In this document: positions 1-64,000 of the stretch, piece by piece
Layout: each line of letters begins with the position of its first letter
How positions within the stretch are numbered: the first letter of the stretch is position 1
Origin: an uncultured Deinococcales bacterium
GTDB taxonomy: Bacteria > Deinococcota > Deinococci > Deinococcales > JAAFIG01
DNA: 64,000 bases
NCBI GenBank assembly: GCA_964247135.1
Contig: CAXTTL010000001.1
Coordinates: 1 to 64,000 of the forward strand
Direction: 5' to 3'
Translations under genes and position numbers: made by a program
Notes under the pieces: model-generated
Told to the model about the DNA's origin: nothing
Database searches by the model: none
What the model saw: the letters and a program-made list of their open reading frames with translations, nothing else

Positions 1-737
1 TGGCGGTGCTGGGTTTTCTGGGCGATCAGGAAATTCGCTTTAAGATCACGCACCTTGGCGAAGTGGACGCGCTTACCTCGAAAGTCATTTTGTCTGAACT
101 CGAGACCTATGCGATGCAGATTCCTAACCTCAGTTTCAGTCCCTCGAGTGGCTTAGAACTCAGCAGCTTGGTGCGTCACCAACCCGAAAAACGTCTCGAG
201 ACGTTTCAAGCCTTGCTCAACCTAGCAAAACCTGATCTCGAGCATCTGCACCGTCTGCTGATCGCCACATTGATTGGAGATTTTGCCACCGCCACCGATG
301 GGCAATTCGAGCAACGCCGCCGCAAGCTCAAAGTCGATTCGTTGATCGCGGCACTGGCGGCGCACCTGGGCGTGAAGGGTGGTGAGGCGCTCGAGGTTTC
401 AGAGGAGTACCTGAAAACAATCGGCTTCCGCAAGGCGAAATTGCGCCCGTATTTGATCGCAGCCTTCGGTGAGCAACTGGCGGGTGCGCTGCTCGAGAAT
501 CCCAAGGCAAAGATCATCGCAGAATTTATGAATCAAAAAACCAAGTTACCCGAAGGCTTCACGCCACCAGAACTTAGCTTTGAGGACAATTCTGGTGAGA
601 CGGTTAAGCTCGAGGTATTGGTTGATGACTTTGACGACAACGATGCGACACTCGAGGACGACCCGAACCTGATTTCAGAAGAGGACTTGAGTTTCCTCGA
701 GCATCTCGAGCCTGAGCACATGGCTTCTGCCGACTAA
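1..737 (+). CDS. Hypothetical protein, 5'-partial (runs off window), acidic C-terminus
   Basis: Open frame from the window edge to TAA at 735-737, followed by a terminator; no recognisable motif. Confidence 0.6.
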   Translation, partial: AVLGFLGDQEIRFKITHLGEVDALTSKVILSELETYAMQIPNLSFSPSSGLELSSLVRHQPEKRLETFQALLNLAKPDLEHLHRLLIATLIGDFATATDGQFEQRRRKLKVDSLIAALAAHLGVKGGEALEVSEEYLKTIGFRKAKLRPYLIAAFGEQLAGALLENPKAKIIAEFMNQKTKLPEGFTPPELSFEDNSGETVKLEVLVDDFDDNDATLEDDPNLISEEDLSFLEHLEPEHMASAD

Positions 738-744
738 AAAAAAT

Positions 745-779
745 ACCAAGAGCGAGACCATAATGGTTTCGCTCTTGGT
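745..779. terminator. Intrinsic terminator, possibly bidirectional
   Basis: accaagagcgagacc-ataat-ggtttcgctcttggt stem between convergent genes, with an A-run on the left. Confidence 0.8.
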
Positions 780-795
780 TCTCCTGCGAGGAGGT

Positions 796-2253
796 TCAGG
801 CAGTCACTCGAGAGTTCAAGCGCCGCATCTGCAAACGCATTACCTCGAGATCAGCCGTGCCACGCAACCAAATCTCACCGCAGGACGTGCCAAGTCCGAG
901 CAGTCGTTCCGAACCGCGTTTGGGTGGGGCGACAAACCATGAGCAATCCTCGTTCGAGGTTGACTTGGGTTTGTCGTCACGCACGCTCAAGACCTTGGTC
1001 TCGAGTTCGATCACCCGCATCTCGCCGCGTTGCAACGCTCGACTGTTGCGGGGTTTGGCAACCCGCTTGATCGTGCCACCGCGAATCAAATCATGCTCGA
1101 GATTGACAGTTGAAACAGGATCATCGGTACGCCAACAGCGCACTCGAGCCACCTCTTCATCATCCACAATCACCCGTGCGTAACCCGTTTCGCGGCTCGA
1201 GGCTTCAAAGTGCAACGTCTCGCTGACCTCAAACACCTCGGGGTAACATTCCACTTGTGGAAGTGCATCCTCTGGTGGCTCGAGGGTCGGCAGTTCATCC
1301 AAAATAACTGGGGCACTGAGTTTGGGGTAACGCTTGGCAAGCAGTTGAGCTTGCAATTGCATCACCTTCACCAAAGCTTGCACCTTTGGATGCGAGACTT
1401 GCCACTCGAGATGCTCGCCACGATTCAACGCCGCCGCGATTGCCGCCACGTACTTCCTCGAGCGCCCACGACCTTTTGCAACCTCATTGAAACAAACCTT
1501 CAGCATGTCTGCACGACAGGTGTAGCGTGCAGTCTCCCGTCCATTTGCCGTGACCGTCACGACAAAAGGAAATCGGGGATAGAGGTCGCTCGAGGTTGCC
1601 CAGCCGCCCGCACCGTTGTATCCAGCCTGCCAACGCTTTTGCGTTGTCTCACTTGGAGTCCAGCGCTCATCGCGGTAGACCCTCAAACTCGAGCTTGGCT
1701 TGAGGCTGTTGGCTTGGGCAGAAATTGCGGCATTGGCTCGAGTTGCGGCTTTTCGATTGGCTGGATGCCAAGCATTTAAAGCCTGAACTCCAGACGCTCG
1801 AGCTTGCAACCGATCTGCCAGCTTGCACACCGCGTAGACAACCGCCTGAGCACCTTCACGTTCGTTCGGCAGCGCATCCACCAAGACCCGTTTACCCTGA
1901 ATCTTGGCTCGAGCCGCCGCGTACAAATCGCGTCGCAGTTGAGCGCAATCCTCGCTCAATCCAGCGAAACGTTGCCTCAAGAATGCCAGAAACGACTCCT
2001 TACTGCCCAAGATTGCGCTTTGAACCTCGAGGTCGAGATGCGAAACAAACTGGTGAACAGAAAGCATAAACACTCCTGTCTCCAGGTCGTGCGGTGTCGC
2101 TCGAGCGCCCAGGGGCGTGCGAACGACGTGTTCGCACACCTGGGATGGTGAAAGGTCTTCGCCGCTAAACAACAACGGCAACTCGAGCCAATTTGTGAAT
2201 GGCTTGCAGTGAACCTCCTCTCTGTCAAGAAACCCGATGGTGTCCTCGTCCAA
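796..2253 (-). CDS. Hypothetical protein (485 aa)
   Basis: Long ORF converging on the terminator; no family recognised; start uncertain. Confidence 0.6.
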   Translation of the reverse strand: MDEDTIGFLDREEVHCKPFTNWLELPLLFSGEDLSPSQVCEHVVRTPLGARATPHDLETGVFMLSVHQFVSHLDLEVQSAILGSKESFLAFLRQRFAGLSEDCAQLRRDLYAAARAKIQGKRVLVDALPNEREGAQAVVYAVCKLADRLQARASGVQALNAWHPANRKAATRANAAISAQANSLKPSSSLRVYRDERWTPSETTQKRWQAGYNGAGGWATSSDLYPRFPFVVTVTANGRETARYTCRADMLKVCFNEVAKGRGRSRKYVAAIAAALNRGEHLEWQVSHPKVQALVKVMQLQAQLLAKRYPKLSAPVILDELPTLEPPEDALPQVECYPEVFEVSETLHFEASSRETGYARVIVDDEEVARVRCWRTDDPVSTVNLEHDLIRGGTIKRVAKPRNSRALQRGEMRVIELETKVLSVRDDKPKSTSNEDCSWFVAPPKRGSERLLGLGTSCGEIWLRGTADLEVMRLQMRRLNSRVTA

Positions 2254-2385
2254 TTACGAGGCTTGCATCAGGTCAAGTTTCTTGACCGACTGAGGTCGAC
2301 CGAGCGCCCTCGCGTTTCGGGATGTCAAAAAGAGCGCTTGACATCCCTTCACGCTCGAGCCGTCCAGAACAGGAAGGAGGTGTTG

Positions 2386-2700
2386 ATGGTTGAGATTCGG
2401 GTATTGAACAAACACAGTGTTGGTGATCGTGGCGAATATGTTGGACGACCCAGCGCACTCGGCAATCCCTTCAAGCTCGAGCATGAATCACAAAGAGACC
2501 ACGTGATCCAGCAATACGAAACTTGGTTACAAGACCGCATTGCAGCTCGAGATTTACAGGTCTGTCACGAACTCAATCGGCTCTATCGCATCGTTCGAGA
2601 TCAGGGTGTGCTCGAGTTGACCTGTTGGTGTGCGCCCAAACCTTGTCATGCCGATGTGATCCGAAGCATTTTGCTCGAGGCAATGAACGAAAGGAGGTGA
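2386..2700 (+). CDS. DUF4326 domain protein
   Basis: YVGRPSALGNPF and LTCWCAPKPCHADVI motifs; RBS aggagg before ATG 2386. Confidence 0.85.
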   Translation: MVEIRVLNKHSVGDRGEYVGRPSALGNPFKLEHESQRDHVIQQYETWLQDRIAARDLQVCHELNRLYRIVRDQGVLELTCWCAPKPCHADVIRSILLEAMNERR

Positions 2701-2703
2701 ACT

Positions 2704-2919
2704 ATGGCATTGCAAAAAGGCGACAAGCAGAATTTCCAAACCCTGCTGACCGCCGCTTCAAACGGACATTTGGCATTGCTCGAGTGTCTGGATTCGGCAT
2801 CAGGCGAAACGCGAAGTGTGGTCTGTGCGGTCAACCAGGTCGGCGAGGAATACGAATTTGTACCGTTGGCAAAACTGTTTACGGGCAATCCTTACGACGA
2901 ACTCAACCCACCAACTTAA
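2704..2919 (+). CDS. DUF6117-like small plasmid/ICE protein
   Basis: NFQTLL.AA.NG.LALLEC.D...GE.R.V.CAV...GNPYD pattern; RBS aggagg. Confidence 0.7.
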   Translation: MALQKGDKQNFQTLLTAASNGHLALLECLDSASGETRSVVCAVNQVGEEYEFVPLAKLFTGNPYDELNPPT

Positions 2920-2930
2920 AGGAGGTCATC

Positions 2931-3653
2931 ATGTACGGACTGAACGATGTTACCTTGGTCGGCACGCTGGCTCGAGCGCCTGAACTGGCGTACACCCCAA
3001 ACGGCACTGCGGTTTTGCGCTTCACGCTCACAGGCGAAGAGCGCATCATCAACTCGAACAATGAGATCAAAACCCTGACATTTTTTCACGCCGTCAAACT
3101 GATCGGCTCGAGGGCAGAAGACCTGGCAGATTTGCAAGCAGGTGCGGCATTGATCGTCACGGGCAAATTGGATTTCTCGAGTTGGGAGGATGCTGAAGGC
3201 GACAAGCATTCGAGGCTCGAGGTGTTGGGACTTCGGGTCACAGAAGTGGTGAAAACCACTCGAGGCTCGAGCGGTGTGAACTTGGTTCGGGTGGGTGGCA
3301 ACCTGACCCGAGATGCCGAATTGAAAACCACCAACACCGGAATTCCTGTCCTAAATTTGTCGATTGCCATCAACGAATCGTGGAAGAAGGGCAAGCAGTT
3401 CTTCGAGAAAACGCATTATGTGGACATCACCGTTTGGGGCGCATTGGCGGAAGCTTACGCCGAGATCAAGAAAGGTTCGGGCGTGTTCATCACGGGGCGT
3501 TTGTTCAACGACACTTGGACAGATAACGCTGGTAAGAAACACTCGAGCCTCAAAGTTGAAGCCGCGCACCTCGAGGAGATTTTTCGCAAACCTCGGGTCG
3601 AAGCCAAGTTTGCCTTAAAGCCTGCGCGACAAGTTGTTTCCAGTCCCGCGTAA
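2931..3653 (+). CDS. ssb: Single-stranded DNA-binding protein, Deinococcus-Thermus two-OB-fold type
   Basis: Two OB repeats (LNDVTLVGTLARAPELAYTPNG; VNLVRVGGNLTRDAELKTT..THYVDITVWG); RBS ggagg. Confidence 0.92.
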   Translation: MYGLNDVTLVGTLARAPELAYTPNGTAVLRFTLTGEERIINSNNEIKTLTFFHAVKLIGSRAEDLADLQAGAALIVTGKLDFSSWEDAEGDKHSRLEVLGLRVTEVVKTTRGSSGVNLVRVGGNLTRDAELKTTNTGIPVLNLSIAINESWKKGKQFFEKTHYVDITVWGALAEAYAEIKKGSGVFITGRLFNDTWTDNAGKKHSSLKVEAAHLEEIFRKPRVEAKFALKPARQVVSSPA

Positions 3654-3720
3654 GTTCACCCGCCATTCCCAGACCGCTCGAGCCTAAAAGCTCGAGCGGA
3701 ATTTTGTTTTGGAGGACAAC

Positions 3721-4491
3721 ATGACACAGATCATTGCACCCGCCGCCAGCCTCGAGCATATCCCCAGCATTTATGCCACCCATCCCAGCGAAAAAGTCAG
3801 TGAACGATACGGCTTTATTCCGACCAGCGTGGTGGTTCACGCCCTCGAGCAAGCGGGATTCGTGGCGGTCAAAGCACGGGCAGCTCGAGCTTCACAGGAA
3901 CGGGCGGCTTTTGCCAAGCACCTGATTCGCTTTCGTCACCGTGATTACCAGATCACCCAAGTCGGCGATTGGCTGCCCGAGGTGGTGCTGGTCAACAGCC
4001 ACGATGGAAGCTCGAGTTACCAGATCATGGCGGGTGTCTACCGCCTGGTGTGCAGCAACGGTTTGGTGGTCGGGAACTCGCTGATGGATGCCCGAATCAG
4101 GCACACCAAAAACGCCCCAGACGAAATCGTGGAGGCGAGTTACCGTGTGATTCAAGCGCTGCCTGGGCTTGCCGAAAGCGTCAGCGAAATGCGGTCTGTA
4201 AACCTCGAGTCGCTCGAGCGGGAGGCATTTGCGACGGCAGCATTGACCTTGCGTTACGCAGAAGAAACGCCGATTCGAGCAGGGCAATTGCTGAACACCA
4301 GACGCACTGTGGACAACTCGAGCGACCTGTGGACAACTTTGAATGTGGTGCAAGAGAATTTGATGCAAGGTGGTCAACGACGGGTGGACTCGAGACGGCG
4401 CACGCGGCGAATCTCGAGTGTAGGGGAAGATGTGCGCTTGAATCGGGCATTGTGGACATTGGCGGAAGAACTGAAACGCTTGCGGGGATAA
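3721..4491 (+). CDS. DUF932/DUF945 family protein (conjugative-element leading region)
   Basis: SERYGFIPT, KHLIRFR, NSHDGSSSYQIMAGVYRLVCSNGL, DLWTTLNVVQENL, LNRALWTLAE motifs. Confidence 0.9.
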   Translation: MTQIIAPAASLEHIPSIYATHPSEKVSERYGFIPTSVVVHALEQAGFVAVKARAARASQERAAFAKHLIRFRHRDYQITQVGDWLPEVVLVNSHDGSSSYQIMAGVYRLVCSNGLVVGNSLMDARIRHTKNAPDEIVEASYRVIQALPGLAESVSEMRSVNLESLEREAFATAALTLRYAEETPIRAGQLLNTRRTVDNSSDLWTTLNVVQENLMQGGQRRVDSRRRTRRISSVGEDVRLNRALWTLAEELKRLRG

Positions 4492-4500
4492 CGAAATGGC

Positions 4501-4533
4501 AAACCCCTCAAGTTTTTTTGACTTGAGGGGTTT
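4501..4533 (+). terminator. Intrinsic terminator
   Basis: Perfect 13-bp stem aaacccctcaagt / acttgaggggttt. Confidence 0.8.
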
Positions 4534-4885
4534 CGATTTATTTTCGGAACAAAGCTTGATAGCCTGAATGGTTTTTCAATTCTAAGTAAAAATCTTGGTA
4601 TCATCTTATTTCGGAGGTCATGAAATGAGAAAAAAAGTAAATCCTTATCTTGTGTTTCTTGCAGCCACGTTAGCTGCCACAATGATTTTCACTATCCTTG
4701 AAATAAACTCAAAATCTATCAATTCATTTGGGTGGTACAGTTCTAATCCAAAAGAAAGTGGATTTACACGATGGGTTAGCGCAATTACAATAATCGCTAT
4801 TAACCCCGCAAAGCAGCGATAAATTCTTGAGATTTTATCTCTCTTTATTTTCCCCTAACACTCTCAGCAAGCCCTCAGTCAAAAG

Positions 4886-6091
4886 TTGATGGACTTTCAA
4901 AACGCTCTGGCATTGCGTGAATTGAGTGCCAGTGATCTGCTCGAAGTCCTCAATCCAAGCGAAGCTTATGTAGACTATGCGCTCGCTGGAGACCATCTGT
5001 ATGCTTTTTCAATTTCACTTGATCGCCATGTTCGCTTGCATGATCTTGGCTCGAGTGCCGCCGCCAATGCCGTTCTTGAAGCATTTCGACACAACTTGGC
5101 TACAAATCAAACTGATGACAAGTCGCTAGACCAAACGGCTTTTTCTATTTTGATGAAACCACTGGGTACACAGCTTGTGGGTCTTCAGCGATTGGTTATT
5201 GTTCCAGATGGACAACTCCATTTCGTGCCTTTTGATCTGCTCAACGATGGAAAAGCAATCTTGCTCACACAGATGGAAATCCGAAACATTCCAAGTGGAC
5301 GCGATTTGATTCGCTTGCGCCGAACCAGACAATCAAACAATCCGTCCCATGCTGTGTTGTTCGGTGATCCCGATTTTCTCTCACGGGTCATCGGAAACAC
5401 CCGTTCTGCACAACAGAATAACAAAAGTGGAGACTGGGTGTTCGGTGATTGGTTACAAGCATTGCGTTTACCTCGACTGCCTGCCACGCGTCATGAAGTC
5501 AAAATGATCAAGCAATGCTTGCCCGAAGCCACAGTGTTTTTAGGCGAACACGCCAACGAAAACAACCTCTTTGCTGTCCAGTCGCCAGAAGTCTTACACC
5601 TTGCCACCCATGCCTTTGTCTACGGGGGTGATGATGTTCCAAACCCATTGTTACGGGCTTTCGTCTGTTTGACAGGGGCGCGATTGTCGTTGCTTGAAAA
5701 AGCGTCTGACGGATTGATTTCAGCACTTCGATTGTCCACACTCAATTTGAAAGACACAAAACTGGTTGTGCTCTCCGCCTGTCGAAGTGCGCTCGGCGAA
5801 ATCCGAAATGGCGAAGGTGTGGCAGGTCTCAACCAAGCGCTGTTCACGGCTGGGGCGCAGTGTGTCATCGGTGGTTTGTGGGCAGTCCCTGATGATGAGA
5901 CGGCAGAATTTATGGCAGCTTTTTATCGTCAGCTTGTCTACGGGAAAACTTCTGCAATGGCACTACGCGATGCGAAACTCGAGTATTCACAACATCACAC
6001 ACCACATCAATGGGCGGGGTTTGTTCTAAATGGGGAATCAATCAAACTTGAAGACAGCACAAATCTCTCCAAAATATCCAGGGTAAAATAA
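4886..6091 (+). CDS. CHAT (caspase-like) domain protein, probably an N-terminally truncated TPR-CHAT
   Basis: LVIVPDGQLHFVPF, LHLATHAF (catalytic His), VVLSACRS (catalytic Cys), LWAVPDDET, WAGFVL; no TPRs and no clear RBS. Confidence 0.85.
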   Translation: MMDFQNALALRELSASDLLEVLNPSEAYVDYALAGDHLYAFSISLDRHVRLHDLGSSAAANAVLEAFRHNLATNQTDDKSLDQTAFSILMKPLGTQLVGLQRLVIVPDGQLHFVPFDLLNDGKAILLTQMEIRNIPSGRDLIRLRRTRQSNNPSHAVLFGDPDFLSRVIGNTRSAQQNNKSGDWVFGDWLQALRLPRLPATRHEVKMIKQCLPEATVFLGEHANENNLFAVQSPEVLHLATHAFVYGGDDVPNPLLRAFVCLTGARLSLLEKASDGLISALRLSTLNLKDTKLVVLSACRSALGEIRNGEGVAGLNQALFTAGAQCVIGGLWAVPDDETAEFMAAFYRQLVYGKTSAMALRDAKLEYSQHHTPHQWAGFVLNGESIKLEDSTNLSKISRVK

Positions 6092-6232
6092 TTCTTACAA
6101 CAACTTGTAGGGCGTCGGGTCATGGGCTTTTGTCTGAAACGTAAATCGTACACTCCGCAAGAAACCTGAGTCACTTACACGCACAAGAATCAACCTCGAG
6201 ATTTTCTCGAGGTTCGTTTTTATGCTTCCTCA

Positions 6233-6721
6233 ATGGTTGATTTTCAATTTTCCTCCCATGAAATACCCTTGAAATACCATGCTGCTAGCGTGCCTTTCAT
6301 GTTGACACAACAGCGGGAAGTAACGGTGACGGTTGATGCCCAAAAACATTGGTTTTCCCTCGAGTGCGGCAAGGTTCAGCAGCCTTTCCAGGGGTGGTTG
6401 GTTGGCACGGCTTCAAGCTCGAGTTTGCAGGGTGTCGCACGCATTGATTTTCGACTTCCAATGCAGCCAGCCAGCCACTTGACTTTGGAAGCCAGCATTG
6501 AACTGACCGTGTTCAATCAAACCGAGATGCACCACTGTTCGCTCGAGGAACTGCTTGAAGACATTCAACTTCACAAACGCGACGTGAGGTTGTGGTTGGT
6601 GGCGCTCCAAATTTTTCGAGCCATTCCCAAGCACAGTACGCCGGACTGGTTGCCACATTTTTTGGCAAATGCCGAACTTCATACGCTGCCAAAAACAGTT
6701 GGTGGAGGTGATGAGGCATGA
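6233..6721 (+). CDS. Hypothetical protein coupled to the downstream regulator
   Basis: ATGA overlap with 6718; possible leaderless -10 boxes before ATG 6233 (tatgct) or ATG 6299 (tagcgt). Confidence 0.6.
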   Translation: MVDFQFSSHEIPLKYHAASVPFMLTQQREVTVTVDAQKHWFSLECGKVQQPFQGWLVGTASSSSLQGVARIDFRLPMQPASHLTLEASIELTVFNQTEMHHCSLEELLEDIQLHKRDVRLWLVALQIFRAIPKHSTPDWLPHFLANAELHTLPKTVGGGDEA

Positions 6722-9700
6722 CGTTCCGTTTGCAATTGCTCGGTTTACCGAAACTCGTGGATCAACACATGGGTCTCGAGGCGTATTTGAGCACCAACAA
6801 ACCCACCCGCTTGCTGGCGTACATGGTGGCTCGGGTCGATTGGGAGGCGTTCAGCACCCTGGAATTTCTGGCGGATTTGGTGGGACAAACCGAAAAAACA
6901 AGTGTTGTGCGAACCATATTTCATCGCGCTTCCAAGGATTTAAGTGAATTGACCAGCGAGCAAAGAAGTCTGGTGGCAGGGTTGTTTTATAAAAATTTTG
7001 CTGGAAAGTACCGCAGCATCATCCAAAACGACGTTCAAGAGTTTCGTCAAGCGATCCAACAATCCAATTGGCAAAAAGCAGTCCGTTTGTACCACGGTGA
7101 GTTCTTGCAAGGCATGAAGCTGGAGGTTTCAAACACAAACGAAGCCGAAAGTGGTCTGCTCAACGCCCTTGCCAGCATTCGTCAAGAATTGTTTGAGTCT
7201 TGGTTAATAGCACGAATAAAGCTTGTTGAACGTTACCGCAAAGACCCCCTGGTGCCAGGGAGCGTGAAAGACGCCATTCAAGATTTAACTCAACTGCTGG
7301 CGGTCAGCAGTCGGGTTGAAAATCCAGAATTGGGCAAAAAATTGGTGGGTTTCGCCATTGATTTTGCGCTCTTTGCGGGAGAACCACACCTGGCTCGGAA
7401 ATGGTACGACGCCTATGTGGAGTCACTCCCTGAAGGTCTTGAACCCGATCTCGAGGTGACGAAGTTACTCGAGTCCATTTCATCGCTCGGAGATGTCAAC
7501 CACGGCGAAAAGATCAACACCCTCGGTTTTAAGGGACGCGGGAACGAGTACGAGCATTTGTGCGAATTGTTTGCCAACCCCAATTGTCGCTTGCTTTCCA
7601 TCCTTGGACCTGGCGGCATTGGCAAATCGTTGCTTGCCGCAAAATTGTACAACCATGAGGTTTTCAAACAAAAGCAGGTTTTAACATCAGCCTTGGGGCG
7701 TTTTCGTGACGGCTTAAACCACGTCTCAATGCGGGGGGTTCGTAGCGCCCAAGATGCGTTTCGGGCGATTGCCGCAGCCACAAAAATAACGTTTTGCCAA
7801 CCGAGCCTGCCACCCCAAACCGAACTTCTGCACGCCTTCAAAGGACAAGAGCGCCTGATTTTTCTGGACAACTTCGAGGACGCCCTGCCGTTTCCAGAAG
7901 TTCGAGCCTTCCTGAACGACGTGCTGTTTGAGTCACCAAAAATCAAATTCTTGGTGACCTCTCGAGAACGCCTCGAGCAACTGCATCCACCGTTGTTGAT
8001 TGGACTCGAAGAGCGTTACGAACTGGCAGGAATGAACCCTCAAGATGCCGAAATTTTGCTGGTGTCTTTGGCGGAACAAGAAAAACCTGGCAGCAGCAAA
8101 AACCTCGATGAACACGTGCTCCAGGCTTTTTACAACATGGTGAGGGGTTATCCATTGTTGATGGAATTGGCAGCCAAGAATTTTGGGGATCAAGCGCTGA
8201 ACGAGCACCTATCGGCATTGCTCGGACATCTTGACCACAAGGTTTTCACCCAAGCACAACAGGTGATTCTCGAGCAATCTGTCGCTCGGTTGCCAACCAA
8301 AACCCAACAGGCATTTTACCAGTTGAGCGTTTTCCCTTACCGGTTTACGCAAGATGCAGCCCAGAACGTCAGCGACTGTACCCTCGAACACCTGAACTTA
8401 CTGATTCGGCATTCACTGGTGCAGCGGCTCGAGCAGGGCGGGATGCTGCACCCAGTCTTGCGTGAACTGGCGTTTGCAACACTCGAGCCAACACAACAAA
8501 CAGCCTTGCAAGAAAAACACCTCGAGTATCACTTGAAGGCAGTGGCAAGTAACCAAGAGCAGATTCGGTGGATGCACGACTTGGCAAATTTACGCCTGGC
8601 GTGGGAAACACTGTTTAGGGCGGCAAATCCAAACCCAGATCAAATTGCTGAGCAAGCAAAACTCGCACAAAACCTTGGGTTGCTGGTTGAAACTCGAGAT
8701 TTGGCAGGATTCACCTTAAAACACGCCCTGACACCATCACATGCTCAAGCGACGGCTCATTTGATCTTGGCTCAACTTGAACGCCGTCAAAACATTGGGG
8801 CAGCCCAATTGCACCTCGAGCAGGTGGCAGTCTCGTGCAAGGCTTTGAATCTGATTGATCTCGAGCCAACACTTGCACTTGAGCAAGGACTCAATTTCTT
8901 AAATCATGATCTTGAAGCGGCTAAGAATGCCTTTGAGACAGCATTGCACGGTTTTGAAAAGCAACAACAGCCTTTGGGCGCGGCGAAATCCCACCGTCAA
9001 CTTGCCAGGGTCGCCAACGAGGCGCGACAATTTGAGGTCGCGCAACAACACCTAACAGCAGCCCTGACGAATTTACAACACCTGAACGAACCCCTTGAAC
9101 AAGCCAACGTCTTGACCGTGCTTGGCATTGTTTCAATTGAACAAAAAGATTATTTAAAAGCGAGGCAATTCATTCATGCGAGTACCGATTTGTACACCAG
9201 AATTGGTGTGCAATCCACGCAGCATTTTATTGCCCTCAACAACGGCACGCTTGGACATATCGAACGTGACCTTGGTAATTTTGAAGCATCCCTTGACCAT
9301 TACTTTGCGGCTCGAGAGGTTTTTAGCGGCACAAACGACCAGAAAAACCTGGGCAATGTGTACGCAGGCATTGGTGCGGTGCAAACCCAACAGCGCCATA
9401 TTCAAGAATCGCTTGAGAGTTTAGACACCGCCCTGACACTCTCAAGCGAACTTGGAGCGCCAGCGCGACAACTCGAGAACCTGTACTTGATAGCCGACGC
9501 GCTGCGTTTTATTGGTTCGCAAGATGGATTTCGGCGGTCTAAAGGTTTGGTGGATTGGTTGATTCAATCCCAGCACCCAGCCTTAGAACAACCCGTTTTT
9601 GAAAATGCCCAAAACTTACTTCTAAAACTCGAGATCAACGAGGTTTTTAGCTGGGGCAAGGAATTAAATGAAATTGTTCAAGCTGTCCTCGAGTACCTCA

Positions 9701-9723
9701 AAGCGATCTTGAGACAGCCGTGA
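6718..9723 (+). CDS. SARP/AfsR-like regulator: wHTH-BTAD + NB-ARC (STAND) ATPase + TPR
   Basis: FRLQLLGLP N-terminus, AVRLYHGEFLQG, Walker A GPGGIGKS, Walker B LIFLDNFE, LVTSRERL, GYPLLMELAA, C-terminal TPRs. Confidence 0.88.
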   Translation: MTFRLQLLGLPKLVDQHMGLEAYLSTNKPTRLLAYMVARVDWEAFSTLEFLADLVGQTEKTSVVRTIFHRASKDLSELTSEQRSLVAGLFYKNFAGKYRSIIQNDVQEFRQAIQQSNWQKAVRLYHGEFLQGMKLEVSNTNEAESGLLNALASIRQELFESWLIARIKLVERYRKDPLVPGSVKDAIQDLTQLLAVSSRVENPELGKKLVGFAIDFALFAGEPHLARKWYDAYVESLPEGLEPDLEVTKLLESISSLGDVNHGEKINTLGFKGRGNEYEHLCELFANPNCRLLSILGPGGIGKSLLAAKLYNHEVFKQKQVLTSALGRFRDGLNHVSMRGVRSAQDAFRAIAAATKITFCQPSLPPQTELLHAFKGQERLIFLDNFEDALPFPEVRAFLNDVLFESPKIKFLVTSRERLEQLHPPLLIGLEERYELAGMNPQDAEILLVSLAEQEKPGSSKNLDEHVLQAFYNMVRGYPLLMELAAKNFGDQALNEHLSALLGHLDHKVFTQAQQVILEQSVARLPTKTQQAFYQLSVFPYRFTQDAAQNVSDCTLEHLNLLIRHSLVQRLEQGGMLHPVLRELAFATLEPTQQTALQEKHLEYHLKAVASNQEQIRWMHDLANLRLAWETLFRAANPNPDQIAEQAKLAQNLGLLVETRDLAGFTLKHALTPSHAQATAHLILAQLERRQNIGAAQLHLEQVAVSCKALNLIDLEPTLALEQGLNFLNHDLEAAKNAFETALHGFEKQQQPLGAAKSHRQLARVANEARQFEVAQQHLTAALTNLQHLNEPLEQANVLTVLGIVSIEQKDYLKARQFIHASTDLYTRIGVQSTQHFIALNNGTLGHIERDLGNFEASLDHYFAAREVFSGTNDQKNLGNVYAGIGAVQTQQRHIQESLESLDTALTLSSELGAPARQLENLYLIADALRFIGSQDGFRRSKGLVDWLIQSQHPALEQPVFENAQNLLLKLEINEVFSWGKELNEIVQAVLEYLKAILRQP

Positions 9724-9762
9724 AACAAGAATCGAGTTCACTGAAATTCTAAGGAGATCACC

Positions 9763-12033
9763 ATGAAAAAAAATTGGTTCTTTGGATTGTACCTCGCTTT
9801 GGCAGTGACTTTCGTTGCTTGTCCCACAGCGCCATCTTTTGGCATTAATGGACATTTTTACCCCGACCCAACCACGTTTGAAGCTTGCGTTTCGGGCAAA
9901 GTGGAATTCAAACCCGATGCCAATGTGAATTTAACTGGTGTTGAAATCGAGTATGACTTTGGCGACAACACGGGTTTGCTTCGCACCAGCAACACCCGTA
10001 TCAGTCACGTCTACACCAAAGCAGGGACGTACACGCCAAACCTCAAATTCTTTCAGGGCAGCAGCGACACGGCAATGAGCGCCAACGTGAACTACCAGCA
10101 GATCGTCGTATTAAGTTCCAAAAATTGCCCAGCCAATACCACCATCAACAGCGTCTCAGACTACCTTGTCAAACTCGATAATTCGGTCGGTGATGTCTCG
10201 AGTGTCGCCAAAAAAATCGCAAGCGAAGTTGGTGGCAGTGTTCTTTTTGAATACCACAACGCCATCAAAGGTTTTGCGGTGCAAATGAACAACAAGCAAG
10301 CCGCCAGCGTCGGCATCAACAGCAACGTAGATCAAATGCTGGTGGATTTTGAGCTACAAAGCACCAGCACGCAAACCCCAGTCGAAACCTGGGGACTTGA
10401 TCGTATTGACCAACGTGACTTGCCGTTAAGTGGCTCGTACAGTTACGACCAGAACGGCAGCAACGTCAATTTTTACGGCATTGATACGGGCATCCTGACC
10501 AGTCACAACGAATTTACGAGCAGGATCGGCAATGGTTTTGACGCGGTAAACGATGGCAGGGGACTCGAGGATTGCAATGGTCATGGTTCGCACACCAGCG
10601 CTACCGTTGGGGGCACACAGTACGGCGTTGCCAAAAAAGTCATCATTCACCCCGTGCGCGTCTTGGATTGCAGTGGCAGCGGCACGCTCGGCGCGGTGAT
10701 CGCGGGTGTGGACTGGGTGGCAGGTAACGCGATAAAACCAGCCGTGGTCAACATGTCACTGGGTGGTCAAGGACATGCCCCGTTGCTCGAGCAAGCCATC
10801 ACAAACACTGTGGCAAAAGGCATCACCTTCGTGGTTGCGGCAGGCAATGGGCAGGGCGATGATGCTTGCAATTACACCCCAGCTCGTCTTGGTGAAAACG
10901 GTACGACCATCACCGTAGGCGCGACGGACAACACCGACAAGCTCGCCAGTTTTAGCAACATCGGCAAATGCGTCAACATCTTCGCGCCTGGGGTCAACAT
11001 CCTTTCTGCATGGAAGAACTCGAGCAGCGACGCGAAAAGCATCAGTGGCACGAGCATGGCTGCCCCGCATGTGGCAGGGGCAGCCGCGTTGTACCTCTCG
11101 AGCAACCCAACAGCCACCCCAGCCCAAGTGCGCGATGCGCTGATTGCCAATGCGACGAATGGCAAAGTGATTGGCTTGGACAGCCTCAGTCCAAACAAAC
11201 TCTTGTTTGTCAGCGCCTCGAGTAGCGGCGGCGGCAATGTGTCGGTGACCATTGCACCAGGCGATCAAACCATGCAGGTCGGCGAGAAACGCAGTTTTGT
11301 GGCAAACGTCACAGGCTCGAGCAATACTGATGTTTCTTGGGAATACGGCAGTGGCGGCAGCGACTCGAGCGGCAACAATTTAACTTACACCGCCCCGACC
11401 ACACCAGGCGTGTACTACCTGAAAGCCACCAGTGTGGCAGACCAAAGCAAATCCGCCACCGTTCACATCACCGTGCAAAGTGCAGTATCAGGGGTCGGCG
11501 TGAGCATTGACCCGCGAACCGCCATTTTGCAATCTGGCGCGAAACAAGCTTTTACCGCCACCGTCACTGGCTCGAGCAACACCAGCATTCTCTGGGAGTA
11601 CAGCGGTGGCGGCACAAGTGGCAGCGGCAACACCGTAAACTTTACCGCGCCGAATACACCAGGCGTCTACACCCTCAAAGCCACCAGCGTGGCAGACCGC
11701 ACGAAGAGTGCCAGCGCCATCATCACGGTCACGAGTGCCCCCGCAACCCAGGTTCAGGTCACGATCACCCCAAGCCTCGCCAACCTGCACGGCGGCGAAA
11801 AACAAACCTTTATCGCCACTGTTACAGGTACGAGCAACACTGATATCAGTTGGAACTTTGGAGGGTTGCCCGCAGGCACAAAAGTGGTTCAGACCAGAAG
11901 CGCCCGTCAAAGTAACACCACCGAATTTACGGTTGTTGCCCCCACAAACGTCACCGACAACTACCAACTGACTGCCATAAGCCTCGCAGACCCCAGCAAA
12001 ACGGCGCAAGCCCTGATTCACATTGCGCCTTAA
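9763..12033 (+). CDS. Lipoprotein S8 serine protease (aqualysin/proteinase K-like) with PKD, I9 and Ig-like repeats
   Basis: Lipobox FVAC; YDFGD PKD; WGLDRIDQ, IDTG, NGHGSH, GTSMAAPHVAG; about three Ig-like repeats. Confidence 0.93.
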   Translation: MKKNWFFGLYLALAVTFVACPTAPSFGINGHFYPDPTTFEACVSGKVEFKPDANVNLTGVEIEYDFGDNTGLLRTSNTRISHVYTKAGTYTPNLKFFQGSSDTAMSANVNYQQIVVLSSKNCPANTTINSVSDYLVKLDNSVGDVSSVAKKIASEVGGSVLFEYHNAIKGFAVQMNNKQAASVGINSNVDQMLVDFELQSTSTQTPVETWGLDRIDQRDLPLSGSYSYDQNGSNVNFYGIDTGILTSHNEFTSRIGNGFDAVNDGRGLEDCNGHGSHTSATVGGTQYGVAKKVIIHPVRVLDCSGSGTLGAVIAGVDWVAGNAIKPAVVNMSLGGQGHAPLLEQAITNTVAKGITFVVAAGNGQGDDACNYTPARLGENGTTITVGATDNTDKLASFSNIGKCVNIFAPGVNILSAWKNSSSDAKSISGTSMAAPHVAGAAALYLSSNPTATPAQVRDALIANATNGKVIGLDSLSPNKLLFVSASSSGGGNVSVTIAPGDQTMQVGEKRSFVANVTGSSNTDVSWEYGSGGSDSSGNNLTYTAPTTPGVYYLKATSVADQSKSATVHITVQSAVSGVGVSIDPRTAILQSGAKQAFTATVTGSSNTSILWEYSGGGTSGSGNTVNFTAPNTPGVYTLKATSVADRTKSASAIITVTSAPATQVQVTITPSLANLHGGEKQTFIATVTGTSNTDISWNFGGLPAGTKVVQTRSARQSNTTEFTVVAPTNVTDNYQLTAISLADPSKTAQALIHIAP

Positions 12034-12104
12034 AAAAATGACGCTCAAGAAACGCAGGAGAAAATCTCTCTGCGTTTCGACCTGTTCAAACTCGAGGAGG
12101 GATT

Positions 12105-15100
12105 ATGAACAACTGGCAGTTTTTTCGATTGATGACGGTGGCAACCACACTCGCGGTGGCATTGGTTGCCTGCCCACCGACCCAACCCCCACCTTCGGAA
12201 GCCACGCTGAAAGGCAGTTTCCGAGCAGATTTAACCAACGTGAAAATGTGCCAAACCATCACGATCACACCCACCATCGAATTTGGTAGTTTGCTCTCGA
12301 GCCAGGTGGATTACAGTTACGATTTTGGCGATGGCAGTCCCGTTGAACGCACCGCCAACTTTGAAATATCGCATACCTACCTCGAAGCCAAAAATTACGT
12401 GGTCACTGCCAAAGCATTTATAGACAAGAAAACCACGGCTGCGCTCGAGCAACCCTTGTACATCAATGTCACCACCGACGCACCATGCACTTACATTGGC
12501 TCGATCAAAACAACCAGTGGCATGTCACAACGCGCCAAAGCTCGAGCCGCCAGCGATGTTGTCACTGCATCGGGGGGCGAAGTCGTTTCGGTTTACACCG
12601 AGTTGTTCACGGGATTTTCAGCCAAACTCACACCCACCTCCGCCGCCAAAATACGTGCCGACTCGAGCGTTCAAGACCTGCAACTCAGCCTGAGTGGAAG
12701 CACCACAGGTACGCAATCCGACCCGCAAATCCCGTGGGGACTGGATCGAATAGACCAAACCAGCTTGCCGCTGGATCAATCTTTTTCGTACACCACCACC
12801 GGCGCCGGCGTGGACGTTTACATTGTGGATACGGGCGTGCGAAGCACCCACAACGAATTTGCTGGCGGACGGGTCAAAGCTGGTTACAGCGTTTTTAAGA
12901 ACGACCCAAGCACCGATGACTGCAACGGACACGGCACGCACGTCGCGGGCATTGTCGCAGGATCAAACTCTGGCGTGGCAAAAGGCGCGACCATCATCCC
13001 AGTGCGGGCGCTGGATTGCGACGGTCATTTTGACCACGACGAACAAATCCTCGATGCCCTCGAATGGATTTTGAAAAACCGCAACCCAAACCACCCGAGC
13101 ATCATCAACCTGAGTTTAAGCCGTCAAACTCAAACTTATGGGCAAAAACTTTTTATGGATGAAGCCATCAAAAACCTCGAGACCAAAAACATTTTTGTGA
13201 TTGTGTCCGCTGGAAATGACAGCAACAGTTCGTGCTTGTACAGCCCCGCAAACGTTGGTGGCAACAGTTCCGTGATTACGGTCGGAGCCGTCAACCGTTT
13301 TGATGAACGCATGGCAGCCAGCAACGAAGGTCCTTGCACCAACATCTTCGCACCAGGCGAGAAAATCAAAAGCGCAGGCATCAGCGATGACAACAGTTCT
13401 GCGACCTTAAGCGGTACGAGCATGGCAGCCCCACACGTGACCGGAGCGCTCGCGTTGTATCTCGAGGCAAACCCGAATGCCACACCTGCCAGTGCCAAAA
13501 AAGCCTTGCTTGATGCCGCCAGCAAAAACGTGGTCAAAAACATTCGCTTTGGAGCGCCCGCCAATTTATTGTTTGTTGCACCAATCAATGCCAGCACGAT
13601 CAGTGTGGACGTACAGCCACGTACCATCACGCTCAAACCTGGAGAAAGCCAAACGTTTACCGCCACCGTCACGGGAAACAGCGACACCAGTGTGACCTGG
13701 GAATACGGCAGCGGCATCAATGCGGGCAGTGGCAGCAGCCTAAAATTCACCGCACCAAACACCGCAGGCGTGTACACCCTGATCGCCAAAAGCCTTGCCG
13801 ACCCAAGCAAAAGCGCCAGCGCCACCATCACGGTCAGTGCTGCCACCTCGAGCATCAACGACGTGAGCATCAGCCCCAATGCCCCAACCGTGGCGGGGGC
13901 TGCGACCCAAGATTTCACCGCTACCGTGACAGGAACGGGTGCTTTTAGCAGTGGTGTGACCTGGGCAATCGAAACTGGTGGTGGAAGCCTGAGTGCAACA
14001 AAAGGTGCAACCGTGACCTTCACTGCGCCAAGCGTCAGTGGTACAACTCGAGTTCGGGCAACCAGCGTACAAGACCCGAGCAAAAGTGGCACGGTCAACA
14101 TCACCATCAATGCCGCAAGTGCTGGCGCTGGCGTGAGTGTTGCGCCGAACAGCGTGAATTTACAGATTGGGCAGAGTCAAAACTTCAGTGCCACCGTAAC
14201 AGGTTTGTCCAATACGGATGTGACTTGGAGCGTGACCCCAACAGCAGGTGTGACGTTCTCGAGCAACGCCAGCAGTGCCGTGTTTTCTGGGACTATTCCA
14301 GGGGCATACACGTTGACGGCAACCAGTATCAGCGACAACAGCAAAAAAGGGATTTCAACTATTAACGTTTTGCCTGATGCCATTGTGACCCTGACCCCGA
14401 ATGCAGCACAAACCATCAATGCGGGTGTGCCACTCGAGGTGAGCGCAGTGGTAACAAATGCGGTAAACACCAATGTCACTTGGAATGTCAGCCCAACCAC
14501 AGGAGCGAGTTTGACCCCAAATGGCAACACGCTTTCGTTCACGGGGAATCTGGCTGGAACGTACACTCTGACTGCGACGAGCACCGCAAATCCGATCAAA
14601 ACCACGACCTTGAGTATCACGGTTCAAAGAACAATCAGCATTAGTCCAGCAAATCTCGAGACTTTTGTGGGGATTGAGCATACTTTCACAGCAAAACTTT
14701 TGGGGTTCAGCAATAGCGATGTGCTTTGGGGTGTTTCACCGCTTGACGGCGCAAGTTTTATCATTAACGGTACAACAACCAAATTTACAGCAAACCAGAC
14801 AGGCAGTTGGACAGTAACAGCAACCAGCGTTCAAGACCCCAGCAAGCAGGCTGCGGTTGTTATTCAAGTCGGAAACGATATTGCTGTTCGACACACCATC
14901 AATAAAATAAATCGAAATGTGCCTAAAATGTTTGAAGCCACGATCAGACCATCTTTGGGCGCGGTAAATTGGTCTGTTTCGCCAACCTCAAATACAACAC
15001 TGATCCCAAATGGGAATCAAGTCGAATTTTCAGCTTCACAATACGGGACTTATACACTGAAAGCGACCAGTAGCTTAGATTCCTCAAAATCAGATTTATT

Positions 15101-16142
15101 TCCAGTATTTGTGACTAGCCTGCAACGTGTTGCTGGCGGCTACGACCATTCTCTGGTTATTAAATCTAATGGATCACTGTTCGCATTTGGAATCAATACT
15201 TATGGAGCAATAGGAGATGGAAGTACAACAAGTCGATCTATTCCTGTAGAAGTGATGCAGGATGTCATCAGTGTCAGTGCCGGAAATGATCATTCACTTG
15301 CACTTAAAGCAGACGGAACATTGTGGGCATGGGGTTGGAATCTTGGTGGTCAACTTGGAGATGGAACAATTACAACTCGACTAACACCTGTAAAAATTAT
15401 GACCAATGTAATAAGTATTAGTGCAGGTCGCTATTACTCATTAGCACTTAAAACAGACGGAACTTTATGGTCTTTTGGGTCAAATGATCGTGGACAGCTT
15501 GGCGTTGGTACATTGGTTGATAGTTCAGTCCCAAAACAAATTATGACAAACGTCGTCGCCATGAGCGCTGGTTCGTATCACGGGTTTGCTTTGAAGGCAG
15601 ATGGAAACCTATGGAGTTGGGGCTGGGGTGGGTATGGTCAACTTGGGACGTTATTGCACTACGATACGCAGAGTCCTCTTCAAGTGATGAGCGGGGTTTC
15701 AAGCATGAGTGGTGGCTATGGGCATTCGATGGTGATCAAACCCGATGGGATACTACTCGCATTTGGATTGGGTGCTGCGGGGCAACTTGGTACAGGATCA
15801 TCATCTGACTACAATGACCCATCGCAATCAATGGTCGGAGTCGCAGATGTTAGTGCAGGTGTTGCACATACAACAGTGCTGAGAATGGATGGTACAGTAT
15901 GGACTTTTGGATACAATTTAAATGGTCAGTTAGGTGATGGCACTGTAGACGGACGTTACACCCCACTTCAAGTCATGTCCGAAGCTATCAGTGTTGTAAG
16001 TGGAGGAGCACATACACTTGTTGTCAAACCCAATGGGACGTTGTGGACATTTGGACGAAATGCGAGTGGTCAGCTTGGTGATGGCACATTTATTCAAAGA
16101 AATTTGCCCATTCAAGTCATGACGGGAGTCATGCTTCCCTAA
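12105..16142 (+). CDS. Lipoprotein S8 serine protease with PKD, multiple Ig-like repeats and a C-terminal RCC1 beta-propeller
   Basis: Lipobox LVAC; VDTG, HGTHVAG, GTSMAAPHV; RCC1 repeats such as SAGNDHSLALKADGTLWAWGWNLGGQLGDG. Confidence 0.93.
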   Translation: MNNWQFFRLMTVATTLAVALVACPPTQPPPSEATLKGSFRADLTNVKMCQTITITPTIEFGSLLSSQVDYSYDFGDGSPVERTANFEISHTYLEAKNYVVTAKAFIDKKTTAALEQPLYINVTTDAPCTYIGSIKTTSGMSQRAKARAASDVVTASGGEVVSVYTELFTGFSAKLTPTSAAKIRADSSVQDLQLSLSGSTTGTQSDPQIPWGLDRIDQTSLPLDQSFSYTTTGAGVDVYIVDTGVRSTHNEFAGGRVKAGYSVFKNDPSTDDCNGHGTHVAGIVAGSNSGVAKGATIIPVRALDCDGHFDHDEQILDALEWILKNRNPNHPSIINLSLSRQTQTYGQKLFMDEAIKNLETKNIFVIVSAGNDSNSSCLYSPANVGGNSSVITVGAVNRFDERMAASNEGPCTNIFAPGEKIKSAGISDDNSSATLSGTSMAAPHVTGALALYLEANPNATPASAKKALLDAASKNVVKNIRFGAPANLLFVAPINASTISVDVQPRTITLKPGESQTFTATVTGNSDTSVTWEYGSGINAGSGSSLKFTAPNTAGVYTLIAKSLADPSKSASATITVSAATSSINDVSISPNAPTVAGAATQDFTATVTGTGAFSSGVTWAIETGGGSLSATKGATVTFTAPSVSGTTRVRATSVQDPSKSGTVNITINAASAGAGVSVAPNSVNLQIGQSQNFSATVTGLSNTDVTWSVTPTAGVTFSSNASSAVFSGTIPGAYTLTATSISDNSKKGISTINVLPDAIVTLTPNAAQTINAGVPLEVSAVVTNAVNTNVTWNVSPTTGASLTPNGNTLSFTGNLAGTYTLTATSTANPIKTTTLSITVQRTISISPANLETFVGIEHTFTAKLLGFSNSDVLWGVSPLDGASFIINGTTTKFTANQTGSWTVTATSVQDPSKQAAVVIQVGNDIAVRHTINKINRNVPKMFEATIRPSLGAVNWSVSPTSNTTLIPNGNQVEFSASQYGTYTLKATSSLDSSKSDLFPVFVTSLQRVAGGYDHSLVIKSNGSLFAFGINTYGAIGDGSTTSRSIPVEVMQDVISVSAGNDHSLALKADGTLWAWGWNLGGQLGDGTITTRLTPVKIMTNVISISAGRYYSLALKTDGTLWSFGSNDRGQLGVGTLVDSSVPKQIMTNVVAMSAGSYHGFALKADGNLWSWGWGGYGQLGTLLHYDTQSPLQVMSGVSSMSGGYGHSMVIKPDGILLAFGLGAAGQLGTGSSSDYNDPSQSMVGVADVSAGVAHTTVLRMDGTVWTFGYNLNGQLGDGTVDGRYTPLQVMSEAISVVSGGAHTLVVKPNGTLWTFGRNASGQLGDGTFIQRNLPIQVMTGVMLP

Positions 16143-16424
16143 ACCAATCCTCGAGCCTCCCTCAACCCTTACAAACCCAAACGCCTTTCAATCCTCGAGC
16201 CTCAAAAACTCGAGGATTATTTTGCTTATGAAATACGTTTGAAACACGCCAGCGATACCCTTTGGTCACTCGAGGTTGTTCCCTCGCTCGAGCGGAAAGG
16301 ACAGGTAACATTTGGACTTTTTTTAATGGCGCAAAGTCGGTGATGTTCGGTTTCAAAAATTTAGTGAGCGCAGCGAACTCTTGGCGGACTACGCTGCGCC
16401 CTCGCCCCCGAATCAGGAGACTGT

Positions 16425-16577
16425 ATGAATTATACTGCTCGAAAGTTGGCTCGTGTGAGCCTTGCGCTGGCGTTGTTTTTGTTTGGTGTGGTTGCGGTTC
16501 AACGTGTGGCTTTGGTGCATTCCGCACCTGCGGTGTTGCTGGCAGATGATGGTTCAACAAAACCAACAGGTGGCTGA
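16425..16577 (+). CDS. Small secreted propeptide 1 (50 aa; absent from the ORF track): MNYTARKLARVSLALALFLFGVVAVQRVALVHSAPAVLLADDGSTKPTGG
   Basis: RBS aggaga; basic N-region plus hydrophobic core; intact paralog of 16744-16899. Confidence 0.85.
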   Translation: MNYTARKLARVSLALALFLFGVVAVQRVALVHSAPAVLLADDGSTKPTGG

Positions 16578-16645
16578 AATCAAAACTGGGTGTTGAAGAT
16601 GACTAACTATCCATCTGATTACTCATCTTGCGTTAGAATGTGTAG

Positions 16646-16724
16646 GTGGGGAAAACTCAAACTGTCCAGGATCAACAGTTCGGTTATGTGCTAGTTTTTC
16701 GACATGTAATCTGACGTTGCCCTG
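16646..16724 (+). pseudogene. Decayed 5' stub of the TPR regulator gene (duplicate of 16961-17038)
   Basis: Same upstream cgttagaatgtg; reads LKLSRINSSVMC*FFDM*SDVAL versus intact LKLTEVSGTAVRLFQNAQPEAAL, with a 1-nt insertion and two stops. Confidence 0.7.
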
Positions 16725-16743
16725 CCCCAAACAAGGAGATCGT

Positions 16744-16899
16744 ATGAATAATACTGCTCGAAAGTTGGTTCGTGTAAGCCTTGCGTTGGCTTTATTCTTG
16801 TTTGGTGTGATAGCTGTGCAACACTCAGTATTGGTGCATTCCGCGCCTGCGGTGTTGCTTGCAGATGATGGTGCAAAACCAGCAGGTGGTGGTGGCTAA
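16744..16899 (+). CDS. Small secreted propeptide 2 (51 aa): MNNTARKLVRVSLALALFLFGVIAVQHSVLVHSAPAVLLADDGAKPAGGGG
   Basis: RBS aggaga; signal-peptide-like; paralog of 16425-16577. Confidence 0.87.
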   Translation: MNNTARKLVRVSLALALFLFGVIAVQHSVLVHSAPAVLLADDGAKPAGGGG

Positions 16900-16908
16900 A
16901 CTCGAGTT

Positions 16909-16935
16909 GGGGTGGTGAATAACCACCCCTTTTTG
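16909..16935 (+). terminator. Intrinsic terminator after peptide 2
   Basis: ggggtggt-gaata-accacccc followed by a T-run. Confidence 0.75.
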
Positions 16936-16947
16936 AATATCTCACGT

Positions 16948-16953
16948 TAGAAT
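16948..16953 (+). promoter_or_regulatory. -10 box for a leaderless TPR regulator transcript
   Basis: TAGAAT 7 nt upstream of GTG 16961, no SD; conserved in the duplicate copy at about 16634. Confidence 0.6.
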
Positions 16954-16960
16954 GTGAATC

Positions 16961-18673
16961 GTGGGGGAACTCAAACTAACCGAGGTCAGCGGGACGGCAG
17001 TGCGTTTGTTTCAGAACGCGCAGCCCGAAGCTGCCCTCGAATGGTTTCAACGTGCTGCCAAGCTCGCGCAGAAATTCGCGGATTGGCAGCATTTGCGTGA
17101 AGCCTGGGATTCGATTCCCGAAACACAACGCCGTTCGAGCATGGATTGGGCGTGTGCGTATGCTAGGGTGCTGGCTGCCTGTGAAGAAGCAGACGCTTTA
17201 CTTGTTTGGACGGAAATAACAATCCCATTGTTCCCAAACGATTCTCGAGTGGATTTGTTGCTCGAAAAAAGTTATGCCTTGCTCATGCTCCGACGTTTCT
17301 CGGATGTATGTGCAATTCTCGAGCCACTTGTTGGGCTTCAAGGGAATGCCTTGGTGATGCAGCAAAAACGACTTCTGTGGGCAAAGTCTCAACTGCATTT
17401 GGATTGGTCGCTCGAGTTGGTGCAACTTCGGGCGGTGCTGTTCGATTGGCAAAACAACCAAATACCACAAGGCGTTCATGTCACGGGTTGGGCGATTGGT
17501 TTGGCGTTTATTGATGCTGGGTCTTGCTGTTACCAAGAGTTACGTGACACCGACGCTCGAGCCTGCTGGCGTGACGCCTTGCCGCTCGTTCAACATGACG
17601 CATATTCCGCTGCATGGTGTCATTACAATTTTGGCATCAGTTACCTCCGAGAGTTGCAACTCGAGAATGCCGAACATCACTTGCGGTTCGCACATCAACT
17701 GGTGTTGGATCACAAGAAAATCAAATCGCTTCAAACCCTGACGCTTCGAGGATTGGCGGCGTTGTACCGCGTTCATGGAGAATGGGATTTGGCACTTCAG
17801 AATTACCACGATGCGTTTAAAAAGGCTTCCGACGATGCCGACAGGGGTCAAGCCCTTCTTGGTCTTGGAAGGAATCTACGGCTCTCACAGCGCCCCCTGG
17901 AAGCCAAGCAACCGCTCTACCAATTCTTGGGTTTGAACATCAAAAATCCTTCCGAAGCCCACCTCGAGTTGGCAGCCGTGTACTTGCGGCTTGGCGATGT
18001 CATCGAAGCCAAACGCTGCCTTGCGCAAATCACCATGGTTTTTGGCGCTGACCGCGATCTGCTGCGAATCTTAAACGCCGAAATCGCCCGCCTCGAAGGA
18101 AATCCAAACGAAGTCCAACAACAACTTGAAGGTCTGAGCATGACCTCACGTTTGGCGCGGGAAGAAGCCACGCAATTTCCAGAACTCTGGTTGTTCTGCA
18201 AGTTGCTCTTCATGCCAGTCCCAGAAATCCTGCCCTTGCTGGGCAGAACCCAAGTTCGGGTTTTTGCTTGCGGGGTGCTGCGCGTCCTGGTCAACGGACG
18301 CGACATCAGCATCAACCCAAAAGCCAAGCACGCCCAACTGCTGGTGCGCCTGCTCGAGACTCCACAGCGCTCCGAAAGCATTGAACGCCTGATTGACACG
18401 CTTTACGACGACATGCCAAACAAAAAGAACAAAGACAACCTCGACAAACTGATGCTCGAGTTGCACGACAGACTCGGCTACAAAGGCAGCGTTCAAAAAC
18501 GCAAAGGGCAACTCTTGCTCGACCCGAACGCGATCTGGTGGTACGACGCAACCGAAGTCCGAAACCGTCGCCGCAAAGCCAATGCTTTTCTCGAGGGTGT
18601 CTACTCCGATTGGGTGCAAGAGATTGAACACGAATTGCTGGCGCTCGAGCCGTACCAAAGCGTCCTGAATTAA
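16961..18673 (+). CDS. TPR-repeat transcriptional regulator with C-terminal SARP-like winged helix / partial BTAD
   Basis: Helical TPR-like repeats (AWCHYNFGISY, LRGLAALYRVHGEWDLALQNY, ALLGLGRNLR); C-terminal VRVFACGVLRVLVNG...LLVRLL...LIDTLY...WWYDA...FLEGVYSDWV. Confidence 0.8.
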   Translation: MGELKLTEVSGTAVRLFQNAQPEAALEWFQRAAKLAQKFADWQHLREAWDSIPETQRRSSMDWACAYARVLAACEEADALLVWTEITIPLFPNDSRVDLLLEKSYALLMLRRFSDVCAILEPLVGLQGNALVMQQKRLLWAKSQLHLDWSLELVQLRAVLFDWQNNQIPQGVHVTGWAIGLAFIDAGSCCYQELRDTDARACWRDALPLVQHDAYSAAWCHYNFGISYLRELQLENAEHHLRFAHQLVLDHKKIKSLQTLTLRGLAALYRVHGEWDLALQNYHDAFKKASDDADRGQALLGLGRNLRLSQRPLEAKQPLYQFLGLNIKNPSEAHLELAAVYLRLGDVIEAKRCLAQITMVFGADRDLLRILNAEIARLEGNPNEVQQQLEGLSMTSRLAREEATQFPELWLFCKLLFMPVPEILPLLGRTQVRVFACGVLRVLVNGRDISINPKAKHAQLLVRLLETPQRSESIERLIDTLYDDMPNKKNKDNLDKLMLELHDRLGYKGSVQKRKGQLLLDPNAIWWYDATEVRNRRRKANAFLEGVYSDWVQEIEHELLALEPYQSVLN

Positions 18674-18919
18674 CGCGCAATAAACCTGAGCGAAGTACGC
18701 GCAGTGAAGCACGGCTCGAAGATTTCTCGAGCCGCGTTGCTAACTTTGCTCATGATTGACATTCTTGCTGGCTTTCAAACACGGCATTGGAACACCCGTG
18801 AAAGAGCTTTGAAATACGCCAATCGTATGGTCTGACCACTCGAGCAGAAATCGTAAATCTCGAGCGCAGGTGCTGGTATTTCGGTTCTCGCCTCTAGTGG
18901 AAATGAATCAGGAGAAGTC

Positions 18920-19408
18920 ATGAAAAAAATCTGGGGGATTTGGTTGCTCGTTTTGGTTTTGCTCAGCTCATGCGGGAACTTGACGTCGCAAACGGGTGGC
19001 GCAGGGAAAATCACCTTCAGCAACGCGACGGGTTTCAATGGCATTCTAACCGATTTGACTCTGGCAAGTACCAGCCGCCCCATAGGAGGTTTGTACGGCG
19101 GCAATTACGACGCTCAAAAAGGCGCACTTCGAGAACTGATTCTTGCCTTACCAGATCAGCAAGAAGGAGCGGTCTATACGATCACACCAGACAGTGCAGA
19201 TGGAGTGGTGTACACCGAAAATCCTGTACCGCCAACAACGATCAAAAAATGGCAATCAACCAGTGGGAGCATCAAAATTGTTCAATCCAACGCAAGCACG
19301 ATAAGCGTGGAACTGATAAACGTTACCTTGGTTCCAATACCTGATACCAACAATGCTGGTGTCGGCAGTGTCGTTATCAACGGCATGTTGAGTGGGAAAA
19401 CAAAATAG
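18920..19408 (+). CDS. Hypothetical lipoprotein
   Basis: RBS aggag; lipobox LSSC. Confidence 0.8.
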   Translation: MKKIWGIWLLVLVLLSSCGNLTSQTGGAGKITFSNATGFNGILTDLTLASTSRPIGGLYGGNYDAQKGALRELILALPDQQEGAVYTITPDSADGVVYTENPVPPTTIKKWQSTSGSIKIVQSNASTISVELINVTLVPIPDTNNAGVGSVVINGMLSGKTK

Positions 19409-19491
19409 TTTTCAGAACAGATTTTGTCTCGAGAATCAAAATCTATTTGCTTCCATACTGTCCAATTCAATTGCATTTTTAGGAGGAATGT

Positions 19492-20775
19492 ATGAAAAAA
19501 CTGTTGTCCGCGTGTTTGGTTGCCTTGATTGGTTTGGTGGGTGTGACTGCCCAAAACCAGTCGCCGTCGTTTCAATTCGTGCCTGGTGAAGCATTGGATG
19601 TCACTATAGGATTAGATGGTGTTGTATGGATTATTGGTACGACACCGTTAAAAGAAGGTGGGTATGGAATCTTCAAAAAAACACTTTCTGGTTGGCAAGA
19701 GCTTAATCTCGATGCTGTGGTTAGGAGTAGATACGGGGAATCCGGGGCTGTTAAAGTTGCAATAGACCCCGACGGAAACCCTTGGATCGTAACTGCAAGT
19801 AGTCATATTTATCGATGGGTTAGAAATGCTTGGGAGTTTTTGGGCGGTGATTTCAAAGACGTTGGGATTGGTGCAAATGGAGCTGTATGGGCAATAGGAA
19901 CAAACGCAGAACCATATACTTGGGTTGGTTCTCAGTGGGTACATTACTTTTTTGATAAATTACCTTGCGCTGCTAATAATGGTTATGGCGACTATTGCCA
20001 ACGAGTTTCAGTTGATTCAAATGGCGATCTTTACATTCTTGATGACAAGCGAGAAATTTACAAAAGCACGGGAATGCTTGACTATTTTGCTGCTATTCAA
20101 CGCGGTTCAAAGGACGTCAGTTTGGCATGGACAAGACTACCAGGCTTATTTACAGATATTAGTGTAGGAGCAGCAGACAACAGCGTGTTTGCCGTTAGTT
20201 CAGTCCCTTACCGTGGTGGTGGTCAAGTCTTCAAATGGGCAGCTACAGACTGGAATCCACTGCCCGTGGGTGGAACTGATGTTGCGGTTGACATCAGAGG
20301 ATTTCCGTGGCTTGTCAACTCGAGTTACAAAATCCTGACCGACTCGAGCAATTCCGAACCCGCCACGCTGAAAGACACGATTCTGGCGGTCAATGCGCCG
20401 TGGTTGCAAAACAAAAATGCTTTGGCTTTAAGTGACGCAAAATTCAGTCCACAATTTGGCGGCACGGTTTCGTTCTCGCTCGATTTCACGAACCAGAATT
20501 TAACCCCCATCGCGTTGCAGTACAACCTTTCGGACCTCGTGAAGCTCGAGAGTAATGGCAAAACCTACACCATTGGTTTTGGGCAGAACAGCAAATGCAG
20601 TTCGTTCTCCGAAACCGTCGCGCCGGGGGCAACGGTGCGTTTGAAATGCACGTCTGAATCTGAAGGTGCGGCGGTGTTTGGCATTGCCGACACGAGCATC
20701 AAAGAATTTGTCGTCAGTATTGCGGCGCTTGGCGGAATTCAAAATGCGCGTTGGCTTGTACCAGTCAAACGCTAA
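19492..20775 (+). CDS. Secreted tectonin-like beta-propeller (lectin-like) protein, paralog 1
   Basis: Signal peptide; repeats DVTIGLDGVVWII, VAIDPDGNPWIV, DVGIGANGAVWAI. Confidence 0.8.
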   Translation: MKKLLSACLVALIGLVGVTAQNQSPSFQFVPGEALDVTIGLDGVVWIIGTTPLKEGGYGIFKKTLSGWQELNLDAVVRSRYGESGAVKVAIDPDGNPWIVTASSHIYRWVRNAWEFLGGDFKDVGIGANGAVWAIGTNAEPYTWVGSQWVHYFFDKLPCAANNGYGDYCQRVSVDSNGDLYILDDKREIYKSTGMLDYFAAIQRGSKDVSLAWTRLPGLFTDISVGAADNSVFAVSSVPYRGGGQVFKWAATDWNPLPVGGTDVAVDIRGFPWLVNSSYKILTDSSNSEPATLKDTILAVNAPWLQNKNALALSDAKFSPQFGGTVSFSLDFTNQNLTPIALQYNLSDLVKLESNGKTYTIGFGQNSKCSSFSETVAPGATVRLKCTSESEGAAVFGIADTSIKEFVVSIAALGGIQNARWLVPVKR

Positions 20776-20795
20776 CTCGAGATTGGAGGAAATCA

Positions 20796-22118
20796 ATGCG
20801 AAATGTACTTTCTGCTTGTTTGGTAATTGCTATTGGATTGTTTGCTGTCACCGCCCAAACCCAAACGCCGCAACCGTATAAGGTTGTTCCAGGCGATGCA
20901 ACGGATGTTGCTGTGGGAAGTGATGGCAGTGTATGGATTGTTGGAGCGAAAACGATCACAACAGCGGAGCGAGACGGATATGAAGTCTTGAAGAAAGCTG
21001 GCACAGGATGGGAAAATATTTCTCTGACAGGAATTGGCAACCACGACGGTATGTTTTATGGCGACAAAACTGACTACAAAGGTGGTGCATTTAAAATTGC
21101 CATCGACTTACAGGGTAATCCTTGGATCATCAATGGGCATCGAAATGTGTACCGTCGTTTGAAAAACACTTGGCAAATCATTAAGGATTCTCGCGCCGAA
21201 GACATTGCAATTGGCAAAACGGGGGCTGTTTGGATTGTTACACCAAATAACGATGTTGCCACATGGGATGGGTCGAAATTCGTCAAGTACATTGGGAAAG
21301 ACTTGACATGTGGATTGTCCTCACATTTTGCTTACAACAGTTGCTCAAGAATTACTGTCGATTCGTTTGGGAACCCTTGGGTAATTGATGATAAATCGGT
21401 GTTGTACCGCAGCACTGACATGAAAGGGTTTTTCACCGCGTTGCAACGTGGCGATGCCGAACCCACGGCTGGCTGGGAAACCATGCCTGGAAAGTTTTCT
21501 GACGTTGGCGCTGGAGCAGATGGAAGCGTCTTCGCCGTGACCACCACCCCGTACCAAGACGGTGGTCAGGTGAGCGTGTGGGACGCGGAGGCATGGAAGC
21601 CGCTTGAAGTTGGTGGAACGAATATTGCCGCTGACAGCAAAGGCTTCCCGTGGATTGTCAACTCGAGCAACAAAATCCTTACCGATGCTCGCAACACCGA
21701 ACCGCTCACCCTGGCTGGAGCCGCACTGAAAGTTAACGATACCTGGCGTCAAGAGAAGTCCGCCTTGACCCTGAAGGATGTCAAGTTTTCCAAAAACCTT
21801 GGTGGAACAATTTCTTTCACGCTCGAGTTTTTGAATCAAGACCCTTCATTGGTCACATTCAAGTACAACCTGACCGATCTGGTCACGTTGGTTTCAAACA
21901 ACACTTCTTATCACCCAATGTTTGATCAAAAAACCAAGTGTGCCACGAACAGTGCCAGCGTTGCTTCAGGCGAAATCCTTCGATTGACGTGCCTTAACGA
22001 CGCTGGTGGAATGGTGAATTTCAAGCTTGCCGATGCCACGATTAAACAATTCGTGGTCACCGTTTCCAGCCTAGTCAGCATTCAAAACGCACGTTGGCTC
22101 GTGCCAGTCAAACGCTAA
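20796..22118 (+). CDS. Secreted tectonin-like protein, paralog 2
   Basis: RBS ggagga; same repeat pattern and shared C-terminus IQNARWLVPVKR. Confidence 0.8.
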   Translation: MRNVLSACLVIAIGLFAVTAQTQTPQPYKVVPGDATDVAVGSDGSVWIVGAKTITTAERDGYEVLKKAGTGWENISLTGIGNHDGMFYGDKTDYKGGAFKIAIDLQGNPWIINGHRNVYRRLKNTWQIIKDSRAEDIAIGKTGAVWIVTPNNDVATWDGSKFVKYIGKDLTCGLSSHFAYNSCSRITVDSFGNPWVIDDKSVLYRSTDMKGFFTALQRGDAEPTAGWETMPGKFSDVGAGADGSVFAVTTTPYQDGGQVSVWDAEAWKPLEVGGTNIAADSKGFPWIVNSSNKILTDARNTEPLTLAGAALKVNDTWRQEKSALTLKDVKFSKNLGGTISFTLEFLNQDPSLVTFKYNLTDLVTLVSNNTSYHPMFDQKTKCATNSASVASGEILRLTCLNDAGGMVNFKLADATIKQFVVTVSSLVSIQNARWLVPVKR

Positions 22119-22187
22119 CTCGATCATAGGAATTTGCTCTGTTGGTCAGGTTTTCTGATTCGATTTAAGAAGTCTTTGGGGGTTGTG

Positions 22188-23288
22188 ATGAAAAAAATGA
22201 AAGCGTTTATTTGGGCAATGTTTGCAACATTTTTGGTCATGGTTTCTGGAGTTTGTTTTGGTCAGGCAACAAGCGACAAGCAAGCTTGGGTCAGTGTTGG
22301 GCAGTTTCGATCAACGGGCAATTTTGAATCTTGCCAAAAATACGATCTTTCCAAACTGACTTCGACGCTCTTGACCGATCAGTTAAAAGCCAGTGGTCGT
22401 TTTCGCATCTTCGAGAATGAACAGGTCGCAGAGTTGCGTTTCGGCGGGGAAATCACATCGTGCAGTGTTTCTGCTTCATCCATTTTATTCGTGACCAGCG
22501 TCACCGTGAAGTTTGCCGTTAATATTTCCGCAATCGATATTGTGACCTCAGAACGGGTGGTCAGTGAAACGATTGAAGGTGAAACTTCGTTAAGTGGTGT
22601 GAGTTTTATCGGTACGTTCCTGAACGACACAGACTTTAAGAAAGCCATCGAGGACCTTTTCAAGGCAAAAATCCCAGCACTTGCCTCGAGCAATGATCTT
22701 GTACCGTATGTCACGCACGCCCCTGGTGAGCGTCCCGTCCCTCGAAACGGTGCGCCATCAACGCCGAGTTCGCCAACTCCACCGGCAGCAGCACCAACAA
22801 CTTCACTTGTAAACACCAGTGTGAACGCGGCAGTAGACAGCATGTTTAACGCCTTAAAGAACATGGATTTTACGGCTTTGAACAACAGCCTGACGGACAA
22901 CCTACTGAGTCCCTCGAGCGTCACCAATTTAGGGCAGTTTGTTACCGCAGAAAACAAAGACCTCTCGGGCAAAATGCTCTACGCCATTCAAGCAACCCAA
23001 ACGTTTCAGAATATTTACTCGGTGGTTGACGTGCTCGTCATTATTCCCAGCAAGTCGGGCGTACCTATTTCTAAAAGCATCAAACTTGGTGTGATCGACA
23101 CGGGCGGGCAATTTTCGCAGGCGTTCCCAAACCGAGCAAATCAGGGTTTAAAAGTCATGTTCGTCAATAAGGACAACCCGTACAGTGCTTTGTTTGCGAT
23201 TTCACTGCCCGTTTTTAAAACCTCGAGCGATGTTGTTGAAGGTTTGTTCAAAGACTTTGGTACTGCACTTGGCATACCCGTTTCTTAA
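22188..23288 (+). CDS. Secreted protein with a CsgG/TolB-N-like N-terminal domain
   Basis: Signal peptide; LTDQLKASGRFRIFE...GEITS...NISAIDIVTSERV pattern; Pro-rich linker. Confidence 0.6.
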   Translation: MKKMKAFIWAMFATFLVMVSGVCFGQATSDKQAWVSVGQFRSTGNFESCQKYDLSKLTSTLLTDQLKASGRFRIFENEQVAELRFGGEITSCSVSASSILFVTSVTVKFAVNISAIDIVTSERVVSETIEGETSLSGVSFIGTFLNDTDFKKAIEDLFKAKIPALASSNDLVPYVTHAPGERPVPRNGAPSTPSSPTPPAAAPTTSLVNTSVNAAVDSMFNALKNMDFTALNNSLTDNLLSPSSVTNLGQFVTAENKDLSGKMLYAIQATQTFQNIYSVVDVLVIIPSKSGVPISKSIKLGVIDTGGQFSQAFPNRANQGLKVMFVNKDNPYSALFAISLPVFKTSSDVVEGLFKDFGTALGIPVS

Positions 23289-23395
23289 AACGAGCAGACG
23301 TTGGCTCGTGCCTGTCAAAGGCAAAATCAGTGGCACTTCAAAACCGTCGTTTGTCATTCCCCTTTTACCATTTTGCTCGAGTTAAGGAGATCACC

Positions 23396-23884
23396 ATGAA
23401 CCCATTCTTGCGTACCATGCTCGTTTCCATCGGTCTTTACGCCGCGCTGTACTTCGTTCCCGTTTTAAACGGATTTCTTGGTTGGTTGCTTCTGATTTTC
23501 AGCGGTTTTTTCTACATGAGAAATGTTCATTCACAAGGTAAATTCCAAGGAAGCCCTGTTGTCTATGGTCTTGGCATGGGCGCACTGATTGGAACTTTGG
23601 TGCGTTTGGGAGGATCAATTATTCACCTGATTTTTGGTGCGTTGATCGTGAGTACCGTTGATCCGAACAATCCAAATGTGATCCAAGCGGGTGCTGCCAT
23701 CGGCGCGATTGGGTCAGTTGTAAGCTTACTGAATGCTCCACTCGTCGGGGGATTCCTCGGAGGGTTAGGGGGCTTGATTGCAGGTGCAATGATGCCACAA
23801 AACACGACCACGGTTCAAAATTCTGTGCCCGTGGCTAATCCCGTCACATCTTCAAATCAAATGACCTCAGAGACGACAGAATAA
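23396..23884 (+). CDS. Small integral membrane protein
   Basis: RBS aggaga; about four Gly-rich hydrophobic segments. Confidence 0.75.
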   Translation: MNPFLRTMLVSIGLYAALYFVPVLNGFLGWLLLIFSGFFYMRNVHSQGKFQGSPVVYGLGMGALIGTLVRLGGSIIHLIFGALIVSTVDPNNPNVIQAGAAIGAIGSVVSLLNAPLVGGFLGGLGGLIAGAMMPQNTTTVQNSVPVANPVTSSNQMTSETTE

Positions 23885-24078
23885 AACACCTGAATCTCGA
23901 GATGCTTTTGTTTTAATGTTGGATTTTGGATGTAACGCGGATGTAGTAGATCGAAATAAGTGCCTTCAAGTCAGGTTATCTCGAGACTCGTTGGAACGAT
24001 TAAACATACTGTCTGGAACGATACGGATGTAGATTCTTATGTGCTGACTTATCCCCATGTTTTTACTGTTGGGACTAC

Positions 24079-24123
24079 CTTTTAATCAGTGGGTCGCTGG
24101 TTCGAATCCAGCACGGGCCACCA
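24079..24123 (+). mobile_element. att site: 3' half of tRNA-Lys(TTT), right boundary of an integrated element
   Basis: CTTTTAA anticodon loop, TCAG, T-arm GCTGG-TTCGAAT-CCAGC, ACGGGCC-A-CCA; the 5' half (GGCCCGT.., D-arm) is absent upstream. Confidence 0.85.
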
Positions 24124-24154
24124 CAAGAACGTCGTCCAGCACGGCACACATCAA

Positions 24155-24192
24155 AACCCCCTTTCGAGCTTAAAATCATGCTGAAGGGGGTT
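24155..24192 (+). terminator. Hairpin downstream of the tRNA fragment
   Basis: aaccccctttcgagc ... gctgaagggggtt imperfect stem. Confidence 0.5.
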
Positions 24193-24591
24193 CATGTGCT
24201 ATAGATATCAATTGTTGGTCATTTTGAACGGTTTTTTGATCAACCAACACCTTGACTCGAAATCGCTTGCACCTTGTATGGAACGCAAGTTATCGCTAAA
24301 ACGACAATGTTTGCGGGTTTAACTGTTCAGTGCGACTGCAACACCGTGTCACTCGACTGTGTTTTGCACGTTACGGTCTTTTGTGAGGCGCGACAACACA
24401 CGAATGCTGTTTTCCAAATGGTTCTCACAGTCAGTCAAAAGTATTTCTTCCAAAAAAATTTCAATTGCTTACGACAGTATTGTGGCATTTTCAGAATTTG
24501 TTCTCAAAGCATTTGAAACTCGGGACTTGATAACGCTAGGCAAGAGATCACAGTCGCTGATGAATAAAATACGCCAATCCCATACCAAAAC

Positions 24592-26847
24592 TTACAGCCT
24601 GCTACGATGATCAGCGCTTTCAAGAACAACACCTGATCTGGCGGGCAACTCGAAGCTCAAACCTGTGCTGGTATTGGTGATCGTGCTGGCTTGACCGAGC
24701 TGCAATCGAACCTTCGCCACGAGACGACTCGGGGGGAGGATGATTGTTTCTGGCTTTGCGCCAAGGTTGACGAGGGTGATGATCTCGAGTTGCGGGTTGC
24801 TGCGGCTGATGCCGAAGACATCTTCGGGCAGCGAATCGCTGTTCAACCATCGCACTTTCAATTCAGCCCAGTCTAGCGTTTCTTGTTTGAGGTTGTTCAA
24901 CGCCTCGAGCACGTGTTCGATGCCTTGTTCACCGCCGGTGAACATCATGAATGGTCCTGGCAAAGACATAAAAATCAGGGTCAGCAGTTGCACGTGCGCC
25001 ACCGAGAATTGCTCGCGTCGCCATTTTGCACCCCAACTGGGCCACCAAAACGTGTCGTGCGAATCAATATGATGCGCGGTCAGCGAACCGCGCGGCAAGA
25101 ACGCATCGCGGTCCTGTATCCAACGTGCCAGCCCTCGAGCATTCCGCACCCCCCAGGCTCGAGGGCTGTCGGGTTCTGAGATGGCGGTGACCAGCCATTG
25201 TTCGTCGTAGTTGTAGTTTAAATCCATTGATCGGCGCAGCAAGATTCCCGATGGTTCGGTGTACATCAGGCTCTCTGGGTTGATGGTTTTTAAGGCGGGA
25301 CGCAGGCGTTCAAACAATGGTATGCAAGCCAGGGTGGACAGGCTGGCACGGTGTCTTGCCCAGTCTGCCCAGTTTGGAAAATCGTTGTAGGTTGGGGCGT
25401 CAAAACGAAAGCCGTCAATTTGCAGGTCTGAGAGCAAGAATTTCATGGCATCGATAAAATAGGCTTGCCACTCTGGGTTTCTGGCATCGAAGGCTTTGGT
25501 GTAAATGCCTGCCACATTGCCGTGGGAGTCTCTAAAAAACCAATCTGGATGCTCGGCAATCAGTGGCGATACGGGCGGGCTGCCTGCTTTCCAGTACGGC
25601 TCGAAATCAATGATGTGGCGCGACCAGGCGATCAGGTAATCGCTCCACTCGCCAACGTCGCTACTGAAACTGTCGGCAGTCGCGGAGGAAACCAGTTTGG
25701 CGTAAGGACCGCCACGCACACCGTCGGCGGCGGCGGCAATCGATTCCTGATCGAGCACGCCGTGCAGCAGCACATCGAGAATAATTTTGATGCCACGAGC
25801 ATGGCATTCGCTCACCAATAAGCGCATCTGCTCGAGGTCGCCAAAGGAGGTCTGGACATCCCAGTAATCGTGAACGTTGTAACTCGGGTAGGGTTGGCGC
25901 GGCATCAGTTGAATCACGTTGAAGCCCAAAGTTGCAATCCGCTCGAGGTCACAGGTCAGCGCGGCAATGTCGGCATAAGGCTCGTAACGGTGGTCGGGGT
26001 AGAACACCGAAACCCCCACCTGCGCCTCGTAAATGCTGGCGCCGCCAATCCAGGCTGGCGGGTTCTGAGGGGTCGTGTGACCGGTCAGGCGCAACCAAGT
26101 TTGGAAGAGTTCGGGAAAATCTTGAAACGCCGGCACGCGCAAATCAAGGTCAAACAGGTCAATCCCTGCGCTCGAGATTCGTCCCAGATCACCTGCAAAG
26201 TTCGTGTTGATCTCGAGCGACAAGACGTTTTCAGTTTCACTTTTGATGCGAATATCACTGACCTCGAGTTCGTGGCGAAACCACAGGGCGGCGCAATCTT
26301 GCCCGTTGGCAAAGTGCAACACGGCACTCGAGCCGCGCAGACCACCAATCGCCGAGATGCCCGTCCAAGTGCTGACTTTTCCAAAAGGTGTATCTCGAGC
26401 AATCCCGTTACCTGGGGCGTTCAGCAGCCATTTGCCGGTTGCAAAATGCAAGTCGCCGCCGACGGTCAGGTTGCGTATCAGCAGCTTCGAGTTTGGGTCG
26501 CCGACCAGCACCACACCAAAGGTTATGGCAGCGCCGTGTCGTCTGAATAAAAACTCGAGTTTTGCGGACACCTCACCGATCTTGATTGGGACGCTGCACT
26601 TGTCGCCAACAAGGCTTGAAGACCACTGGGCTGAGCCGTCAATGGTGATTGCCGAGATTGGGTACGCGCCCTCGTAATCAATGCCGCCAGTTGCCGAGCG
26701 AACCTCATTGCCAGCGACGGTCAAGAACATCTGAACATCATGCAGTTCGATGCGTCGCTGGGTGCCACCCAAGATCACGGCTTTGGGCAGACCCGTGGTG
26801 TCGTCAAGCTCGAGTTGGTGCTGGTATTCTGAATGTTGAACAATCAT
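24592..26847 (-). CDS. Alpha-amylase family (GH13-like) glycoside hydrolase
   Basis: LGFNVIQLMP, YNVHDYWDV..FG, GIKIILDVLLH, IDGFRFDAP, DSHDT. Confidence 0.85.
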   Translation of the reverse strand: MIVQHSEYQHQLELDDTTGLPKAVILGGTQRRIELHDVQMFLTVAGNEVRSATGGIDYEGAYPISAITIDGSAQWSSSLVGDKCSVPIKIGEVSAKLEFLFRRHGAAITFGVVLVGDPNSKLLIRNLTVGGDLHFATGKWLLNAPGNGIARDTPFGKVSTWTGISAIGGLRGSSAVLHFANGQDCAALWFRHELEVSDIRIKSETENVLSLEINTNFAGDLGRISSAGIDLFDLDLRVPAFQDFPELFQTWLRLTGHTTPQNPPAWIGGASIYEAQVGVSVFYPDHRYEPYADIAALTCDLERIATLGFNVIQLMPRQPYPSYNVHDYWDVQTSFGDLEQMRLLVSECHARGIKIILDVLLHGVLDQESIAAAADGVRGGPYAKLVSSATADSFSSDVGEWSDYLIAWSRHIIDFEPYWKAGSPPVSPLIAEHPDWFFRDSHGNVAGIYTKAFDARNPEWQAYFIDAMKFLLSDLQIDGFRFDAPTYNDFPNWADWARHRASLSTLACIPLFERLRPALKTINPESLMYTEPSGILLRRSMDLNYNYDEQWLVTAISEPDSPRAWGVRNARGLARWIQDRDAFLPRGSLTAHHIDSHDTFWWPSWGAKWRREQFSVAHVQLLTLIFMSLPGPFMMFTGGEQGIEHVLEALNNLKQETLDWAELKVRWLNSDSLPEDVFGISRSNPQLEIITLVNLGAKPETIILPPSRLVAKVRLQLGQASTITNTSTGLSFELPARSGVVLESADHRSRL

Positions 26848-26859
26848 GCTTGCCTCTTT

Positions 26860-27843
26860 TCAAATGATTTTGGGAATCTCGAGTTTGAATTGTTCGATGG
26901 TGGCGGTTGGAACATCTCCGAGCAGTCGCAGCGCCAACAGACACGCGCCAAGTACGGGAGGCAGTTCGGGTTGGGTCATTCGGGATTTTGGCAACGACTC
27001 GAGGACGGCGCGTTGCAGTTCAGAACGCAGCAAGGCGCTGGCGGCGTACAAGCCACCAACCGCCGCAATTTCTACAGCTTCATGCTCGAGGTGCAATTGC
27101 TTGGCAACAGCGTTGACACATTCGGCAAGCAAGATACTGCCGCGCTTCAGAAGCTCGAGGGCAACCGCATCACCGCCATTTGCCACCTCGAGCACCACGG
27201 GCGCGAGTGCGGCGATCTCAAGGCGACTCAAACCTGTGACATAAATTCGGTGCAGCAAATCATCGGGTTGATGCACGTCAAGCTGCTCGAGCATGGTCGC
27301 GGCGAGGGTGGTGTTCGGTCCGCGCCCGTCCAATGCCCTGACGCTGGCGATCAGACTCTCGCGCCCAAGAAAATAAGCGCTGCCCTCGTCGGAAAGCAGT
27401 GATCCCCAACCGCCAGCCCGCCACGAATCGCCGTGCGAATTGACGCCAAAACAACTCGAGCCAGTGCCGACGATCAAGACGATGCCAGCCCGACCCGATA
27501 AGCCGCCAGCCAGGGCAATGCAGCAATCGTGATCCACCCCAAGATGTTCAGGGGCTGCCAACTCGAGCTTCCGAGCAAGACCGCGCACCAGTTCACGGTC
27601 ACGCTCTGAGACAATCCCAGCCAGCCCCAGAAACGCCGCATCAAAGGCTCGAGGCTCGAGGTTCGCCTGCGCTCGAGCGGCATCAACCGCTCGCTGAATG
27701 TTTTGGGTGGCTTGTTCAAGTCCAACGTCATCAATGTTTGATGCCCCACCGCGTCCAACCCCGAGGACCTGACCGCTCGAGTCGCAGATTGTGGCGAGGG
27801 TTTTGGTGCCGCCGCCGTCAATCCCAAGCACCAATTGGCTCAT
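26860..27843 (-). CDS. BadF/BadG-type sugar (N-acetylglucosamine-like) kinase
   Basis: LGIDGGGTKT, IVGTGS, RAGGWGSLLSDEGSA. Confidence 0.9.
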   Translation of the reverse strand: MSQLVLGIDGGGTKTLATICDSSGQVLGVGRGGASNIDDVGLEQATQNIQRAVDAARAQANLEPRAFDAAFLGLAGIVSERDRELVRGLARKLELAAPEHLGVDHDCCIALAGGLSGRAGIVLIVGTGSSCFGVNSHGDSWRAGGWGSLLSDEGSAYFLGRESLIASVRALDGRGPNTTLAATMLEQLDVHQPDDLLHRIYVTGLSRLEIAALAPVVLEVANGGDAVALELLKRGSILLAECVNAVAKQLHLEHEAVEIAAVGGLYAASALLRSELQRAVLESLPKSRMTQPELPPVLGACLLALRLLGDVPTATIEQFKLEIPKII

Positions 27844-29630
27844 GCGTTCGCCTCGGGTTGCGGTCTGACAAAAGCCCGCACGACTTTGGCAAGTTTGGAG
27901 CCTTCGTTGCGCAGACGGTACGAAACTGCGGCGGCAGGAATCACAAAAGTTTCGGCATAATGAAACTGCTGACGCAAACCACCAGCCGTCTCGAGGATGA
28001 TCGAAGTTCCTTCGACCAGACACAAGACATGACACGTGTTTTCGGTGCGGGCTTCAAAATAATCTTGAAACTCGAGGCGCTGAATGTCATAAAAGTGATC
28101 TGGATGGGTTGGCAGCCTGAACACCCGCCAACCGTCGCCAGACTCGAGCAAGATGGGTTTGGAGATCAGCTCTTGGACTTGCATTCCGCGCCGCGAGAAG
28201 TCAAGGTTCTCGAACGCCCTGGCGATGTTGAGGGGTCGGGGTTTACCATCCAAATCCAGCCGCAACCAATCGTACATTTTGAAGGTAAAAATATAGGGCG
28301 TGGCGCTGATCTCGAGCACCAGACTGCCTGCGCCCGAGCAATGAATCGTGCCGTGAGGAATCAAGAACAGATCGTGTTTTTTGGCGGGGTGGCGCTGCAC
28401 AAATTGGTCCACCTCGAGCGGCGTGTTGTGTTCCTGACTTTGTTCGAGGGCATTGCGAAACTCGAGCGGATCGAGGTTTTCTTGAAAACCCAAGTAGACC
28501 TCGGCATGGTCGTCGCACTCGAGGATGTAATAGGTTTCGTCTTGGGTGAAAGTTTCGCCAAAATGGGCGCTGACATAGCTTGGACTGGGATGAACCTGCA
28601 AGGACAGATTGCCGCCGCCAACCGTGTCGAGCCAATCAAAACGAATCGGAAATTCAAAACCAAAACGCTCGGCTGCCTCGCCCAGCACGGCGCGGTGGTC
28701 ATGGAACATCAAAAAATCAAATGAAACCTCGAGCAACAAGCCATCATGCTCGAGCATCAAACCATTTTCGGGCGTGATGAGTTCAAAACTCCAGGCGTAA
28801 TTGGGCGCACCCTGCGGCAGTTCGGGCACATGCTGTTTGATCCACTGTCCACCCCAAGGACCTGGCTCGAACCACGGGCGGGCGCGAAAAAAATTGTGGG
28901 TCATGACCTCGAGCGTTGCCCGAAAATCGTCGCCGCGCATGAGGGTTGGCTCCAATGGGCGTTGATGATCGAGGATGATATCAATCCGCTCGAGCAGCTT
29001 GGCTTTGTGCTGATTCAGCGCCACCCAATCCACAAAATAAAAGCGTTTATACATGGTTTTCGGGTCTGTCACCATGCTCGAGCCAAGGTTGGTCACCGTG
29101 CCGGCGCGGGCGCGAAATTGAATCTCGTTTTTTGGCAGATCAAGATAGACCAACAAGCCGTTCCAACCCGCCAGGCTCGCACCGCAACCGTAAATCAAAC
29201 TGATCTGGGCGTGCGAGTCAGGACGCAGTTTCTCGAGTTTGGTGGCATCAAAAAAATCCTCGAGCGTCCCCGTAAAACGACTGCCAAAAATCGGATCATC
29301 GCCGCCCAAGAATGGCAGGGCGAGCGCTTCAATTTCGGCGTTCGGTCGCAGGGCTGTCTCGACGTTGACCCAAGCCGTGCGAATGTTTCGGGCTTTCAAA
29401 ACATCCTCGAGACGGCTGCGAAAATCCTCCCAGAAAACGCCGCTGTAACCGTCCAGCACCACACAACTCGGGTTGGCAAGCAGGTCTGCCAGCGCCTCGA
29501 AACCCAAAGCGATTTTGCCAGACTCGAGCGAAAAACCTGGGTACAGATCATAATTGCCAGGGCTTGATGCCGTGTGTTTGGCGGGCGCAAGGCGTTGCGT
29601 GGTTTTGCGCCAAGGCTCGGGGTCGTTCAC
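27840..29630 (-). CDS. Class I mannose-6-phosphate isomerase-like protein with an N-terminal extension
   Basis: PGPWGGQW, FPIRFDWLD..GGGNLSLQVHP, QDETYY, GTIHCSG, LEISATP. Confidence 0.85.
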   Translation of the reverse strand: MNDPEPWRKTTQRLAPAKHTASSPGNYDLYPGFSLESGKIALGFEALADLLANPSCVVLDGYSGVFWEDFRSRLEDVLKARNIRTAWVNVETALRPNAEIEALALPFLGGDDPIFGSRFTGTLEDFFDATKLEKLRPDSHAQISLIYGCGASLAGWNGLLVYLDLPKNEIQFRARAGTVTNLGSSMVTDPKTMYKRFYFVDWVALNQHKAKLLERIDIILDHQRPLEPTLMRGDDFRATLEVMTHNFFRARPWFEPGPWGGQWIKQHVPELPQGAPNYAWSFELITPENGLMLEHDGLLLEVSFDFLMFHDHRAVLGEAAERFGFEFPIRFDWLDTVGGGNLSLQVHPSPSYVSAHFGETFTQDETYYILECDDHAEVYLGFQENLDPLEFRNALEQSQEHNTPLEVDQFVQRHPAKKHDLFLIPHGTIHCSGAGSLVLEISATPYIFTFKMYDWLRLDLDGKPRPLNIARAFENLDFSRRGMQVQELISKPILLESGDGWRVFRLPTHPDHFYDIQRLEFQDYFEARTENTCHVLCLVEGTSIILETAGGLRQQFHYAETFVIPAAAVSYRLRNEGSKLAKVVRAFVRPQPEANA

Positions 29631-30037
29631 GCGCCGTCTCCATCGCTGGGTCTGGCGTAATCGTCATCAAAACGCGCAATGTCCGCCTGCTGCCAATTGC
29701 CGAACGCCACCTCGAGCACCCGCACGGTCGGACCCAAACTCGAGAGGCGATGGCGGGCGTTGGCGGGAATCCAGAGTTCATCACCGGCTTTTGGATGCAC
29801 AATCAGGTCATCAATTTGCACGGCTGCCCCGTCGTCGAGCACAATCCAGAGTTCACTGCGACCCGTGTGGGCTTGCAGGCTCAGGCGCTGACCAGGTTTG
29901 ACGCTCATCAGGCTGACCGTGACCTCGCTGTTGTTGGCGTACTGCTTAAACGAACCCCAAGGACGTTCGACCAGCGCGACGGCGGGTTGGGTTTCGGGAA
30001 TCGGCTTGGTGACAAAGGTCTTTGTATCGGATTTCAC
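29627..30037 (-). CDS. Phosphomannose isomerase type II C-terminal cupin
   Basis: ERPWGSF, RLSLQAH..RSELWIVL, EDIxR-like DIARFDDDYAR. Confidence 0.85.
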   Translation of the reverse strand: MKSDTKTFVTKPIPETQPAVALVERPWGSFKQYANNSEVTVSLMSVKPGQRLSLQAHTGRSELWIVLDDGAAVQIDDLIVHPKAGDELWIPANARHRLSSLGPTVRVLEVAFGNWQQADIARFDDDYARPSDGDGA

Positions 30038-30049
30038 GCCACTGCTCCT

Positions 30050-30640
30050 TTAAACTCGAGCCGACAATGACTTGAGCCATTCTTGACGGTTCATGACGAC
30101 CATCTGACCTTCACGTTCCATCACAACCTGGCGAAAATTGTTGCTGGCAATCGCGGCATAATCATGACCGGCTTGGGCTGGATAAATTCCCAAGTAAATC
30201 AGTGGACTCGAGCCAACATTGACGGTGCGGTGCGCGGTATGACCTGGAACGTAAACGATGCTGTTGGCGGTCAGTGGCAGGCTGTTGGCTTCGCCGCCCT
30301 CAGTCTCGAGCAGCATCAAACCTTCGCCCGAAAGTCCGATATAGATTTCACTGGCTTCACGCCAGGCGTGCAGATGACCGCGCGTCAAAAAATATTCTGA
30401 CCCGACTCGACCTGGCATGATCTTGCCCAGTCCGATGTGCAAATCGCCAGCGTCATTGGCAGGCTCGAAGCTTGAAACGCTGTAAACCAGCGGGTCGTCA
30501 TTCTCGAGGGCGGTGTCGTAAGCCTTTGGGTCGGCAAAGCAGCCCCGCAGTTGGCTGAGGCGACGCTCAACCCAGACGGCATCTTCGATCTGGGCGCTGG
30601 TCAAATCAATGTGTTTGAGGTACGGCGAGACCGAGAGCAT
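30050..30640 (-). CDS. Cupin-type (archaeal-like) glucose-6-phosphate isomerase family protein
   Basis: PGRVGSEYFLTRGHLH, EIYIGLSGEG, AHRTVN, AGHDY. Confidence 0.85.
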   Translation of the reverse strand: MLSVSPYLKHIDLTSAQIEDAVWVERRLSQLRGCFADPKAYDTALENDDPLVYSVSSFEPANDAGDLHIGLGKIMPGRVGSEYFLTRGHLHAWREASEIYIGLSGEGLMLLETEGGEANSLPLTANSIVYVPGHTAHRTVNVGSSPLIYLGIYPAQAGHDYAAIASNNFRQVVMEREGQMVVMNRQEWLKSLSARV

Positions 30641-30775
30641 GGGTGTCCTTCCTGCATGGATCGCTCGAGTTGATCTTTTGAACGAATGTCTCAAGATATA
30701 ACAAAATATAACGCTTTGCAACTTGATTTCGTTGACTGAAAATACCCATCCGCGCTATTGTGCCCCAGAGGAACT

Positions 30776-31579
30776 ATGATGCCCAAGCCCAACCATCCAG
30801 GCGCGAAGATATTAACAGAACAGCGCCGTGCAATCATCGCCGAACAGGTTGACGAACAGGGCAGCGTCACCGCCGAAAACCTCGGCACTCGGTTTGGCGT
30901 TTCACACATGACCATTTACCGCGACCTAAAAGTGCTCGAGGCTTTGGGTAAACTGCGCTTTGTGCGCGGTGGGGCAATTCGTAACGACAACCAAACCATC
31001 AATGAACCCCTGTATTTTGCCAAACGCAAAATTCACAGAAAACAAAAAGAATTGATTGCCGCCTACGCCGCCAAACATTTTATTCAAGATGGTGATTTTA
31101 TTATTCTCGAGGCGGGGACAACCGTTTCGGCAATGGTCAAACACTTAAAGCACAAGCATTTGACCGTCATGACCAACGGACTTGAAACCATCAACCAAGC
31201 CGCAGCATTGTTACCAGATTTGACGGTCATCAGTTGCGGTGGCATCTTGCGTGATGTCTCGCACACGTTTGTCGGTCCTCAAGCCGAACAGTTTTTTCAC
31301 GAACTGCGCGGCAAAACCCTGTTCCTTGGCGCGAGCGGCTTAACGATTGAAGGCGGCATCACCGACCCCAACCCGCTCGAGATTCAGGTCAAACGCGCGA
31401 TGGTTGCCAGTGTGGATCATGTGGTGTTGCTGCTCGACTCGAGCAAATTTGGGCAACGCTCGTTCTCGTCGCTGTTGCCGTTTAGCCAAGTTCAGACCTT
31501 AATCACCGATGCCAACGCGCCAACGGCGGACATTGCCCGCCTGAAAGCATTGGGGGTGGACGTTCGGATTGCGCAGTAA
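30776..31579 (+). CDS. DeoR/GlpR family transcriptional regulator
   Basis: FGVSHMTIYRDL HTH, EAGTT, LLDSSKFG. Confidence 0.93.
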   Translation: MMPKPNHPGAKILTEQRRAIIAEQVDEQGSVTAENLGTRFGVSHMTIYRDLKVLEALGKLRFVRGGAIRNDNQTINEPLYFAKRKIHRKQKELIAAYAAKHFIQDGDFIILEAGTTVSAMVKHLKHKHLTVMTNGLETINQAAALLPDLTVISCGGILRDVSHTFVGPQAEQFFHELRGKTLFLGASGLTIEGGITDPNPLEIQVKRAMVASVDHVVLLLDSSKFGQRSFSSLLPFSQVQTLITDANAPTADIARLKALGVDVRIAQ

Positions 31580-31787
31580 CTATTACCCAGACCCAAGCGT
31601 ATTTTATTTCCTGGACACAAGAAGCAGCAATGTTCTGTCCACCCTCATCCCCGACCCTTCTTGATTCCAAGACGCACCTTCGGGCGGAATCGCTTCTCCC
31701 AACATCAGGAGAAGGGGGTTTTGTCCTACACCTGAGACTCAAGGTTTTCGTCCTTCTTGTGCTTGTGGGCGAGGCAACATTCATTCG

Positions 31788-32552
31788 TCAACGCTTGATC
31801 ATAAAACCACCGTCAACGTTCAGCGCTGTCCCCGTGACAAAAGAGGCGCGGCTCGAGGCGAGAAACACCGCCGCATCCGCCACCTCGCTGGGGGCTGCCA
31901 TGCGTCCGAGTACGTGCGCCTCTCGAGCCTGGGCGATCAGCAGGCTGGGGTCTGGGGCTTGCCGCATGGCTTGATGGGTGAAACCCGCATCCACCCAGCC
32001 TGGACAGATGGCGTTGACCCGAATGCCAAACGGTCCAAGTTCCTGGGCGATGCCATACGTCAAACTGAGCACCGCACCTTTGCTGGCAGTGTAGGCAAAA
32101 CTGCCGTCCGACCCCACAAATGCCGAAACGGATGACAGGTTGATGATCGAGCCGCCACCCGCCGCTTTGATGGCTGGCACGGCGTACTTGCACACCAAGA
32201 AAACGCCCTTGACGTTGACATCCATCAATTCATCCCACTCCGCCTCGAGCATCGCATCGACCCGACCTTGACGCAAGATTCCTGCCGCGTTGACCAAACA
32301 GGTCAGGCGTCCAAAATGGGCAAGGCTGGCTTGAACGGCGCTCGAGACTTCTGCGGCTTGGGTGATGTCTGCCGCCAATGCCAGCACCTGCCCACCAGAA
32401 GCCCGTAAATCCGCCTCGAGCGCGGTCAGGCTCTCCGATGCCAGGTCAAGCAATGCCACCGCCGCGCCAGCCTCCACAAACGCCCTGGCGATGGCAGAAC
32501 CAATTCCACCCACCGCGCCCGTTACCAACGCCACCTGACCCTCGAGTTCCAT
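31788..32552 (-). CDS. Short-chain dehydrogenase/reductase
   Basis: TGAVGGIG, YTASKG, RVNAICPG, VDGG. Confidence 0.93.
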   Translation of the reverse strand: MELEGQVALVTGAVGGIGSAIARAFVEAGAAVALLDLASESLTALEADLRASGGQVLALAADITQAAEVSSAVQASLAHFGRLTCLVNAAGILRQGRVDAMLEAEWDELMDVNVKGVFLVCKYAVPAIKAAGGGSIINLSSVSAFVGSDGSFAYTASKGAVLSLTYGIAQELGPFGIRVNAICPGWVDAGFTHQAMRQAPDPSLLIAQAREAHVLGRMAAPSEVADAAVFLASSRASFVTGTALNVDGGFMIKR

Positions 32553-32562
32553 AGCCTTCCTT

Positions 32563-33417
32563 TCAGCCCTTGACCGCCCCAGCCGTCAAACCCGCCACAA
32601 TCCGTTGCTGGAAGACCAACACCAAGACCAACAATGGTACCGTCACCACCACCGAAGCCGCCATGATCTGATTCCAGGGCAATTCAAAACTGCTCGAGCC
32701 ACTGAACAGCGCGATTGCCACCGGCACGGTTCTCGAGTTTTCGTTGACGCTGAAGGTCAGGGCGAACAAGAATTCGTTCCAGGCTTGAATGAACGCCAAC
32801 AAACCAGCCGTCACCAGCCCAGGCGCGATCATCGGCAGCAAGACTTTATACAGGGCTTGAAACGGTGATGCGCCGTCAATAAAGGCGGCTTCCTCGAGTT
32901 CGCTGGGGATTTCGCGGACAAAGCTGGTCAAAATCCAGATCGTAAACGGCAGGGTAAACAGCAAATAACTGAAGATCAAACCCAGAATCGTATCGTACAA
33001 ACCCAAAGTCCGAATCAGCACAAACAGACCGCCCAACACACTGATTTGCGGAAACATCGTGACCGCCAGCATCGCATAATAAATCGGTTGCCGCCCGCGA
33101 AATTGAAAGCGACCTATCGCGTAGGCGGCAAAGACGCCAAACAACAAAGACAACAGCGTTGTGCCGCCAGCCACCAGGAACGAATTGAACAAAAAACGCC
33201 CAAACGGTTGGGTCGTAAAAACACTGGCGTAATTGAGCCATTGCGGCGTTTGCGGAATATAGCTGATTGGCGTGGCGAACAATTGATTGGAGGTTTTTAA
33301 GGAGCTGACAATCGCCCAGTAAAATGGAAACAACAGGTAAAACAACAACACGCCCAGACCAAACCAGAACACGGCTCGAGCTGCCAATTGGCGCAAATTG
33401 AGTTTCTCGAGGTTCAT
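32563..33417 (-). CDS. Carbohydrate ABC permease (MalG-like)
   Basis: [10 protein letters not shown] motif, AWNEFLFA, C-terminal GLTAGAVKG. Confidence 0.93.
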
Positions 33418-34331
33418 TTGACCTCGACTTTCAGCGTGACCAAATACACGGTGATGTAGAGCGCCAGAATCAAAAACATGCCCGTCGAAACCGCCGAGCC
33501 GTAACCGAGTGCGCCAAAACTGATCAATTGCTGGCGTGCGTAAATTGACATGCTGATGGTCTCGATTTGGGTGCCAGCCACAATGTAAATCATGTCAAAG
33601 ACCCGCAGGGCGTCGAGGGTGCGAAAAATCAGCGCGACCAACAAACTCGGTCTTAAGAGCGGCAGCGTGATGCGCCAGAATTGCTGCGCCGCACTCGCGC
33701 CGTCCACTCGAGCCGCCTCGTACAATTCTTTGGGAATGCCCTGCAAACCAGCCAGTAAAATCAATGCCATAAACGGCGTGGTCTTCCAAACGTCAATCAT
33801 GATTAAGGCGGGCAACACCAGTTTGGGTTCTGCCAGCCACGCCATCGGCGCACCGATGATCCGCAATTTCATGAAGATGTCGTTGAACACGCCGTAGACA
33901 TCGTTAAACATCCAACGCCACATCTGGCTCGAGACGACCCCAGGAATCGCCCAGGGTACAAGCATGGCGGTGCGCACCAAACCCCGTCCGCGAAATTCGC
34001 TGTGAACCAGCAGCGCGATCACCAGCCCCAGAACAGTCTCGAGTCCGACTGAAATGACCGTGAAGACCACGGTGTTCCAGACAGATCGCCACCAGCGCGG
34101 ATCGCTTGCCAGGGCAATGTAATTGTCAAAGCCGACCCAAATAGGTTGCAACGGAAACTTTAAGATGCTGACATCAAAAAAACTCAGTTGAATGCTGCGA
34201 AACAACGGGTACGCCGCCACAAGCAGCAGAATCAACAAGCTCGGCGCTAACAACAACCAGGCGGTTCTTGCCCGCCAAGCCGCCAAGGAAAAACGCCGAG
34301 TTGGATGTTGAGAGCGTTTCAATTCTTGCAC
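33414..34331 (-). CDS. Carbohydrate ABC permease (MalF-like)
   Basis: [31 protein letters not shown]. Confidence 0.93.
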
Positions 34332-34423
34332 AAGCCAATCCCTTCAACAAGCCTCGAGTCTCGAGAAACAACAAGTCCCGCCCATCCTCTTGGAACGAGC
34401 GGGACTGATCAATCAAAACTTGA

Positions 34424-35722
34424 TTACCACTTTGCGCCCTTAATGCGTTTAAGTTCATCCTCGAGGGCTTGCAATGCCGCAGCACCCTTTGCTTGACCCG
34501 TCAAGACCGAATTGGCGGCATTCCAGAAGGCTTCTGAGACTCGAGGATACTTGGTTGCGGTGATGGTTGTGGGGCGCACCACGGCGTTGGCGAAAACGCT
34601 GTACAAACGCCCCAAGAATGGACTGGCTTTTAATACATCTGCGTCTTTGTAAACCGAAGGGCGCGAAGGGTTGTAACCACCGACGATGGCGCGTTCTTTT
34701 TGAACCTCGGTGCTGGTCAGGTACATCACCAGATCGGCGGCGGCTTTGACATTCTTCGAGAATCGGTTGACCGACAAACTGTGACCACCAAAGGTCGCGG
34801 CGTTCTTGCCACTTGCCCCAGGACCTTTGGGCAGCACGGTCACGTCAAACTTGCCTTTGACTGGGCTGGTGTCGCCATTGCCGAGCGGGAAGGCGTAGGG
34901 CCAGTTTCGCATGAACGCCGCGTTACCCGCCTGCCAGACCCCTCGAGAATCCTCTTCTTTGTAGGTGGTCACGCCCTTTGGTGAGATCGTGCCGACCCAT
35001 TTTGCTGCCATGTCCAGCGCCGCCGCCGCATTTTTATTGTTGACCGTGACATTGCCCTTGTTGTCCACAATCGTGCCGCCGCCAAACGAGTAAACCCACT
35101 CGAGGGCGTCGCAAGTCAAGCCCTCATAGGCTGCGCCCTGCCAGACGTAACCCCAAAAGTTTGGGTTTTCTTTGCGTTCACCCTGCTGGATTTTGCTCGC
35201 CATGCTGGTCAGTTGCGTCCAACTGGTCGGTGGGTTTTTGTAACCGTATTTCTCGAGCAGGTCTTTGCGGTAGTACAACAAGCCCGCATCGCCGTACCAG
35301 GGCAGGTCAACCAGTTTGCCGTCAACGGTGTCGGCTTCGATCATGCTGGGGAAAAATTCTTTGATTGTGGCTTCGGGAACGTATTCTTTGAGGTCAACAA
35401 AATAATCGGCAAGCAAGCCGGGCCAGATGTTTTCGATTTGGTACACGTCCACATCCGATGATTGCGCCGAGAGTTGCTGTTGAAACAGTGCCAGGCGTTC
35501 GTTGGAAGAGGCAACATTGGGGACAACATCGACCTTGTTGCCGGTTTTTGCCGCCCATTTGTCGGCGGCAGATTTGCACAGCGCTTGCTGGCTGCCAACA
35601 GTCCCGCAGGCGATTTTAAGGGTTAAGCCGCCCTGAGCGACACCCAGATTTGTCACGACGATCCCCACGGCTGCGCTGCCCAACAACGATGCGACCAGAA
35701 CTCCCCTTGAGTACCATTTCAT
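34424..35722 (-). CDS. Sugar ABC substrate-binding protein (trehalose/maltose-like)
   Basis: YVWQGAAYEGLTCDALEW, FMRNWPYA; RBS ggagg before MKWY. Confidence 0.9.
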   Translation of the reverse strand: MKWYSRGVLVASLLGSAAVGIVVTNLGVAQGGLTLKIACGTVGSQQALCKSAADKWAAKTGNKVDVVPNVASSNERLALFQQQLSAQSSDVDVYQIENIWPGLLADYFVDLKEYVPEATIKEFFPSMIEADTVDGKLVDLPWYGDAGLLYYRKDLLEKYGYKNPPTSWTQLTSMASKIQQGERKENPNFWGYVWQGAAYEGLTCDALEWVYSFGGGTIVDNKGNVTVNNKNAAAALDMAAKWVGTISPKGVTTYKEEDSRGVWQAGNAAFMRNWPYAFPLGNGDTSPVKGKFDVTVLPKGPGASGKNAATFGGHSLSVNRFSKNVKAAADLVMYLTSTEVQKERAIVGGYNPSRPSVYKDADVLKASPFLGRLYSVFANAVVRPTTITATKYPRVSEAFWNAANSVLTGQAKGAAALQALEDELKRIKGAKW

Positions 35723-35861
35723 AGTTTGCCTCCTCCAATTGTCTTGATCCCGTTCATATTGTAACAATTTATAACGAATGTCAACACATCACAACAAACA
35801 CAAAGACCATCAACACCCAGAGATGCTCGAACAAAAAAGCAAGTTCTGGGATTTGAAGGTT

Positions 35862-36704
35862 TTATCCCTTGACCGCGCCCGCCGTGAGCGCTCGAGCCAG
35901 TTGGCGGTAACTGAGCATTCCAAGCACCAACGGCGGCAAGATGCCGAGGATCATGGCGGCGCTGATTTCGCCCCATTTCACCCCCCAAGAGGTGATGAAC
36001 AGCGTCGAACCCACCGTGACGGGCGTGGCGCGTTGCGTGGTCAGGATCAAGCCAAATAAGAATTCATTCCAAACGTAAATAAAAGACAATATTGCCGTGG
36101 CGGTCATGATCGGTCTGGCGAGTGGCACAATCACAAAACGGAACACCTGCCAGGTGCTGGCGCCGTCCACCCGCGCCGCCGCCTCAACTTCGAGCGGAAA
36201 ATCTTGGACGAAACCAACAAACAAAATCAAAGCCAAGGGAATGTTGATGACTGCACCAATCAATGACAAACCAAGTTGGGTGTCGAGCAAACCAAGCACC
36301 TGAAACATCAGGTAAAACGGAATCGCAAAAATAATCAAAGGAACGGCACGCAAATTTGTCACGACTGGCAACAGAAACCTCGAGCCAAGCTTGAAACGCA
36401 CGATGGCATACGCGGCGGGCAAGGTCAGCGCCAGGGCAATAACGGTTCCGCTAGAGGCAATGACAAGGCTGTTGATCAAAAACTTTGGAAAGTTTAAGGT
36501 CGGGTCGGACAAGACGGTGACGTAATATTTGAGGGTCGGTTGAAAAATCCAGACTGGCGGATTCTTGTAAATATCGGCTATGGATTTGAGCGAAGTCGCA
36601 ACCGTGGCAATGATCGGGAAATTGATCACCACCACGACCACCACAAACGCCAACCAACGTAGCGTCTCGAGCAAAATTTGAAGGCTGGCTCGAGGTTTAA
36701 TCAC
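35862..36704 (-). CDS. Carbohydrate ABC permease
   Basis: [28 protein letters not shown] start inferred. Confidence 0.9.
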   Translation of the reverse strand: MIKPRASLQILLETLRWLAFVVVVVVINFPIIATVATSLKSIADIYKNPPVWIFQPTLKYYVTVLSDPTLNFPKFLINSLVIASSGTVIALALTLPAAYAIVRFKLGSRFLLPVVTNLRAVPLIIFAIPFYLMFQVLGLLDTQLGLSLIGAVINIPLALILFVGFVQDFPLEVEAAARVDGASTWQVFRFVIVPLARPIMTATAILSFIYVWNEFLFGLILTTQRATPVTVGSTLFITSWGVKWGEISAAMILGILPPLVLGMLSYRQLARALTAGAVKG

Positions 36705-37587
36705 GTCCAGAACCCCGCACCGCAAAACGCATCGACACCAGCAACGGAATGACCGAAACCAACAGCAACAAAATCGACGCGGCAATGGCTGGACCCAGCG
36801 CGTCGGACTGAAAAAAACGTTTGTAAATATAAATGGCGATGCTGGTCGTGACCGTGCCTGGACCTCCGCCCGTTAAAACAAAAATATGATCGAACACCCG
36901 AAACGAATCAATAAAGCGAATAAACGCGGCAATCGAAATGGCAGGCGTCAACAGAGGCAGCATTACAAAGCCAAGCGTCTGCAAAAAATTTACGCCATCA
37001 ATTTTTGCAGCCTCGAGCAACTCTTGAGGCAAGGCTTGCAAGGCGGTGTACAAAATCAAAAAAGCAAACGGCGTCCACTGCAAAATCTCGATCACCACCA
37101 GCGTCACCAGCGCCGTCTGAGGACCAAACAAGTCTATGGGCGGCACGCCAAGAATTTGCAAATAACGCGGCACGACCCCAACGAAATCGTTCAGAATCAG
37201 ACGGTACATGACCCCCAACAGGGCTGGTGAAATCATCATCGGCAAGAGCAGCAACGCCAGCAAGGGCTTGTGACGCTCGAGCAGCGGTTGAAAAATCAGC
37301 GCCATTGCAAAACCCAAGACAATCTCGAGACTCATGCAGATCAAGCCAAACTGCACGCTGAACCAGAGCGCCTCCCAAAATTTCGGGTCTTGAAGCGTCT
37401 CGAGGTAATTGGCAAAACCGATCAAGCTCGGGTTGCGCAAGGTGCGAAACGAGAGGCTGGTCAGGCTGTAATAAAGGTTGGCGAGGATTGGAAACCCCAG
37501 CATCAAGGTCAAAAAAATCACCAACGGCGCGATCAGCCACCGCGCGGTGGAATCGGGTTTGGGCGGCTGGGATTTTTTTTGGGTCAT
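36697..37587 (-). CDS. Carbohydrate ABC permease
   Basis: QWTPFAFLIL, EAAKIDG, DSFRVFD. Confidence 0.9.
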   Translation of the reverse strand: MTQKKSQPPKPDSTARWLIAPLVIFLTLMLGFPILANLYYSLTSLSFRTLRNPSLIGFANYLETLQDPKFWEALWFSVQFGLICMSLEIVLGFAMALIFQPLLERHKPLLALLLLPMMISPALLGVMYRLILNDFVGVVPRYLQILGVPPIDLFGPQTALVTLVVIEILQWTPFAFLILYTALQALPQELLEAAKIDGVNFLQTLGFVMLPLLTPAISIAAFIRFIDSFRVFDHIFVLTGGGPGTVTTSIAIYIYKRFFQSDALGPAIAASILLLLVSVIPLLVSMRFAVRGSGRD

Positions 37588-37648
37588 AATTTTGATACAA
37601 ATGCAGGCTCGAGAAAGCGATCAGCAATGCTGCTCGAGCCTGCCCGTT

Positions 37649-38988
37649 TTACTTGGCTGCGGCAAGCTTCGCCATCTTGTCGCTGGCGGCTTTCAATGCG
37701 TCATCGGCGCTTTTTTGCCCAGCCCAGACCGCCGAAAACTCTTCGGCAAGGGCGGTGTAGACCGGAACGGCATAGGCGGCGGTTCCTCCCGTCACCACAA
37801 AGCCGTACTTGCCGAGGTGCTCGGCGACAATCGGGAACTCGGGGCGTTGTTTTGCCATGCCCTTCAGGACGCTCGCCACTGGTGGCAAACCGCCAGCGTC
37901 GGCATAAAGCTTCACTGCGCCTTCTGTGCCAAGATACTCGAGGAACTTGCCCGCCGCGTCTTTCTTGGTGCTGGCTTTGTTCAACCCGATGCCGAGGCTG
38001 TGGACATGGGTTTTATGTCCTTTGGCTCCGGCTGGCATTGGCGCAAGGGCAACCTTGTCAAACACCAGCGGTGATTTTTCCTTGTCCGAAAGCTCGTTGA
38101 AGGCGGCGCTCCATTGAAGCATCACCGCCACCTGACCGGTGCGGAAGGCTTCGTTCGCCTCGGCGTACTCGTAATTGGTTGCGCCTGGTGGCACGGCTTT
38201 GTTCTGAGCAATCGTGGTGTAAACCGCCAGCCCTTTACGCGCCGCGTTGGAATTGATGGTCGGTTTGCCTTGGGCGTTAAACAAATCGCCACCATAACTG
38301 ACCAGGGTGCTTTGCCAGATCATGATGTTAAAGAGCAAATTTTTCATCTGCAATGCCGCGCCGTAAGTGGTTGGCGAATCTGGATTGAGCGATTTGGTGA
38401 AAAACAATGACACGGCAATAAAATCGTCCCAAGTCCAGTTCTCTGGGTCTTTGGGTTTCATGGTCTTGCCAAGGATGTTTTTTGAAATCTCGCCGTAACG
38501 TTTTTGCCAAGCCGCATCGGTCAAGAGTTTCTGCGTCAAGTCCTTGCGATAGTAGGTAAAATGATTGCTGACATCGGTCGGCACACCGTACTGTTTGCCG
38601 CCAAAATTTAAGGAGCTGACCGCCGAGGGCAAGAATCCCGCAATCGCGGTTTTGTTCAAATAACCGTCAACCGGTGCAAGATAGGGCGCGTAGCGACCCA
38701 GCGTGTAGGTCGTGATCAAGCCCAGATCAAACTCGCTCGAGCCTGCCGCCAAATCCGTCTCTTCTTTCTCAAAATAACCTTGCCTCGAAAAGAGAATCTG
38801 TTTGACACTGACCCCGTCTTTTGTGCCCGCGCCCTTGTTGTACCCATCCAGGACTTTCTGCATGGCTTCACTTTCAGGACCGGGCTAGACAATAAGGTGA
38901 CCTCGGTTGGGCTTTGTGCCCTCGAGAAGCCAATGGCAAGCATGAGACCAATGGCGACAGATACGCCTGCAACAAGCTGTTTCCTCAT
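37649..38988 (-). pseudogene. Sugar ABC substrate-binding protein with a 1-nt frameshift near 38882
   Basis: Signal peptide MRKQLVAG.. (ATG 38988, RBS ggagg) lies in a different frame from the body MQKVLDG..; one added base restores SSPGPESEAMQK. Confidence 0.8.
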
Positions 38989-39328
38989 CTTTACTCCTCC
39001 TTGTCCAGACCGGTCTAACCGGATTGCTGGTGTCAGAAATTGCATCGCGCACAAGGGAATGATCCCCAATGCCAGAGGGTTGCTTGGTTTGGAAAGTTCA
39101 ATGGCTGTGACGTGTCAAAAAGTCAGTCGAATAAAGACACTGCGGCAAGAAGTTGACTATCTAACACATATTAACATGTTTTAACACGAAGAGCGCAATG
39201 CTGACCATTGAGCTGGGATTTTGTCATGACTTGAATCCAACAAATTCCAGTGCCTCCCCACATGACTCGAGAAACGCAATACACTCAAATCCGCAACATC
39301 AATAAAAGTCGGCAACCATCGCAAGCCA

Positions 39329-40402
39329 TCAGCTTGGCTCGAGCGCAACATATTCGGTATCGTACTTGAAGTATGCAGGTCCAACCAACTCGAGTCCGGC
39401 TGGACTGCGCCACTGTGGGTCGCAAGGCATTCCAATGACCGCCACGCGAAAACCGTAACGCAAGACTTCGGTGGTGATCGGTTCGCCCGTGTCAAGGTCG
39501 AGCATGGCGATCAGATCGGGGGTGCTGGCAACCGCTTGACCGCCCTGTTCGGCGAGCAAGAATTCGTTTTGAAAAAAAACTTTCAGGCTTTGACCCGCAT
39601 TCGCATCAAACCCCATCAAGCTGGCTTCACCTCGAGCAAAACCGCCCTCGGTGCGGCGCAAGACATCGCCGACCTTGCCATGAAACAAACGTGTGCCGTG
39701 CGTCACCTCGAGCACCGCCTGAACGGGATCGTGGCGTTTGGCTCGAGCCTCAAAAATCGCTTGACCGATGCGTTCGATCAAACTGAGCGTGCCGTGAATC
39801 GTGGCGCGTTTGACCTGAGCGCCAGTCATTGGATAGAGCACCACGGTGGCGCCGCCGCCCATGTCCACCACCACCGAACGGGCAAAACGTTCTGTCCATT
39901 TGTTGTCAATGGTGTTGACCACCAGACTGTTGCCTTTTTCGTCTGCCATGACCATCGGGCTGGCTTGAATGCCGTGCAATGTGGGTAAAACCATTTGAAG
40001 TTCTGGGAAAGCGCGTCCCATCGCGTCGCAATCCACCAAGGGCAAACCCAGAATCGAGGCGACACTGAACGGAATTGTGGAGTTGAGTCCACCCGCCTCA
40101 ATGCACATCACGGCTCGAGCGGACTTGCCAAGGTACGCCTCGAGCGCCCTGAACGCCAAGATCGGCTCGTCGCCTTTGGGCAGTTTTTCGACGATCACCG
40201 TCGGTGCGCCCATCATGGCAACGGGCACGACCAGATCATCATCCTCGAGTTCGCTGACTTCAATCAGTTTGACCGCCCCATGACGCTCGAGGTTGCTTTG
40301 CGCCCAGACCTTGCCGACATAAGGATCGCCGCCGCCGCCCGTGCCGAGAACCGCGCCACCCAAAGCGATGGCTTCCATGTGATAGGCTTGAATCAAGCGC
40401 AT
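39329..40402 (-). CDS. DUF917 family protein
   Basis: LGTGGGGDP, EAGGLNS, DAMGRAFPELQM, FQNEFL, PDLI. Confidence 0.9.
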   Translation of the reverse strand: MRLIQAYHMEAIALGGAVLGTGGGGDPYVGKVWAQSNLERHGAVKLIEVSELEDDDLVVPVAMMGAPTVIVEKLPKGDEPILAFRALEAYLGKSARAVMCIEAGGLNSTIPFSVASILGLPLVDCDAMGRAFPELQMVLPTLHGIQASPMVMADEKGNSLVVNTIDNKWTERFARSVVVDMGGGATVVLYPMTGAQVKRATIHGTLSLIERIGQAIFEARAKRHDPVQAVLEVTHGTRLFHGKVGDVLRRTEGGFARGEASLMGFDANAGQSLKVFFQNEFLLAEQGGQAVASTPDLIAMLDLDTGEPITTEVLRYGFRVAVIGMPCDPQWRSPAGLELVGPAYFKYDTEYVALEPS

Positions 40403-40403
40403 T

Positions 40404-41942
40404 TCAAATCCCCCTCTTGAGGCTCTCGAGGTCGCCAACGACCTTGACGCGAATGCGGGTGGCGTTGCCGGGCAGGTAACTCAAGGGCACGTCTTCGATC
40501 TCGACGACCTCGAGCGAATCAGGTTTTGCCCCCGCAGCGACCGCCCGTTTCTTGGCTTCAATGGTGGCTTCCTCAAGCGCCGCCTCGCGGCTGATCTGCT
40601 CGAACAAATAGACTTTCTCGAGTTCGCCACTGACTTGTGCAATGGCAGCCCCAACCGCGTTGGCAGCCGCAAAATGATTTGGGCGGATGGTCTCGAGGTC
40701 GCCCACTTTGCCGCGCACCAGTACCACGCCACCACCGACCAAAATCACTGGAATTGGGACGGCGGTCAAACGCACGCGGTCTACGGCGGCAAGAATTTTT
40801 GTTTGGATGGCGCTAACGGTGGCTTCGACCATGCTCGGCTCGAGCGTTGAAACCTTGCTCGAGTCGCCAATCTGCGCCAGTCCTGCCGCCACCGCAATGT
40901 CGGTGGCAGTCAGGGTTTGACCGCCGAACACCAAGGCTTGTTGCTCGAGTTGATAACCGACACTTTGCGGTCCGATTTCTGTGCCTTTGATAAGCGAGCC
41001 GCCCCCCAAACCGATGCTGTAAACATCGGGCATTCTGAAATTCGTGCGAACCCCGCCAACCTCGACCGCGACACCCGCCTGACGTGGGAAGCCTTGCACC
41101 AAAGCGCCAACGTCGGTGGTTGTGCCGCCAATGTCCACCACCACCGCTTCTTTGAGTTTGGATAAAAACGCCGCGCCGCGCATCGAGTTGGTTGGTCCGC
41201 TGGCAACCGTCAAAATCGGAAAGTTCTCGGCTCGAGCCGCAGGCATCAATGTGCCGTCGTTTTGGGTCAGAAAGAACGGGGCATCAATGCCAGCTTGCTC
41301 GAGTGCATCGGCAAAAGCCTGCGCGATTTTCTTGCCCAAAGGTTGCAGCGCCGCATTCAAGATCGTGGCGTTTTCACGCTCGAGAAACCCCACACGCCCG
41401 ATAGTGTGTGACAAGGTGATTTTGGCATTGGAAACATGCTCGGCAATGATCTTGCCCGCTTGTTCCTCGAGGTCGTAATTGATGGGCGAGAATACCGAGG
41501 TGATCGCCACGCTGCTCAAACCCCTGGCGTTGATCTCCTGGGCGATGCTCGAGATTTCGTTTGGGTCAAAAATCGAAATTGGGCGACCATCGAACTCGTT
41601 GCCGCCTTTGGCAAAAAACATGTGCTCGCCAATGCAAGCCTTTAAATCTTCAGACCAGGCGGTCATCGGCGGAATCGCCAAAGTCGCAGGTGCGCCAAGA
41701 CGAATGATGGCGACCTGAGCCAGCTCGCGGCGTTGCACGATGGCATTGGTAAAATGCGTCGTGCCGATCATCACGGCATCCACGGCAGGCTTTGCGCCCT
41801 CGAACAAACTTCGCAGCGCCTCGAGCACCCCCGAGGTCACGTCCTGGGTGGTGGGGGTTTTGATGGTGCGGATGACATCAAAACCATCCAGCAGCGCGGC
41901 ATCGGTGTTGGTTCCGCCAACGTCTATCCCGACTCGAATCAT
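40404..41942 (-). CDS. Hydantoinase/oxoprolinase N-terminal family protein (DUF917-associated)
   Basis: GIDVGGTNTDA, SGPTNSMRGA, DIGGTTTD, ANAVGAA. Confidence 0.9.
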   Translation of the reverse strand: MIRVGIDVGGTNTDAALLDGFDVIRTIKTPTTQDVTSGVLEALRSLFEGAKPAVDAVMIGTTHFTNAIVQRRELAQVAIIRLGAPATLAIPPMTAWSEDLKACIGEHMFFAKGGNEFDGRPISIFDPNEISSIAQEINARGLSSVAITSVFSPINYDLEEQAGKIIAEHVSNAKITLSHTIGRVGFLERENATILNAALQPLGKKIAQAFADALEQAGIDAPFFLTQNDGTLMPAARAENFPILTVASGPTNSMRGAAFLSKLKEAVVVDIGGTTTDVGALVQGFPRQAGVAVEVGGVRTNFRMPDVYSIGLGGGSLIKGTEIGPQSVGYQLEQQALVFGGQTLTATDIAVAAGLAQIGDSSKVSTLEPSMVEATVSAIQTKILAAVDRVRLTAVPIPVILVGGGVVLVRGKVGDLETIRPNHFAAANAVGAAIAQVSGELEKVYLFEQISREAALEEATIEAKKRAVAAGAKPDSLEVVEIEDVPLSYLPGNATRIRVKVVGDLESLKRGI

Positions 41943-42103
41943 GATGCTCCCTTCTGGGGTGAGGCACAGATTAAATGAGGCTCGAGCTTATCAAACAGCA
42001 AAATCAAATCCGTTTGAGACCAATTCAAAACCATTGACAGATCAAATTTTCTTCACTATTGTTAACAAAATTAGATGGCAATAACAAGACCCCAGAGGCG
42101 AAC

Positions 42104-42640
42104 ATGGATGTCGGAAAAGCGATTCGAGCCAGGCGCAGACAGCTCGATTTAACCTTGGCTCAACTCTCGACGCGCTCTGGCTTGTCCTCGGCGTTCCTGT
42201 CTCAAGTCGAACGCAACTTGGCGGGGCTTTCGGTGACATCGCTCAAACAAATCGCCCAAGGCTTGGAAGTCAGCATGAGTTACTTTCTGGCAATCGAAGA
42301 AGCCGACGAACCCGTGCATTCGATTCACGCGCCACACTTTTTTTCGATTAATGGCTCAAACCTGCGTTACGCAAGGCTTGGTTCGACCACCAACGACCGC
42401 GAACTCGAGCCGCTGTTCGTGGTCTTGCCACCCAAATATGCTTCCGAAGCCTTTCACCATGCGGGCGAAGAATTTGTGTTTGTGATCAAAGGTCAGATTA
42501 CCGTGCAGGTCGGCAAGAAAAAACACCATCTCAAAGCTGGCGACACCGTGCATTACAAATCTGGCATTCGTCATTTGTGGCGCAACGACAGCAACGAAGA
42601 GGTTCAGGTTTTAACGGTCAACACCCCGCCATTGTTTTAA
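42104..42640 (+). CDS. XRE-family HTH + cupin regulator
   Basis: LSSAFLSQVERN HTH; HAGEEFVFVIKG cupin. Confidence 0.9.
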   Translation: MDVGKAIRARRRQLDLTLAQLSTRSGLSSAFLSQVERNLAGLSVTSLKQIAQGLEVSMSYFLAIEEADEPVHSIHAPHFFSINGSNLRYARLGSTTNDRELEPLFVVLPPKYASEAFHHAGEEFVFVIKGQITVQVGKKKHHLKAGDTVHYKSGIRHLWRNDSNEEVQVLTVNTPPLF

Positions 42641-42652
42641 ACCCCAGGAGGT

Positions 42653-43042
42653 TTGAATGACACAACACTTGGTGAAACCGTGAAAGTCTTCCCACTCGAG
42701 TACCCCGAACGCCCACTGCAAGTCCTCGATCAACTCGAGCTGCCCGCCGAAGCCAGCGCTTCGTTAAGAATGGGCACCGCCAAAGTTCAAAAAGGCGATT
42801 GGATACCCCCAGCGGGATACTCGAGCCACGAGCAACACGAGGTTTCGGTGCTGTTAAAAGGACAACTCGAGATTGAGGTGGGCGGGCAAACCACCGCGCT
42901 CAAACACGGCGAGGTCGTGATGATTCCCGCCCTTGAAGCCCACCGTACCTACGCACTCGAGGATTCAGAACTGATCTGGTTCTGGTTTGGAAATGCCACA
43001 ACAAGCGCCCCTGGCGCGAGCGGTAAAGGAGGAGCGGTATGA
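42653..43042 (+). CDS. Cupin domain protein
   Basis: SHEQHEVSVLLKG..IPALEAH; RBS aggagg, TTG start. Confidence 0.8.
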   Translation: MNDTTLGETVKVFPLEYPERPLQVLDQLELPAEASASLRMGTAKVQKGDWIPPAGYSSHEQHEVSVLLKGQLEIEVGGQTTALKHGEVVMIPALEAHRTYALEDSELIWFWFGNATTSAPGASGKGGAV

Positions 43043-44652
43043 AGAAAGAACTGGTGGTTCTCGGGCTGTGCATGGTGGCGGCAGTCGGTATGGCGTTGAC
43101 GCAATCTCTTGGACAAGGACAGCGCATCCTGCGGCTTGACAATGCCGCACCCGCCGAACTCGATCCGCACATTGGCAATGATTACTCGGCATCGGTGCTG
43201 GCGTACAACGTTTACGATACACTGGTGATGCCAGACCCAGACAACGGGGTGAAACCATCCGTTGCCACCAAATGGACCGTTTCCAACGGCGGCAAACGTT
43301 TTACCTTCACCTTGCGTCCGAACGTTAAATTTCACGATGGCAGCACACTCGAGGCAAGCGATGTGGTTTTCAGTTACGAGCGCACCAAAGCCGTGGATCA
43401 GGGGTTTTCTTACCTCTTCCAAGGCTGGGTGACTGGCGTCAAAGCCGTCGGCAAAACGGTGGTGCAATTTGACCTTTCAGGCACGTATGCACCCTTCCTC
43501 TCGACCTTGGTGCGCCTGCCCATCGTCAACAAAGACCTGGTGTTAAAGAACAAAAAAGACGGCAAGTTCGGCGCGAACGGCGATTACGGACAAGCCTTCC
43601 TCTCGGGCAACGACGCGGGTTCGGGCGCATACCGCGTGACCCAACACAACCCGCAAACCCTGACGGTACTCGAGAAATTCAAAGATTACTTCCTGGGCTT
43701 TAATCCCAAAGCCCCAGATGTCGTGCGCCAACTGTACAGCGTCGAATCTGCCACGATGCGCACCCTGATGGCACGCAAAGAACACGAAATCTCGAGCCAA
43801 TGGCATCCGCAAGAAGTCCTCAAAGCCCTGGCAACTCAACCAGGCATCAGCCTGATTACCGAAGGCAGCGGCGGGTCGCTCATGTTTAAACTCAACACCC
43901 AACGCGCCCCAACCGACGACGTGAACTTCCGCAAAGCGATGGCGCTCGCCTTTGATTACAGCGAACTGGTTTCCGCATTAAAAGTCACCGATAAAATCTC
44001 GGCAGGTGTTGCCGCTCGAGGTCCTATCGCCGCGAGCTTGCCAGGGTTTGATAAAGCTTTGGTCGCGCCAAAACGCAACTTGGATGCCGCCAAAGCCGCC
44101 CTCGCCAAATCCAAGTACGCCAACCAACTCGACAAAGCCGTGGTGGACATGGTTTGGGTCGCCGAAGCGCCGTTTGAAGAAAAAATGGCGCTGTTGATGC
44201 AACAAAACCTGGGCGAGATTGGCATCAAAGTCAACCTCACCAAACTCCCCTGGGCAACACTCACCGAACGCTTCGTCAAAGCCGACCAAACACCCAACAC
44301 CTACCCGCTCTTCACCGGGCTTTCCTACCCAGACCCAGACGGACTCTTGTACGTGATGTACTCGAGCAAAGCCGCAGGCACCTTCTGGAGTTCGAGTTGG
44401 GTCAAAGATGCCGAGATCGACAAAGCCCTCGATGATGCCCGCCGGCTCAGCGACGTGAGCAAACGCATGGACTTGTACAAAAAAGTTCAAGAACGCCTGG
44501 TTGGAATGCAATCGGATATTTACGCCTACGACAACTTGGCGGTGTTCGCCAAACAAGATTACGTCAAAGTCCCGACGCTCGAGAATGAAGGGCAGAGCGT
44601 GTCCACGATTGGGGCGAACTGGTTGTTCAGGTTGATTGAAGTCAACAACTGA
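43039..44652 (+). CDS. Peptide/nickel ABC substrate-binding protein (family 5)
   Basis: NVYDTLV, FTLRPNVKFHDGS. Confidence 0.92.
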   Translation: MKKELVVLGLCMVAAVGMALTQSLGQGQRILRLDNAAPAELDPHIGNDYSASVLAYNVYDTLVMPDPDNGVKPSVATKWTVSNGGKRFTFTLRPNVKFHDGSTLEASDVVFSYERTKAVDQGFSYLFQGWVTGVKAVGKTVVQFDLSGTYAPFLSTLVRLPIVNKDLVLKNKKDGKFGANGDYGQAFLSGNDAGSGAYRVTQHNPQTLTVLEKFKDYFLGFNPKAPDVVRQLYSVESATMRTLMARKEHEISSQWHPQEVLKALATQPGISLITEGSGGSLMFKLNTQRAPTDDVNFRKAMALAFDYSELVSALKVTDKISAGVAARGPIAASLPGFDKALVAPKRNLDAAKAALAKSKYANQLDKAVVDMVWVAEAPFEEKMALLMQQNLGEIGIKVNLTKLPWATLTERFVKADQTPNTYPLFTGLSYPDPDGLLYVMYSSKAAGTFWSSSWVKDAEIDKALDDARRLSDVSKRMDLYKKVQERLVGMQSDIYAYDNLAVFAKQDYVKVPTLENEGQSVSTIGANWLFRLIEVNN

Positions 44653-44661
44653 TTGAAATGG

Positions 44662-44697
44662 GGTGGCTCGAGGGATTGGTTTCTCGAGCCACCTTTT
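44662..44697 (+). terminator. Stem-loop after the substrate-binding gene
   Basis: ggtggctcgag / ctcgagccacc followed by TTTT. Confidence 0.7.
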
Positions 44698-44762
44698 GGG
44701 GGGCGGTGCGGTTATTGGTGGTGGGATTGTTGGCGGTGCGCTCGAGAGCGCACCCTACGGGG
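44697..44762 (-). repeat. Left 66-bp inverted repeat containing a GTAG-REP
   Basis: Reverse complement of 45620-45685 with 1 mismatch; REP core GTAGGGTGCGCTCTCGAGCGCACC. Confidence 0.9.
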
Positions 44763-45002
44763 TGGGCGGGGCATGTGAATGGTTTTAATGTGGTTCATTC
44801 TGAATTAATAAATTGATCCCCAAAAAATACGCATACGACTCGAGATTCATGTATTCCTCGAGATTACGTCCGAGAGATTACAAAATCACAGTTGAAGGTT
44901 TTGCTCGACTTGTAAATTTATGGATTTTCAAATTGATAAAAAAATCTATTTCGTTTCGTTCGCATTCATTCACAACGTATTACACACATCGACCAGTCAC
45001 CT

Positions 45003-45542
45003 TCATCCCACAAATTTCTCTTCAACCCTCAAACCCTCGCGCCAATCTTCTGGGTATACCCCTTGCGAAACACACCGATGAAACGTACTCCACTCCCAAT
45101 CCCTGACCTTCGAGACCAACCCATGCTTGACCGGGTTGTAATGAACGTAATCCATGCAGCGTTCAAAATTGGCATCATCCCGAACTTGATGCTCCCAAAA
45201 CCGCCTCTGCCAAATGCTCGTTTCGCGTCGCGCCACCCGAGACGCGCTCAACCTCGAGTCGTTCCTGATTTCTGGCAGGGCTTTGCTGCACAATTGCTTG
45301 ATCATGTTCCAACGCAAGCTGAAATTGGTGTCATCTTCGGGCAGTGTCCAAATGGTGTGCAGGTGGTCGGGCAGCAACACCCAAGCATCAATCGTGAACG
45401 GATGATGGCTTCGGGTGCGCGTCACCGCCTCGCGCAGCGCTGCCCGAAATGCAGGCTCGAGCAAAATGGGTTGCCGTTGATGCGTGACCACCGTGAAAAA
45501 AAACGTGCCGCCAGGGGCATTGGCGCGGCGATAATTCGGCAT
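45003..45542 (-). mobile_element. rayT: REP-associated tyrosine transposase (RAYT, Y1 HUH)
   Basis: [25 protein letters not shown] (HUH), [24 protein letters not shown]. Confidence 0.95.
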
Positions 45543-45619
45543 GGCTCGAGTATAAGATTTTGGGATGTTCGTGCATGTGATATATCCGCACACCGATTTC
45601 CCGCAATTTTATCCCGATC

Positions 45620-45685
45620 CCCCGTAGGGTGCGCTCTCGAGCGCACCGCCAACAATCCCACCACCAATAACCACACCGCCCCCCA
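45620..45685 (+). repeat. Right 66-bp inverted repeat containing a GTAG-REP
   Basis: gtagggtgcgctctcgagcgcacc at 45624-45647. Confidence 0.9.
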
Positions 45686-45778
45686 TCTCGAGCACACCCC
45701 CAAAACATCCAATTTCCACATGTTCCCACGCTTTCAAGACCGTCAATCACCCGCATCCCCCATTCAGGTACACCCCTG

Positions 45779-46810
45779 ATGCTCACCTTCCTGACCTACA
45801 TCGCCCGTCGCCTGTTCTCCTCCATTGTCGTGCTCATCGGCGTTTCAATCCTGGTTTTCGTGATCGCTCGAGTCATCCCTGGCGACCCCGCCCGCATCGC
45901 CCTTGGTCCAATGGCATCACAAGAATCCATCAAGAATTTGCGCTTCGAGTTGTACCTGGATCGCCCTTTGCCTTTGCAGTACCTCGAGTTTGTGCGGCGT
46001 TTACTCAAGGGTGATCTTGGCACGAGTTTGTACACGCGGCGCGCGGTCACGGCAGACCTCGAGCAGTTTTTCCCAGCCACCCTCGAGTTGGTACTGGCGA
46101 GTGGTTTGTTGATGGTGGTGTTTGGTTTGCCTTTGGGGGTGCTGGCGGCGCGGTATCGCAATCGCTTGCCCGACAACGTGGCTCGAGTCTTTGCGATTCT
46201 TGGGGTGGTCACCCCCAATTTTGTCTGGGCAATTTTTTTGATCTTGATGTTTGCCTATTGGGTGGCGATTCTGCCCGTGGCTGGGCAACAATCGGATACG
46301 TTTTTGCTGCCGAAGAAAATCACAGGTTTTTTGATGCTTGATTCGATTTTGACGGGGCAATGGGCAATGTTCTGGGATGCGCTGAGGCATTTGATCTTGC
46401 CTGCGGCGGCGCTGGCGTTTGCGGGTTTGGGGCAGACCGCACGCCTGACTCGAGCGAACATGCTCGATTCTTACGGCAAGCCTTACATCGAGATGGCTCG
46501 AGCTTTTGGCATCAGTGAACTCGAGATTGCCACCAAGTACGCGCTGCGTCCCGCACTCATTCCGACGCTGACCATTTTAGGGCTTGATTTTGCCGCGATG
46601 CTTGGCGGGGCGTTTTTGGTCGAGGCGGTCTTCAACTGGCCCGGCATGGCGCGTTACGCCGTGCAAGCGATTTTGCACAAAGACCTGAACGCGATTGTCG
46701 GCACGACCCTGGTGATCGCGGTGTTCTTTTTACTGGTCAACATCGTGGTGGATTTGATCGTTGGTTACGTCAACCCTCGGATTCGTTTTCACGAGGAGGC
46801 TCGAGGATGA
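45779..46810 (+). CDS. Peptide ABC permease (DppB/OppB-like)
   Basis: PGDPA, GDLGTS, VEAVFNWPG. Confidence 0.93.
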   Translation: MLTFLTYIARRLFSSIVVLIGVSILVFVIARVIPGDPARIALGPMASQESIKNLRFELYLDRPLPLQYLEFVRRLLKGDLGTSLYTRRAVTADLEQFFPATLELVLASGLLMVVFGLPLGVLAARYRNRLPDNVARVFAILGVVTPNFVWAIFLILMFAYWVAILPVAGQQSDTFLLPKKITGFLMLDSILTGQWAMFWDALRHLILPAAALAFAGLGQTARLTRANMLDSYGKPYIEMARAFGISELEIATKYALRPALIPTLTILGLDFAAMLGGAFLVEAVFNWPGMARYAVQAILHKDLNAIVGTTLVIAVFFLLVNIVVDLIVGYVNPRIRFHEEARG

Positions 46811-47667
46811 CACTTTCTCCTGCCAGAATCTTTCGCTCGAGGTCTTGGTATCGCTTTTCACAAAACCCGCTGTCAGTGATCGGTTTGGGCATTGTGGTGT
46901 TGGTGGTGCTGCTGGCGATTCTTGCGCCGATCATCACGCCCTACCCGAAGCACGCGGGGCAGTTTGTGAATTTCAGTGCGGGCACTGCCGCACCGACATG
47001 GCAGTATTTGTTTGGCACGGACACCATTGGGCGTGATGTTTTGACGCGCATCATTTTTGGCTTGCGGGTCTCGCTCGCGCTTGGCGTGGTGGTCTTGGCA
47101 TTGGCTGTGCCCATTGGTGTGATTCTGGGTTTGATGGCGGGTTATTTTGGGCGGCACGTCGAACTGGTCATCATGCGAATCACCGATGTTTTTCTGGCAT
47201 TGCCACCTTTGGTGCTGGCGTTGGCGGTCTTGGGGTTTCTGGAGCCAAATTTGTTTAACGCCATGATGGCGGTGACCGTGATGTGGTGGCCATGGTACAC
47301 GCGATTGGTCTACAACCTCTCCCGTTCAATCCGCACCGAGGGTTTTGTCACCGCCAGCGAGGTGATGGGCGCCTCGAGATTCCATATTTTGTTCCGCGAG
47401 ATTCTGCCGAATTGCCTGCCCTCGATCTTGACCAAAATGACGCTCGACATGGGCTTTGTGATTCTGATTGGCGCGAGTTTGTCGTTTCTGGGCTTGGGTG
47501 TCCAACCGCCCACCCCAGACCTCGGTTCGATGGTCGCCGACGGCGCAAAATACCTGCCCGATGCCTGGTGGATTTCGGTCTTTCCTGGACTGGCGGTCTT
47601 GTTCTGCGTGCTCGGTTTTAATTTGCTCGGTGATGGCTTGCGCGATCTTTTGGACGTGGAGGTATGA
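46807..47667 (+). CDS. Peptide ABC permease (DppC/OppC-like)
   Basis: FGTDTIGRD, LSFLGLG, FNLLGDGLRD. Confidence 0.93.
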   Translation: MTLSPARIFRSRSWYRFSQNPLSVIGLGIVVLVVLLAILAPIITPYPKHAGQFVNFSAGTAAPTWQYLFGTDTIGRDVLTRIIFGLRVSLALGVVVLALAVPIGVILGLMAGYFGRHVELVIMRITDVFLALPPLVLALAVLGFLEPNLFNAMMAVTVMWWPWYTRLVYNLSRSIRTEGFVTASEVMGASRFHILFREILPNCLPSILTKMTLDMGFVILIGASLSFLGLGVQPPTPDLGSMVADGAKYLPDAWWISVFPGLAVLFCVLGFNLLGDGLRDLLDVEV

Positions 47668-47729
47668 ACCACGATTTTGCCGTGTTGTGGGTTGTACAGT
47701 GCAATGTATGGCGAACCGTTCGGTGCGCT

Positions 47730-48003
47730 GTAGGGTGCGCTCAAGAGCGCACCGCATTGACACCCCATCCCTCGAGATTAAAACCCGCAACCCATGATTT
47801 TGTTATTACCAAAATTAACGTTTATATCATTCGTTTCTCGAGATTGAAAAACATTGCTGGTGGTTTTTTTGTTGCCAAAATGAATGTTTGCACAATGTGT
47901 TTCTCGAGATTCAAAAACATTTTTTGTGGTTTTTTTGATGGGTTGGGGTGGTGCGCTCGGGGTTGGTGGGTTTGTGGGCGGTGCGCTCGAGAGCGCACCC
48001 TAC
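47730..48003. mobile_element. REPIN 1 (inverted REP pair with three 66-bp internal units)
   Basis: REPs at 47730-47753 and 47980-48003; ctcgagatt units at 47771, 47837, 47903. Confidence 0.85.
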
Positions 48004-48016
48004 GGGTGAATTATTT

Positions 48017-48991
48017 ATGACAACGCCTCTCTTAAAAATCACCGATCTCCATTTGCGATTTAAACTCTTCGAGGGGGTTTCGCACGTGCTGGCGGGGGTC
48101 AACCTCGAGGTGCATCGCGGGGAACGGGTTGCGATTGTGGGCGAGTCGGGTTGCGGGAAATCTGTGACGTTGCGTTTGATTTTGGGTTTGTTGCGCGGCA
48201 AGAACATCATGGTTTCGGGCACAATCGAATTTGATGACCTCGAGATCAATGCTGCCAGCGATCAGAAATTGCGTGAGATTCGTGGGCGGCGCATTGGTAC
48301 GATTTTTCAAGACCCAATGGCTTCGCTCAATCCAACCTTTACGATTCTCGATCAGATGGGTGCGGTGATCCGACGTGGAGAGCCGAAAATTTCTCGAGTT
48401 GCTTTGCTCGAGAAAGCAAAGCACGCGCTTTCTCAGGTGGCGATCAATGATCCTTTGCGAGTGCTCGAGGCGTATCCGTTTCAACTTTCGGGCGGCTTAA
48501 ATCAGCGCGTCTTGATTGCGATGGCGCTGCTCAACGAACCCGAGTTGGTACTGGCGGACGAACCAGGCACGGCGCTCGATGTCACGGTGCAAGAGCAAAC
48601 CTTGCGTTTGATGCGAGAATTGACGCAGAACCTGAATTCGGCGGTGCTCTTGATTACCCACAACCTCGGCGTGGTGCGCGAGTTTGCGGATCGGGTCTAT
48701 GTGATGTACGCCGGCAGCGTGGTCGAGGAAGCCAGAACCACTGAACTCTTCGCCAATCCCAAGCATCCGTACACGCGGGCGTTGCTCGAGAGTGTGCCGA
48801 AATTGACGGGCACCAATTTGCCGCAGGGGATCGATGGTTTTGTGCCCGATTACACCAAGCCTCCTTTGGGTTGTCGCTTTCATCCGCGTTGCGCTCAGGC
48901 GACCCAAGCCTGCCAGACCTTGCCGCCTTTGCTCGAGGTGGCGCAAGGTCACAAGGTTGCCTGTGTGCTTTACGAGGGGGCGGCTGCATGA
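48017..48991 (+). CDS. Peptide ABC ATPase (DppD-like)
   Basis: GESGCGKS, LSGGLNQR, HPYTRALL, GCRFHPRC. Confidence 0.94.
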   Translation: MTTPLLKITDLHLRFKLFEGVSHVLAGVNLEVHRGERVAIVGESGCGKSVTLRLILGLLRGKNIMVSGTIEFDDLEINAASDQKLREIRGRRIGTIFQDPMASLNPTFTILDQMGAVIRRGEPKISRVALLEKAKHALSQVAINDPLRVLEAYPFQLSGGLNQRVLIAMALLNEPELVLADEPGTALDVTVQEQTLRLMRELTQNLNSAVLLITHNLGVVREFADRVYVMYAGSVVEEARTTELFANPKHPYTRALLESVPKLTGTNLPQGIDGFVPDYTKPPLGCRFHPRCAQATQACQTLPPLLEVAQGHKVACVLYEGAAA

Positions 48992-49968
48992 CCGAGCCGT
49001 TGTTGCGTGCCACCAACCTCGCCAAGCATTACAAGACCCGTGCCAGCACCGTTAGGGCGCTTGATGGGGTCAACCTCGAGGTGTTTGAAGGTGAAACCCT
49101 GGCGGTGGTCGGCGAATCGGGTTCGGGCAAGACCACGCTGGCAAACCTGATCTTGGGCATCGAAGCGCCAAGCATGGGTGAACTGGTGTTCCGTGGCACG
49201 GCGTTGACCGCCAAACGCACGCTCGAGTTGAGGCGACGCATTCAGTACGTGCAACAAAATCCGATGACCACGCTCAACCCACGCCGCACGGTGTTTCAGA
49301 GCATCAGTCTGGCACTCGAGACGCATAAGTTGCGACCCCGTGCCGAGCGGCGTGCTCGGGTGGCAGAGTTGCTCGAGGTGGTGGGCATGAGTGTCGAGAA
49401 CCTGGATCGGTTTCCGAATGCGCTCTCGGGTGGGCAGCGTCAACGCGTGGCAATTGCTCGAGCGCTGGCGGCAGAACCGCAATTGTTGGTGCTCGACGAG
49501 CCGACCTCGGCGCTGGATGTCAGCGTGCAAGCCAAAGTGTTGACCCTGTTGGTCGAACTGCAAGCAAAATTTAAGCTCACCTACTTGTTCATCACGCACG
49601 ATCTGGGTGTGGTTCGCAATGTGGCAAACCGTGTGGCGGTGATGTATCGCGGCAAAAACGTCGAGCTTGGACCCACGCCCGAATTGTTCCGCGACCCTGA
49701 ACATCCGTACACCCGCATGTTGATCTCCTCGATTCCGGTGGTCAGCCTCGAGGAAGAACAACTGAAACCTGTCTGGGCGTGGGATCGCAACCTGGTGCTC
49801 TCGAGCGAAATGACCTCGAGTGGCTGCGGTTTTGCGCCGCGTTGCCCGTATGCCGAAGATGCTTGCCGCACTCAAATACCAGCACTCTCGAGCGTTCGCA
49901 GCGATCATCTGGCGGCGTGTCACATGGTCTCGGGCGTGATGAAGCAAAAAATGAATCAAGGAGGCTAG
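48988..49968 (+). CDS. Peptide ABC ATPase (DppF-like)
   Basis: GESGSGKT, LSGGQRQR, DEPTSALDVSVQ. Confidence 0.94.
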   Translation: MTEPLLRATNLAKHYKTRASTVRALDGVNLEVFEGETLAVVGESGSGKTTLANLILGIEAPSMGELVFRGTALTAKRTLELRRRIQYVQQNPMTTLNPRRTVFQSISLALETHKLRPRAERRARVAELLEVVGMSVENLDRFPNALSGGQRQRVAIARALAAEPQLLVLDEPTSALDVSVQAKVLTLLVELQAKFKLTYLFITHDLGVVRNVANRVAVMYRGKNVELGPTPELFRDPEHPYTRMLISSIPVVSLEEEQLKPVWAWDRNLVLSSEMTSSGCGFAPRCPYAEDACRTQIPALSSVRSDHLAACHMVSGVMKQKMNQGG

Positions 49969-49969
49969 G

Positions 49970-51139
49970 ATGCTCAAAGCAAAACTCGGTGAGGTTCAAG
50001 CGTATTTGCGCGAGGCAAAGCTTGACGGTTGGTTGCTGTTCGATTTTCGGGGCATGAACCCCTTCGTCAAACGTGTTCTGAGTCTCGAGGGCAAGGGCTT
50101 GTTGACGCGGCGTTGGTTTGTCTGGATTCCCGCACAGGGCGACCCGAGCGTCACAGTTCACGCCATCGAGCACGGTTCTTTTCCCGAAACCGGTTTTGCC
50201 ACCTCGAGTTACTCGAGTCGCAGCGACCTGAGCGAAAAATTGCGAGAAACGCTTGGCAATGCCAAACGCATCGTCATGGAATACTCGCCGCAAAACAACA
50301 ACCCGTATGTTTCCAAGGTGGATGCTGGCACAGTCGAACTCGTGCGTGGCTTGGGTGTTGAAGTTTTCAGTTCTGGCGACATCCTGCAATTGTTTTTGGC
50401 ATGGAGCGACACGCAACTCGAGAACCACAGAAAAGCCTCTCAAGCCCTCACCGAAACCAAAGATGCGGCGCTCGGTTTGATCCGCGAACATGCCTCGAGC
50501 CAAAAACCGCTAACCGAATACGAGTTGCAATCGTTCATGTGCCGTCAGATGGAACAACGCGGCATGATTTACGACCACGCGCCAATCGTCTGCTTTGGAC
50601 GAACCTCCAACGACCCGCATTACACCCCGTCTGAAACGCATTCCAACCCGCTCGAGCCTGGGGCAATTTTGATGGATTTGTTCTGTCAAACCTCCAAAAA
50701 CGATCCCTTTGCAGACATCACCTGGATGGCGCACCTTGGCACACCCTCTGCCGAATTCATGCGTGCGTTTGATCGCGTCACCGCCTCTCGAGATGCAGGT
50801 GTGAATTTTCTGCGTTCAAGGCTCGAGGCGGGCAATGACGTTCAAGGCTTTGAAGTCGATCAGGTTGTGCGTCAAGTTTTGATTGACGCAGGTTACGAAA
50901 AATATTTGTTGCACCGCACCGGTCACAGCCTCGGCTGCACTGCCGTGCATGGCGATGTCGCGCATTTTGACGGCATCGAAACCCTCGACGAACGCCGTGT
51001 TTTGCCGCGCCTTGGCTTCACCATCGAACCAGGCGTCTACCTGCCCGAATTTGGTGTGCGCAGCGAAATCAATGTGTACAGCCTCGAGCGTGGTCTCGAG
51101 ATCACCACCGCCATTCAACACGCATTGGACGTGATTTGA
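49970..51139 (+). CDS. M24 family (Xaa-Pro) metallopeptidase
   Basis: ADITW, HRTGHSLG, TIEPGVY, GVRSEIN. Confidence 0.9.
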   Translation: MLKAKLGEVQAYLREAKLDGWLLFDFRGMNPFVKRVLSLEGKGLLTRRWFVWIPAQGDPSVTVHAIEHGSFPETGFATSSYSSRSDLSEKLRETLGNAKRIVMEYSPQNNNPYVSKVDAGTVELVRGLGVEVFSSGDILQLFLAWSDTQLENHRKASQALTETKDAALGLIREHASSQKPLTEYELQSFMCRQMEQRGMIYDHAPIVCFGRTSNDPHYTPSETHSNPLEPGAILMDLFCQTSKNDPFADITWMAHLGTPSAEFMRAFDRVTASRDAGVNFLRSRLEAGNDVQGFEVDQVVRQVLIDAGYEKYLLHRTGHSLGCTAVHGDVAHFDGIETLDERRVLPRLGFTIEPGVYLPEFGVRSEINVYSLERGLEITTAIQHALDVI

Positions 51140-51177
51140 TGTTTCAAACCACCCCCGCGATGTTCCAAACAACACCC

Positions 51178-51393
51178 GTAGGGTGCGCTCTCGAGCGCAC
51201 CGCCCACAAACCCACCCATCTCGAGCGCACCCCCACACCCCCCAACCCCAACAAAAAAATCACACAAAATGCTTTTGAACCTCGAGAAACGAATGATGTA
51301 AATGTTGTGTTTGGCAACAAAAAAATCATGGGCAATGCTTTTGAACCTCGAGCAATGTGATGCCAATGTGGTGCGCTCAAGAGCGCACCCTAC
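51178..51393. mobile_element. REPIN 2 (inverted relative to REPIN 1, two 66-bp units)
   Basis: REPs at 51178-51201 and 51370-51393; gcttttgaacctcgag repeated, with CTCGAG at 51281 and 51347. Confidence 0.85.
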
Positions 51394-51448
51394 TACAATT
51401 TTTTGCAATTAAAATTTCGCATCAATTTAATACCATCAGGAGGAATCC

Positions 51449-53551
51449 ATGCCGCAATCACCCCGAATTCGCGCCGCCACCGACGTCGGTGGAACCTTCA
51501 CCGACTTGGTGTATTTCCGCACCGACCCCAAAACCGGTCGGCAAGAAATCGTCACCGCCAAGTCCGACACCACCCCGCCCGATTTTGAACGCGGTGTGAT
51601 GAACGTGATCCACAAAGCCAATCTGCCAATGGAAGAAATCGCGTTTCTCGCGCACGGCACAACCGTTGTCATCAACGCCTTGACCGAACGCAAAGGCGTC
51701 AAAACCGCTTTGATTACCACGAGCGGTTTTCGGGATTCGATTGAAATTGCTCGAGGCAACCGCCCCGATTTTTTCAATTTGTTTTACCAGAAACCCGAGC
51801 CTTTTGTGCCGCGTTTTTTGCGTCAAGAAGTGCCTGGGCGCATGTCGCCGCAAGGTTTGGAGCGCGAGGCACTTGACTTGTCGGGTTTGCCTGCCATCTT
51901 GAAGGCGTTCAAAAAAGAGGGTGTTCAAGCGGTGGCAATTTGCCTGCTGCATTCTTACGCCAACCCTGCCCACGAGCAAGCCGTGCTCGAGCGGGTGCAT
52001 GAGTTGTGGGCGGATGTGGCGGTGGTCGCGTCGCATCAGATCACCCGCGAGTGGCGCGAGTACGAGCGCACCAATACCACAGTGCTTTCGGCGTATGTGC
52101 AACCGATTGCCGAGCGTTACCTCTCGAGGTTGCAGGCGGGCGCGGAGGCTGAGGGTTTTGCTGGGCAGATGTACATCATGCAGTCCAATTGCGGGGTGGA
52201 TTCGCTCGAGCATACGCGTGAAATTCCAATCACGATGGTTGAGTCTGGTCCTGCCAGTGGGGTTTGGGGCGCGGCGGAGCTTGGACGTTTGTTGAACGAA
52301 CCAAACGTCTTGGCGCTGGACATTGGTGGTACGACCGCGAAGTGTTCCTTGATCGAAAATGGTCGGGTGCGGGTACAGACCGATTACTGGATTGAACGCA
52401 CGCATCAGTCGGCGGGTTATCCGATTCAAGTGCCTGTGCTCGACATCGTGGAGATCGGGCAGGGCGGTGGCAGCATCGCCTGGGTGGACGAGTTTGCCAA
52501 GTTGCACGTCGGTCCCAAATCGGCAGGGGCGCAACCAGGTCCTGCCGCCTATGGGCGCGGCGGCACAAATGCCACGACCACCGACGCAAACCTGGCGCTC
52601 GGGCGCATCAACCAGCATTATTTTTGCGGTGGCGAAATCAAAGCCGACATGAAAGCCGTGGGCAGTTCGCTGGATGCCGTCGCCAAGCAATTGAAGGTTT
52701 CTCGGCTCGAGGCGGCTCGAGGGATTGTGCGCTTGGCAAACCACAACATGGTCAATGCTTTAAAACTTGTCTCGGTCAACCGTGGTCACGACCCCAGGGA
52801 TTTTACGTTGGTCGCCTTCGGTGGTGGCGGCGCGATGCACGCGGTGGCACTCGCGCAAGAACTGGGCATCAAAAAGGTCGTGATTCCTCGAGCCGCCGAT
52901 GTGTTTAGCGCTTGGGGCATGATGATGAGCGACTTGCGGCGCGATTTTTTCATCACCAAACTCGCCAGCTTAAAAGCCGAAAATGCCGCCGCGCTCGAGG
53001 CACTGGTGCGCGAGACCAGCGACAATGCGCTGGCACAATTCAAGCTCGAGGGCATCAAAGCCAGTCAGGTCAGTTTTATTCGTTATGCCAAGCTTCGTTA
53101 CGAAAATCAGGAACATACCGTCGAAATTGCGCTGCCCGATGCGAAAATCAGTGCCAAAACGATTCCTGCAATCATCGAAGATTTTCATGCCTCGTATGAG
53201 CGCGAGTACACCTATCGCCTGAACGCTCCCGTCGAATTCGTGGGCTTGCATCTGGTGGCTTCTGCCGAGGTGGGCAAGCTCGAGCCGATTACGTTGCCGT
53301 GCAGCAAACGCAAACTCGAAGCGGCGCATAAAGGGACGCGCCAGGTGGATTACGCGCTCGAGGGCGTTCACATTGCCGATATTTACGATGGCGATCTGCT
53401 CGAGCCTGGCATGAAATTTGTTGGACCTGCGATCATTGAAACCAGCGGCACGACGATGGTGATTCATCCTGGCAATCAGGTGCGGATGGATGACTATGGT
53501 CATGTTCACATCACGGTCACGGCGGCAGTGACCAAAGGAGGTCGCAAATGA
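51449..53551 (+). CDS. Hydantoinase A / 5-oxoprolinase subunit (HyuA-like)
   Basis: DVGGTFTD, HGTTVVINAL, ESGPASG, DIGGTT, AFGGGGAMH. Confidence 0.92.
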   Translation: MPQSPRIRAATDVGGTFTDLVYFRTDPKTGRQEIVTAKSDTTPPDFERGVMNVIHKANLPMEEIAFLAHGTTVVINALTERKGVKTALITTSGFRDSIEIARGNRPDFFNLFYQKPEPFVPRFLRQEVPGRMSPQGLEREALDLSGLPAILKAFKKEGVQAVAICLLHSYANPAHEQAVLERVHELWADVAVVASHQITREWREYERTNTTVLSAYVQPIAERYLSRLQAGAEAEGFAGQMYIMQSNCGVDSLEHTREIPITMVESGPASGVWGAAELGRLLNEPNVLALDIGGTTAKCSLIENGRVRVQTDYWIERTHQSAGYPIQVPVLDIVEIGQGGGSIAWVDEFAKLHVGPKSAGAQPGPAAYGRGGTNATTTDANLALGRINQHYFCGGEIKADMKAVGSSLDAVAKQLKVSRLEAARGIVRLANHNMVNALKLVSVNRGHDPRDFTLVAFGGGGAMHAVALAQELGIKKVVIPRAADVFSAWGMMMSDLRRDFFITKLASLKAENAAALEALVRETSDNALAQFKLEGIKASQVSFIRYAKLRYENQEHTVEIALPDAKISAKTIPAIIEDFHASYEREYTYRLNAPVEFVGLHLVASAEVGKLEPITLPCSKRKLEAAHKGTRQVDYALEGVHIADIYDGDLLEPGMKFVGPAIIETSGTTMVIHPGNQVRMDDYGHVHITVTAAVTKGGRK

Positions 53552-55227
53552 AAGCCAAAACCAAAAAAACCAGCACTTCAAAATTTGACCCGATCACGCT
53601 CGAGATCATTCAAAATTCCTTGCAAGCCATCAGCGACGAGATGTTCGCCGCGATGCGAAAAACCGCCATGAGCGCGATCATTTACGAGGTGCTCGACATG
53701 GGCACGGGCATCACGGACTTTGAGGGCAACCTGGCGGCATCGGGCGCGGGTATTCCAGCCTTTGTGGGTGTGCTCGACAAAGCCGTGCAAAAAATTCTCG
53801 AGCTGAACCCTCGAGCCGACATTCACCCAGGGGATGTGTTCATCACCAACGACCCGTACTTTGGTGGGGTCACGCACCTGAATGACGGGGTGTTGGCGAT
53901 GCCAGTTTTTGTTGGCAACCAGATCATTGCCTGGACGGCGAACATCGCGCACTGGCCCGATGTCGGCGGTCTGGTGGCGGGTTCGATGTCCAACGATGCC
54001 AAAGAGATTTTTCAGGAAGGTTTGCGCTTGCCCGCCATCAAACTGATTGACCGTGGAGTGCCGATCAAAAGCGTCATGGAGATCATCAAAACCAACAGCC
54101 GACTGCCAGACTTTTTGCAGGGCGACCTCTGGGCGGGCATCGCGGCGGTGCGGGTGGGCAACAAGCGCTTGCTCGAGTTGGTCGAAAAATACGGGCAGGA
54201 TACCTTCGTGGCGGGCATGAAGCACTTTATGGATTACGGCGAGGCGATCTCGAGAAAGGCGCTCAAGTCATTGCCCAAAGGCACGTTTACACTTTCTGAA
54301 GAGCAGGACAGCGGTGTGGTGTACAGCGCCACCATCACGATCACTGACAGCGAATTTAAGGTAGATTTGCGTAACAACCCAGACCAGGACGCGGGACCAA
54401 ACAACTCCTGCCGTGACGGGGCGATGATCGCCGCACAGATGATCTTTAAAAACCTGACCGACCCGCACGGGGTGGCGAACGGTGGCACGTTCCGCCCGCT
54501 CAACCTCATCACGCGTAAGGGCAGTGTGTTTGATGCCAACCCACCAGCCGCATTTGCCATTTATTACGAGGTCGAGGTGCGCCTGTACGACCTGCTCTGG
54601 CGTTGCCTCGCGCCGCACATGGAAGGTCGCTTGCCTGCGGGTAACTTCTCCTCGATTTTGGGCACGATTGTTTACGGCAAACACCCCGACACCGGACGCT
54701 TTTTCACCATCATCGAACCACAAATCGGTGGCTGGGGCGGCTCGAGCATACGTGATGGCAACAGCGGCATTTTCTGCGGTTTTCATGGCGAAACCTACAA
54801 CTGTCCCGTCGAAATTGCCGAAACGCGGTACGGCTTGTATGTCGATCAACTCAGCCTCAACCTCGAGCCTGGTGGCGAGGGTCAATTCCGTGGCGGCAAA
54901 GGCATTGTGCTCGATTACCGTGTGCGTTCGGACAACACCTTTTTAACGGCTTCGTACACCAGAAACATTCACAAACCCTGGGCGCTGGACGGTGGGCGTG
55001 AGGGTTCACCGAATTACATCGAGATCATCCGAAGTGACGGCAGGCGCGAGAAGCACGCCGTCTTGACGGGCTTGTTGCTCAACAAAGACGATGTGATTCG
55101 GGTGATTACCGCCAACGGTGCGGGTTTTGGCGATCCGAAAAAACGCAGCCCCGAGGCGGTGTTCGAGGACATCAAAAACGGTTTGATTACCCCGAAACGT
55201 GCCAAGGAGGTTTACGGTCAAGGCTGA
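53548..55227 (+). CDS. Hydantoinase B / oxoprolinase subunit (HyuB-like)
   Basis: DPITLEII, NDPYFGGVTHLND, GEGQFRGGKG, GFGDP. Confidence 0.92.
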   Translation: MKAKTKKTSTSKFDPITLEIIQNSLQAISDEMFAAMRKTAMSAIIYEVLDMGTGITDFEGNLAASGAGIPAFVGVLDKAVQKILELNPRADIHPGDVFITNDPYFGGVTHLNDGVLAMPVFVGNQIIAWTANIAHWPDVGGLVAGSMSNDAKEIFQEGLRLPAIKLIDRGVPIKSVMEIIKTNSRLPDFLQGDLWAGIAAVRVGNKRLLELVEKYGQDTFVAGMKHFMDYGEAISRKALKSLPKGTFTLSEEQDSGVVYSATITITDSEFKVDLRNNPDQDAGPNNSCRDGAMIAAQMIFKNLTDPHGVANGGTFRPLNLITRKGSVFDANPPAAFAIYYEVEVRLYDLLWRCLAPHMEGRLPAGNFSSILGTIVYGKHPDTGRFFTIIEPQIGGWGGSSIRDGNSGIFCGFHGETYNCPVEIAETRYGLYVDQLSLNLEPGGEGQFRGGKGIVLDYRVRSDNTFLTASYTRNIHKPWALDGGREGSPNYIEIIRSDGRREKHAVLTGLLLNKDDVIRVITANGAGFGDPKKRSPEAVFEDIKNGLITPKRAKEVYGQG

Positions 55228-55378
55228 GGCTCGAGCATACAATCCCAACACCTCGAGACACCGTTGTACGTTTCGTGTTTTGAATTTGCCAGCAGCCGCC
55301 AATCCATTTCGCCAAAAAGCACCCTCGCCACTCGAGTTTTGCGTGGGTGCGGCTGGTTTTTTCTCGAACTGACTTGAT

Positions 55379-56239
55379 TTAAGACGTGAACAACGGAGCC
55401 ATTTCACGTTGCTCGAGCAAATTTTGCATGAGCGCATCGCTGGGGCGCACTGCCATTTGGTTTGCCGCTTCGAGTACCTTGGGCATGATCTTCAGGTCAC
55501 CAGCCGTGCAAATGAAGACATCGGCTCGAGCCAGCGCCCAGTGAACCGCCAGGTTGATGTCGGCTTGATCCTCGAGCGGTTCATACCAGGTGGCGCTGGT
55601 TTGTGGTCGTTCATTCCAGGGTCGGCGCGTGATTGTCTTGATCGTTTGCACCGCGACCTGGCGCTGCTGACAGACGAGCATCAATTCCTCGAAGTCACGG
55701 GCGTACTGCGGGTTTTGCATCAGCACATGGCTGTAAGGCAAGAGCACCGAATCAAACTCAAATTGCTCGAGCGCCCGTCGGTGCTGTGCCGCAACCGTTA
55801 AACCGTGACCCGTCACGCCAATAAAGCGCACCAATCCCTCGGCTCGAGCCTCGATCAATGCCTCGAGCGCACCGCCTGGTCCCATTGCGGTTTCCCACTC
55901 TTGCGGATCAACCAGGTTGTGCAACTGAATCGAATCGAGGTGATCGGTGCGCAGGCGCTCGAGTGAACGGTGAATGCTGTCCTTTGCCGCTTGATACGTG
56001 CGATCACCAGTTTTGCTCGCCAGAAAGAAATCCTGGCGGTGGGCGGGCATCCACGGACCAATGCGAAGTTCGGACTCGCCGTAACTGGCGGCGGTATCAA
56101 GATGGTTCACGCTGTACTCAAAAAGCTGCTCAAAGGCACGGTCGGCTTGGGCTTGCGAGACCGCGCTCAGACCCGCCGCACCGAAGATGGCGCGACTGCT
56201 GTGGTGACCTGTGCGACCAAAGGGAATCTTGGGGATCAT
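55379..56239 (-). CDS. Aldo/keto reductase
   Basis: [38 protein letters not shown]. Confidence 0.9.
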
Positions 56240-56254
56240 GACCCGACCTCGCTT

Positions 56255-58420
56255 TCAAGTTGAGGGCTTTTCAGAATTGGCTCGAGATTCGAGCCACCGG
56301 ATGACACTATACCCAATCAGGACTTGGGTTCTGACACCAAGGTCAAAGCGCCCGCCGTAAACCGTTTCGTCTGGCATCTCGGTGATGACGGTGATCGTGC
56401 CGCATTCTTCGGGTTGTCCTGGCAAACCTCGAGCCGAGGATCGTGCCTCGCGCTCCCAAAACTGAAACGGCAGTCCATCGATCAGCTCGAAAGGGTCTTT
56501 GAGCACGTGCGGGGCGCGTTGACGCAGTGCCTCGCGTGTCCGCTCAAAGATTTCAGCGTCCGAGGCGAGGTCAGCCGCAATGACTGCCGCGAGTTCTCGA
56601 GCCAAGGTTTTTTGGCTGGCATCGTGAACCACAATCACCATCGCGCCCATCGGCAGCGCCCAGAGTTCAAAACCTCGAGGGGCATAACCGGTATAGGGGC
56701 GGGTCCATTCGTGGGCTGGGTAGCCGTGAAGGTTGAGATGCACGTGTGGACGGGTTTGAGCCAGCACCAACCCGAGTGCCGCGCCCTCATGCTGCTGGCT
56801 GGCTTCCACGTCCACGCCAAGCGCGGTGTAGCGGGCTGGGTGGTGCATGTGCTCGGGGTGAAGCTGTCTGAGCGCACGGTAAAGCCGCAGACCGTCAGGG
56901 TTTTTGAGCGGCACACCGACCAGATTGATCGACTTGTTCGACAACCAACCCTCGAGCAACTCGAGCGCTGCTTTTGGACCCGTGGGTTCGTTCGCGTGTT
57001 GCCCAGCGGTCAAGAGGAGCGTCGGAAGTTGTGGGTCAAGGCGAGTACCGATCATCGGAATGGGGCGACCCTCGAGGCTGTAACCGAGAACCTGAATCAA
57101 AGCATCTGGAACTTGACCGAGGCGCTGGATTTCTTGCCAGATGTCTCGTGCCGAGAGCGGACCGTTGGGCAGTGAAGCTTTGGGTTTAAAACCATCAATC
57201 AAGCTCTTGAAATGTTGTTGCGGGTTTTGGGTCAGCCTGCTCGAGTCGCTGGCATGGATTCCAGCGCTCTGTATAATCTGCTCCGCAGGCACAAGTTTTA
57301 CCGTTCCTTGAGCGCTTTTGACGCCAAGTGAACCCTCTCCAAGCAAGGTCAGGGTGACTCGAGCCTGCCCATCTTGACCGAGGTGTTCGCTGAAGATGGG
57401 TACGATTTTGCCGACCTTTAAACCCCGTCCGCCAGCCGGTGCGCCAACGTGACGCTGGAACGCCTCGAGGCTGCTGAAATAAACCTCTTCAGCGAGCGCC
57501 TCGAGCATTGAGACACGTTCGGGTTCGATGCTCAGCGCAAGATCGGGTTCGGAGAGCTTGCCCGTGACGGTCAAACACTGAAAAAACGGTCCCGTTTTGG
57601 GGCTGAGCGCCAAAATTTGCGGCAACACCTCGCGTTCGTACCAAGTCCAGAAGCGTTCGCCATCGGTTGGAATTTGACGCGTCCAGTGTTTGGAGTCGCT
57701 GCGCACCTCGAGCCAACCCGTGGGTGAAAGCACCGTCTCATTTTCCAGTGTTCGTGTCGATTGAGGGGCGAGACAAGTGCCGTCCCACAGTTGACTGTCT
57801 CCCGCAAAGGCGGTGGCTTGATAGCACACTTGGGTGCTTTGGGTGGCGATCATCTCGAGGCTGATTCCGTTTCGTTCACACAGGCTCGAGGCTGGATACA
57901 ATTCCTGTAGAAAACGTCCCGCCGAGGCGTTGGGGACAACTGGATACTGCACATGCAAGCGATCCGCTCCAAGTTGGCGCAATCTTGGCAGCACCTCCTC
58001 GAGCAACCAGAACAGCGCGGGTTTGTAGCTGCTGCGAATTGTCACTCGAGCCTGTACCCCTTTGCGCCGCAAGCGTGCTTGGGCTTCAAGCGCGAACTGT
58101 CGTCGGACTTCGGGCGGCTCGGAGAGGTAACCGAGCACCTGCACTGACTTTGCTGCGCCCAAACGGATGTCACCCAGTGCCTTCAGCCAAACCTTGCCCT
58201 CCCAAGGAAAAGTGGCGCTCCAGACATGACGTGTACCTCGAGCGGTGTTGCGGATGTTCAAGCCCGTCATCTTTCGTGCCGCATGGGGTGGAAACGGCAT
58301 CAGCAGTTCGACGCTCGAGGCATCGGCAATTGCCATGACCGCCGCCAAGCGGTCCCAGGGGTTTTCGGCATTTGGCAGCGCTTGACTCGAGCCGTCTTGT
58401 TGCGTGTCCTTAGCTTGCAT
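56255..58420 (-). CDS. M14 family zinc carboxypeptidase-like protein
   Basis: SLEGRPI, AGQHANE, NPDG, HLNLHGYP. Confidence 0.8.
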   Translation of the reverse strand: MQAKDTQQDGSSQALPNAENPWDRLAAVMAIADASSVELLMPFPPHAARKMTGLNIRNTARGTRHVWSATFPWEGKVWLKALGDIRLGAAKSVQVLGYLSEPPEVRRQFALEAQARLRRKGVQARVTIRSSYKPALFWLLEEVLPRLRQLGADRLHVQYPVVPNASAGRFLQELYPASSLCERNGISLEMIATQSTQVCYQATAFAGDSQLWDGTCLAPQSTRTLENETVLSPTGWLEVRSDSKHWTRQIPTDGERFWTWYEREVLPQILALSPKTGPFFQCLTVTGKLSEPDLALSIEPERVSMLEALAEEVYFSSLEAFQRHVGAPAGGRGLKVGKIVPIFSEHLGQDGQARVTLTLLGEGSLGVKSAQGTVKLVPAEQIIQSAGIHASDSSRLTQNPQQHFKSLIDGFKPKASLPNGPLSARDIWQEIQRLGQVPDALIQVLGYSLEGRPIPMIGTRLDPQLPTLLLTAGQHANEPTGPKAALELLEGWLSNKSINLVGVPLKNPDGLRLYRALRQLHPEHMHHPARYTALGVDVEASQQHEGAALGLVLAQTRPHVHLNLHGYPAHEWTRPYTGYAPRGFELWALPMGAMVIVVHDASQKTLARELAAVIAADLASDAEIFERTREALRQRAPHVLKDPFELIDGLPFQFWEREARSSARGLPGQPEECGTITVITEMPDETVYGGRFDLGVRTQVLIGYSVIRWLESRANSEKPST

Positions 58421-59294
58421 TGCTGCGCCCTCGATCCAGCGGATCAAGGCGATCCCGCAGCCAGTCTCCGAGCAAGTTGAAACCGAGCACCGTGACCGTG
58501 ATCGCCAGCCCTGGAAAGGTGGCAACCCACCAGGCGGTCTGCATGTAATTGCGTCCATCGGCGAGCATGCCGCCCCATGAGGGAATCAGTGGGTCAATCC
58601 CAAGTCCCAAAAAAGTCAGACCAGACTCGAGCAGGATGTTGTTGGCAACGTTGAGCGTGGCAAGCACAATCACGGGTCCGATCAGGTTGGGCAGCAAATG
58701 GCGCAAGATGATGCGGGCATCGGAGGCACCGAGCGCTCGAGTGCCTTGCACCGCGTCGCCTTCGCGCAAGGTTAGCACCTGTGAGCGCACCATTCGGGCA
58801 TACTGCACCCACTGGGTGAGCGCCATGACAAAGATCAACTTCCACAAGCCTGGTCCAATCACGGCGATCACGGTGATTGCCAACAGAATAAATGGAAATG
58901 AAAGTTGCACGTCCGCGATTCGCATCAGCACCATGTCGAGCAAGCCACGGTAAAATCCCGCCAGCAAGCCAATCCCGACCCCGACGATCAAAGAGAGGGC
59001 AACCGAGACAAAACCAACGGTCAGTGAAATTCGCCCACCGTGGGGAATTCGGGTCAGGATGTCACGCCCGATGGCATCGGTCCCAAACAGATGCCCCTCC
59101 AAACTGGGTGGCTTGAGGCGATTGGCAAGGTTCATGCTTTCCGAACCGAGCGGTGCAAAAACCGGAGCGAGCAATGCCGAAAACACCGAGACGCCCAGCA
59201 GCACCAGACCGAGCACCAGGTCAAAATTCAAAGTGCGTTTGACTCGAGGAAGTGGTTGTGATGCGCTCATGTTGAACACCTCATTGCGCTTCAT
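58410..59294 (-). CDS. Peptide ABC permease (DppC-like)
   Basis: FGTDAIGRD, PSWGGML, FNLLGDWLRD. Confidence 0.92.
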   Translation of the reverse strand: MKRNEVFNMSASQPLPRVKRTLNFDLVLGLVLLGVSVFSALLAPVFAPLGSESMNLANRLKPPSLEGHLFGTDAIGRDILTRIPHGGRISLTVGFVSVALSLIVGVGIGLLAGFYRGLLDMVLMRIADVQLSFPFILLAITVIAVIGPGLWKLIFVMALTQWVQYARMVRSQVLTLREGDAVQGTRALGASDARIILRHLLPNLIGPVIVLATLNVANNILLESGLTFLGLGIDPLIPSWGGMLADGRNYMQTAWWVATFPGLAITVTVLGFNLLGDWLRDRLDPLDRGRSNAS

Positions 59295-60214
59295 GTGACA
59301 CTGATGCGCGGGTCAATCAAGCCGTAAGACAGGTCGATCACCAGGTTGACCACCACCACCACCAATGCCAGCACCGCCACCGTGCCCTGCAAGACGGGAT
59401 AATCGCGTTGGCTGATGGCGTTCAGCGCCAGCGATCCCAGACCGGGCCAAGCAAACACCTGCTCGATGATGACCACACCGCCGATCAAGCCGCCAAACTG
59501 CAAACCAATAAACGTGACCGCCGGAATCGCCGCGTTGCGAAGCGCGTGCTTGTAGAGCACCACCCGCTCGAGCAAGCCTTTGGAACGTGCCACGGTGATG
59601 AACTGACTCGAGAGCACCTCGAGCAAGGCGGCACGCAACAACCTGACGTTGGTGGCGGTCAGGATCAGTCCCAAGGTCACGGCGGGCATGATTATTGAGC
59701 GCCAACCCTCAAAGCCAGAAGGCGGCAACCAGCGCAGGTTGACTCCAAAGATCAAGATCAGCATGATGGCAAGCCAAAAGTTCGGGAACGAAAGCCCAAT
59801 CAGTGAAAGCAAACGCACCAGGCGATCAACCCAGCGTCCTTTGCGAACCGCAGAACTGATCGCCAGCGGCACTGAAACCACAATCGAGAAGAGCAGGCTC
59901 GAGGCGGCAAGAATCAGTGTTCCTGGAACTTTTTCGTTGATCAACTCGCTGACCGGCTGGTCGTTGCGAAAACTCTTGCCGAGGTTGCCGGTCAACAAGC
60001 CACCGACAAACTCGAGGTACTGCACCAAAAAAGGACGATCCACGCCGAGGGCTTTGCGAATCCGCTCGAGGTCGGTCTTGTTGGGGGCGCTCGCGCCCTG
60101 GAAAAGGGCTACCACCGGATCGCCCGAGAGTCGAACGGCAAACGCCACCAGCAGCGTGACCACCAGCATCACAAAGACCGCTTGTCCGAGTCGGAAGACT
60201 GTGTAACGCAGCAC
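59291..60214 (-). CDS. Peptide ABC permease (DppB-like)
   Basis: ARSKGL, HALRNA, EQVFAWPGLG, RDYPVLQG. Confidence 0.92.
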   Translation of the reverse strand: MLRYTVFRLGQAVFVMLVVTLLVAFAVRLSGDPVVALFQGASAPNKTDLERIRKALGVDRPFLVQYLEFVGGLLTGNLGKSFRNDQPVSELINEKVPGTLILAASSLLFSIVVSVPLAISSAVRKGRWVDRLVRLLSLIGLSFPNFWLAIMLILIFGVNLRWLPPSGFEGWRSIIMPAVTLGLILTATNVRLLRAALLEVLSSQFITVARSKGLLERVVLYKHALRNAAIPAVTFIGLQFGGLIGGVVIIEQVFAWPGLGSLALNAISQRDYPVLQGTVAVLALVVVVVNLVIDLSYGLIDPRISVT

Positions 60215-60249
60215 GAAACCCCCTCGAGCAGGATTTTTCAAATAACAAA

Positions 60250-61773
60250 TTATTTAACGGCAACACTCAGCAGACGGTTGCGGTCATCGGGTGGCACGAC
60301 CCAACCCGAGACGCGTTTGTTCATGCCCCACAGGTTGACCCCTTGATAAAGCGGCATCTCGATGGCGACGTCTTGCAGGTAACGGGCGAGTTCCTGCATC
60401 GATTTTTGACGGGCTTTTTGATTGTAGGTGCCGCGCTCCTGCTCGAGCAGCGACTCGACTTTGGGGTCAGAAAACACGGGGTTCCAGTACTCGCCTTTGT
60501 GATAGAGCAGGTAAGCGGTGTTATCAAAATCGAGCGTCCAACCGCCCCAGCCAAAGTTGTACATGTGACCAGTCTTGTTTTTGGGGATGATGTCACTGAA
60601 ATAGGTGTTCTGCTCGAAGGTCTTGAGCGAAACTTTCAGTCCGATTGCTTGCAGGTATCCAGCAATGCCCTGGGCAACCTCGCGGAACTGCACGTCGCTG
60701 TCGGCAAAGTCAATTTCAAGCTCGGTTCCGGCGGGTACTTTGGCATCGCTAAGCAGCGCCTTTGCTTTTTCTGGATCGTAAGGCAGCGGTTTGAGTTTGG
60801 GGTCAAAACCCCAAGAAATTTCGCCCTGGAAGCTGGCAATCGGTTTGCCATAGCCCTGCAAAATGGTCTTGATGATCGTGTCGCGGTCAACCGCGTAGAT
60901 CATTGCCTTGCGAACCCGAACGTCATCCATTGGCTTCAAGGAGGTGTTAAAGCGCAACTCGGTGACGGTGGTGGTTCCAACGGGGACAAGTTGCGCGTCA
61001 TTGATTCCCTTAACGACGCTCGCCAAACTGACTGGCACGCCCTGAACGATGTCCACGCGCCCAGCTTGGAGTTCCGCCACGCGGGTGGCAGCCTCGGGAA
61101 TAAAACGGTAGGTCACGGTCTTGACCTTTGGAGCACCCTTCCAGTATCCAGGGAATGCCTCGAGCGTCAAATGATCGTCTTTGACATATTCGGTCGGGCG
61201 AAATGGACCGGTGCCGACGGGCAGGTTGTTGAATTTTTCGTCGCCAACCTCAGCATAATATTGGGGTGCAATGATCTTGGCGCCGTAACCGGCGAGCTTG
61301 GTGATGATCACCGGATCGGGGCGATCCATGATGAAATCCACCAAGTATTTGTTGATGATTTTGACCTCTTTGATTGCCGTATAATTGGCTTGCTGTGGAC
61401 CTTTGGCACCTTCGGGTCCGAGCAGTCGGTCAAAGGTAAATTTGACCGCGCTGGCATCAAAGTCCTCGCCGTTTTGGAATTTCACGCCTTTGCGCAAGCC
61501 AAAACGGATTACCGAATTGTTTTTCAAAAACGTCCAGCGCTCAGCCAGACCTGGTTTGATTTTCAGGTCTGGTCCACGGTCCACCAGTCCGTCAAAAATG
61601 TTTGAGCCGACCATGCCCCACGAGAGCAGGAAGGTGTCAATCGGGTCCCATGAGTGTGGGTCTTGGGTTTGCGCGATCACGAGCTTGCCTGTCGGTCCTG
61701 GACCTTGACTCAATGCCACGCCCAAACCGAGCGTGACAGCCAACACGGAAAACAACTTGATACGAAATGTCAT
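60250..61773 (-). CDS. Peptide ABC substrate-binding protein
   Basis: NIFDGLV, LRKGVKFQNGE, PVGTGPF, DVRVRKA. Confidence 0.92.
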   Translation of the reverse strand: MTFRIKLFSVLAVTLGLGVALSQGPGPTGKLVIAQTQDPHSWDPIDTFLLSWGMVGSNIFDGLVDRGPDLKIKPGLAERWTFLKNNSVIRFGLRKGVKFQNGEDFDASAVKFTFDRLLGPEGAKGPQQANYTAIKEVKIINKYLVDFIMDRPDPVIITKLAGYGAKIIAPQYYAEVGDEKFNNLPVGTGPFRPTEYVKDDHLTLEAFPGYWKGAPKVKTVTYRFIPEAATRVAELQAGRVDIVQGVPVSLASVVKGINDAQLVPVGTTTVTELRFNTSLKPMDDVRVRKAMIYAVDRDTIIKTILQGYGKPIASFQGEISWGFDPKLKPLPYDPEKAKALLSDAKVPAGTELEIDFADSDVQFREVAQGIAGYLQAIGLKVSLKTFEQNTYFSDIIPKNKTGHMYNFGWGGWTLDFDNTAYLLYHKGEYWNPVFSDPKVESLLEQERGTYNQKARQKSMQELARYLQDVAIEMPLYQGVNLWGMNKRVSGWVVPPDDRNRLLSVAVK

Positions 61774-61842
61774 ATCGTGACCTCCCCATGTCAAAGCGAT
61801 TGAGAGCATTGCGGACTGCCGCCTTGCGAATGCACCAAACCC

Positions 61843-62334
61843 CTATACCACGACCTCCTTTGCTGGCTCGCGCCTGAGCCACGCCTGCCAGTCCCAGGTG
61901 TTTTTCAAAATTTTGACGACCTGAATCGTTTCGCAGCTCGAGACTCCAGGAACGTCTGGCAGCGTGTGGGAGATAAAGCGGTACAACTCGTCGATTGAGG
62001 AATGCAGGCTTTCGACCACGATGTCGGCTGGACCCATCGCCAAGCCAACAAAACGCACCGCCTCGAGGGTGGCGATTGATTTGGCGGCACCCTCGGCGGC
62101 TCGAGGCACGGTTTTGACCAGGGTGATGGCATCCACTTTGATACCAAATCCGGCAGGGTCGCCGGTCGCCAGCACTTGCAGAAAACCGTTTTTGACCATC
62201 GCGTTGTAGCGCCGCCGAATCGTGCCTTCAGAGACACTTAGACGGCGAGCCATCTCGCGGAAAGCCATGCGACCGTCTTCTTGTAAAAGGGTCACGATTT
62301 GGTGATCGAGGGGGTCAAGGTCTGCGTAATTCAT
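61843..62334 (-). CDS. Lrp/AsnC family regulator
   Basis: LDHQIVTLLQEDGRMAFREMARRLSVSEGTIRRR. Confidence 0.9.
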   Translation of the reverse strand: MNYADLDPLDHQIVTLLQEDGRMAFREMARRLSVSEGTIRRRYNAMVKNGFLQVLATGDPAGFGIKVDAITLVKTVPRAAEGAAKSIATLEAVRFVGLAMGPADIVVESLHSSIDELYRFISHTLPDVPGVSSCETIQVVKILKNTWDWQAWLRREPAKEVVV

Positions 62335-62638
62335 GATTGTTTTTTTGACGCATTGCGTAAGATAATTGAACAGTAGCATACAAATGCGGCGATTGACAAG
62401 CATTCATCCACGTGTTACTCTCCTTTCACTAAACGAAGTTCCACCGTTCGGTGTAGCCTCGAGTGAAGCAGTTGTCAAAACCAAAAACCAAGCCACTGTC
62501 AGCAGATGACGAAGTTCTCGAGTATTGATCTCCCCTGGGAGAGCGTGCGCGGGAATTTAAGCGATTTTTACCAATCTTGATCGTTTTCAGTGCCAGCAGC
62601 AATCACCGTCTTCAGCGCAGTATTGGGAGGTCACACCA

Positions 62639-63508
62639 ATGCCCGTCGTGCAACTGAACGGAACAGCTATTTTTTACCTTCGCCGTGGTCATGGACTGCC
62701 CTGCCTGGTCATGCACGGTGGACTGGGTTGCGACCACACGTACATGCACCCCTGGATGGATGCGCTGGGCGACACCTTCGAGCTGATCTATTTTGACCAC
62801 CGAGGCAACGGGCGCTCGGGTCGCCCAACCCTCGAGACGCTCAACTTTGAACAATTTGCCGCCGATGCGGACGCGCTCCGTGCCCATCTGGGGTTTGAGC
62901 AGGTTGCTGTGCTGGGCAGTTCTTACGGCGGTTTTATTGCCCAAGAATACGCCATCCGCTATCCAAACCGTGTGTCTCACGCTTTTTTGATGGACACCGC
63001 GCCGGTTTTTGATTATGCCAATGAGGTCAAAATGCACGCCACCCGCAAAGGCGCAACGCCAGAGATGCTCGAGATTTTGGATTCACTCGAACCAAAGTCA
63101 GATGAAGACTTTGCCAAGATGATGGATAAGCTGGGACCGTTGTACTACTACAACTTTGACCCTGAGCTGGCGGCTCGAGCGATGGGTGCGACGATTTACT
63201 GCGCGTCTGCCGCCAAACGCGGTTTTGAGCTGCTCAAGGGTTGGGACACGCGTTCACGCTTGGCGCAAATTTCCGCGCCGACGCTGGTGCTGGTTGGGCG
63301 CGACGATTACATCACCCCGCCGAACAAATCAGCCGATATCCAGGCAAGGATTCCAGGCGCGGAACTGAAAATTTTCGAGCGCTCGGGTCACATGCCCCAC
63401 CTCGAGGAACCCGAAGCGTTTTTTGCCACCATCCGCGATTTTGTTCGGCGGACAAAGACGGCAAATCAGCAGCAAAATACCCGAGGAGGTGAGCCAACCA
63501 GAGCGTGA
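62639..63508 (+). CDS. Alpha/beta hydrolase (proline iminopeptidase-like)
   Basis: HGGLG, DHRGNGRS, GSSYGG, SGHMPH. Confidence 0.88.
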   Translation: MPVVQLNGTAIFYLRRGHGLPCLVMHGGLGCDHTYMHPWMDALGDTFELIYFDHRGNGRSGRPTLETLNFEQFAADADALRAHLGFEQVAVLGSSYGGFIAQEYAIRYPNRVSHAFLMDTAPVFDYANEVKMHATRKGATPEMLEILDSLEPKSDEDFAKMMDKLGPLYYYNFDPELAARAMGATIYCASAAKRGFELLKGWDTRSRLAQISAPTLVLVGRDDYITPPNKSADIQARIPGAELKIFERSGHMPHLEEPEAFFATIRDFVRRTKTANQQQNTRGGEPTRA

Positions 63509-63551
63509 CGTTGACGGCAACGAACGGATTGTTTCTTAAAGGGGGTCAGTG

Positions 63552-64000
63552 ATGAAAACGATGGCAAAGTGGTTTGGTTGGGGTATTGCACTGGGCACAT
63601 TGGCGCTCGGCATGGTCTTGGCACAGACCAAGGGCGGCAGCTTGACCGTGGCGCAACAGGCGGATGTGGTCGGACTTGACCCGCACACGGTCTCGGCATA
63701 CTCGAGCGCGGTGGTGGATGAGCAGATTTACGATTCGCTCCTGGCGATCACCCCCAAAGGCGATGTCACGGCGTCGATTGCCCAGAAGTGGGCGGTGTCC
63801 AAAGACGGGTTGAAATACACCTTCAACCTTCGCAAGAACGTCAAATTCAGTGACGGGAAACCCCTGACCTCCAAAGATGTCGTCTACTCGCTCATGCGCG
63901 TCATCGACCCAAAGACTGCCAGCCCGCGCGAGAACGATCTGGGCAAGGTCAAGTCCATCACGGCACCCGATACGTACACCGTTGTCATCAGCCTCGAGCA
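63552..64000 (+). CDS. Peptide ABC substrate-binding protein, 3'-partial
   Basis: MKTMAKWFGWG..GLDPH..QIYDSLL..YTFNLRKNVKFSDG; runs off the window. Confidence 0.88.
   Translation, partial: MKTMAKWFGWGIALGTLALGMVLAQTKGGSLTVAQQADVVGLDPHTVSAYSSAVVDEQIYDSLLAITPKGDVTASIAQKWAVSKDGLKYTFNLRKNVKFSDGKPLTSKDVVYSLMRVIDPKTASPRENDLGKVKSITAPDTYTVVISLE

Follow-up and report, generated by a model that had tools for sequence, protein, structure and literature searches.

Tandem duplication of a small-peptide gene beside a putative TPR receptor gene in a Deinococcales bacterium

The duplicated region

In the 64,000-nucleotide stretch of DNA analysed here (the window), from a Deinococcus-group bacterium, positions 16398–16718 and 16719–17032 of the forward strand are two head-to-tail units of 321 and 314 bp. 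Each unit carries a Shine-Dalgarno sequence, an open reading frame (ORF) for a pre-peptide of 50 or 51 amino acids, a spacer, the box CGTTAGAATGTG, and the first 24 or so codons of a regulator gene, here called the receptor gene. Unit 2 runs on into the intact receptor gene (16961–18673, forward strand, 570 amino acids). Unit 1 aligns to 16719–17032, while its left flank does not align.

The hexamer GCCCTC at 16398–16403 marks the start of the homology, GCCCTG at 16719–16724 lies at the joint between the units, and GCCCTC is present again at the right boundary (17033–17038), all three being read directly from the sequence. At the right boundary it forms receptor codons for Ala-Leu, the Leu being unchanged across 19 family members. 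The units were compared by segment-wise global alignments, each tested against 500 shuffles. Between the junction and the ribosome-binding site 19/25 positions are identical (76%; 0/500 shuffles as good), and the 60 nt beyond either boundary align at 48% identity with z of 0.2–0.3 (233/500 and 199/500 shuffles as good), which is random, so that the homology begins and ends at the GCCCT(C/G) hexamers. A repeat search returned an ungapped direct repeat of 168 nt at 80% identity (16406–16573 and 16725–16892, spacing 319). Tandem Repeats Finder gave 0 rows for the duplicated region, as is expected for two copies so diverged.

Head-to-tail copies, a short sequence shared by the ends and the joint, and unrelated flanks are the marks of tandem duplication through short homology, and all are present here. 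The region 16398–17032 is a genuine, old tandem duplication, and what was duplicated is the front part of a cassette of two genes, comprising ribosome-binding site, pre-peptide gene, terminator hairpin, -10 box, and the first 24 receptor codons. The same 5–6 bases recur at the joint and at the two outer ends, precisely where homology stops, with the right-hand copy inside conserved receptor codons; from these sequences, microhomology is a plausible mechanism for a single old event. The limits and composition of the units are as an earlier note on this DNA had described them.

The two peptide genes

Peptide gene 1 (16425–16577, forward strand, 50 amino acids) has the Shine-Dalgarno sequence AGGAG at 16415–16419, 5 nt 5' of its ATG, and peptide gene 2 (16744–16899, forward strand, 51 amino acids) has AGGAG at 16734–16738 with the same spacing. 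The first product has a basic N-terminal end and a hydrophobic core leading to ...VHS/APAVLLADDGSTKPTGG, and the second reads ...VHS/APAVLLADDGAKPAGGGG. Secretion was judged by rule of thumb, from a basic N-terminal end, 12–16 hydrophobic residues, and small residues at -3/-1.

The ORFs are identical at 127/150 positions (85%; 0/500 shuffles reach this). It had been proposed that the peptides differ mainly in the tail, which is not the case: there are 7 replacements in residues 1–29, none in residues 30–43, and 2 replacements with two indels (a loss of one codon and a gain of two) in the tail. The 14 residues directly before the tail, LVHSAPAVLLADDG, do not differ between the peptides, and their codons carry just 2 silent changes.

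The exact protein of peptide 1 is recorded by three sources, and that of peptide 2 from a 2,544-nt Logan contig; the NCBI/ENA record has peptide 1 without the 51-residue peptide 2. A homologous-protein search with the peptide as query found only the two peptides of the window, and a metagenome scan with a 25-nt pattern from the peptide ORF found no relative.

Decay of the first spacer and receptor stub

The spacers of the two units are identical at 28/45 positions (62%; 1/500 shuffles). That of unit 2 contains an intrinsic terminator at 16909–16934 (forward strand), with an 8-bp G+C-rich stem, a 5-nt loop, and TTTTT, which is seen both by scan and by folding. The consensus terminator scan places a hairpin at 16909–16929 with a T-run in unit 2 only. 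The folding energy of the unit 2 spacer is -24.8 kcal/mol (z -5.09; equalled by 0/200 shuffles), against -10.4 kcal/mol (z 0.06; equalled by 98/200) for the spacer of unit 1 (16578–16630, forward strand), in which the terminator has eroded.

The box CGTTAGAATGTG is identical at 12/12 positions between its two forward-strand copies (16631–16642 and 16945–16956). About 0.32 perfect 12/12 runs are expected by chance in such a background, so the identity is not significant on its own and a function for copy 1, whose TAGAAT (16634–16639) might be an internal promoter for peptide gene 2, can only be suggested. In copy 2 the -10-like TAGAAT (16948–16953) is 7 nt before the receptor GTG, which would suggest that the receptor mRNA is probably leaderless. 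Leaderless mRNAs are reported to be common, at 60%, in Deinococcus deserti (PMC4007540).

The stub of the receptor gene in unit 1 (16643–16718, forward strand) is dead. One additional base just after its GTG (16646) shifts the frame, and two stops follow within 24 codons, TAG at 16691–16693 and TAA at 16706–16708 in the receptor frame. Its identity to 16957–17032 is 45/75 (60%; 0/500 shuffles), being 68% in the first half and 53% in the second.

Selection on the peptide ORFs

Between the peptide ORFs dN is 0.088 and dS 0.441 (dN/dS 0.20). The substitutions comprise 9 replacements and 13 silent changes; neutrality, under which 16 replacements would be expected, is rejected at p=0.0013, and the mismatch rate of the ORFs differs from that of the spacer and stub at p=1.2e-5. 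Purifying selection has preserved both peptide ORFs as the stub and terminator of unit 1 fell into decay. The earlier note had read the unit 1 stub as broken by a frameshift and two stops, its terminator as eroded, and its peptide ORF as intact under selection that keeps both peptides; these readings stand. The ATG, the AGGAG, and the open frame of peptide gene 1 are all present, and the uniform divergence that the note had named as a refutation is not seen across the units (ORF 85%, spacer and stub 60–62%).

That one of the peptide genes is instead silent or decaying, its intactness being due to chance or to gene conversion, is very improbable. The ORFs are short (150 nt) and 22 substitutions give limited power, the second peptide is missing from the NCBI/ENA record, and the scarcity of differences in codons 30–43 (2 in 42 nt, compared with 21 in the other 108 nt, p=0.024) could reflect a conversion tract. 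Against this, both genes keep an ATG, an equally spaced AGGAG, an open frame, and a signal-peptide-like shape despite the destruction of the stub and hairpin, and their dN/dS is low at the significance given above. Nor can conversion account for the whole ORF, since dS of the first 33 codons is at the neutral level. With a dS of 0.66, the signal-peptide part is at a level matching that of the spacer and stub by Jukes-Cantor distance (0.53–0.57), so that conversion is unnecessary to account for the similarity of the ORFs.

A relative with a single unit

In contigs of a relative that is 90–95% identical, from 4/4 public runs of one study, a single unit is present, which would mean that unit copy number varies. 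These contigs join 16552/3 to 16944/6 with 69–72 other letters between, which fit neither unit at 85%. Reads of the four runs do not cover 16599–16931, though the contigs join across it. In these contigs the match is lost immediately past the DDG codons and picks up again at the box, making the tail and spacer the part of the locus that varies most. At approximately 0.55, neutral divergence between the two units is far above the 6–10% differences between this genome and the single-unit relative; there may have been an old duplication and later loss, or another order of events. The contigs are short and of low depth, and a collapsed repeat could also give the appearance of a single unit. A sequencing-run search returned 5 rows, all with small shares (0.06–0.19) and no RNA run among them.

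The receptor protein

The AF2 model of the receptor (pLDDT 92.2) has an all-helical repeat array over residues 1–415, with no membrane segment seen. Pfam assigns TPR_12/TPR_2 and no BTAD domain, with Trans_reg_C below threshold (E 0.052), and profile matches of the C-terminus to CarR/CadC/EmbR are weak by sequence (E 0.035–0.36). By Foldseek, the C-terminal domain matches AfsR (8hvr_I, E 5.7e-6, TMq 0.66) and EmbR (2ff4, E 6e-4), followed by the OmpR/PhoB-type DNA-binding domains of VicR, PhoB, and PhoP. As modelled, the receptor is an N-terminal TPR array (approximately residues 1–415) with a C-terminal SARP/OmpR-type winged helix (approximately 431–536).

The TPR part aligns structurally with RapI (Z 22.1), NprR-NprX (19.9), and AimR (18.6), generic TPRs scoring equally well or better, and the top Foldseek matches of the whole model are generic TPR proteins only. 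No homology to a known RRNPP receptor family was found with Pfam and NCBIfam, which returned generic TPR models only, and a PDB profile search gave consensus TPR, OGT, and similar proteins with no RRNPP family link. The predicted complex of the TPR domain with pre-peptide 2 scored 0.01 against a mark of 0.32. A homologous-protein search with the receptor returned only the receptor itself, and a metagenome scan with the protein found no relative. An Opp/Dpp-type importer is encoded at 43039–49968 of the window; such operons are common.

The cassette in the Deinococcales

A small peptide gene immediately 5' of a gene for a TPR and winged-helix protein recurs across the Deinococcales, including cultured Meiothermus, Calidithermus, and Deinococcus strains, so that the cassette can be tested at the bench. 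In this cassette type the peptide has a signal-peptide-like N-terminal end, a conserved ...(A/V/G)(D/E)D... motif, and then a Gly-rich or two-Cys tail. The receptor has a match in 22/41 related genomes, and in 17/18 of those within the same family. As defined at E <= 1e-30 the receptor family comprises 272 clusters, and DNA was inspected for 57 genes. In the 51 with at least 250 nt of upstream DNA, a filter-passing peptide gene is present upstream of 44, with one copy in 42 cases and two in 2, and 7 of the 51 have none that passes the filter. This peptide and TPR-regulator module is a family specific to the order, and no description of it was found in the open-access literature searched.

Peptide copy number in related loci, a check called for by the earlier note, is thus nearly always one; among the 51 loci only the window and one other, L009, have two peptide genes. 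In the case of L009, tandem duplication was considered and rejected, the sole match being an overlap of the compared ranges.

Spacer hairpins with z <= -2 are present in 32/38 family loci, and TANNNT lies 4–9 nt before an in-frame start in 24/45, against 10.5 expected. The peptide tail classes cluster on a quick tree of the receptors, with 14 changes, compared with 20.6 for shuffles (0/200 reach so low a number). On this quick tree the receptor of the window pairs with that of L039 (SH-aLRT 94), whose single peptide ends LLADDGGSGTKPTGG and has a tail that the tail of peptide 1 resembles. A search upstream of the 44 peptide genes for a common operator turned up nothing but group-specific blocks and CTCGAG, a genome-wide motif.

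The genome of the window has four receptor paralogues, each with its own peptide gene. There are no conserved neighbour genes among the four and, as the neighbours differ, they point to no regulon. Elsewhere in the genome, no orphan Gly-tail peptide genes were picked up by a crude filter that had missed peptide 1 as well.

A proposed doublet acting on one receptor

The model preferred here, with a probability of roughly 0.6 as a whole, is a doublet cassette in which read-through, export, and re-uptake bring both peptides to the adjacent receptor. With just 27 nt ahead of the ATG, the duplicated piece would have left the peptide promoter behind. Transcription of peptide gene 2 would then depend on read-through from peptide gene 1, made possible by the lost hairpin 1, and maybe also on the retained copy of the receptor -10 box. 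Both pre-peptides would be exported by Sec, cleaved after ...VHS, and perhaps trimmed further. After re-uptake, the mature peptides would bind the regulator's TPR domain in the cytoplasm, and this binding would switch DNA binding by the winged helix, in density-dependent signalling analogous to that of RRNPP systems.

Both peptides would act on the same adjacent receptor. Such sharing appears the most likely arrangement, because the block LVHSAPAVLLADDG is unchanged while only the tails have drifted. The tail of peptide 2 would be the derived one and the pair would be a redundant or dose-raising doublet, a 'promiscuous intermediate' open to a shift in specificity and not yet two pherotypes. 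The pairing of peptide with receptor is proposed from adjacency and co-inheritance, both of which kinship alone can yield.

It is unlikely that the signals have already diverged, with the tails GSTKPTGG and GAKPAGGGG being the recognized part and the two peptides acting as different signals, whether through a second pherotype, antagonism, or some other receptor. Every difference in the mature part is within the tail, which with the spacer is the most variable stretch by the relative's contigs, and in many RRNPP systems the active peptide derives from the C-terminal end. Yet Gly-rich tails are alike in very different cassettes (…PKTGAGGG, …PGGGTGG, …TKGGTGG), and TKPTGG is also the tail in L039, where the receptor is only approximately 33% identical. 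It is the block before the tail that varies between orthologous cassettes with differing receptors (…QPAPMILADD in L003, …QPTPQILADD in L049), and here it is the same in both copies. Rap-Phr loci are described in which full-gene phr duplications have diverged autoinducers (PMC5199041), which is in favour of divergence. For the second pherotype or antagonist suggested by the earlier note, the identical LVHSAPAVLLADDG gives no preference: two agonists of a single receptor would account for it equally well or better. The orphan receptor that it suggested also lacks a candidate: all four paralogues already have a peptide gene, and the STAND-TPR protein at 6718, which had been named, is unsupported, being of another family (AAA_16/NB-ARC + TPR).

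The peptides might also not be signals at all. As secreted or membrane-anchored products (bacteriocin-like, RiPP-like, or surface tags), they would merely be regulated by the TPR protein, and the duplication would double the product. The SARP-like DNA-binding domain is compatible with this, as SARP activators control neighbouring biosynthetic genes, and a pair of cysteines closes one class of tails (…PKPCxxC, …CC), as in some ribosomal peptide products. This seems improbable given that the cassettes have no conserved neighbour for a modifying enzyme, a dedicated exporter, or immunity, that there is one peptide per regulator in at least 44 loci with varied neighbourhoods, and that peptide class tracks receptor clade. 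A large TPR sensor domain would, moreover, need a ligand.

Beyond the doublet model for this locus, the Deinococcales may have an undescribed, independently evolved family of peptide quorum-sensing systems, in which a Sec-exported pro-peptide bearing a conserved acidic motif is paired with a cytoplasmic 'reverse SARP' receptor (TPR sensor ahead of the winged helix, leaderless mRNA), here caught diversifying by duplication of the signal gene. This broader reading is put forward tentatively, at somewhat less than even odds. On this reading the second copy would be rewired onto read-through or a copied receptor promoter, its tail would be diverging, the doublet would be polymorphic among close relatives, and the route would be as in Rap-Phr.

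Comparison with known systems

The last 150 residues of the receptor have the DNA-binding fold of AfsR and EmbR with the first of the helices that follow it, and AfsR too carries TPRs. SARPs (AfsR, EmbR, DnrI type) begin with the winged helix and have a full BTAD after it, whereas here the winged helix is C-terminal (approximately 431–536 of 570) with no BTAD, and the Deinococcales receptor is without an NB-ARC/ATPase domain.

Genetically encoded peptide signalling through cytoplasmic TPR receptors is treated as a speciality of the Firmicutes. RRNPP_detector defines such systems by a 10–100-residue Sec-type propeptide adjacent to a cytoplasmic TPR receptor with a regulatory role of its own and, as described, is restricted to Firmicutes and to receptors of 250–500 amino acids (PMC10075063). 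Like the RRNPP systems (Rap-Phr, NprR-NprX, PlcR-PapR, Rgg-SHP, PrgX, AimR-AimP), the Deinococcales cassettes have a propeptide gene adjoining a TPR regulator gene and many divergent paralogues per genome, and the TPR part aligns structurally to Rap, NprR, and AimR (Z 18–22), as do generic TPRs. They differ in phylum (Deinococcota, not Bacillota) and in domain order, which is inverted, with the sensor first and the DNA-binding domain last. The N-terminal XRE-type HTH or Rap three-helix bundle is absent, the winged helix being of SARP/OmpR type, and the receptors, at 530–590 amino acids, are outside the range of the detector. A separate terminator closes the peptide gene, which lies 5', and the receptor is probably translated from a leaderless mRNA. 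No sequence family link was found. By analogy, it is a putative system that works like Firmicute RRNPP quorum sensing, yet is not a member of that group. If this is true, the same logic with another DNA-binding domain, domain order, and phylum would mean that the design evolved more than once.

Duplication of a pheromone gene beside one receptor is known in Rap-Phr, where whole-gene phr cases are included (Even-Tov et al. 2016, PMC5199041), and intralocus pheromone duplication is described for Rap-Phr and NprR-NprX loci (Felipe-Ruiz et al. 2024, PMC11343458). As presented in these sources, the signal gene is doubled beside an unduplicated receptor and the putative signal region diverges, as at the window locus, and such duplications are proposed to be a transient promiscuous intermediate (PMC5199041, PMC11343458). 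Copy number is variable among relatives in those systems, and also here. Most of the published cases, as reported there, are repeats within one propeptide, whereas the unit in the window is 320 bp and includes a promoter box and the 5' end of a receptor gene from a non-homologous family. If the broader reading given above is true, the 'duplication-dependent divergence' route of Rap-Phr would also be taken in an unrelated system and phylum. The locus makes directly testable how signal and receptor change specificity without losing contact. Compared with the Rap-Phr and NprR-NprX duplications, the one in the window has left behind a dead stub that can be dated and a transcription unit that has been rewired, a rare snapshot in which the stub and eroded hairpin are a neutral yardstick beside two selected peptide genes.

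Limits of the Duplication

The hexamers GCCCTC at 16398-16403, GCCCTG at 16719-16724, and GCCCTC at 17033-17038, read directly from the sequence, set the lengths of two tandem units at 321 and 314 bp. Both units were split into the parts named in the earlier note and each pair was globally aligned and compared with 500 shuffles. The stretch from the junction to the ribosome-binding site matches at 19/25 positions (76%), the peptide ORF at 127/150 (85%), the box CGTTAGAATGTG at 12/12, and the receptor stub at 45/75 (60%; 68% in the first half and 53% in the second), with scores reached in 0/500 shuffles in each case; for the spacer, 28/45 (62%), the score was reached in 1/500. The 60 nt to the left of unit 1 and to the right of unit 2 are both 48% identical (z 0.2 and 0.3), scores reached in 233/500 and 199/500 shuffles. 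Since the flanks align no better than shuffled sequence and the segments inside do, the hexamers mark the start and end of the homology, which bears out the proposal that GCCCT(C/G) at 16398, 16719, and 17033 bounds two units of about 320 bp.

A repeat search found a 168 nt direct repeat (16406-16573 and 16725-16892; ungapped, 80% identity, spacing 319). Tandem Repeats Finder reported no repeat in the region, as would be expected for two copies so diverged. The exact 51 aa peptide 2 is also recorded from an independent 2,544 nt Logan contig, and three sources have peptide 1, which argues against an assembly artefact. Taken by itself the duplication is modest, but it is of value in revealing a peptide-regulator cassette family and giving it an internal date.

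Decay and Selection within the Units

In unit 1, the stub has its GTG at 16646, with a one-base indel directly after it, and stops in the receptor-homologous frame at 16691 (TAG) and 16706 (TAA). A strong hairpin is predicted for the spacer of unit 2 (-24.8 kcal/mol, z -5.09 against shuffles), while that of unit 1 (-10.4 kcal/mol, z 0.06) does no better than shuffles, and a terminator scan agrees. Both the frameshift with two stops and the eroded terminator described previously are thus present. Unit 2 has the usual layout of the family, of which unit 1 is a decayed version. Chance alone would give about 0.32 perfect 12-mers in this background, so that the 12/12 match of the unit 1 box is no more than suggestive.

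The peptide genes have fared differently. Over 49 aligned codons (Nei-Gojobori) there are 9 replacement and 13 silent differences, giving dN 0.088, dS 0.441, and a ratio of 0.20; as replacement sites make up 73.5% of the total, a count of at most 9 among 22 changes has p=0.0013. Divergence is not uniform, the mismatch rate being 23/150 in the ORF versus 47/120 in spacer and stub (p=1.2e-5). The earlier note's view of a tandem duplication in which both ORFs were kept by selection as stub and terminator decayed therefore stands, its suggestion of signal divergence being the less likely part. The peptides had been said to differ mainly in the tail, but the signal-peptide part also has 7 replacements, and residues 30-43 are identical.

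The dS of the first 33 codons (0.66) matches the Jukes-Cantor distances of the spacer (0.53) and stub (0.57), so the ORFs date back as far as the rest, and gene conversion is not needed to explain their likeness. Codons 30-43 are unusually similar, with 2/42 nt different (p=0.024 versus the rest of the ORF), whether through constraint, through chance, or because a small tract was converted.

Copy Number in a Close Relative

A relative at 90-95% identity is represented by contigs from four runs of one study; no RNA run is listed among the runs holding the locus. In 4/4 runs, a contig matches the upstream spacer and peptide gene 1 to 16552/16553, directly after the DDG codons, then holds 69-72 letters fitting nothing, and matches again from 16944/16946, in the unit 2 box, on into the receptor. 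The join has the length of one unit, so the relative probably has a single peptide gene and copy number varies, repeat collapse in these short 4-6x contigs being a possible alternative. A simple recent duplication in this genome does not fit, as the units are about 40% different at unconstrained sites and the relative differs by only 6-10%. Nor does simple recombinational collapse in the relative fit, as the letters in between agree with neither of the units at 85%.

The Receptor

The receptor ORF following unit 2 (16961-18673, 570 aa) matches only TPR families in Pfam and NCBIfam. An AlphaFold2 model built with 19 relatives (pLDDT 92.2, pTM 0.84) has helical repeats to about residue 415 and a strand/helix domain at 431-536, which folded alone has pLDDT 90.4. 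The best structural match of this C-terminal domain is the DNA-binding domain of the SARP activator AfsR (E 5.7e-6, TMq 0.66), followed by EmbR (6e-4) and many OmpR/PhoB effector domains; its sequence link is weak (Trans_reg_C E 0.052; CarR, CadC, and EmbR E 0.035-0.36). With a helical TPR array and an AfsR-like C-terminal domain, the protein is predicted to be a sensor-regulator of the cytoplasm in which the sensor precedes a C-terminal winged helix of SARP type. In structure alignment the TPR part is near to OGT (Z 25.1) and LGN (24.1), to the peptide-binding RapI and phage phi105 Rap (22.1), NprR-NprX (19.9), AimR (18.6), and PlcR (14.8), and to MalT domain III (21.5). The modelled fold is compatible with a peptide receptor, but does not mark the protein out as one. 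A 14-residue insertion near DWQNNQIPQGVHVT (residues ~160-175) is absent from the seven closest aligned relatives.

Spread and Layout of the Family

This genome (5.09 Mb, 386 contigs, 84% complete) has three more receptors, 33-37% identical. Matches are present in 22 of 41 related genomes, this one included, and in 17/18 of the same family. The best match among the species representatives searched is only 34% identical, so there is no orthologue among them. Family matches occur in Deinococcales MAGs and Calidithermus roseus NBRC 110900, and a profile search of 1.84 billion representatives gave 272 clusters at E <= 1e-30, while cluster members are also known from Meiothermus ruber, Meiothermus sp. 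QL-1, and a Deinococcus plasmid. Their annotations go no further than "tetratricopeptide repeat protein" or "helix-turn-helix domain-containing protein".

The DNA of 57 receptor genes was inspected; 51 have at least 250 nt upstream, and loci L007, L015, L036, L053, L054, and L061 were set aside for short upstream sequence. Counting filter-passing small ORFs on the same strand within 400 nt upstream, 44/51 have a peptide gene, 42 of them one and only two, the window locus and L009, two. L004 has its peptide gene downstream and convergent, L040b and L047 have atypical candidates only, and L057, L060, L062, and L067 have none upstream by this filter. As related genomes are not independent, these counts describe a family habit and carry no statistical test.

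All of the peptides have a basic N-end, hydrophobic core, short linker, and the motif (A/V/G)(D/E/G)(D/E), then a tail that is either Gly-rich (…PKTGAGGG, …PGGGTGG, …TKGGTGG) or two-cysteine (…PKPCxxC, …GPHCC). The peptide-receptor spacer folds at z <= -2 in 32/38 cases. TANNNT lies 4-9 nt ahead of an in-frame receptor start in 24/45 loci (10.5 expected), a placement that would fit a leaderless receptor mRNA; leaderless mRNAs are described as common in Deinococcus (PMC4007540).

On a quick tree of the receptors the tail classes form clusters, and the window receptor is paired with L039 (SH-aLRT 94, long branches). L039 comes from a genome of the same genus and has a single peptide, ending LLADDGGSGTKPTGG. 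With L039 as outgroup, the peptide 1 tail (GSTKPTGG) is the older and that of peptide 2 (GAKPAGGGG) derived.

The two peptide genes of L009 (G008:C41, oriented 985-1155 and 1233-1370) precede one receptor and have different tail subclasses (...VDDNPKPCSVC and ...ADDPKPCPACRR); there is no tandem-duplicate homology in the DNA, so they arose another way. In locus L070 (G000:C70:13839-14081, minus strand), the paralogous receptor of contig C70 has no upstream peptide gene and a convergent small ORF just downstream; cassette gene order is therefore not fixed. This ORF ends ...AYADPTLPCVKCRR, resembling the second peptide of L009 (...AFADDPKPCPACRR). L040 (G013:C212:10228-17820) has two complete cassettes on the same strand within 7.6 kb. 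Beside the cassette of the C13 paralogue is a 1,183 aa classical SARP-like protein (L068:5543-9091, G000:C13; BTAD, AAA_16, and TPR). A WYL-domain gene adjoins the cassette on contig C9, as do genes of a type I-C CRISPR-Cas system (Cas3, Cas5d, Csd1). Full-length receptor matches with one in-frame stop each, in L057 and L058 (G017:C71, TAG; G012:C17, TAG) and G014:C27 (TAA), may be broken copies or two genes.

Neighbouring Genes and a Frequent Palindrome

The four genes immediately upstream, on the strand of the cassette, encode a CHAT-domain protein (4886-6091), a STAND-type AAA_16/NB-ARC and TPR protein (6718-9723), and a pair of large S8 subtilases, both secreted and bearing PKD/Ig domains (9763-12033 and, nearest the cassette and with a C-terminal RCC1 beta-propeller, 12105-16142). 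These (4886-16142) could be regulator targets or peptide-processing enzymes. A short way past the receptor gene, a pair of adjacent genes (19492-22118) encodes Tectonin-domain (beta-propeller) proteins whose N-ends are signal-like; these are possible regulon members.

The 64 kb hold 376 copies of the palindrome CTCGAG, for example at 16150, 16194, 16209, 16269, 16287, and 16901; dinucleotide-preserving shuffles give an expectation of 11.3 and at most 20. It is sparse at about 14.7-16.1 kb and 19.4-24 kb. In related genomes it forms the most frequent 7-mer core in the DNA ahead of peptide genes. Possible explanations are a repeat element, an uptake or methylation-related sequence, or codon/dipeptide bias.

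Proposed Working of the Cassette

With only 27 nt ahead of the ATG in the duplicated piece, the promoter of the peptide gene would lie upstream of 16398 and was probably left uncopied. Peptide gene 2 would be transcribed by read-through from gene 1, as loss of hairpin 1 permits, and possibly also from the retained TAGAAT at 16634. Both peptides would be exported, cleaved after VHS, and possibly trimmed, then re-imported and bound by the TPR domain, binding switching the winged helix; an Opp/Dpp operon is present at 43039-49968.

From the sequence comparisons, we think that both peptides act on the adjacent receptor, because the block preceding the tail is the same in both, although orthologous cassettes whose receptors differ (L003 and L049) also differ in this block, and because Gly-rich tails are alike even across unrelated cassettes. 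The tails of the two peptides do differ, and the earlier note took the pair for diverged signals; the shared block and the commonness of such tails both count against this, and we consider it rather unlikely.

Comparison with Known Systems

No description of this Deinococcales family was found in the open-access literature searched. RRNPP_detector is described as limited to Firmicutes, viruses, and receptors of 250-500 aa (PMC10075063). Duplication and divergence of a pheromone gene beside one receptor is described for Rap-Phr, including whole-gene phr duplications, and for NprR-NprX, where it has been put forward as an intermediate stage that is promiscuous and transient (PMC5199041; PMC11343458). 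Likeness of the window receptor to the SARPs is limited to the DNA-binding domain. The cassette shares the logic of RRNPP systems, the quorum-sensing cassettes of Firmicutes, but its family falls outside them in the order of its domains, the kind of DNA-binding domain, sequence family, and phylum. It looks as though RRNPP-style signalling had been invented here independently.

What the first reader, a model, noticed from the sequence alone, without database searches (positions are those of the whole stretch)
16398..18673. Candidate peptide-communication system: secreted propeptides plus a TPR/winged-helix receptor in a Deinococcota element
Seen: two 50/51-aa ORFs, each with an aggaga RBS, a signal-peptide-like N-terminus, a conserved spacer VHSAPAVLLA and a short polar tail that differs (DDGSTKPTGG vs DDGAKPAGGGG). 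They are followed by a terminator and a leaderless 570-aa protein with TPR-like repeats and a C-terminal SARP-like wHTH. Established: RRNPP systems (Rap-Phr, NprR-NprX, PlcR-PapR, AimR-AimP) pair a small exported propeptide with an adjacent TPR receptor, often on mobile elements, and are described mainly in Bacillota with N-terminal effector domains. Inference: this is an analogous module with inverted architecture (peptide first, DNA-binding domain C-terminal). The tail after L-A|D would be the mature signal, possibly controlling the flanking secreted proteases and lectins or element mobility.
Basis: partly seen in the sequence, partly recalled or inferred. Interest (0 to 1): 0.9.

Follow-up and report, generated by a model that had tools for sequence, protein, structure and literature searches.

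The report
Secreted peptide plus TPR regulator module
Two tiny genes for exported peptides sit next to a repeat-rich DNA-binding regulator, a pairing conserved across the Deinococcus-Thermus phylum and usually placed in front of CRISPR immunity genes, which suggests an undescribed peptide signalling system outside the Gram-positive bacteria where such systems are known.

Summary
Window 16425-16577 and 16744-16899 encode 50- and 51-aa paralogous pre-peptides with an AGGAGA ribosome site, a signal-peptide-like N-terminus and a DD...GG tail. A terminator follows at 16909-16929. Then comes a probably leaderless 570-aa TPR protein (16961-18673) with a weakly SARP/OmpR-like C-terminal winged helix.

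The pairing is not chance. 57 of 61 homologous regulator loci from about 50 Deinococcota genomes carry a same-strand upstream sORF of this type. The sORF frame is under purifying selection (pN/pS 0.19-0.31). The C-terminal tail is its best-conserved part. Tail type (Gly-rich or Cys-containing) follows the regulator tree.

In most members the pair is followed by a WYL regulator, and in 19 of 26 loci examined by a type I-E or I-C cas operon. The window copy belongs to a family-specific expansion that lost WYL and cas. It sits beside an AfsR-like STAND protein, secreted subtilases and tectonins.

The regulator family is catalogued only as the CRISPR-linked "TPR protein" C3a198. I found no description of the peptide partner.

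Export, processing, re-import and binding are inferred. Complex and structure predictions could not be run.

The parts
16415..16420 (+). Shine-Dalgarno-like AGGAGA of sORF1
   Evidence: Read. A GGAG/GAGG/AGGA core lies at -18..-4 in 43 of 56 family sORFs, against 232 of 2000 random positions in the same loci.
16425..16577 (+). sORF1: 50-aa pre-peptide. It has an n-region of +3 charge, a 15-residue uncharged h-region, a possible VHS|AP cleavage site and the tail LLADDGSTKPTGG.
   Evidence: Peptide-HMM E 1.2e-14. pN/pS against sORF2 is 0.19 in this frame, the lowest of six frames.
16625..16670 (+). Remnant copy of the regulator's promoter (TAGAAT at 16634-39) and first codons, carried along by the tandem duplication. 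It may now serve as a promoter for sORF2.
   Evidence: Alignment of 16380-16720 with 16700-17040 gives 83% mean column identity. A promoter function is inferred.
16734..16739 (+). Shine-Dalgarno-like AGGAGA of sORF2
16744..16899 (+). sORF2: 51-aa pre-peptide, paralog of sORF1, with the tail LLADDGAKPAGGGG.
   Evidence: (84% identity to sORF1, E 3.2e-19).
16909..16934 (+). Intrinsic-terminator-like hairpin (8 bp, 6 G-C) and T-run, between sORF2 and the regulator.
   Evidence: A stable hairpin follows the sORF stop in 18 of 23 family loci (z < -2).
16948..16953 (+). -10-like TAGAAT, ending 7 nt before the regulator's GTG (leaderless-type promoter).
   Evidence: TAnnnT lies within 18 nt of the start in 11 of 23 family loci. 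The abstract of PMC12340547 (listing) reports a -10 adjacent to ORFs as common in Deinococcus-Thermus.
16961..18673 (+). 570-aa cytoplasmic regulator with an N-terminal TPR region and a C-terminal winged helix.
   Evidence: Pfam TPR_12 and TPR_2. Full-length match to PADLOC PDLC01171 'TPR repeats containing protein' (E 1.5e-82) and PDLC01092 'C3a198' (E 8.1e-52). Three paralogs in the same genome.
18242..18670 (+). C-terminal ~143 residues: OmpR/SARP-type winged helix plus the first BTAD-like helices.
   Evidence: weak but consistent scores.
6718..9723 (+). 1001-aa STAND-type protein (AAA_16 + TPR) with a weakly AfsR-like N-terminus. This is a recurrent neighbour of the non-CRISPR paralogs.
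   Evidence: A homolog lies upstream in the same orientation in the sister locus L124 (tblastn E 4.5e-12). BTAD+AAA_16+TPR proteins lie near 5 other paralog loci.
9763..16142 (+). Two multi-domain subtilases of 756 and 1345 aa (Peptidase_S8 with PKD, Big_2 and RCC1 domains), directly upstream. They are candidate targets or candidate processing enzymes.
   Evidence: Pfam. An S8 gene sits in the same position (STAND - S8 - sORF - regulator) in L045. Their role is inferred.
18920..22118 (+). Downstream genes on the same strand: a 162-aa lipoprotein-like protein and two tectonin-domain proteins. They are candidate targets.
   Evidence: Any regulatory link is inferred only.

Best explanation
The two sORFs are real genes for small pre-peptides that are exported. 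Together with the adjacent TPR + C-terminal winged-helix protein they form one copy of a conserved peptide-regulator module of Deinococcota.

Most likely mechanism, with each step marked as shown or inferred:
1. Each sORF is translated from its own Shine-Dalgarno site, and transcription of sORF2 ends at a terminator (sequence features shown).
2. The pre-peptide is exported by Sec and cut by signal peptidase, for example after VHS (inferred from the n/h/c-region pattern).
3. It is trimmed outside the cell to a short C-terminal peptide that includes the conserved acidic-Pro/Gly-Lys...Gly-Gly tail (inferred from the tail being the best-conserved part).
4. At sufficient concentration it is re-imported by an oligopeptide permease and binds the TPR region of the leaderless-expressed regulator (inferred by analogy with RRNPP systems and from co-diversification).
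5. Binding alters DNA binding by the C-terminal SARP/OmpR-type winged helix and so the transcription of neighbouring genes (inferred).

In most family members the neighbours are a WYL/WCX regulator and a type I-E or I-C cas operon. The ancestral role is therefore probably control of CRISPR-Cas immunity.

The window copy belongs to an expansion, specific to the window's own family-level group of genomes, that lacks WYL and cas. It lies next to an AfsR-like STAND protein, secreted subtilases and tectonin proteins, and probably controls those. Its peptide gene has recently duplicated, and the two tails have diverged.
For: Real coding genes:
- pN/pS is 0.19-0.31 in 6 of 6 close pairs that I picked.
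- The sORF frame has the lowest ratio of six frames and no stops in 4 of 4 pairs.
- An SD core is present in 43 of 56 sORFs against 232 of 2000 random positions.

Export-like features:
- All 29 aligned peptides have a positively charged n-region (+1 to +4) and an uncharged stretch of 11-22 residues; all have at least one -3/-1 site.

Conserved pairing:
- First set: 27 of 28 loci with at least 299 nt upstream.
- Second set: 30 of 33 loci, all from genomes not in the first set.
- An HMM built from first-set peptides only ranks the upstream sORFs as the top 23 of 3,282 ORFs in the second set.
- In the window's genome the only 4 hits at E < 1e-8 among 134,247 ORFs lie beside 3 of the 4 regulator paralogs.

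Specific partnership:
- Gly-type and Cys-type tails need 3 changes on the regulator tree, against 8.2 for shuffled labels (0-1 of 500 shuffles as low, quick tree).
- The window regulator's sister (L031) has the tail DDGGSGTKPTGG, close to that of sORF1.
- The tail is more conserved than the rest of the peptide in 61 of 67 pairs (mean 0.73 against 0.53).

Regulator nature:
- TPR repeats.
- C-terminal wHTH.
- No hydrophobic segment seen on reading the sequence.

Import capacity:
- 26 SBP_bac_5 genes in the genome (non-specific).

Targets:
- WYL lies directly downstream in 29 of 33 second-set loci.
- cas operons follow in 19 of 26 loci with enough sequence.
- STAND - S8 - sORF - regulator is repeated in L045.
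Against: - There is no direct evidence for export, processing, import or binding. SignalP was not available.
- The structure and complex predictions gave no result, so the fold of the TPR region and any peptide groove are unknown.
- The wHTH assignment rests on weak scores (E about 1e-3 to 1e-5).
- Tree clustering of tail types is expected to some degree from shared ancestry alone.
- Exceptions to the pairing:
  - L080 and L085 have a thioredoxin gene directly upstream and no sORF.
  - L071 keeps only the tail, without a signal-like N-terminus.
  - The paralog on contig C70 (L006) has only a convergent downstream candidate.
  - Five Thermus-like homologs are shorter and show no upstream sORF.
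- In the window itself the tails of the two copies differ more than their signal parts (0.67 against 0.82 identity). That fits either diversification or relaxed constraint.
- No dedicated exporter or permease gene is part of the module.
- No RNA data were found.
Confidence: 0.5

Rival explanations
1. The regulator controls the peptide gene and its neighbours, but the peptide is not its ligand. The peptide would instead be an exported effector (antimicrobial or bacteriocin-like, envelope or surface factor, or metal-binding through CxxC), or a signal read by some other receptor.
For: - Conserved adjacency alone fits co-regulation as well as it fits a ligand-receptor pair.
- The Cys-type tails (PCxxC, PKCC) recall redox- or metal-active or modified peptides.
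- The module carries no permease gene.
Against: - TPR regions are peptide-binding modules, and the regulator has no other evident sensor domain.
- Tail type tracks the regulator clade.
- The peptides lack any family assignment or neighbouring modification enzyme.
- The same peptide type precedes cas operons, protease genes and STAND genes, which suits a signal better than a context-specific effector.
Confidence: 0.2
2. The regulator senses the unprocessed, membrane-anchored pre-peptide inside the cell. Its cytoplasmic N-terminus, or the pre-export chain, tethers or titrates the TPR regulator. The module would then report secretion or envelope stress, or phage interference, rather than cell density.
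For: - The short n-region is unusually similar across distant members (MNRTAK, MQRTAK, MQSTVK).
- The module lacks a dedicated transporter.
- Its link with immunity genes would suit an infection or stress sensor.
Against: - The best-conserved part is the C-terminal tail (61 of 67 pairs). For an N-in anchor or a cleaved signal peptide this part lies outside the cell.
- All 29 aligned peptides have at least one possible signal-peptidase site.
Confidence: 0.15
3. The sORF is a leader peptide. Its translation controls formation of the hairpin just downstream, and thereby read-through into the regulator gene (attenuation). The peptide product itself would have no function.
For: - A stable hairpin starts about 9 nt after the sORF2 stop.
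- Such a hairpin occurs after the sORF in 18 of 23 loci.
Against: - There is amino-acid-level purifying selection and a conserved signal-peptide-like design and tail across more than 50 genomes.
- The regulator has its own -10 box next to its start.
- Some loci place the sORF 182-490 nt away, or convergent to the regulator.
Confidence: 0.05
4. The sORFs are chance open frames, or belong to a non-coding RNA or repeat element.
For: - They are short, and antisense ORFs of 134 and 84 aa overlap them.
- 5 of 10 exact peptide sequences are missing from public protein sets.
Against: - The six-frame pN/pS test favours the sORF frame; the antisense ORF's frame gives 1.47.
- HMM specificity is high.
- There is no Rfam match.
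- SD sites are enriched.
Confidence: 0.02

Closest known systems
RRNPP quorum-sensing systems of Bacillota (Rap-Phr, NprR-NprX, PlcR-PapR, AimR-AimP)
   Same: - A two-gene module: a small gene for an exported propeptide next to a cytoplasmic TPR-type receptor.
- The C-terminal part of the propeptide is the conserved and specific part.
- Paralogous modules multiply within genomes and sit beside the genes they control. By recall, NprR-NprX lies next to a protease gene.
- The general description is taken from passages of PMC10075063 and PMC9765709.
   Different: - The phylum is Deinococcota; those studies scanned only Firmicutes and viruses.
- The peptide gene lies upstream, not downstream.
- The DNA-binding domain is a C-terminal OmpR/SARP-type winged helix rather than an N-terminal XRE-type HTH.
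- The receptor has 530-600 aa, above the 250-500 aa used by RRNPP_detector.
- Homology to RRNPP receptors is not shown. RapH 3q15 appears at E 2.9e-7, but only among generic TPR hits.
CRISPR-linked 'TPR protein' C3a198 (Shah et al. 2018, PMC6546367; PADLOC models PDLC01092 and PDLC01171)
   Same: - It is the same protein family. The window regulator matches both models over their full length (E 8.1e-52 and 1.5e-82).
- The paper's table lists cluster 198 with example Mrub_1490, 3 members, type III-B, 'TPR protein'.
- One paralog here sits next to Cas10/Cmr2, and many sit next to type I cas operons.
   Different: - In the passages I read the entry is only a catalogue line. It mentions no DNA-binding domain, no peptide gene and no function.
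- The window copy has no cas or WYL neighbour.
SARP / AfsR-type regulators (OmpR-type wHTH + BTAD, with or without NB-ARC/AAA + TPR)
   Same: - The C-terminal domain aligns with the wHTH and the start of BTAD of an AfsR-like protein of the same genome and weakly with EmbR and AfsR.
- TPR repeats are present.
- Atlas feature neighbours of homolog P0010 are BTAD regulators (a lead only).
   Different: - The domain order is inverted (TPR first, wHTH last).
- Pfam detects no BTAD domain and there is no NTPase domain.
- No SARP is known to me to have a paired secreted peptide (recalled, not searched).
WYL-domain regulators of defence systems, and quorum-sensing control of CRISPR-Cas (AHL systems of Serratia and Pseudomonas)
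   Same: - A WYL/WCX regulator follows the TPR regulator in most loci and precedes cas3.
- Density signalling is known to regulate cas genes (review PMC10013973, passages).
   Different: - The known cases use acyl-homoserine lactones and LuxR-type receptors encoded elsewhere in the genome.
- That review does not mention TPR, WYL, Thermus or Deinococcus (0 occurrences each) or peptide quorum sensing (its 2 occurrences of 'peptide' concern a phage-derived Cas9 inhibitor).
- Here the candidate signal genes are physically part of the cas locus.

Membership tests
RRNPP | Cytoplasmic receptor whose sensor is a TPR-type repeat domain | tested here: met
   Pfam TPR_12 E 1.4e-8 and TPR_2 E 2.3e-6. No signal or transmembrane segment seen on reading the sequence.
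RRNPP | Adjacent small gene (10-100 aa) for a secreted propeptide | tested here: met
   Two sORFs of 50 and 51 aa with a charged n-region, a hydrophobic h-region and -3/-1 sites. The arrangement is conserved in 57 of 61 loci. I used my own heuristic; SignalP was not available.
RRNPP | N-terminal effector domain (XRE-type HTH, or the Rap-type helical bundle) | tested here: not met
   The only DNA-binding-like domain is C-terminal and of OmpR/SARP type. Pfam finds no HTH at the N-terminus.
RRNPP | Common descent or shared fold with known RRNPP receptors | tested here: inconclusive
   The profile search of PDB sequences gives RapH 3q15 at E 2.9e-7, but below dozens of generic and designed TPR proteins. 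No structure model was obtained.
RRNPP | Mature peptide is re-imported (Opp) and binds the receptor | not testable with these tools
   26 SBP_bac_5 genes in the genome show only general import capacity. The complex prediction never ran.
RRNPP | Receptor of 250-500 aa (RRNPP_detector working definition, PMC10075063 Fig. 2 legend) | tested here: not met
   570 aa here. Full-length homologs are mostly about 510-630 aa.
SARP | OmpR-type winged helix-turn-helix | tested here: inconclusive
   CadC E 1.3e-3, EmbR 7.8e-3, AfsR 0.13. Trans_reg_C in 8 of 25 members, all below the curated cut-off. hhalign probability 69%.
SARP | wHTH at the N-terminus followed by a complete BTAD domain | tested here: not met
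   The domain is at residues ~428-570. There is no Pfam BTAD hit. Only the first BTAD helices align.
CRISPR-linked TPR protein (C3a198 / PADLOC PDLC01171) | Full-length sequence match to the family model | tested here: met
   PDLC01171 E 1.5e-82 (residues 21-560, model 5-502 of 504). PDLC01092 E 8.1e-52.
CRISPR-linked TPR protein (C3a198 / PADLOC PDLC01171) | Location next to cas genes | tested here: not met
   For the window copy, the downstream genes are a lipoprotein-like protein, tectonins and a CsgG-like protein. There is no WYL homolog in window 15461-20170. The feature is met for the paralog on contig C9 of the same genome and for 19 of 26 other loci.

The most novel reading that the evidence does not exclude
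Deinococcota possess a phylum-wide, undescribed class of peptide signalling. An exported peptide, ending in an acidic-Pro-Lys...Gly-Gly or Cys-containing tail, is read by a cytoplasmic TPR receptor with a C-terminal SARP-type winged helix. This would be the first RRNPP-like logic outside Bacillota, and it would have arisen independently.

Its ancestral job would be to switch type I-E/I-C (and sometimes III-B) CRISPR-Cas loci on through a WYL partner, so that immunity is tuned by cell-cell communication encoded inside the cas locus itself.

In the window's lineage the module has radiated into up to six paralogs per genome, with distinct tails resembling pherotypes. These now govern secreted proteases, lectin-like proteins and STAND-type conflict genes. 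The window's freshly duplicated peptide gene would be a snapshot of a new signal specificity being born.
Probability: 0.35. Interest if true: 0.92.

Novelty: new variant of a known kind. Interest (0 to 1): 0.8.

Why it matters
Peptide signalling through cytoplasmic TPR receptors is treated as a hallmark of Bacillota and their phages. The large surveys I read looked only there (PMC10075063). A conserved analogue in Deinococcota, with a different DNA-binding domain and gene order, would show that this design evolved more than once.

It would also give a concrete, testable case of cell-cell signalling in a phylum where none of my searches found a peptide system.

In most members the module heads type I cas operons together with a WYL regulator. 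It therefore offers a direct route to the open question of how CRISPR-Cas expression is tuned in these bacteria. It would also give a function to a catalogued but unexplained CRISPR-linked gene (C3a198).

Culturable carriers exist (Meiothermus ruber, Calidithermus timidus, Deinococcus species), so the idea can be tested at the bench.

Tried and rejected
- **Complex prediction (regulator alignment A2 + peptide alignment A4, residues 21-50).** I handed it in 11 times. There was no usable answer. No result exists, so it says nothing either way.
- **Structure prediction of the regulator.** The one accepted job failed. No fold search was possible.
- **The search for related loci in genome contigs.** The single protein found no relatives, and alignment A2 was not conserved enough. 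I replaced this with the genome search.
- **The search for homologous proteins.** It found only the query itself. The exhaustive search found the family.
- **Expression.** No RNA holder was listed, and I did not lay reads.
- **Atlas.** The query sequence is not held. Homolog P0010 gave leads only.
- **Operator idea, rejected.** The CTCGAG/AATCCTCGAG repeats upstream of sORF1 and downstream of the regulator are not specific. CTCGAG occurs 33,925 times in the genome.
- **Subtilase neighbours.** A tblastn with the window S8 catalytic region against the loci held up to L097 gave no hit at 1e-8. A later tblastn with the whole S8 proteins against L045, L124 and L125 hit L045 (E 8.4e-10). Only L045 has an S8 neighbour by Pfam.
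- **independent_pairs test.** I did not run it for tail class against context, because about 3 changes give it no power.
- **Rfam.** No family matches in 15800-19200.


Full report
**1.

The window contains sORF1 at 16425-16577 (50 aa) and sORF2 at 16744-16899 (51 aa from the ATG).
- Each is preceded by AGGAGA four bases upstream of the ATG.
- The products are 82% identical. They share the spacer VHSAPAVLLADDG and differ in the tail (STKPTGG against AKPAGGGG).
- A terminator-like hairpin with a T-run lies at 16909-16929.
- The 570-aa ORF at 16961-18673 begins at the first GTG after an in-frame stop, 7 nt after a TAGAAT box. This fits the leaderless pattern that the abstract of PMC12340547 reports as common in Deinococcus-Thermus (listing).

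Aligning 16380-16720 with 16700-17040 shows that the two sORFs are a ~319-nt tandem duplication. It also copied the regulator's promoter and first ~40 nt, leaving a remnant at 16625-16670.

**2. The regulator**

- Pfam finds only TPR families (TPR_12 E 1.4e-8, TPR_2 E 2.3e-6). NCBIfam finds nothing above its cut-offs.
- I built a profile of the last ~143 residues from 25 of the 29 aligned homologs. I left out L009, L012 and L019 as near-duplicates and L031 for its short C-terminus.
- This profile weakly hits OmpR/SARP winged helices: CadC E 1.3e-3, EmbR 7.8e-3, AfsR 0.13.
- Trans_reg_C appears in 8 of 25 members, always below the curated cut-off.
- hhalign to the wHTH+BTAD N-terminus of an AfsR-like protein of the same genome gives probability 69%, E 4.4e-5 over 128 columns.

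So 'TPR plus C-terminal SARP-like wHTH' is reasonable but not firmly proven.

PADLOC-DB holds two full-length models of this family: PDLC01171 'TPR repeats containing protein' (E 1.5e-82) and PDLC01092 'C3a198' (E 8.1e-52). C3a198 is a line in the table of Shah et al. 2018 (PMC6546367): cluster 198, three members, example Mrub_1490, type III-B, 'TPR protein' (passage read). A search for Mrub_1490 found no other paper.

**3. The family and its range**

- An exhaustive search of 1.84 billion representatives finds 204 clusters at E <= 1e-3, 152 at E <= 1e-10 and 90 at E <= 1e-30. Full-length hits are mostly about 510-630 aa.
- Named members come from Calidithermus timidus, Meiothermus sp. QL-1 and Deinococcus piscis. 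They are annotated as TPR, HTH-domain-containing or hypothetical proteins (I looked up 10 of the 150 listed).
- Among 364 Deinococcota genomes, 187 match the profile at E <= 1e-10, but many of these are generic TPR hits.
- My hand count of genomes with best E <= 1e-60 in that table, by the tool's family codes, is:
  - f1 (the window's family): 17 of 18, plus the window's genome
  - f3 (Deinococcus-like): 57 of 125
  - f5 (Meiothermus/Calidithermus-like): 29 of 68
  - f2: 0 of 128
  - f4: 0 of 23
  - f6: 0 of 1
- The window's genome has four paralogs. Relatives have up to six.
- The window's SSB has two OB folds. By recall, this is typical of Deinococcota.

**4. The sORF-regulator pairing is conserved**

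*First set.* These are the 32 loci from 41 related genomes. Four have less than 170 nt upstream.
- Of the other 28, my script found a same-strand upstream sORF of 38-64 aa in 25. Each has a hydrophobic N-terminus and a tail of the type [LVA][AV][DGE][DE]..K..GG or ..DD..PCxxC.
- Reading L013 and L026 by eye added two more. My regulator starts there had been over-extended.
- L006, the paralog on contig C70, has only a convergent downstream candidate (...AYADPTLPCVKCRR).

*Second set.* These are 33 loci, all from genomes not in the first set. Thirteen were the tool's best new loci. I took the other twenty, one per genome, from among the next-highest-ranked matches in that list.
- The script found the sORF in 29.
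- L068 has it 490 nt upstream.
- L071 keeps only the tail.
- L080 and L085 have a thioredoxin gene upstream and no sORF.

Together this gives 57 of 61 loci.

*Controls.*
- An HMM of 27 first-set peptides finds only four hits at E < 1e-8 among 134,247 six-frame ORFs of the window's genome. All lie beside regulator paralogs, and the next hit has E 0.015. These four were in the training set, so the point is the absence of any others.
- The same HMM, used on the untouched second set, ranks the upstream sORFs as the top 23 of 3,282 ORFs. Eighteen of these have E <= 0.01.

**5. The sORFs are coding and look exported**

- pN/pS is 0.19-0.31 in six close pairs that I chose.
- In four pairs tested in all six frames, the sORF frame has the lowest ratio and no stops. 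The frame of the window's overlapping antisense ORF gives 1.47.
- An SD core lies at -18..-4 in 43 of 56 sORFs, against 232 of 2000 random positions.
- All 29 aligned peptides have an n-region of net charge +1 to +4 and an uncharged stretch of 11-22 residues. All have at least one -3/-1 site; for the window peptides this is VHS|AP. This is my heuristic, not SignalP.
- Five of ten peptides are in public protein sets. One is 'hypothetical protein' WP_155915763.1 of Meiothermus ruber.

**6. Signs of a specific partnership**

- The last 12 residues are more conserved than the rest of the peptide in 61 of 67 pairs of 50-99% identity (means 0.73 and 0.53). The pairs are not independent.
- Tails fall into a Gly-rich type (for example ADDPKTGAGGG, AGDDPGGGTGG) and a Cys type (for example VDDPKPCASC, PKCCAGG).
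- On a quick maximum-likelihood tree of 29 regulators, the two types need 3 changes against 8.2 for shuffled labels (0-1 of 500 shuffles as low). Relatedness alone produces some clustering.
- The window regulator's nearest relative (L031, on a long branch) has the tail DDGGSGTKPTGG, close to that of sORF1.
- The window's own pair is an exception to tail conservation (tail 0.67, rest 0.82). After the duplication the tails diverged faster than the signal parts.

**7. Locus architecture**

- In 18 of the 23 first-set loci I folded, a stable hairpin follows the sORF stop (z < -2 against shuffles).
- In 11 of 23 a TAnnnT box lies within 18 nt of the regulator start.
- The usual layout is therefore: peptide gene with its own SD site, a terminator, then a separately and often leaderlessly expressed regulator.

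**8. What the module sits next to**

*WYL and cas.*
- A WYL/WCX regulator gene (Pfam) lies directly downstream of the TPR regulator in 29 of 33 second-set loci and 13 of 32 first-set loci.
- I fetched ~10 kb downstream of 20 second-set loci, all chosen from the 29 with WYL. The results (Pfam check of one locus) were:
  - type I-E cas genes in 11 (one is cas3 only, at a contig end; one lacks a cas3 hit)
  - type I-C cas genes in 2
  - a cas3 fragment in 1
  - none in 6
- Of six large first-set loci with WYL, four have type I-C and two have type I-E.
- One of the type I-C loci is the paralog on contig C9 of the window's own genome. Its order is sORF - TPR regulator - WYL - cas3 - cas5 - cas8c - cas7 - cas1 - cas2, all on one strand.
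- In total, cas genes follow in 19 of 26 loci.

*The window copy.*
- It has no WYL or cas neighbour.
- On the tree it falls in a clade of copies from family f1 only. None of that clade's copies is among the loci with a WYL gene downstream.
- These copies tend to lie near large AfsR-like STAND proteins (BTAD+AAA_16+TPR):
  - L037, L041, L045, L047 and L048
  - the window itself (1001-aa AAA_16+TPR protein, weakly AfsR-like N-terminus)
  - its sister locus L124 (homologous STAND upstream in the same orientation, E 4.5e-12)
  - L035, L042 and L044 show none within the sequence I examined.
- The order STAND - subtilase - sORF - regulator of the window recurs in L045 (Peptidase_S8 E 1.1e-25). L037 and L048 have Big_5 proteins nearby instead (Pfam; secretion not checked). 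In L041 a Cas10/Cmr2 gene follows the regulator.

*Thermus-like genomes.*
- Five have shorter, divergent homologs (profile positions ~108-519) with no upstream sORF and no WYL or cas gene within 1.5 kb.
- Two have a convergent downstream signal-peptide ORF ending ...PLSDEVKGLG.. (E 0.0037 and 1.8).

**9. Mechanism**

The best-supported reading is an RRNPP-like circuit. The pre-peptide would be exported and processed. A tail-derived peptide would return to the cytoplasm, bind the TPR region and change DNA binding by the winged helix.
- Shown: real genes, export-like design, conserved adjacency, tail conservation, co-diversification, and the regulator's domain make-up.
- Inferred: export, cleavage points, import (26 SBP_bac_5 genes exist), binding, operator and targets.

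For the family as a whole the likely output is the WYL/cas locus. For the window copy it is the flanking subtilase, tectonin or STAND genes. The subtilases could alternatively process the propeptide, as secreted subtilases do for Phr peptides in Bacillus (recalled).

Rival readings are listed separately: the peptide as an effector rather than a ligand; cytoplasmic sensing of the unprocessed anchor; leader-peptide attenuation; and chance ORFs.

**10. Comparison with what is known, and novelty**

- The module works like RRNPP but fails membership. It has no N-terminal HTH or Rap-type domain, it exceeds the length range, it lies in another phylum, and homology is unproven.
- It is a member of the catalogued CRISPR-linked TPR family C3a198.
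- Its DNA-binding end resembles SARPs, but the domain order is inverted and there is no full BTAD.
- I found no description of the peptide partner, or of a peptide signalling role in Deinococcota, in these searches:
  - RRNPP with Deinococcus
  - RRNPP, phyla, propeptide, TPR
  - peptide pheromone, Deinococcota, Thermus
  - quorum sensing, Deinococcus, oligopeptide, TPR
  - WYL, CRISPR, TPR, Deinococcus
  - CRISPR-linked genes (with passages of 10.1101/270033)
  - Mrub_1490
- Passages of PMC10075063 and PMC9765709 and of the CRISPR-regulation review PMC10013973 do not mention it either.
- I rate it a new variant of a known kind.

**11. Limits**

- No structure, complex or RNA data could be obtained.
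- Counts rest on my own ORF scripts and on loci chosen from ranked lists.
- Related genomes are not independent samples.

Noticed in passing
whole genome G000; window 1-64000: CTCGAG occurs 33,925 times in the 5.09-Mb genome (6.7 per kb; 376 in the window; a naive expectation is about 1,240). Several other palindromic hexamers are almost absent: GAGCTC 0, CGTACG 5, CCGCGG 11, GCATGC 17, CGGCCG 3, AGGCCT 4. This looks like a HIP1-like hyper-abundant palindrome combined with strong palindrome avoidance.
   Followed up: partly
G000 contig C9 (locus L046 360-11513, minus strand): The window's own genome carries a complete-looking type I-C cas operon (cas3, cas5, cas8c/Csd1, cas7, cas1, cas2). It is headed by a WYL/WCX regulator, a paralogous TPR-wHTH regulator and an sORF ending ...ILADDPKTGAGGG.
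   Followed up: yes
window 4886-9723: A CHAT-domain protease gene (E 7.2e-70), a 162-aa ORF with no family and a 1001-aa AAA_16+TPR STAND protein lie in a row on one strand. This resembles a conflict or defence-type gene set.
   Followed up: partly
window 2523-4491: An SSB with two OB-fold domains (SSB_1 + SSB) is followed by a DUF932 gene. By recall, such genes are often found on integrative or plasmid-like elements.
   Followed up: no
window 4001-10000 and 14001-24000: GC content is 0.47-0.50 here against 0.52-0.58 in the rest of the window, which suggests an island. The window has no tRNA gene.
   Followed up: partly
window 19492-22118: Two paralogous tectonin-domain proteins (427 and 455 aa) are encoded back to back, and their ORFs overlap by 25 nt. 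A CsgG-like ORF follows.
   Followed up: no
C-termini of regulators (window 18665-18670; loci L004-L030): Many regulators of the window's family end with the same two residues, Leu-Asn (...SVLN...RTLN...LELN...RDLN). This conserved extreme C-terminus is unexplained.
   Followed up: no
L041 10929-12815 (G012 contig C82): One paralogous regulator is followed directly by a Cas10/Cmr2 gene (type III). This matches the type III-B association listed for C3a198 by Shah et al..
   Followed up: partly
L119 and L122 (Thermus-like genomes): The shorter regulator homologs lack an upstream sORF. Instead they have a convergent downstream ORF with a signal peptide and the motif ...PLSDEVKGLG.., possibly a displaced and divergent peptide partner.
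   Followed up: partly
L011 (G008 contig C41): This is a second case of two peptide genes before one regulator. Here the two are very different from each other (...FMQVDDNPKPCSVC and ...FADDPKPCPACRR), unlike the recent duplicate in the window.
   Followed up: no
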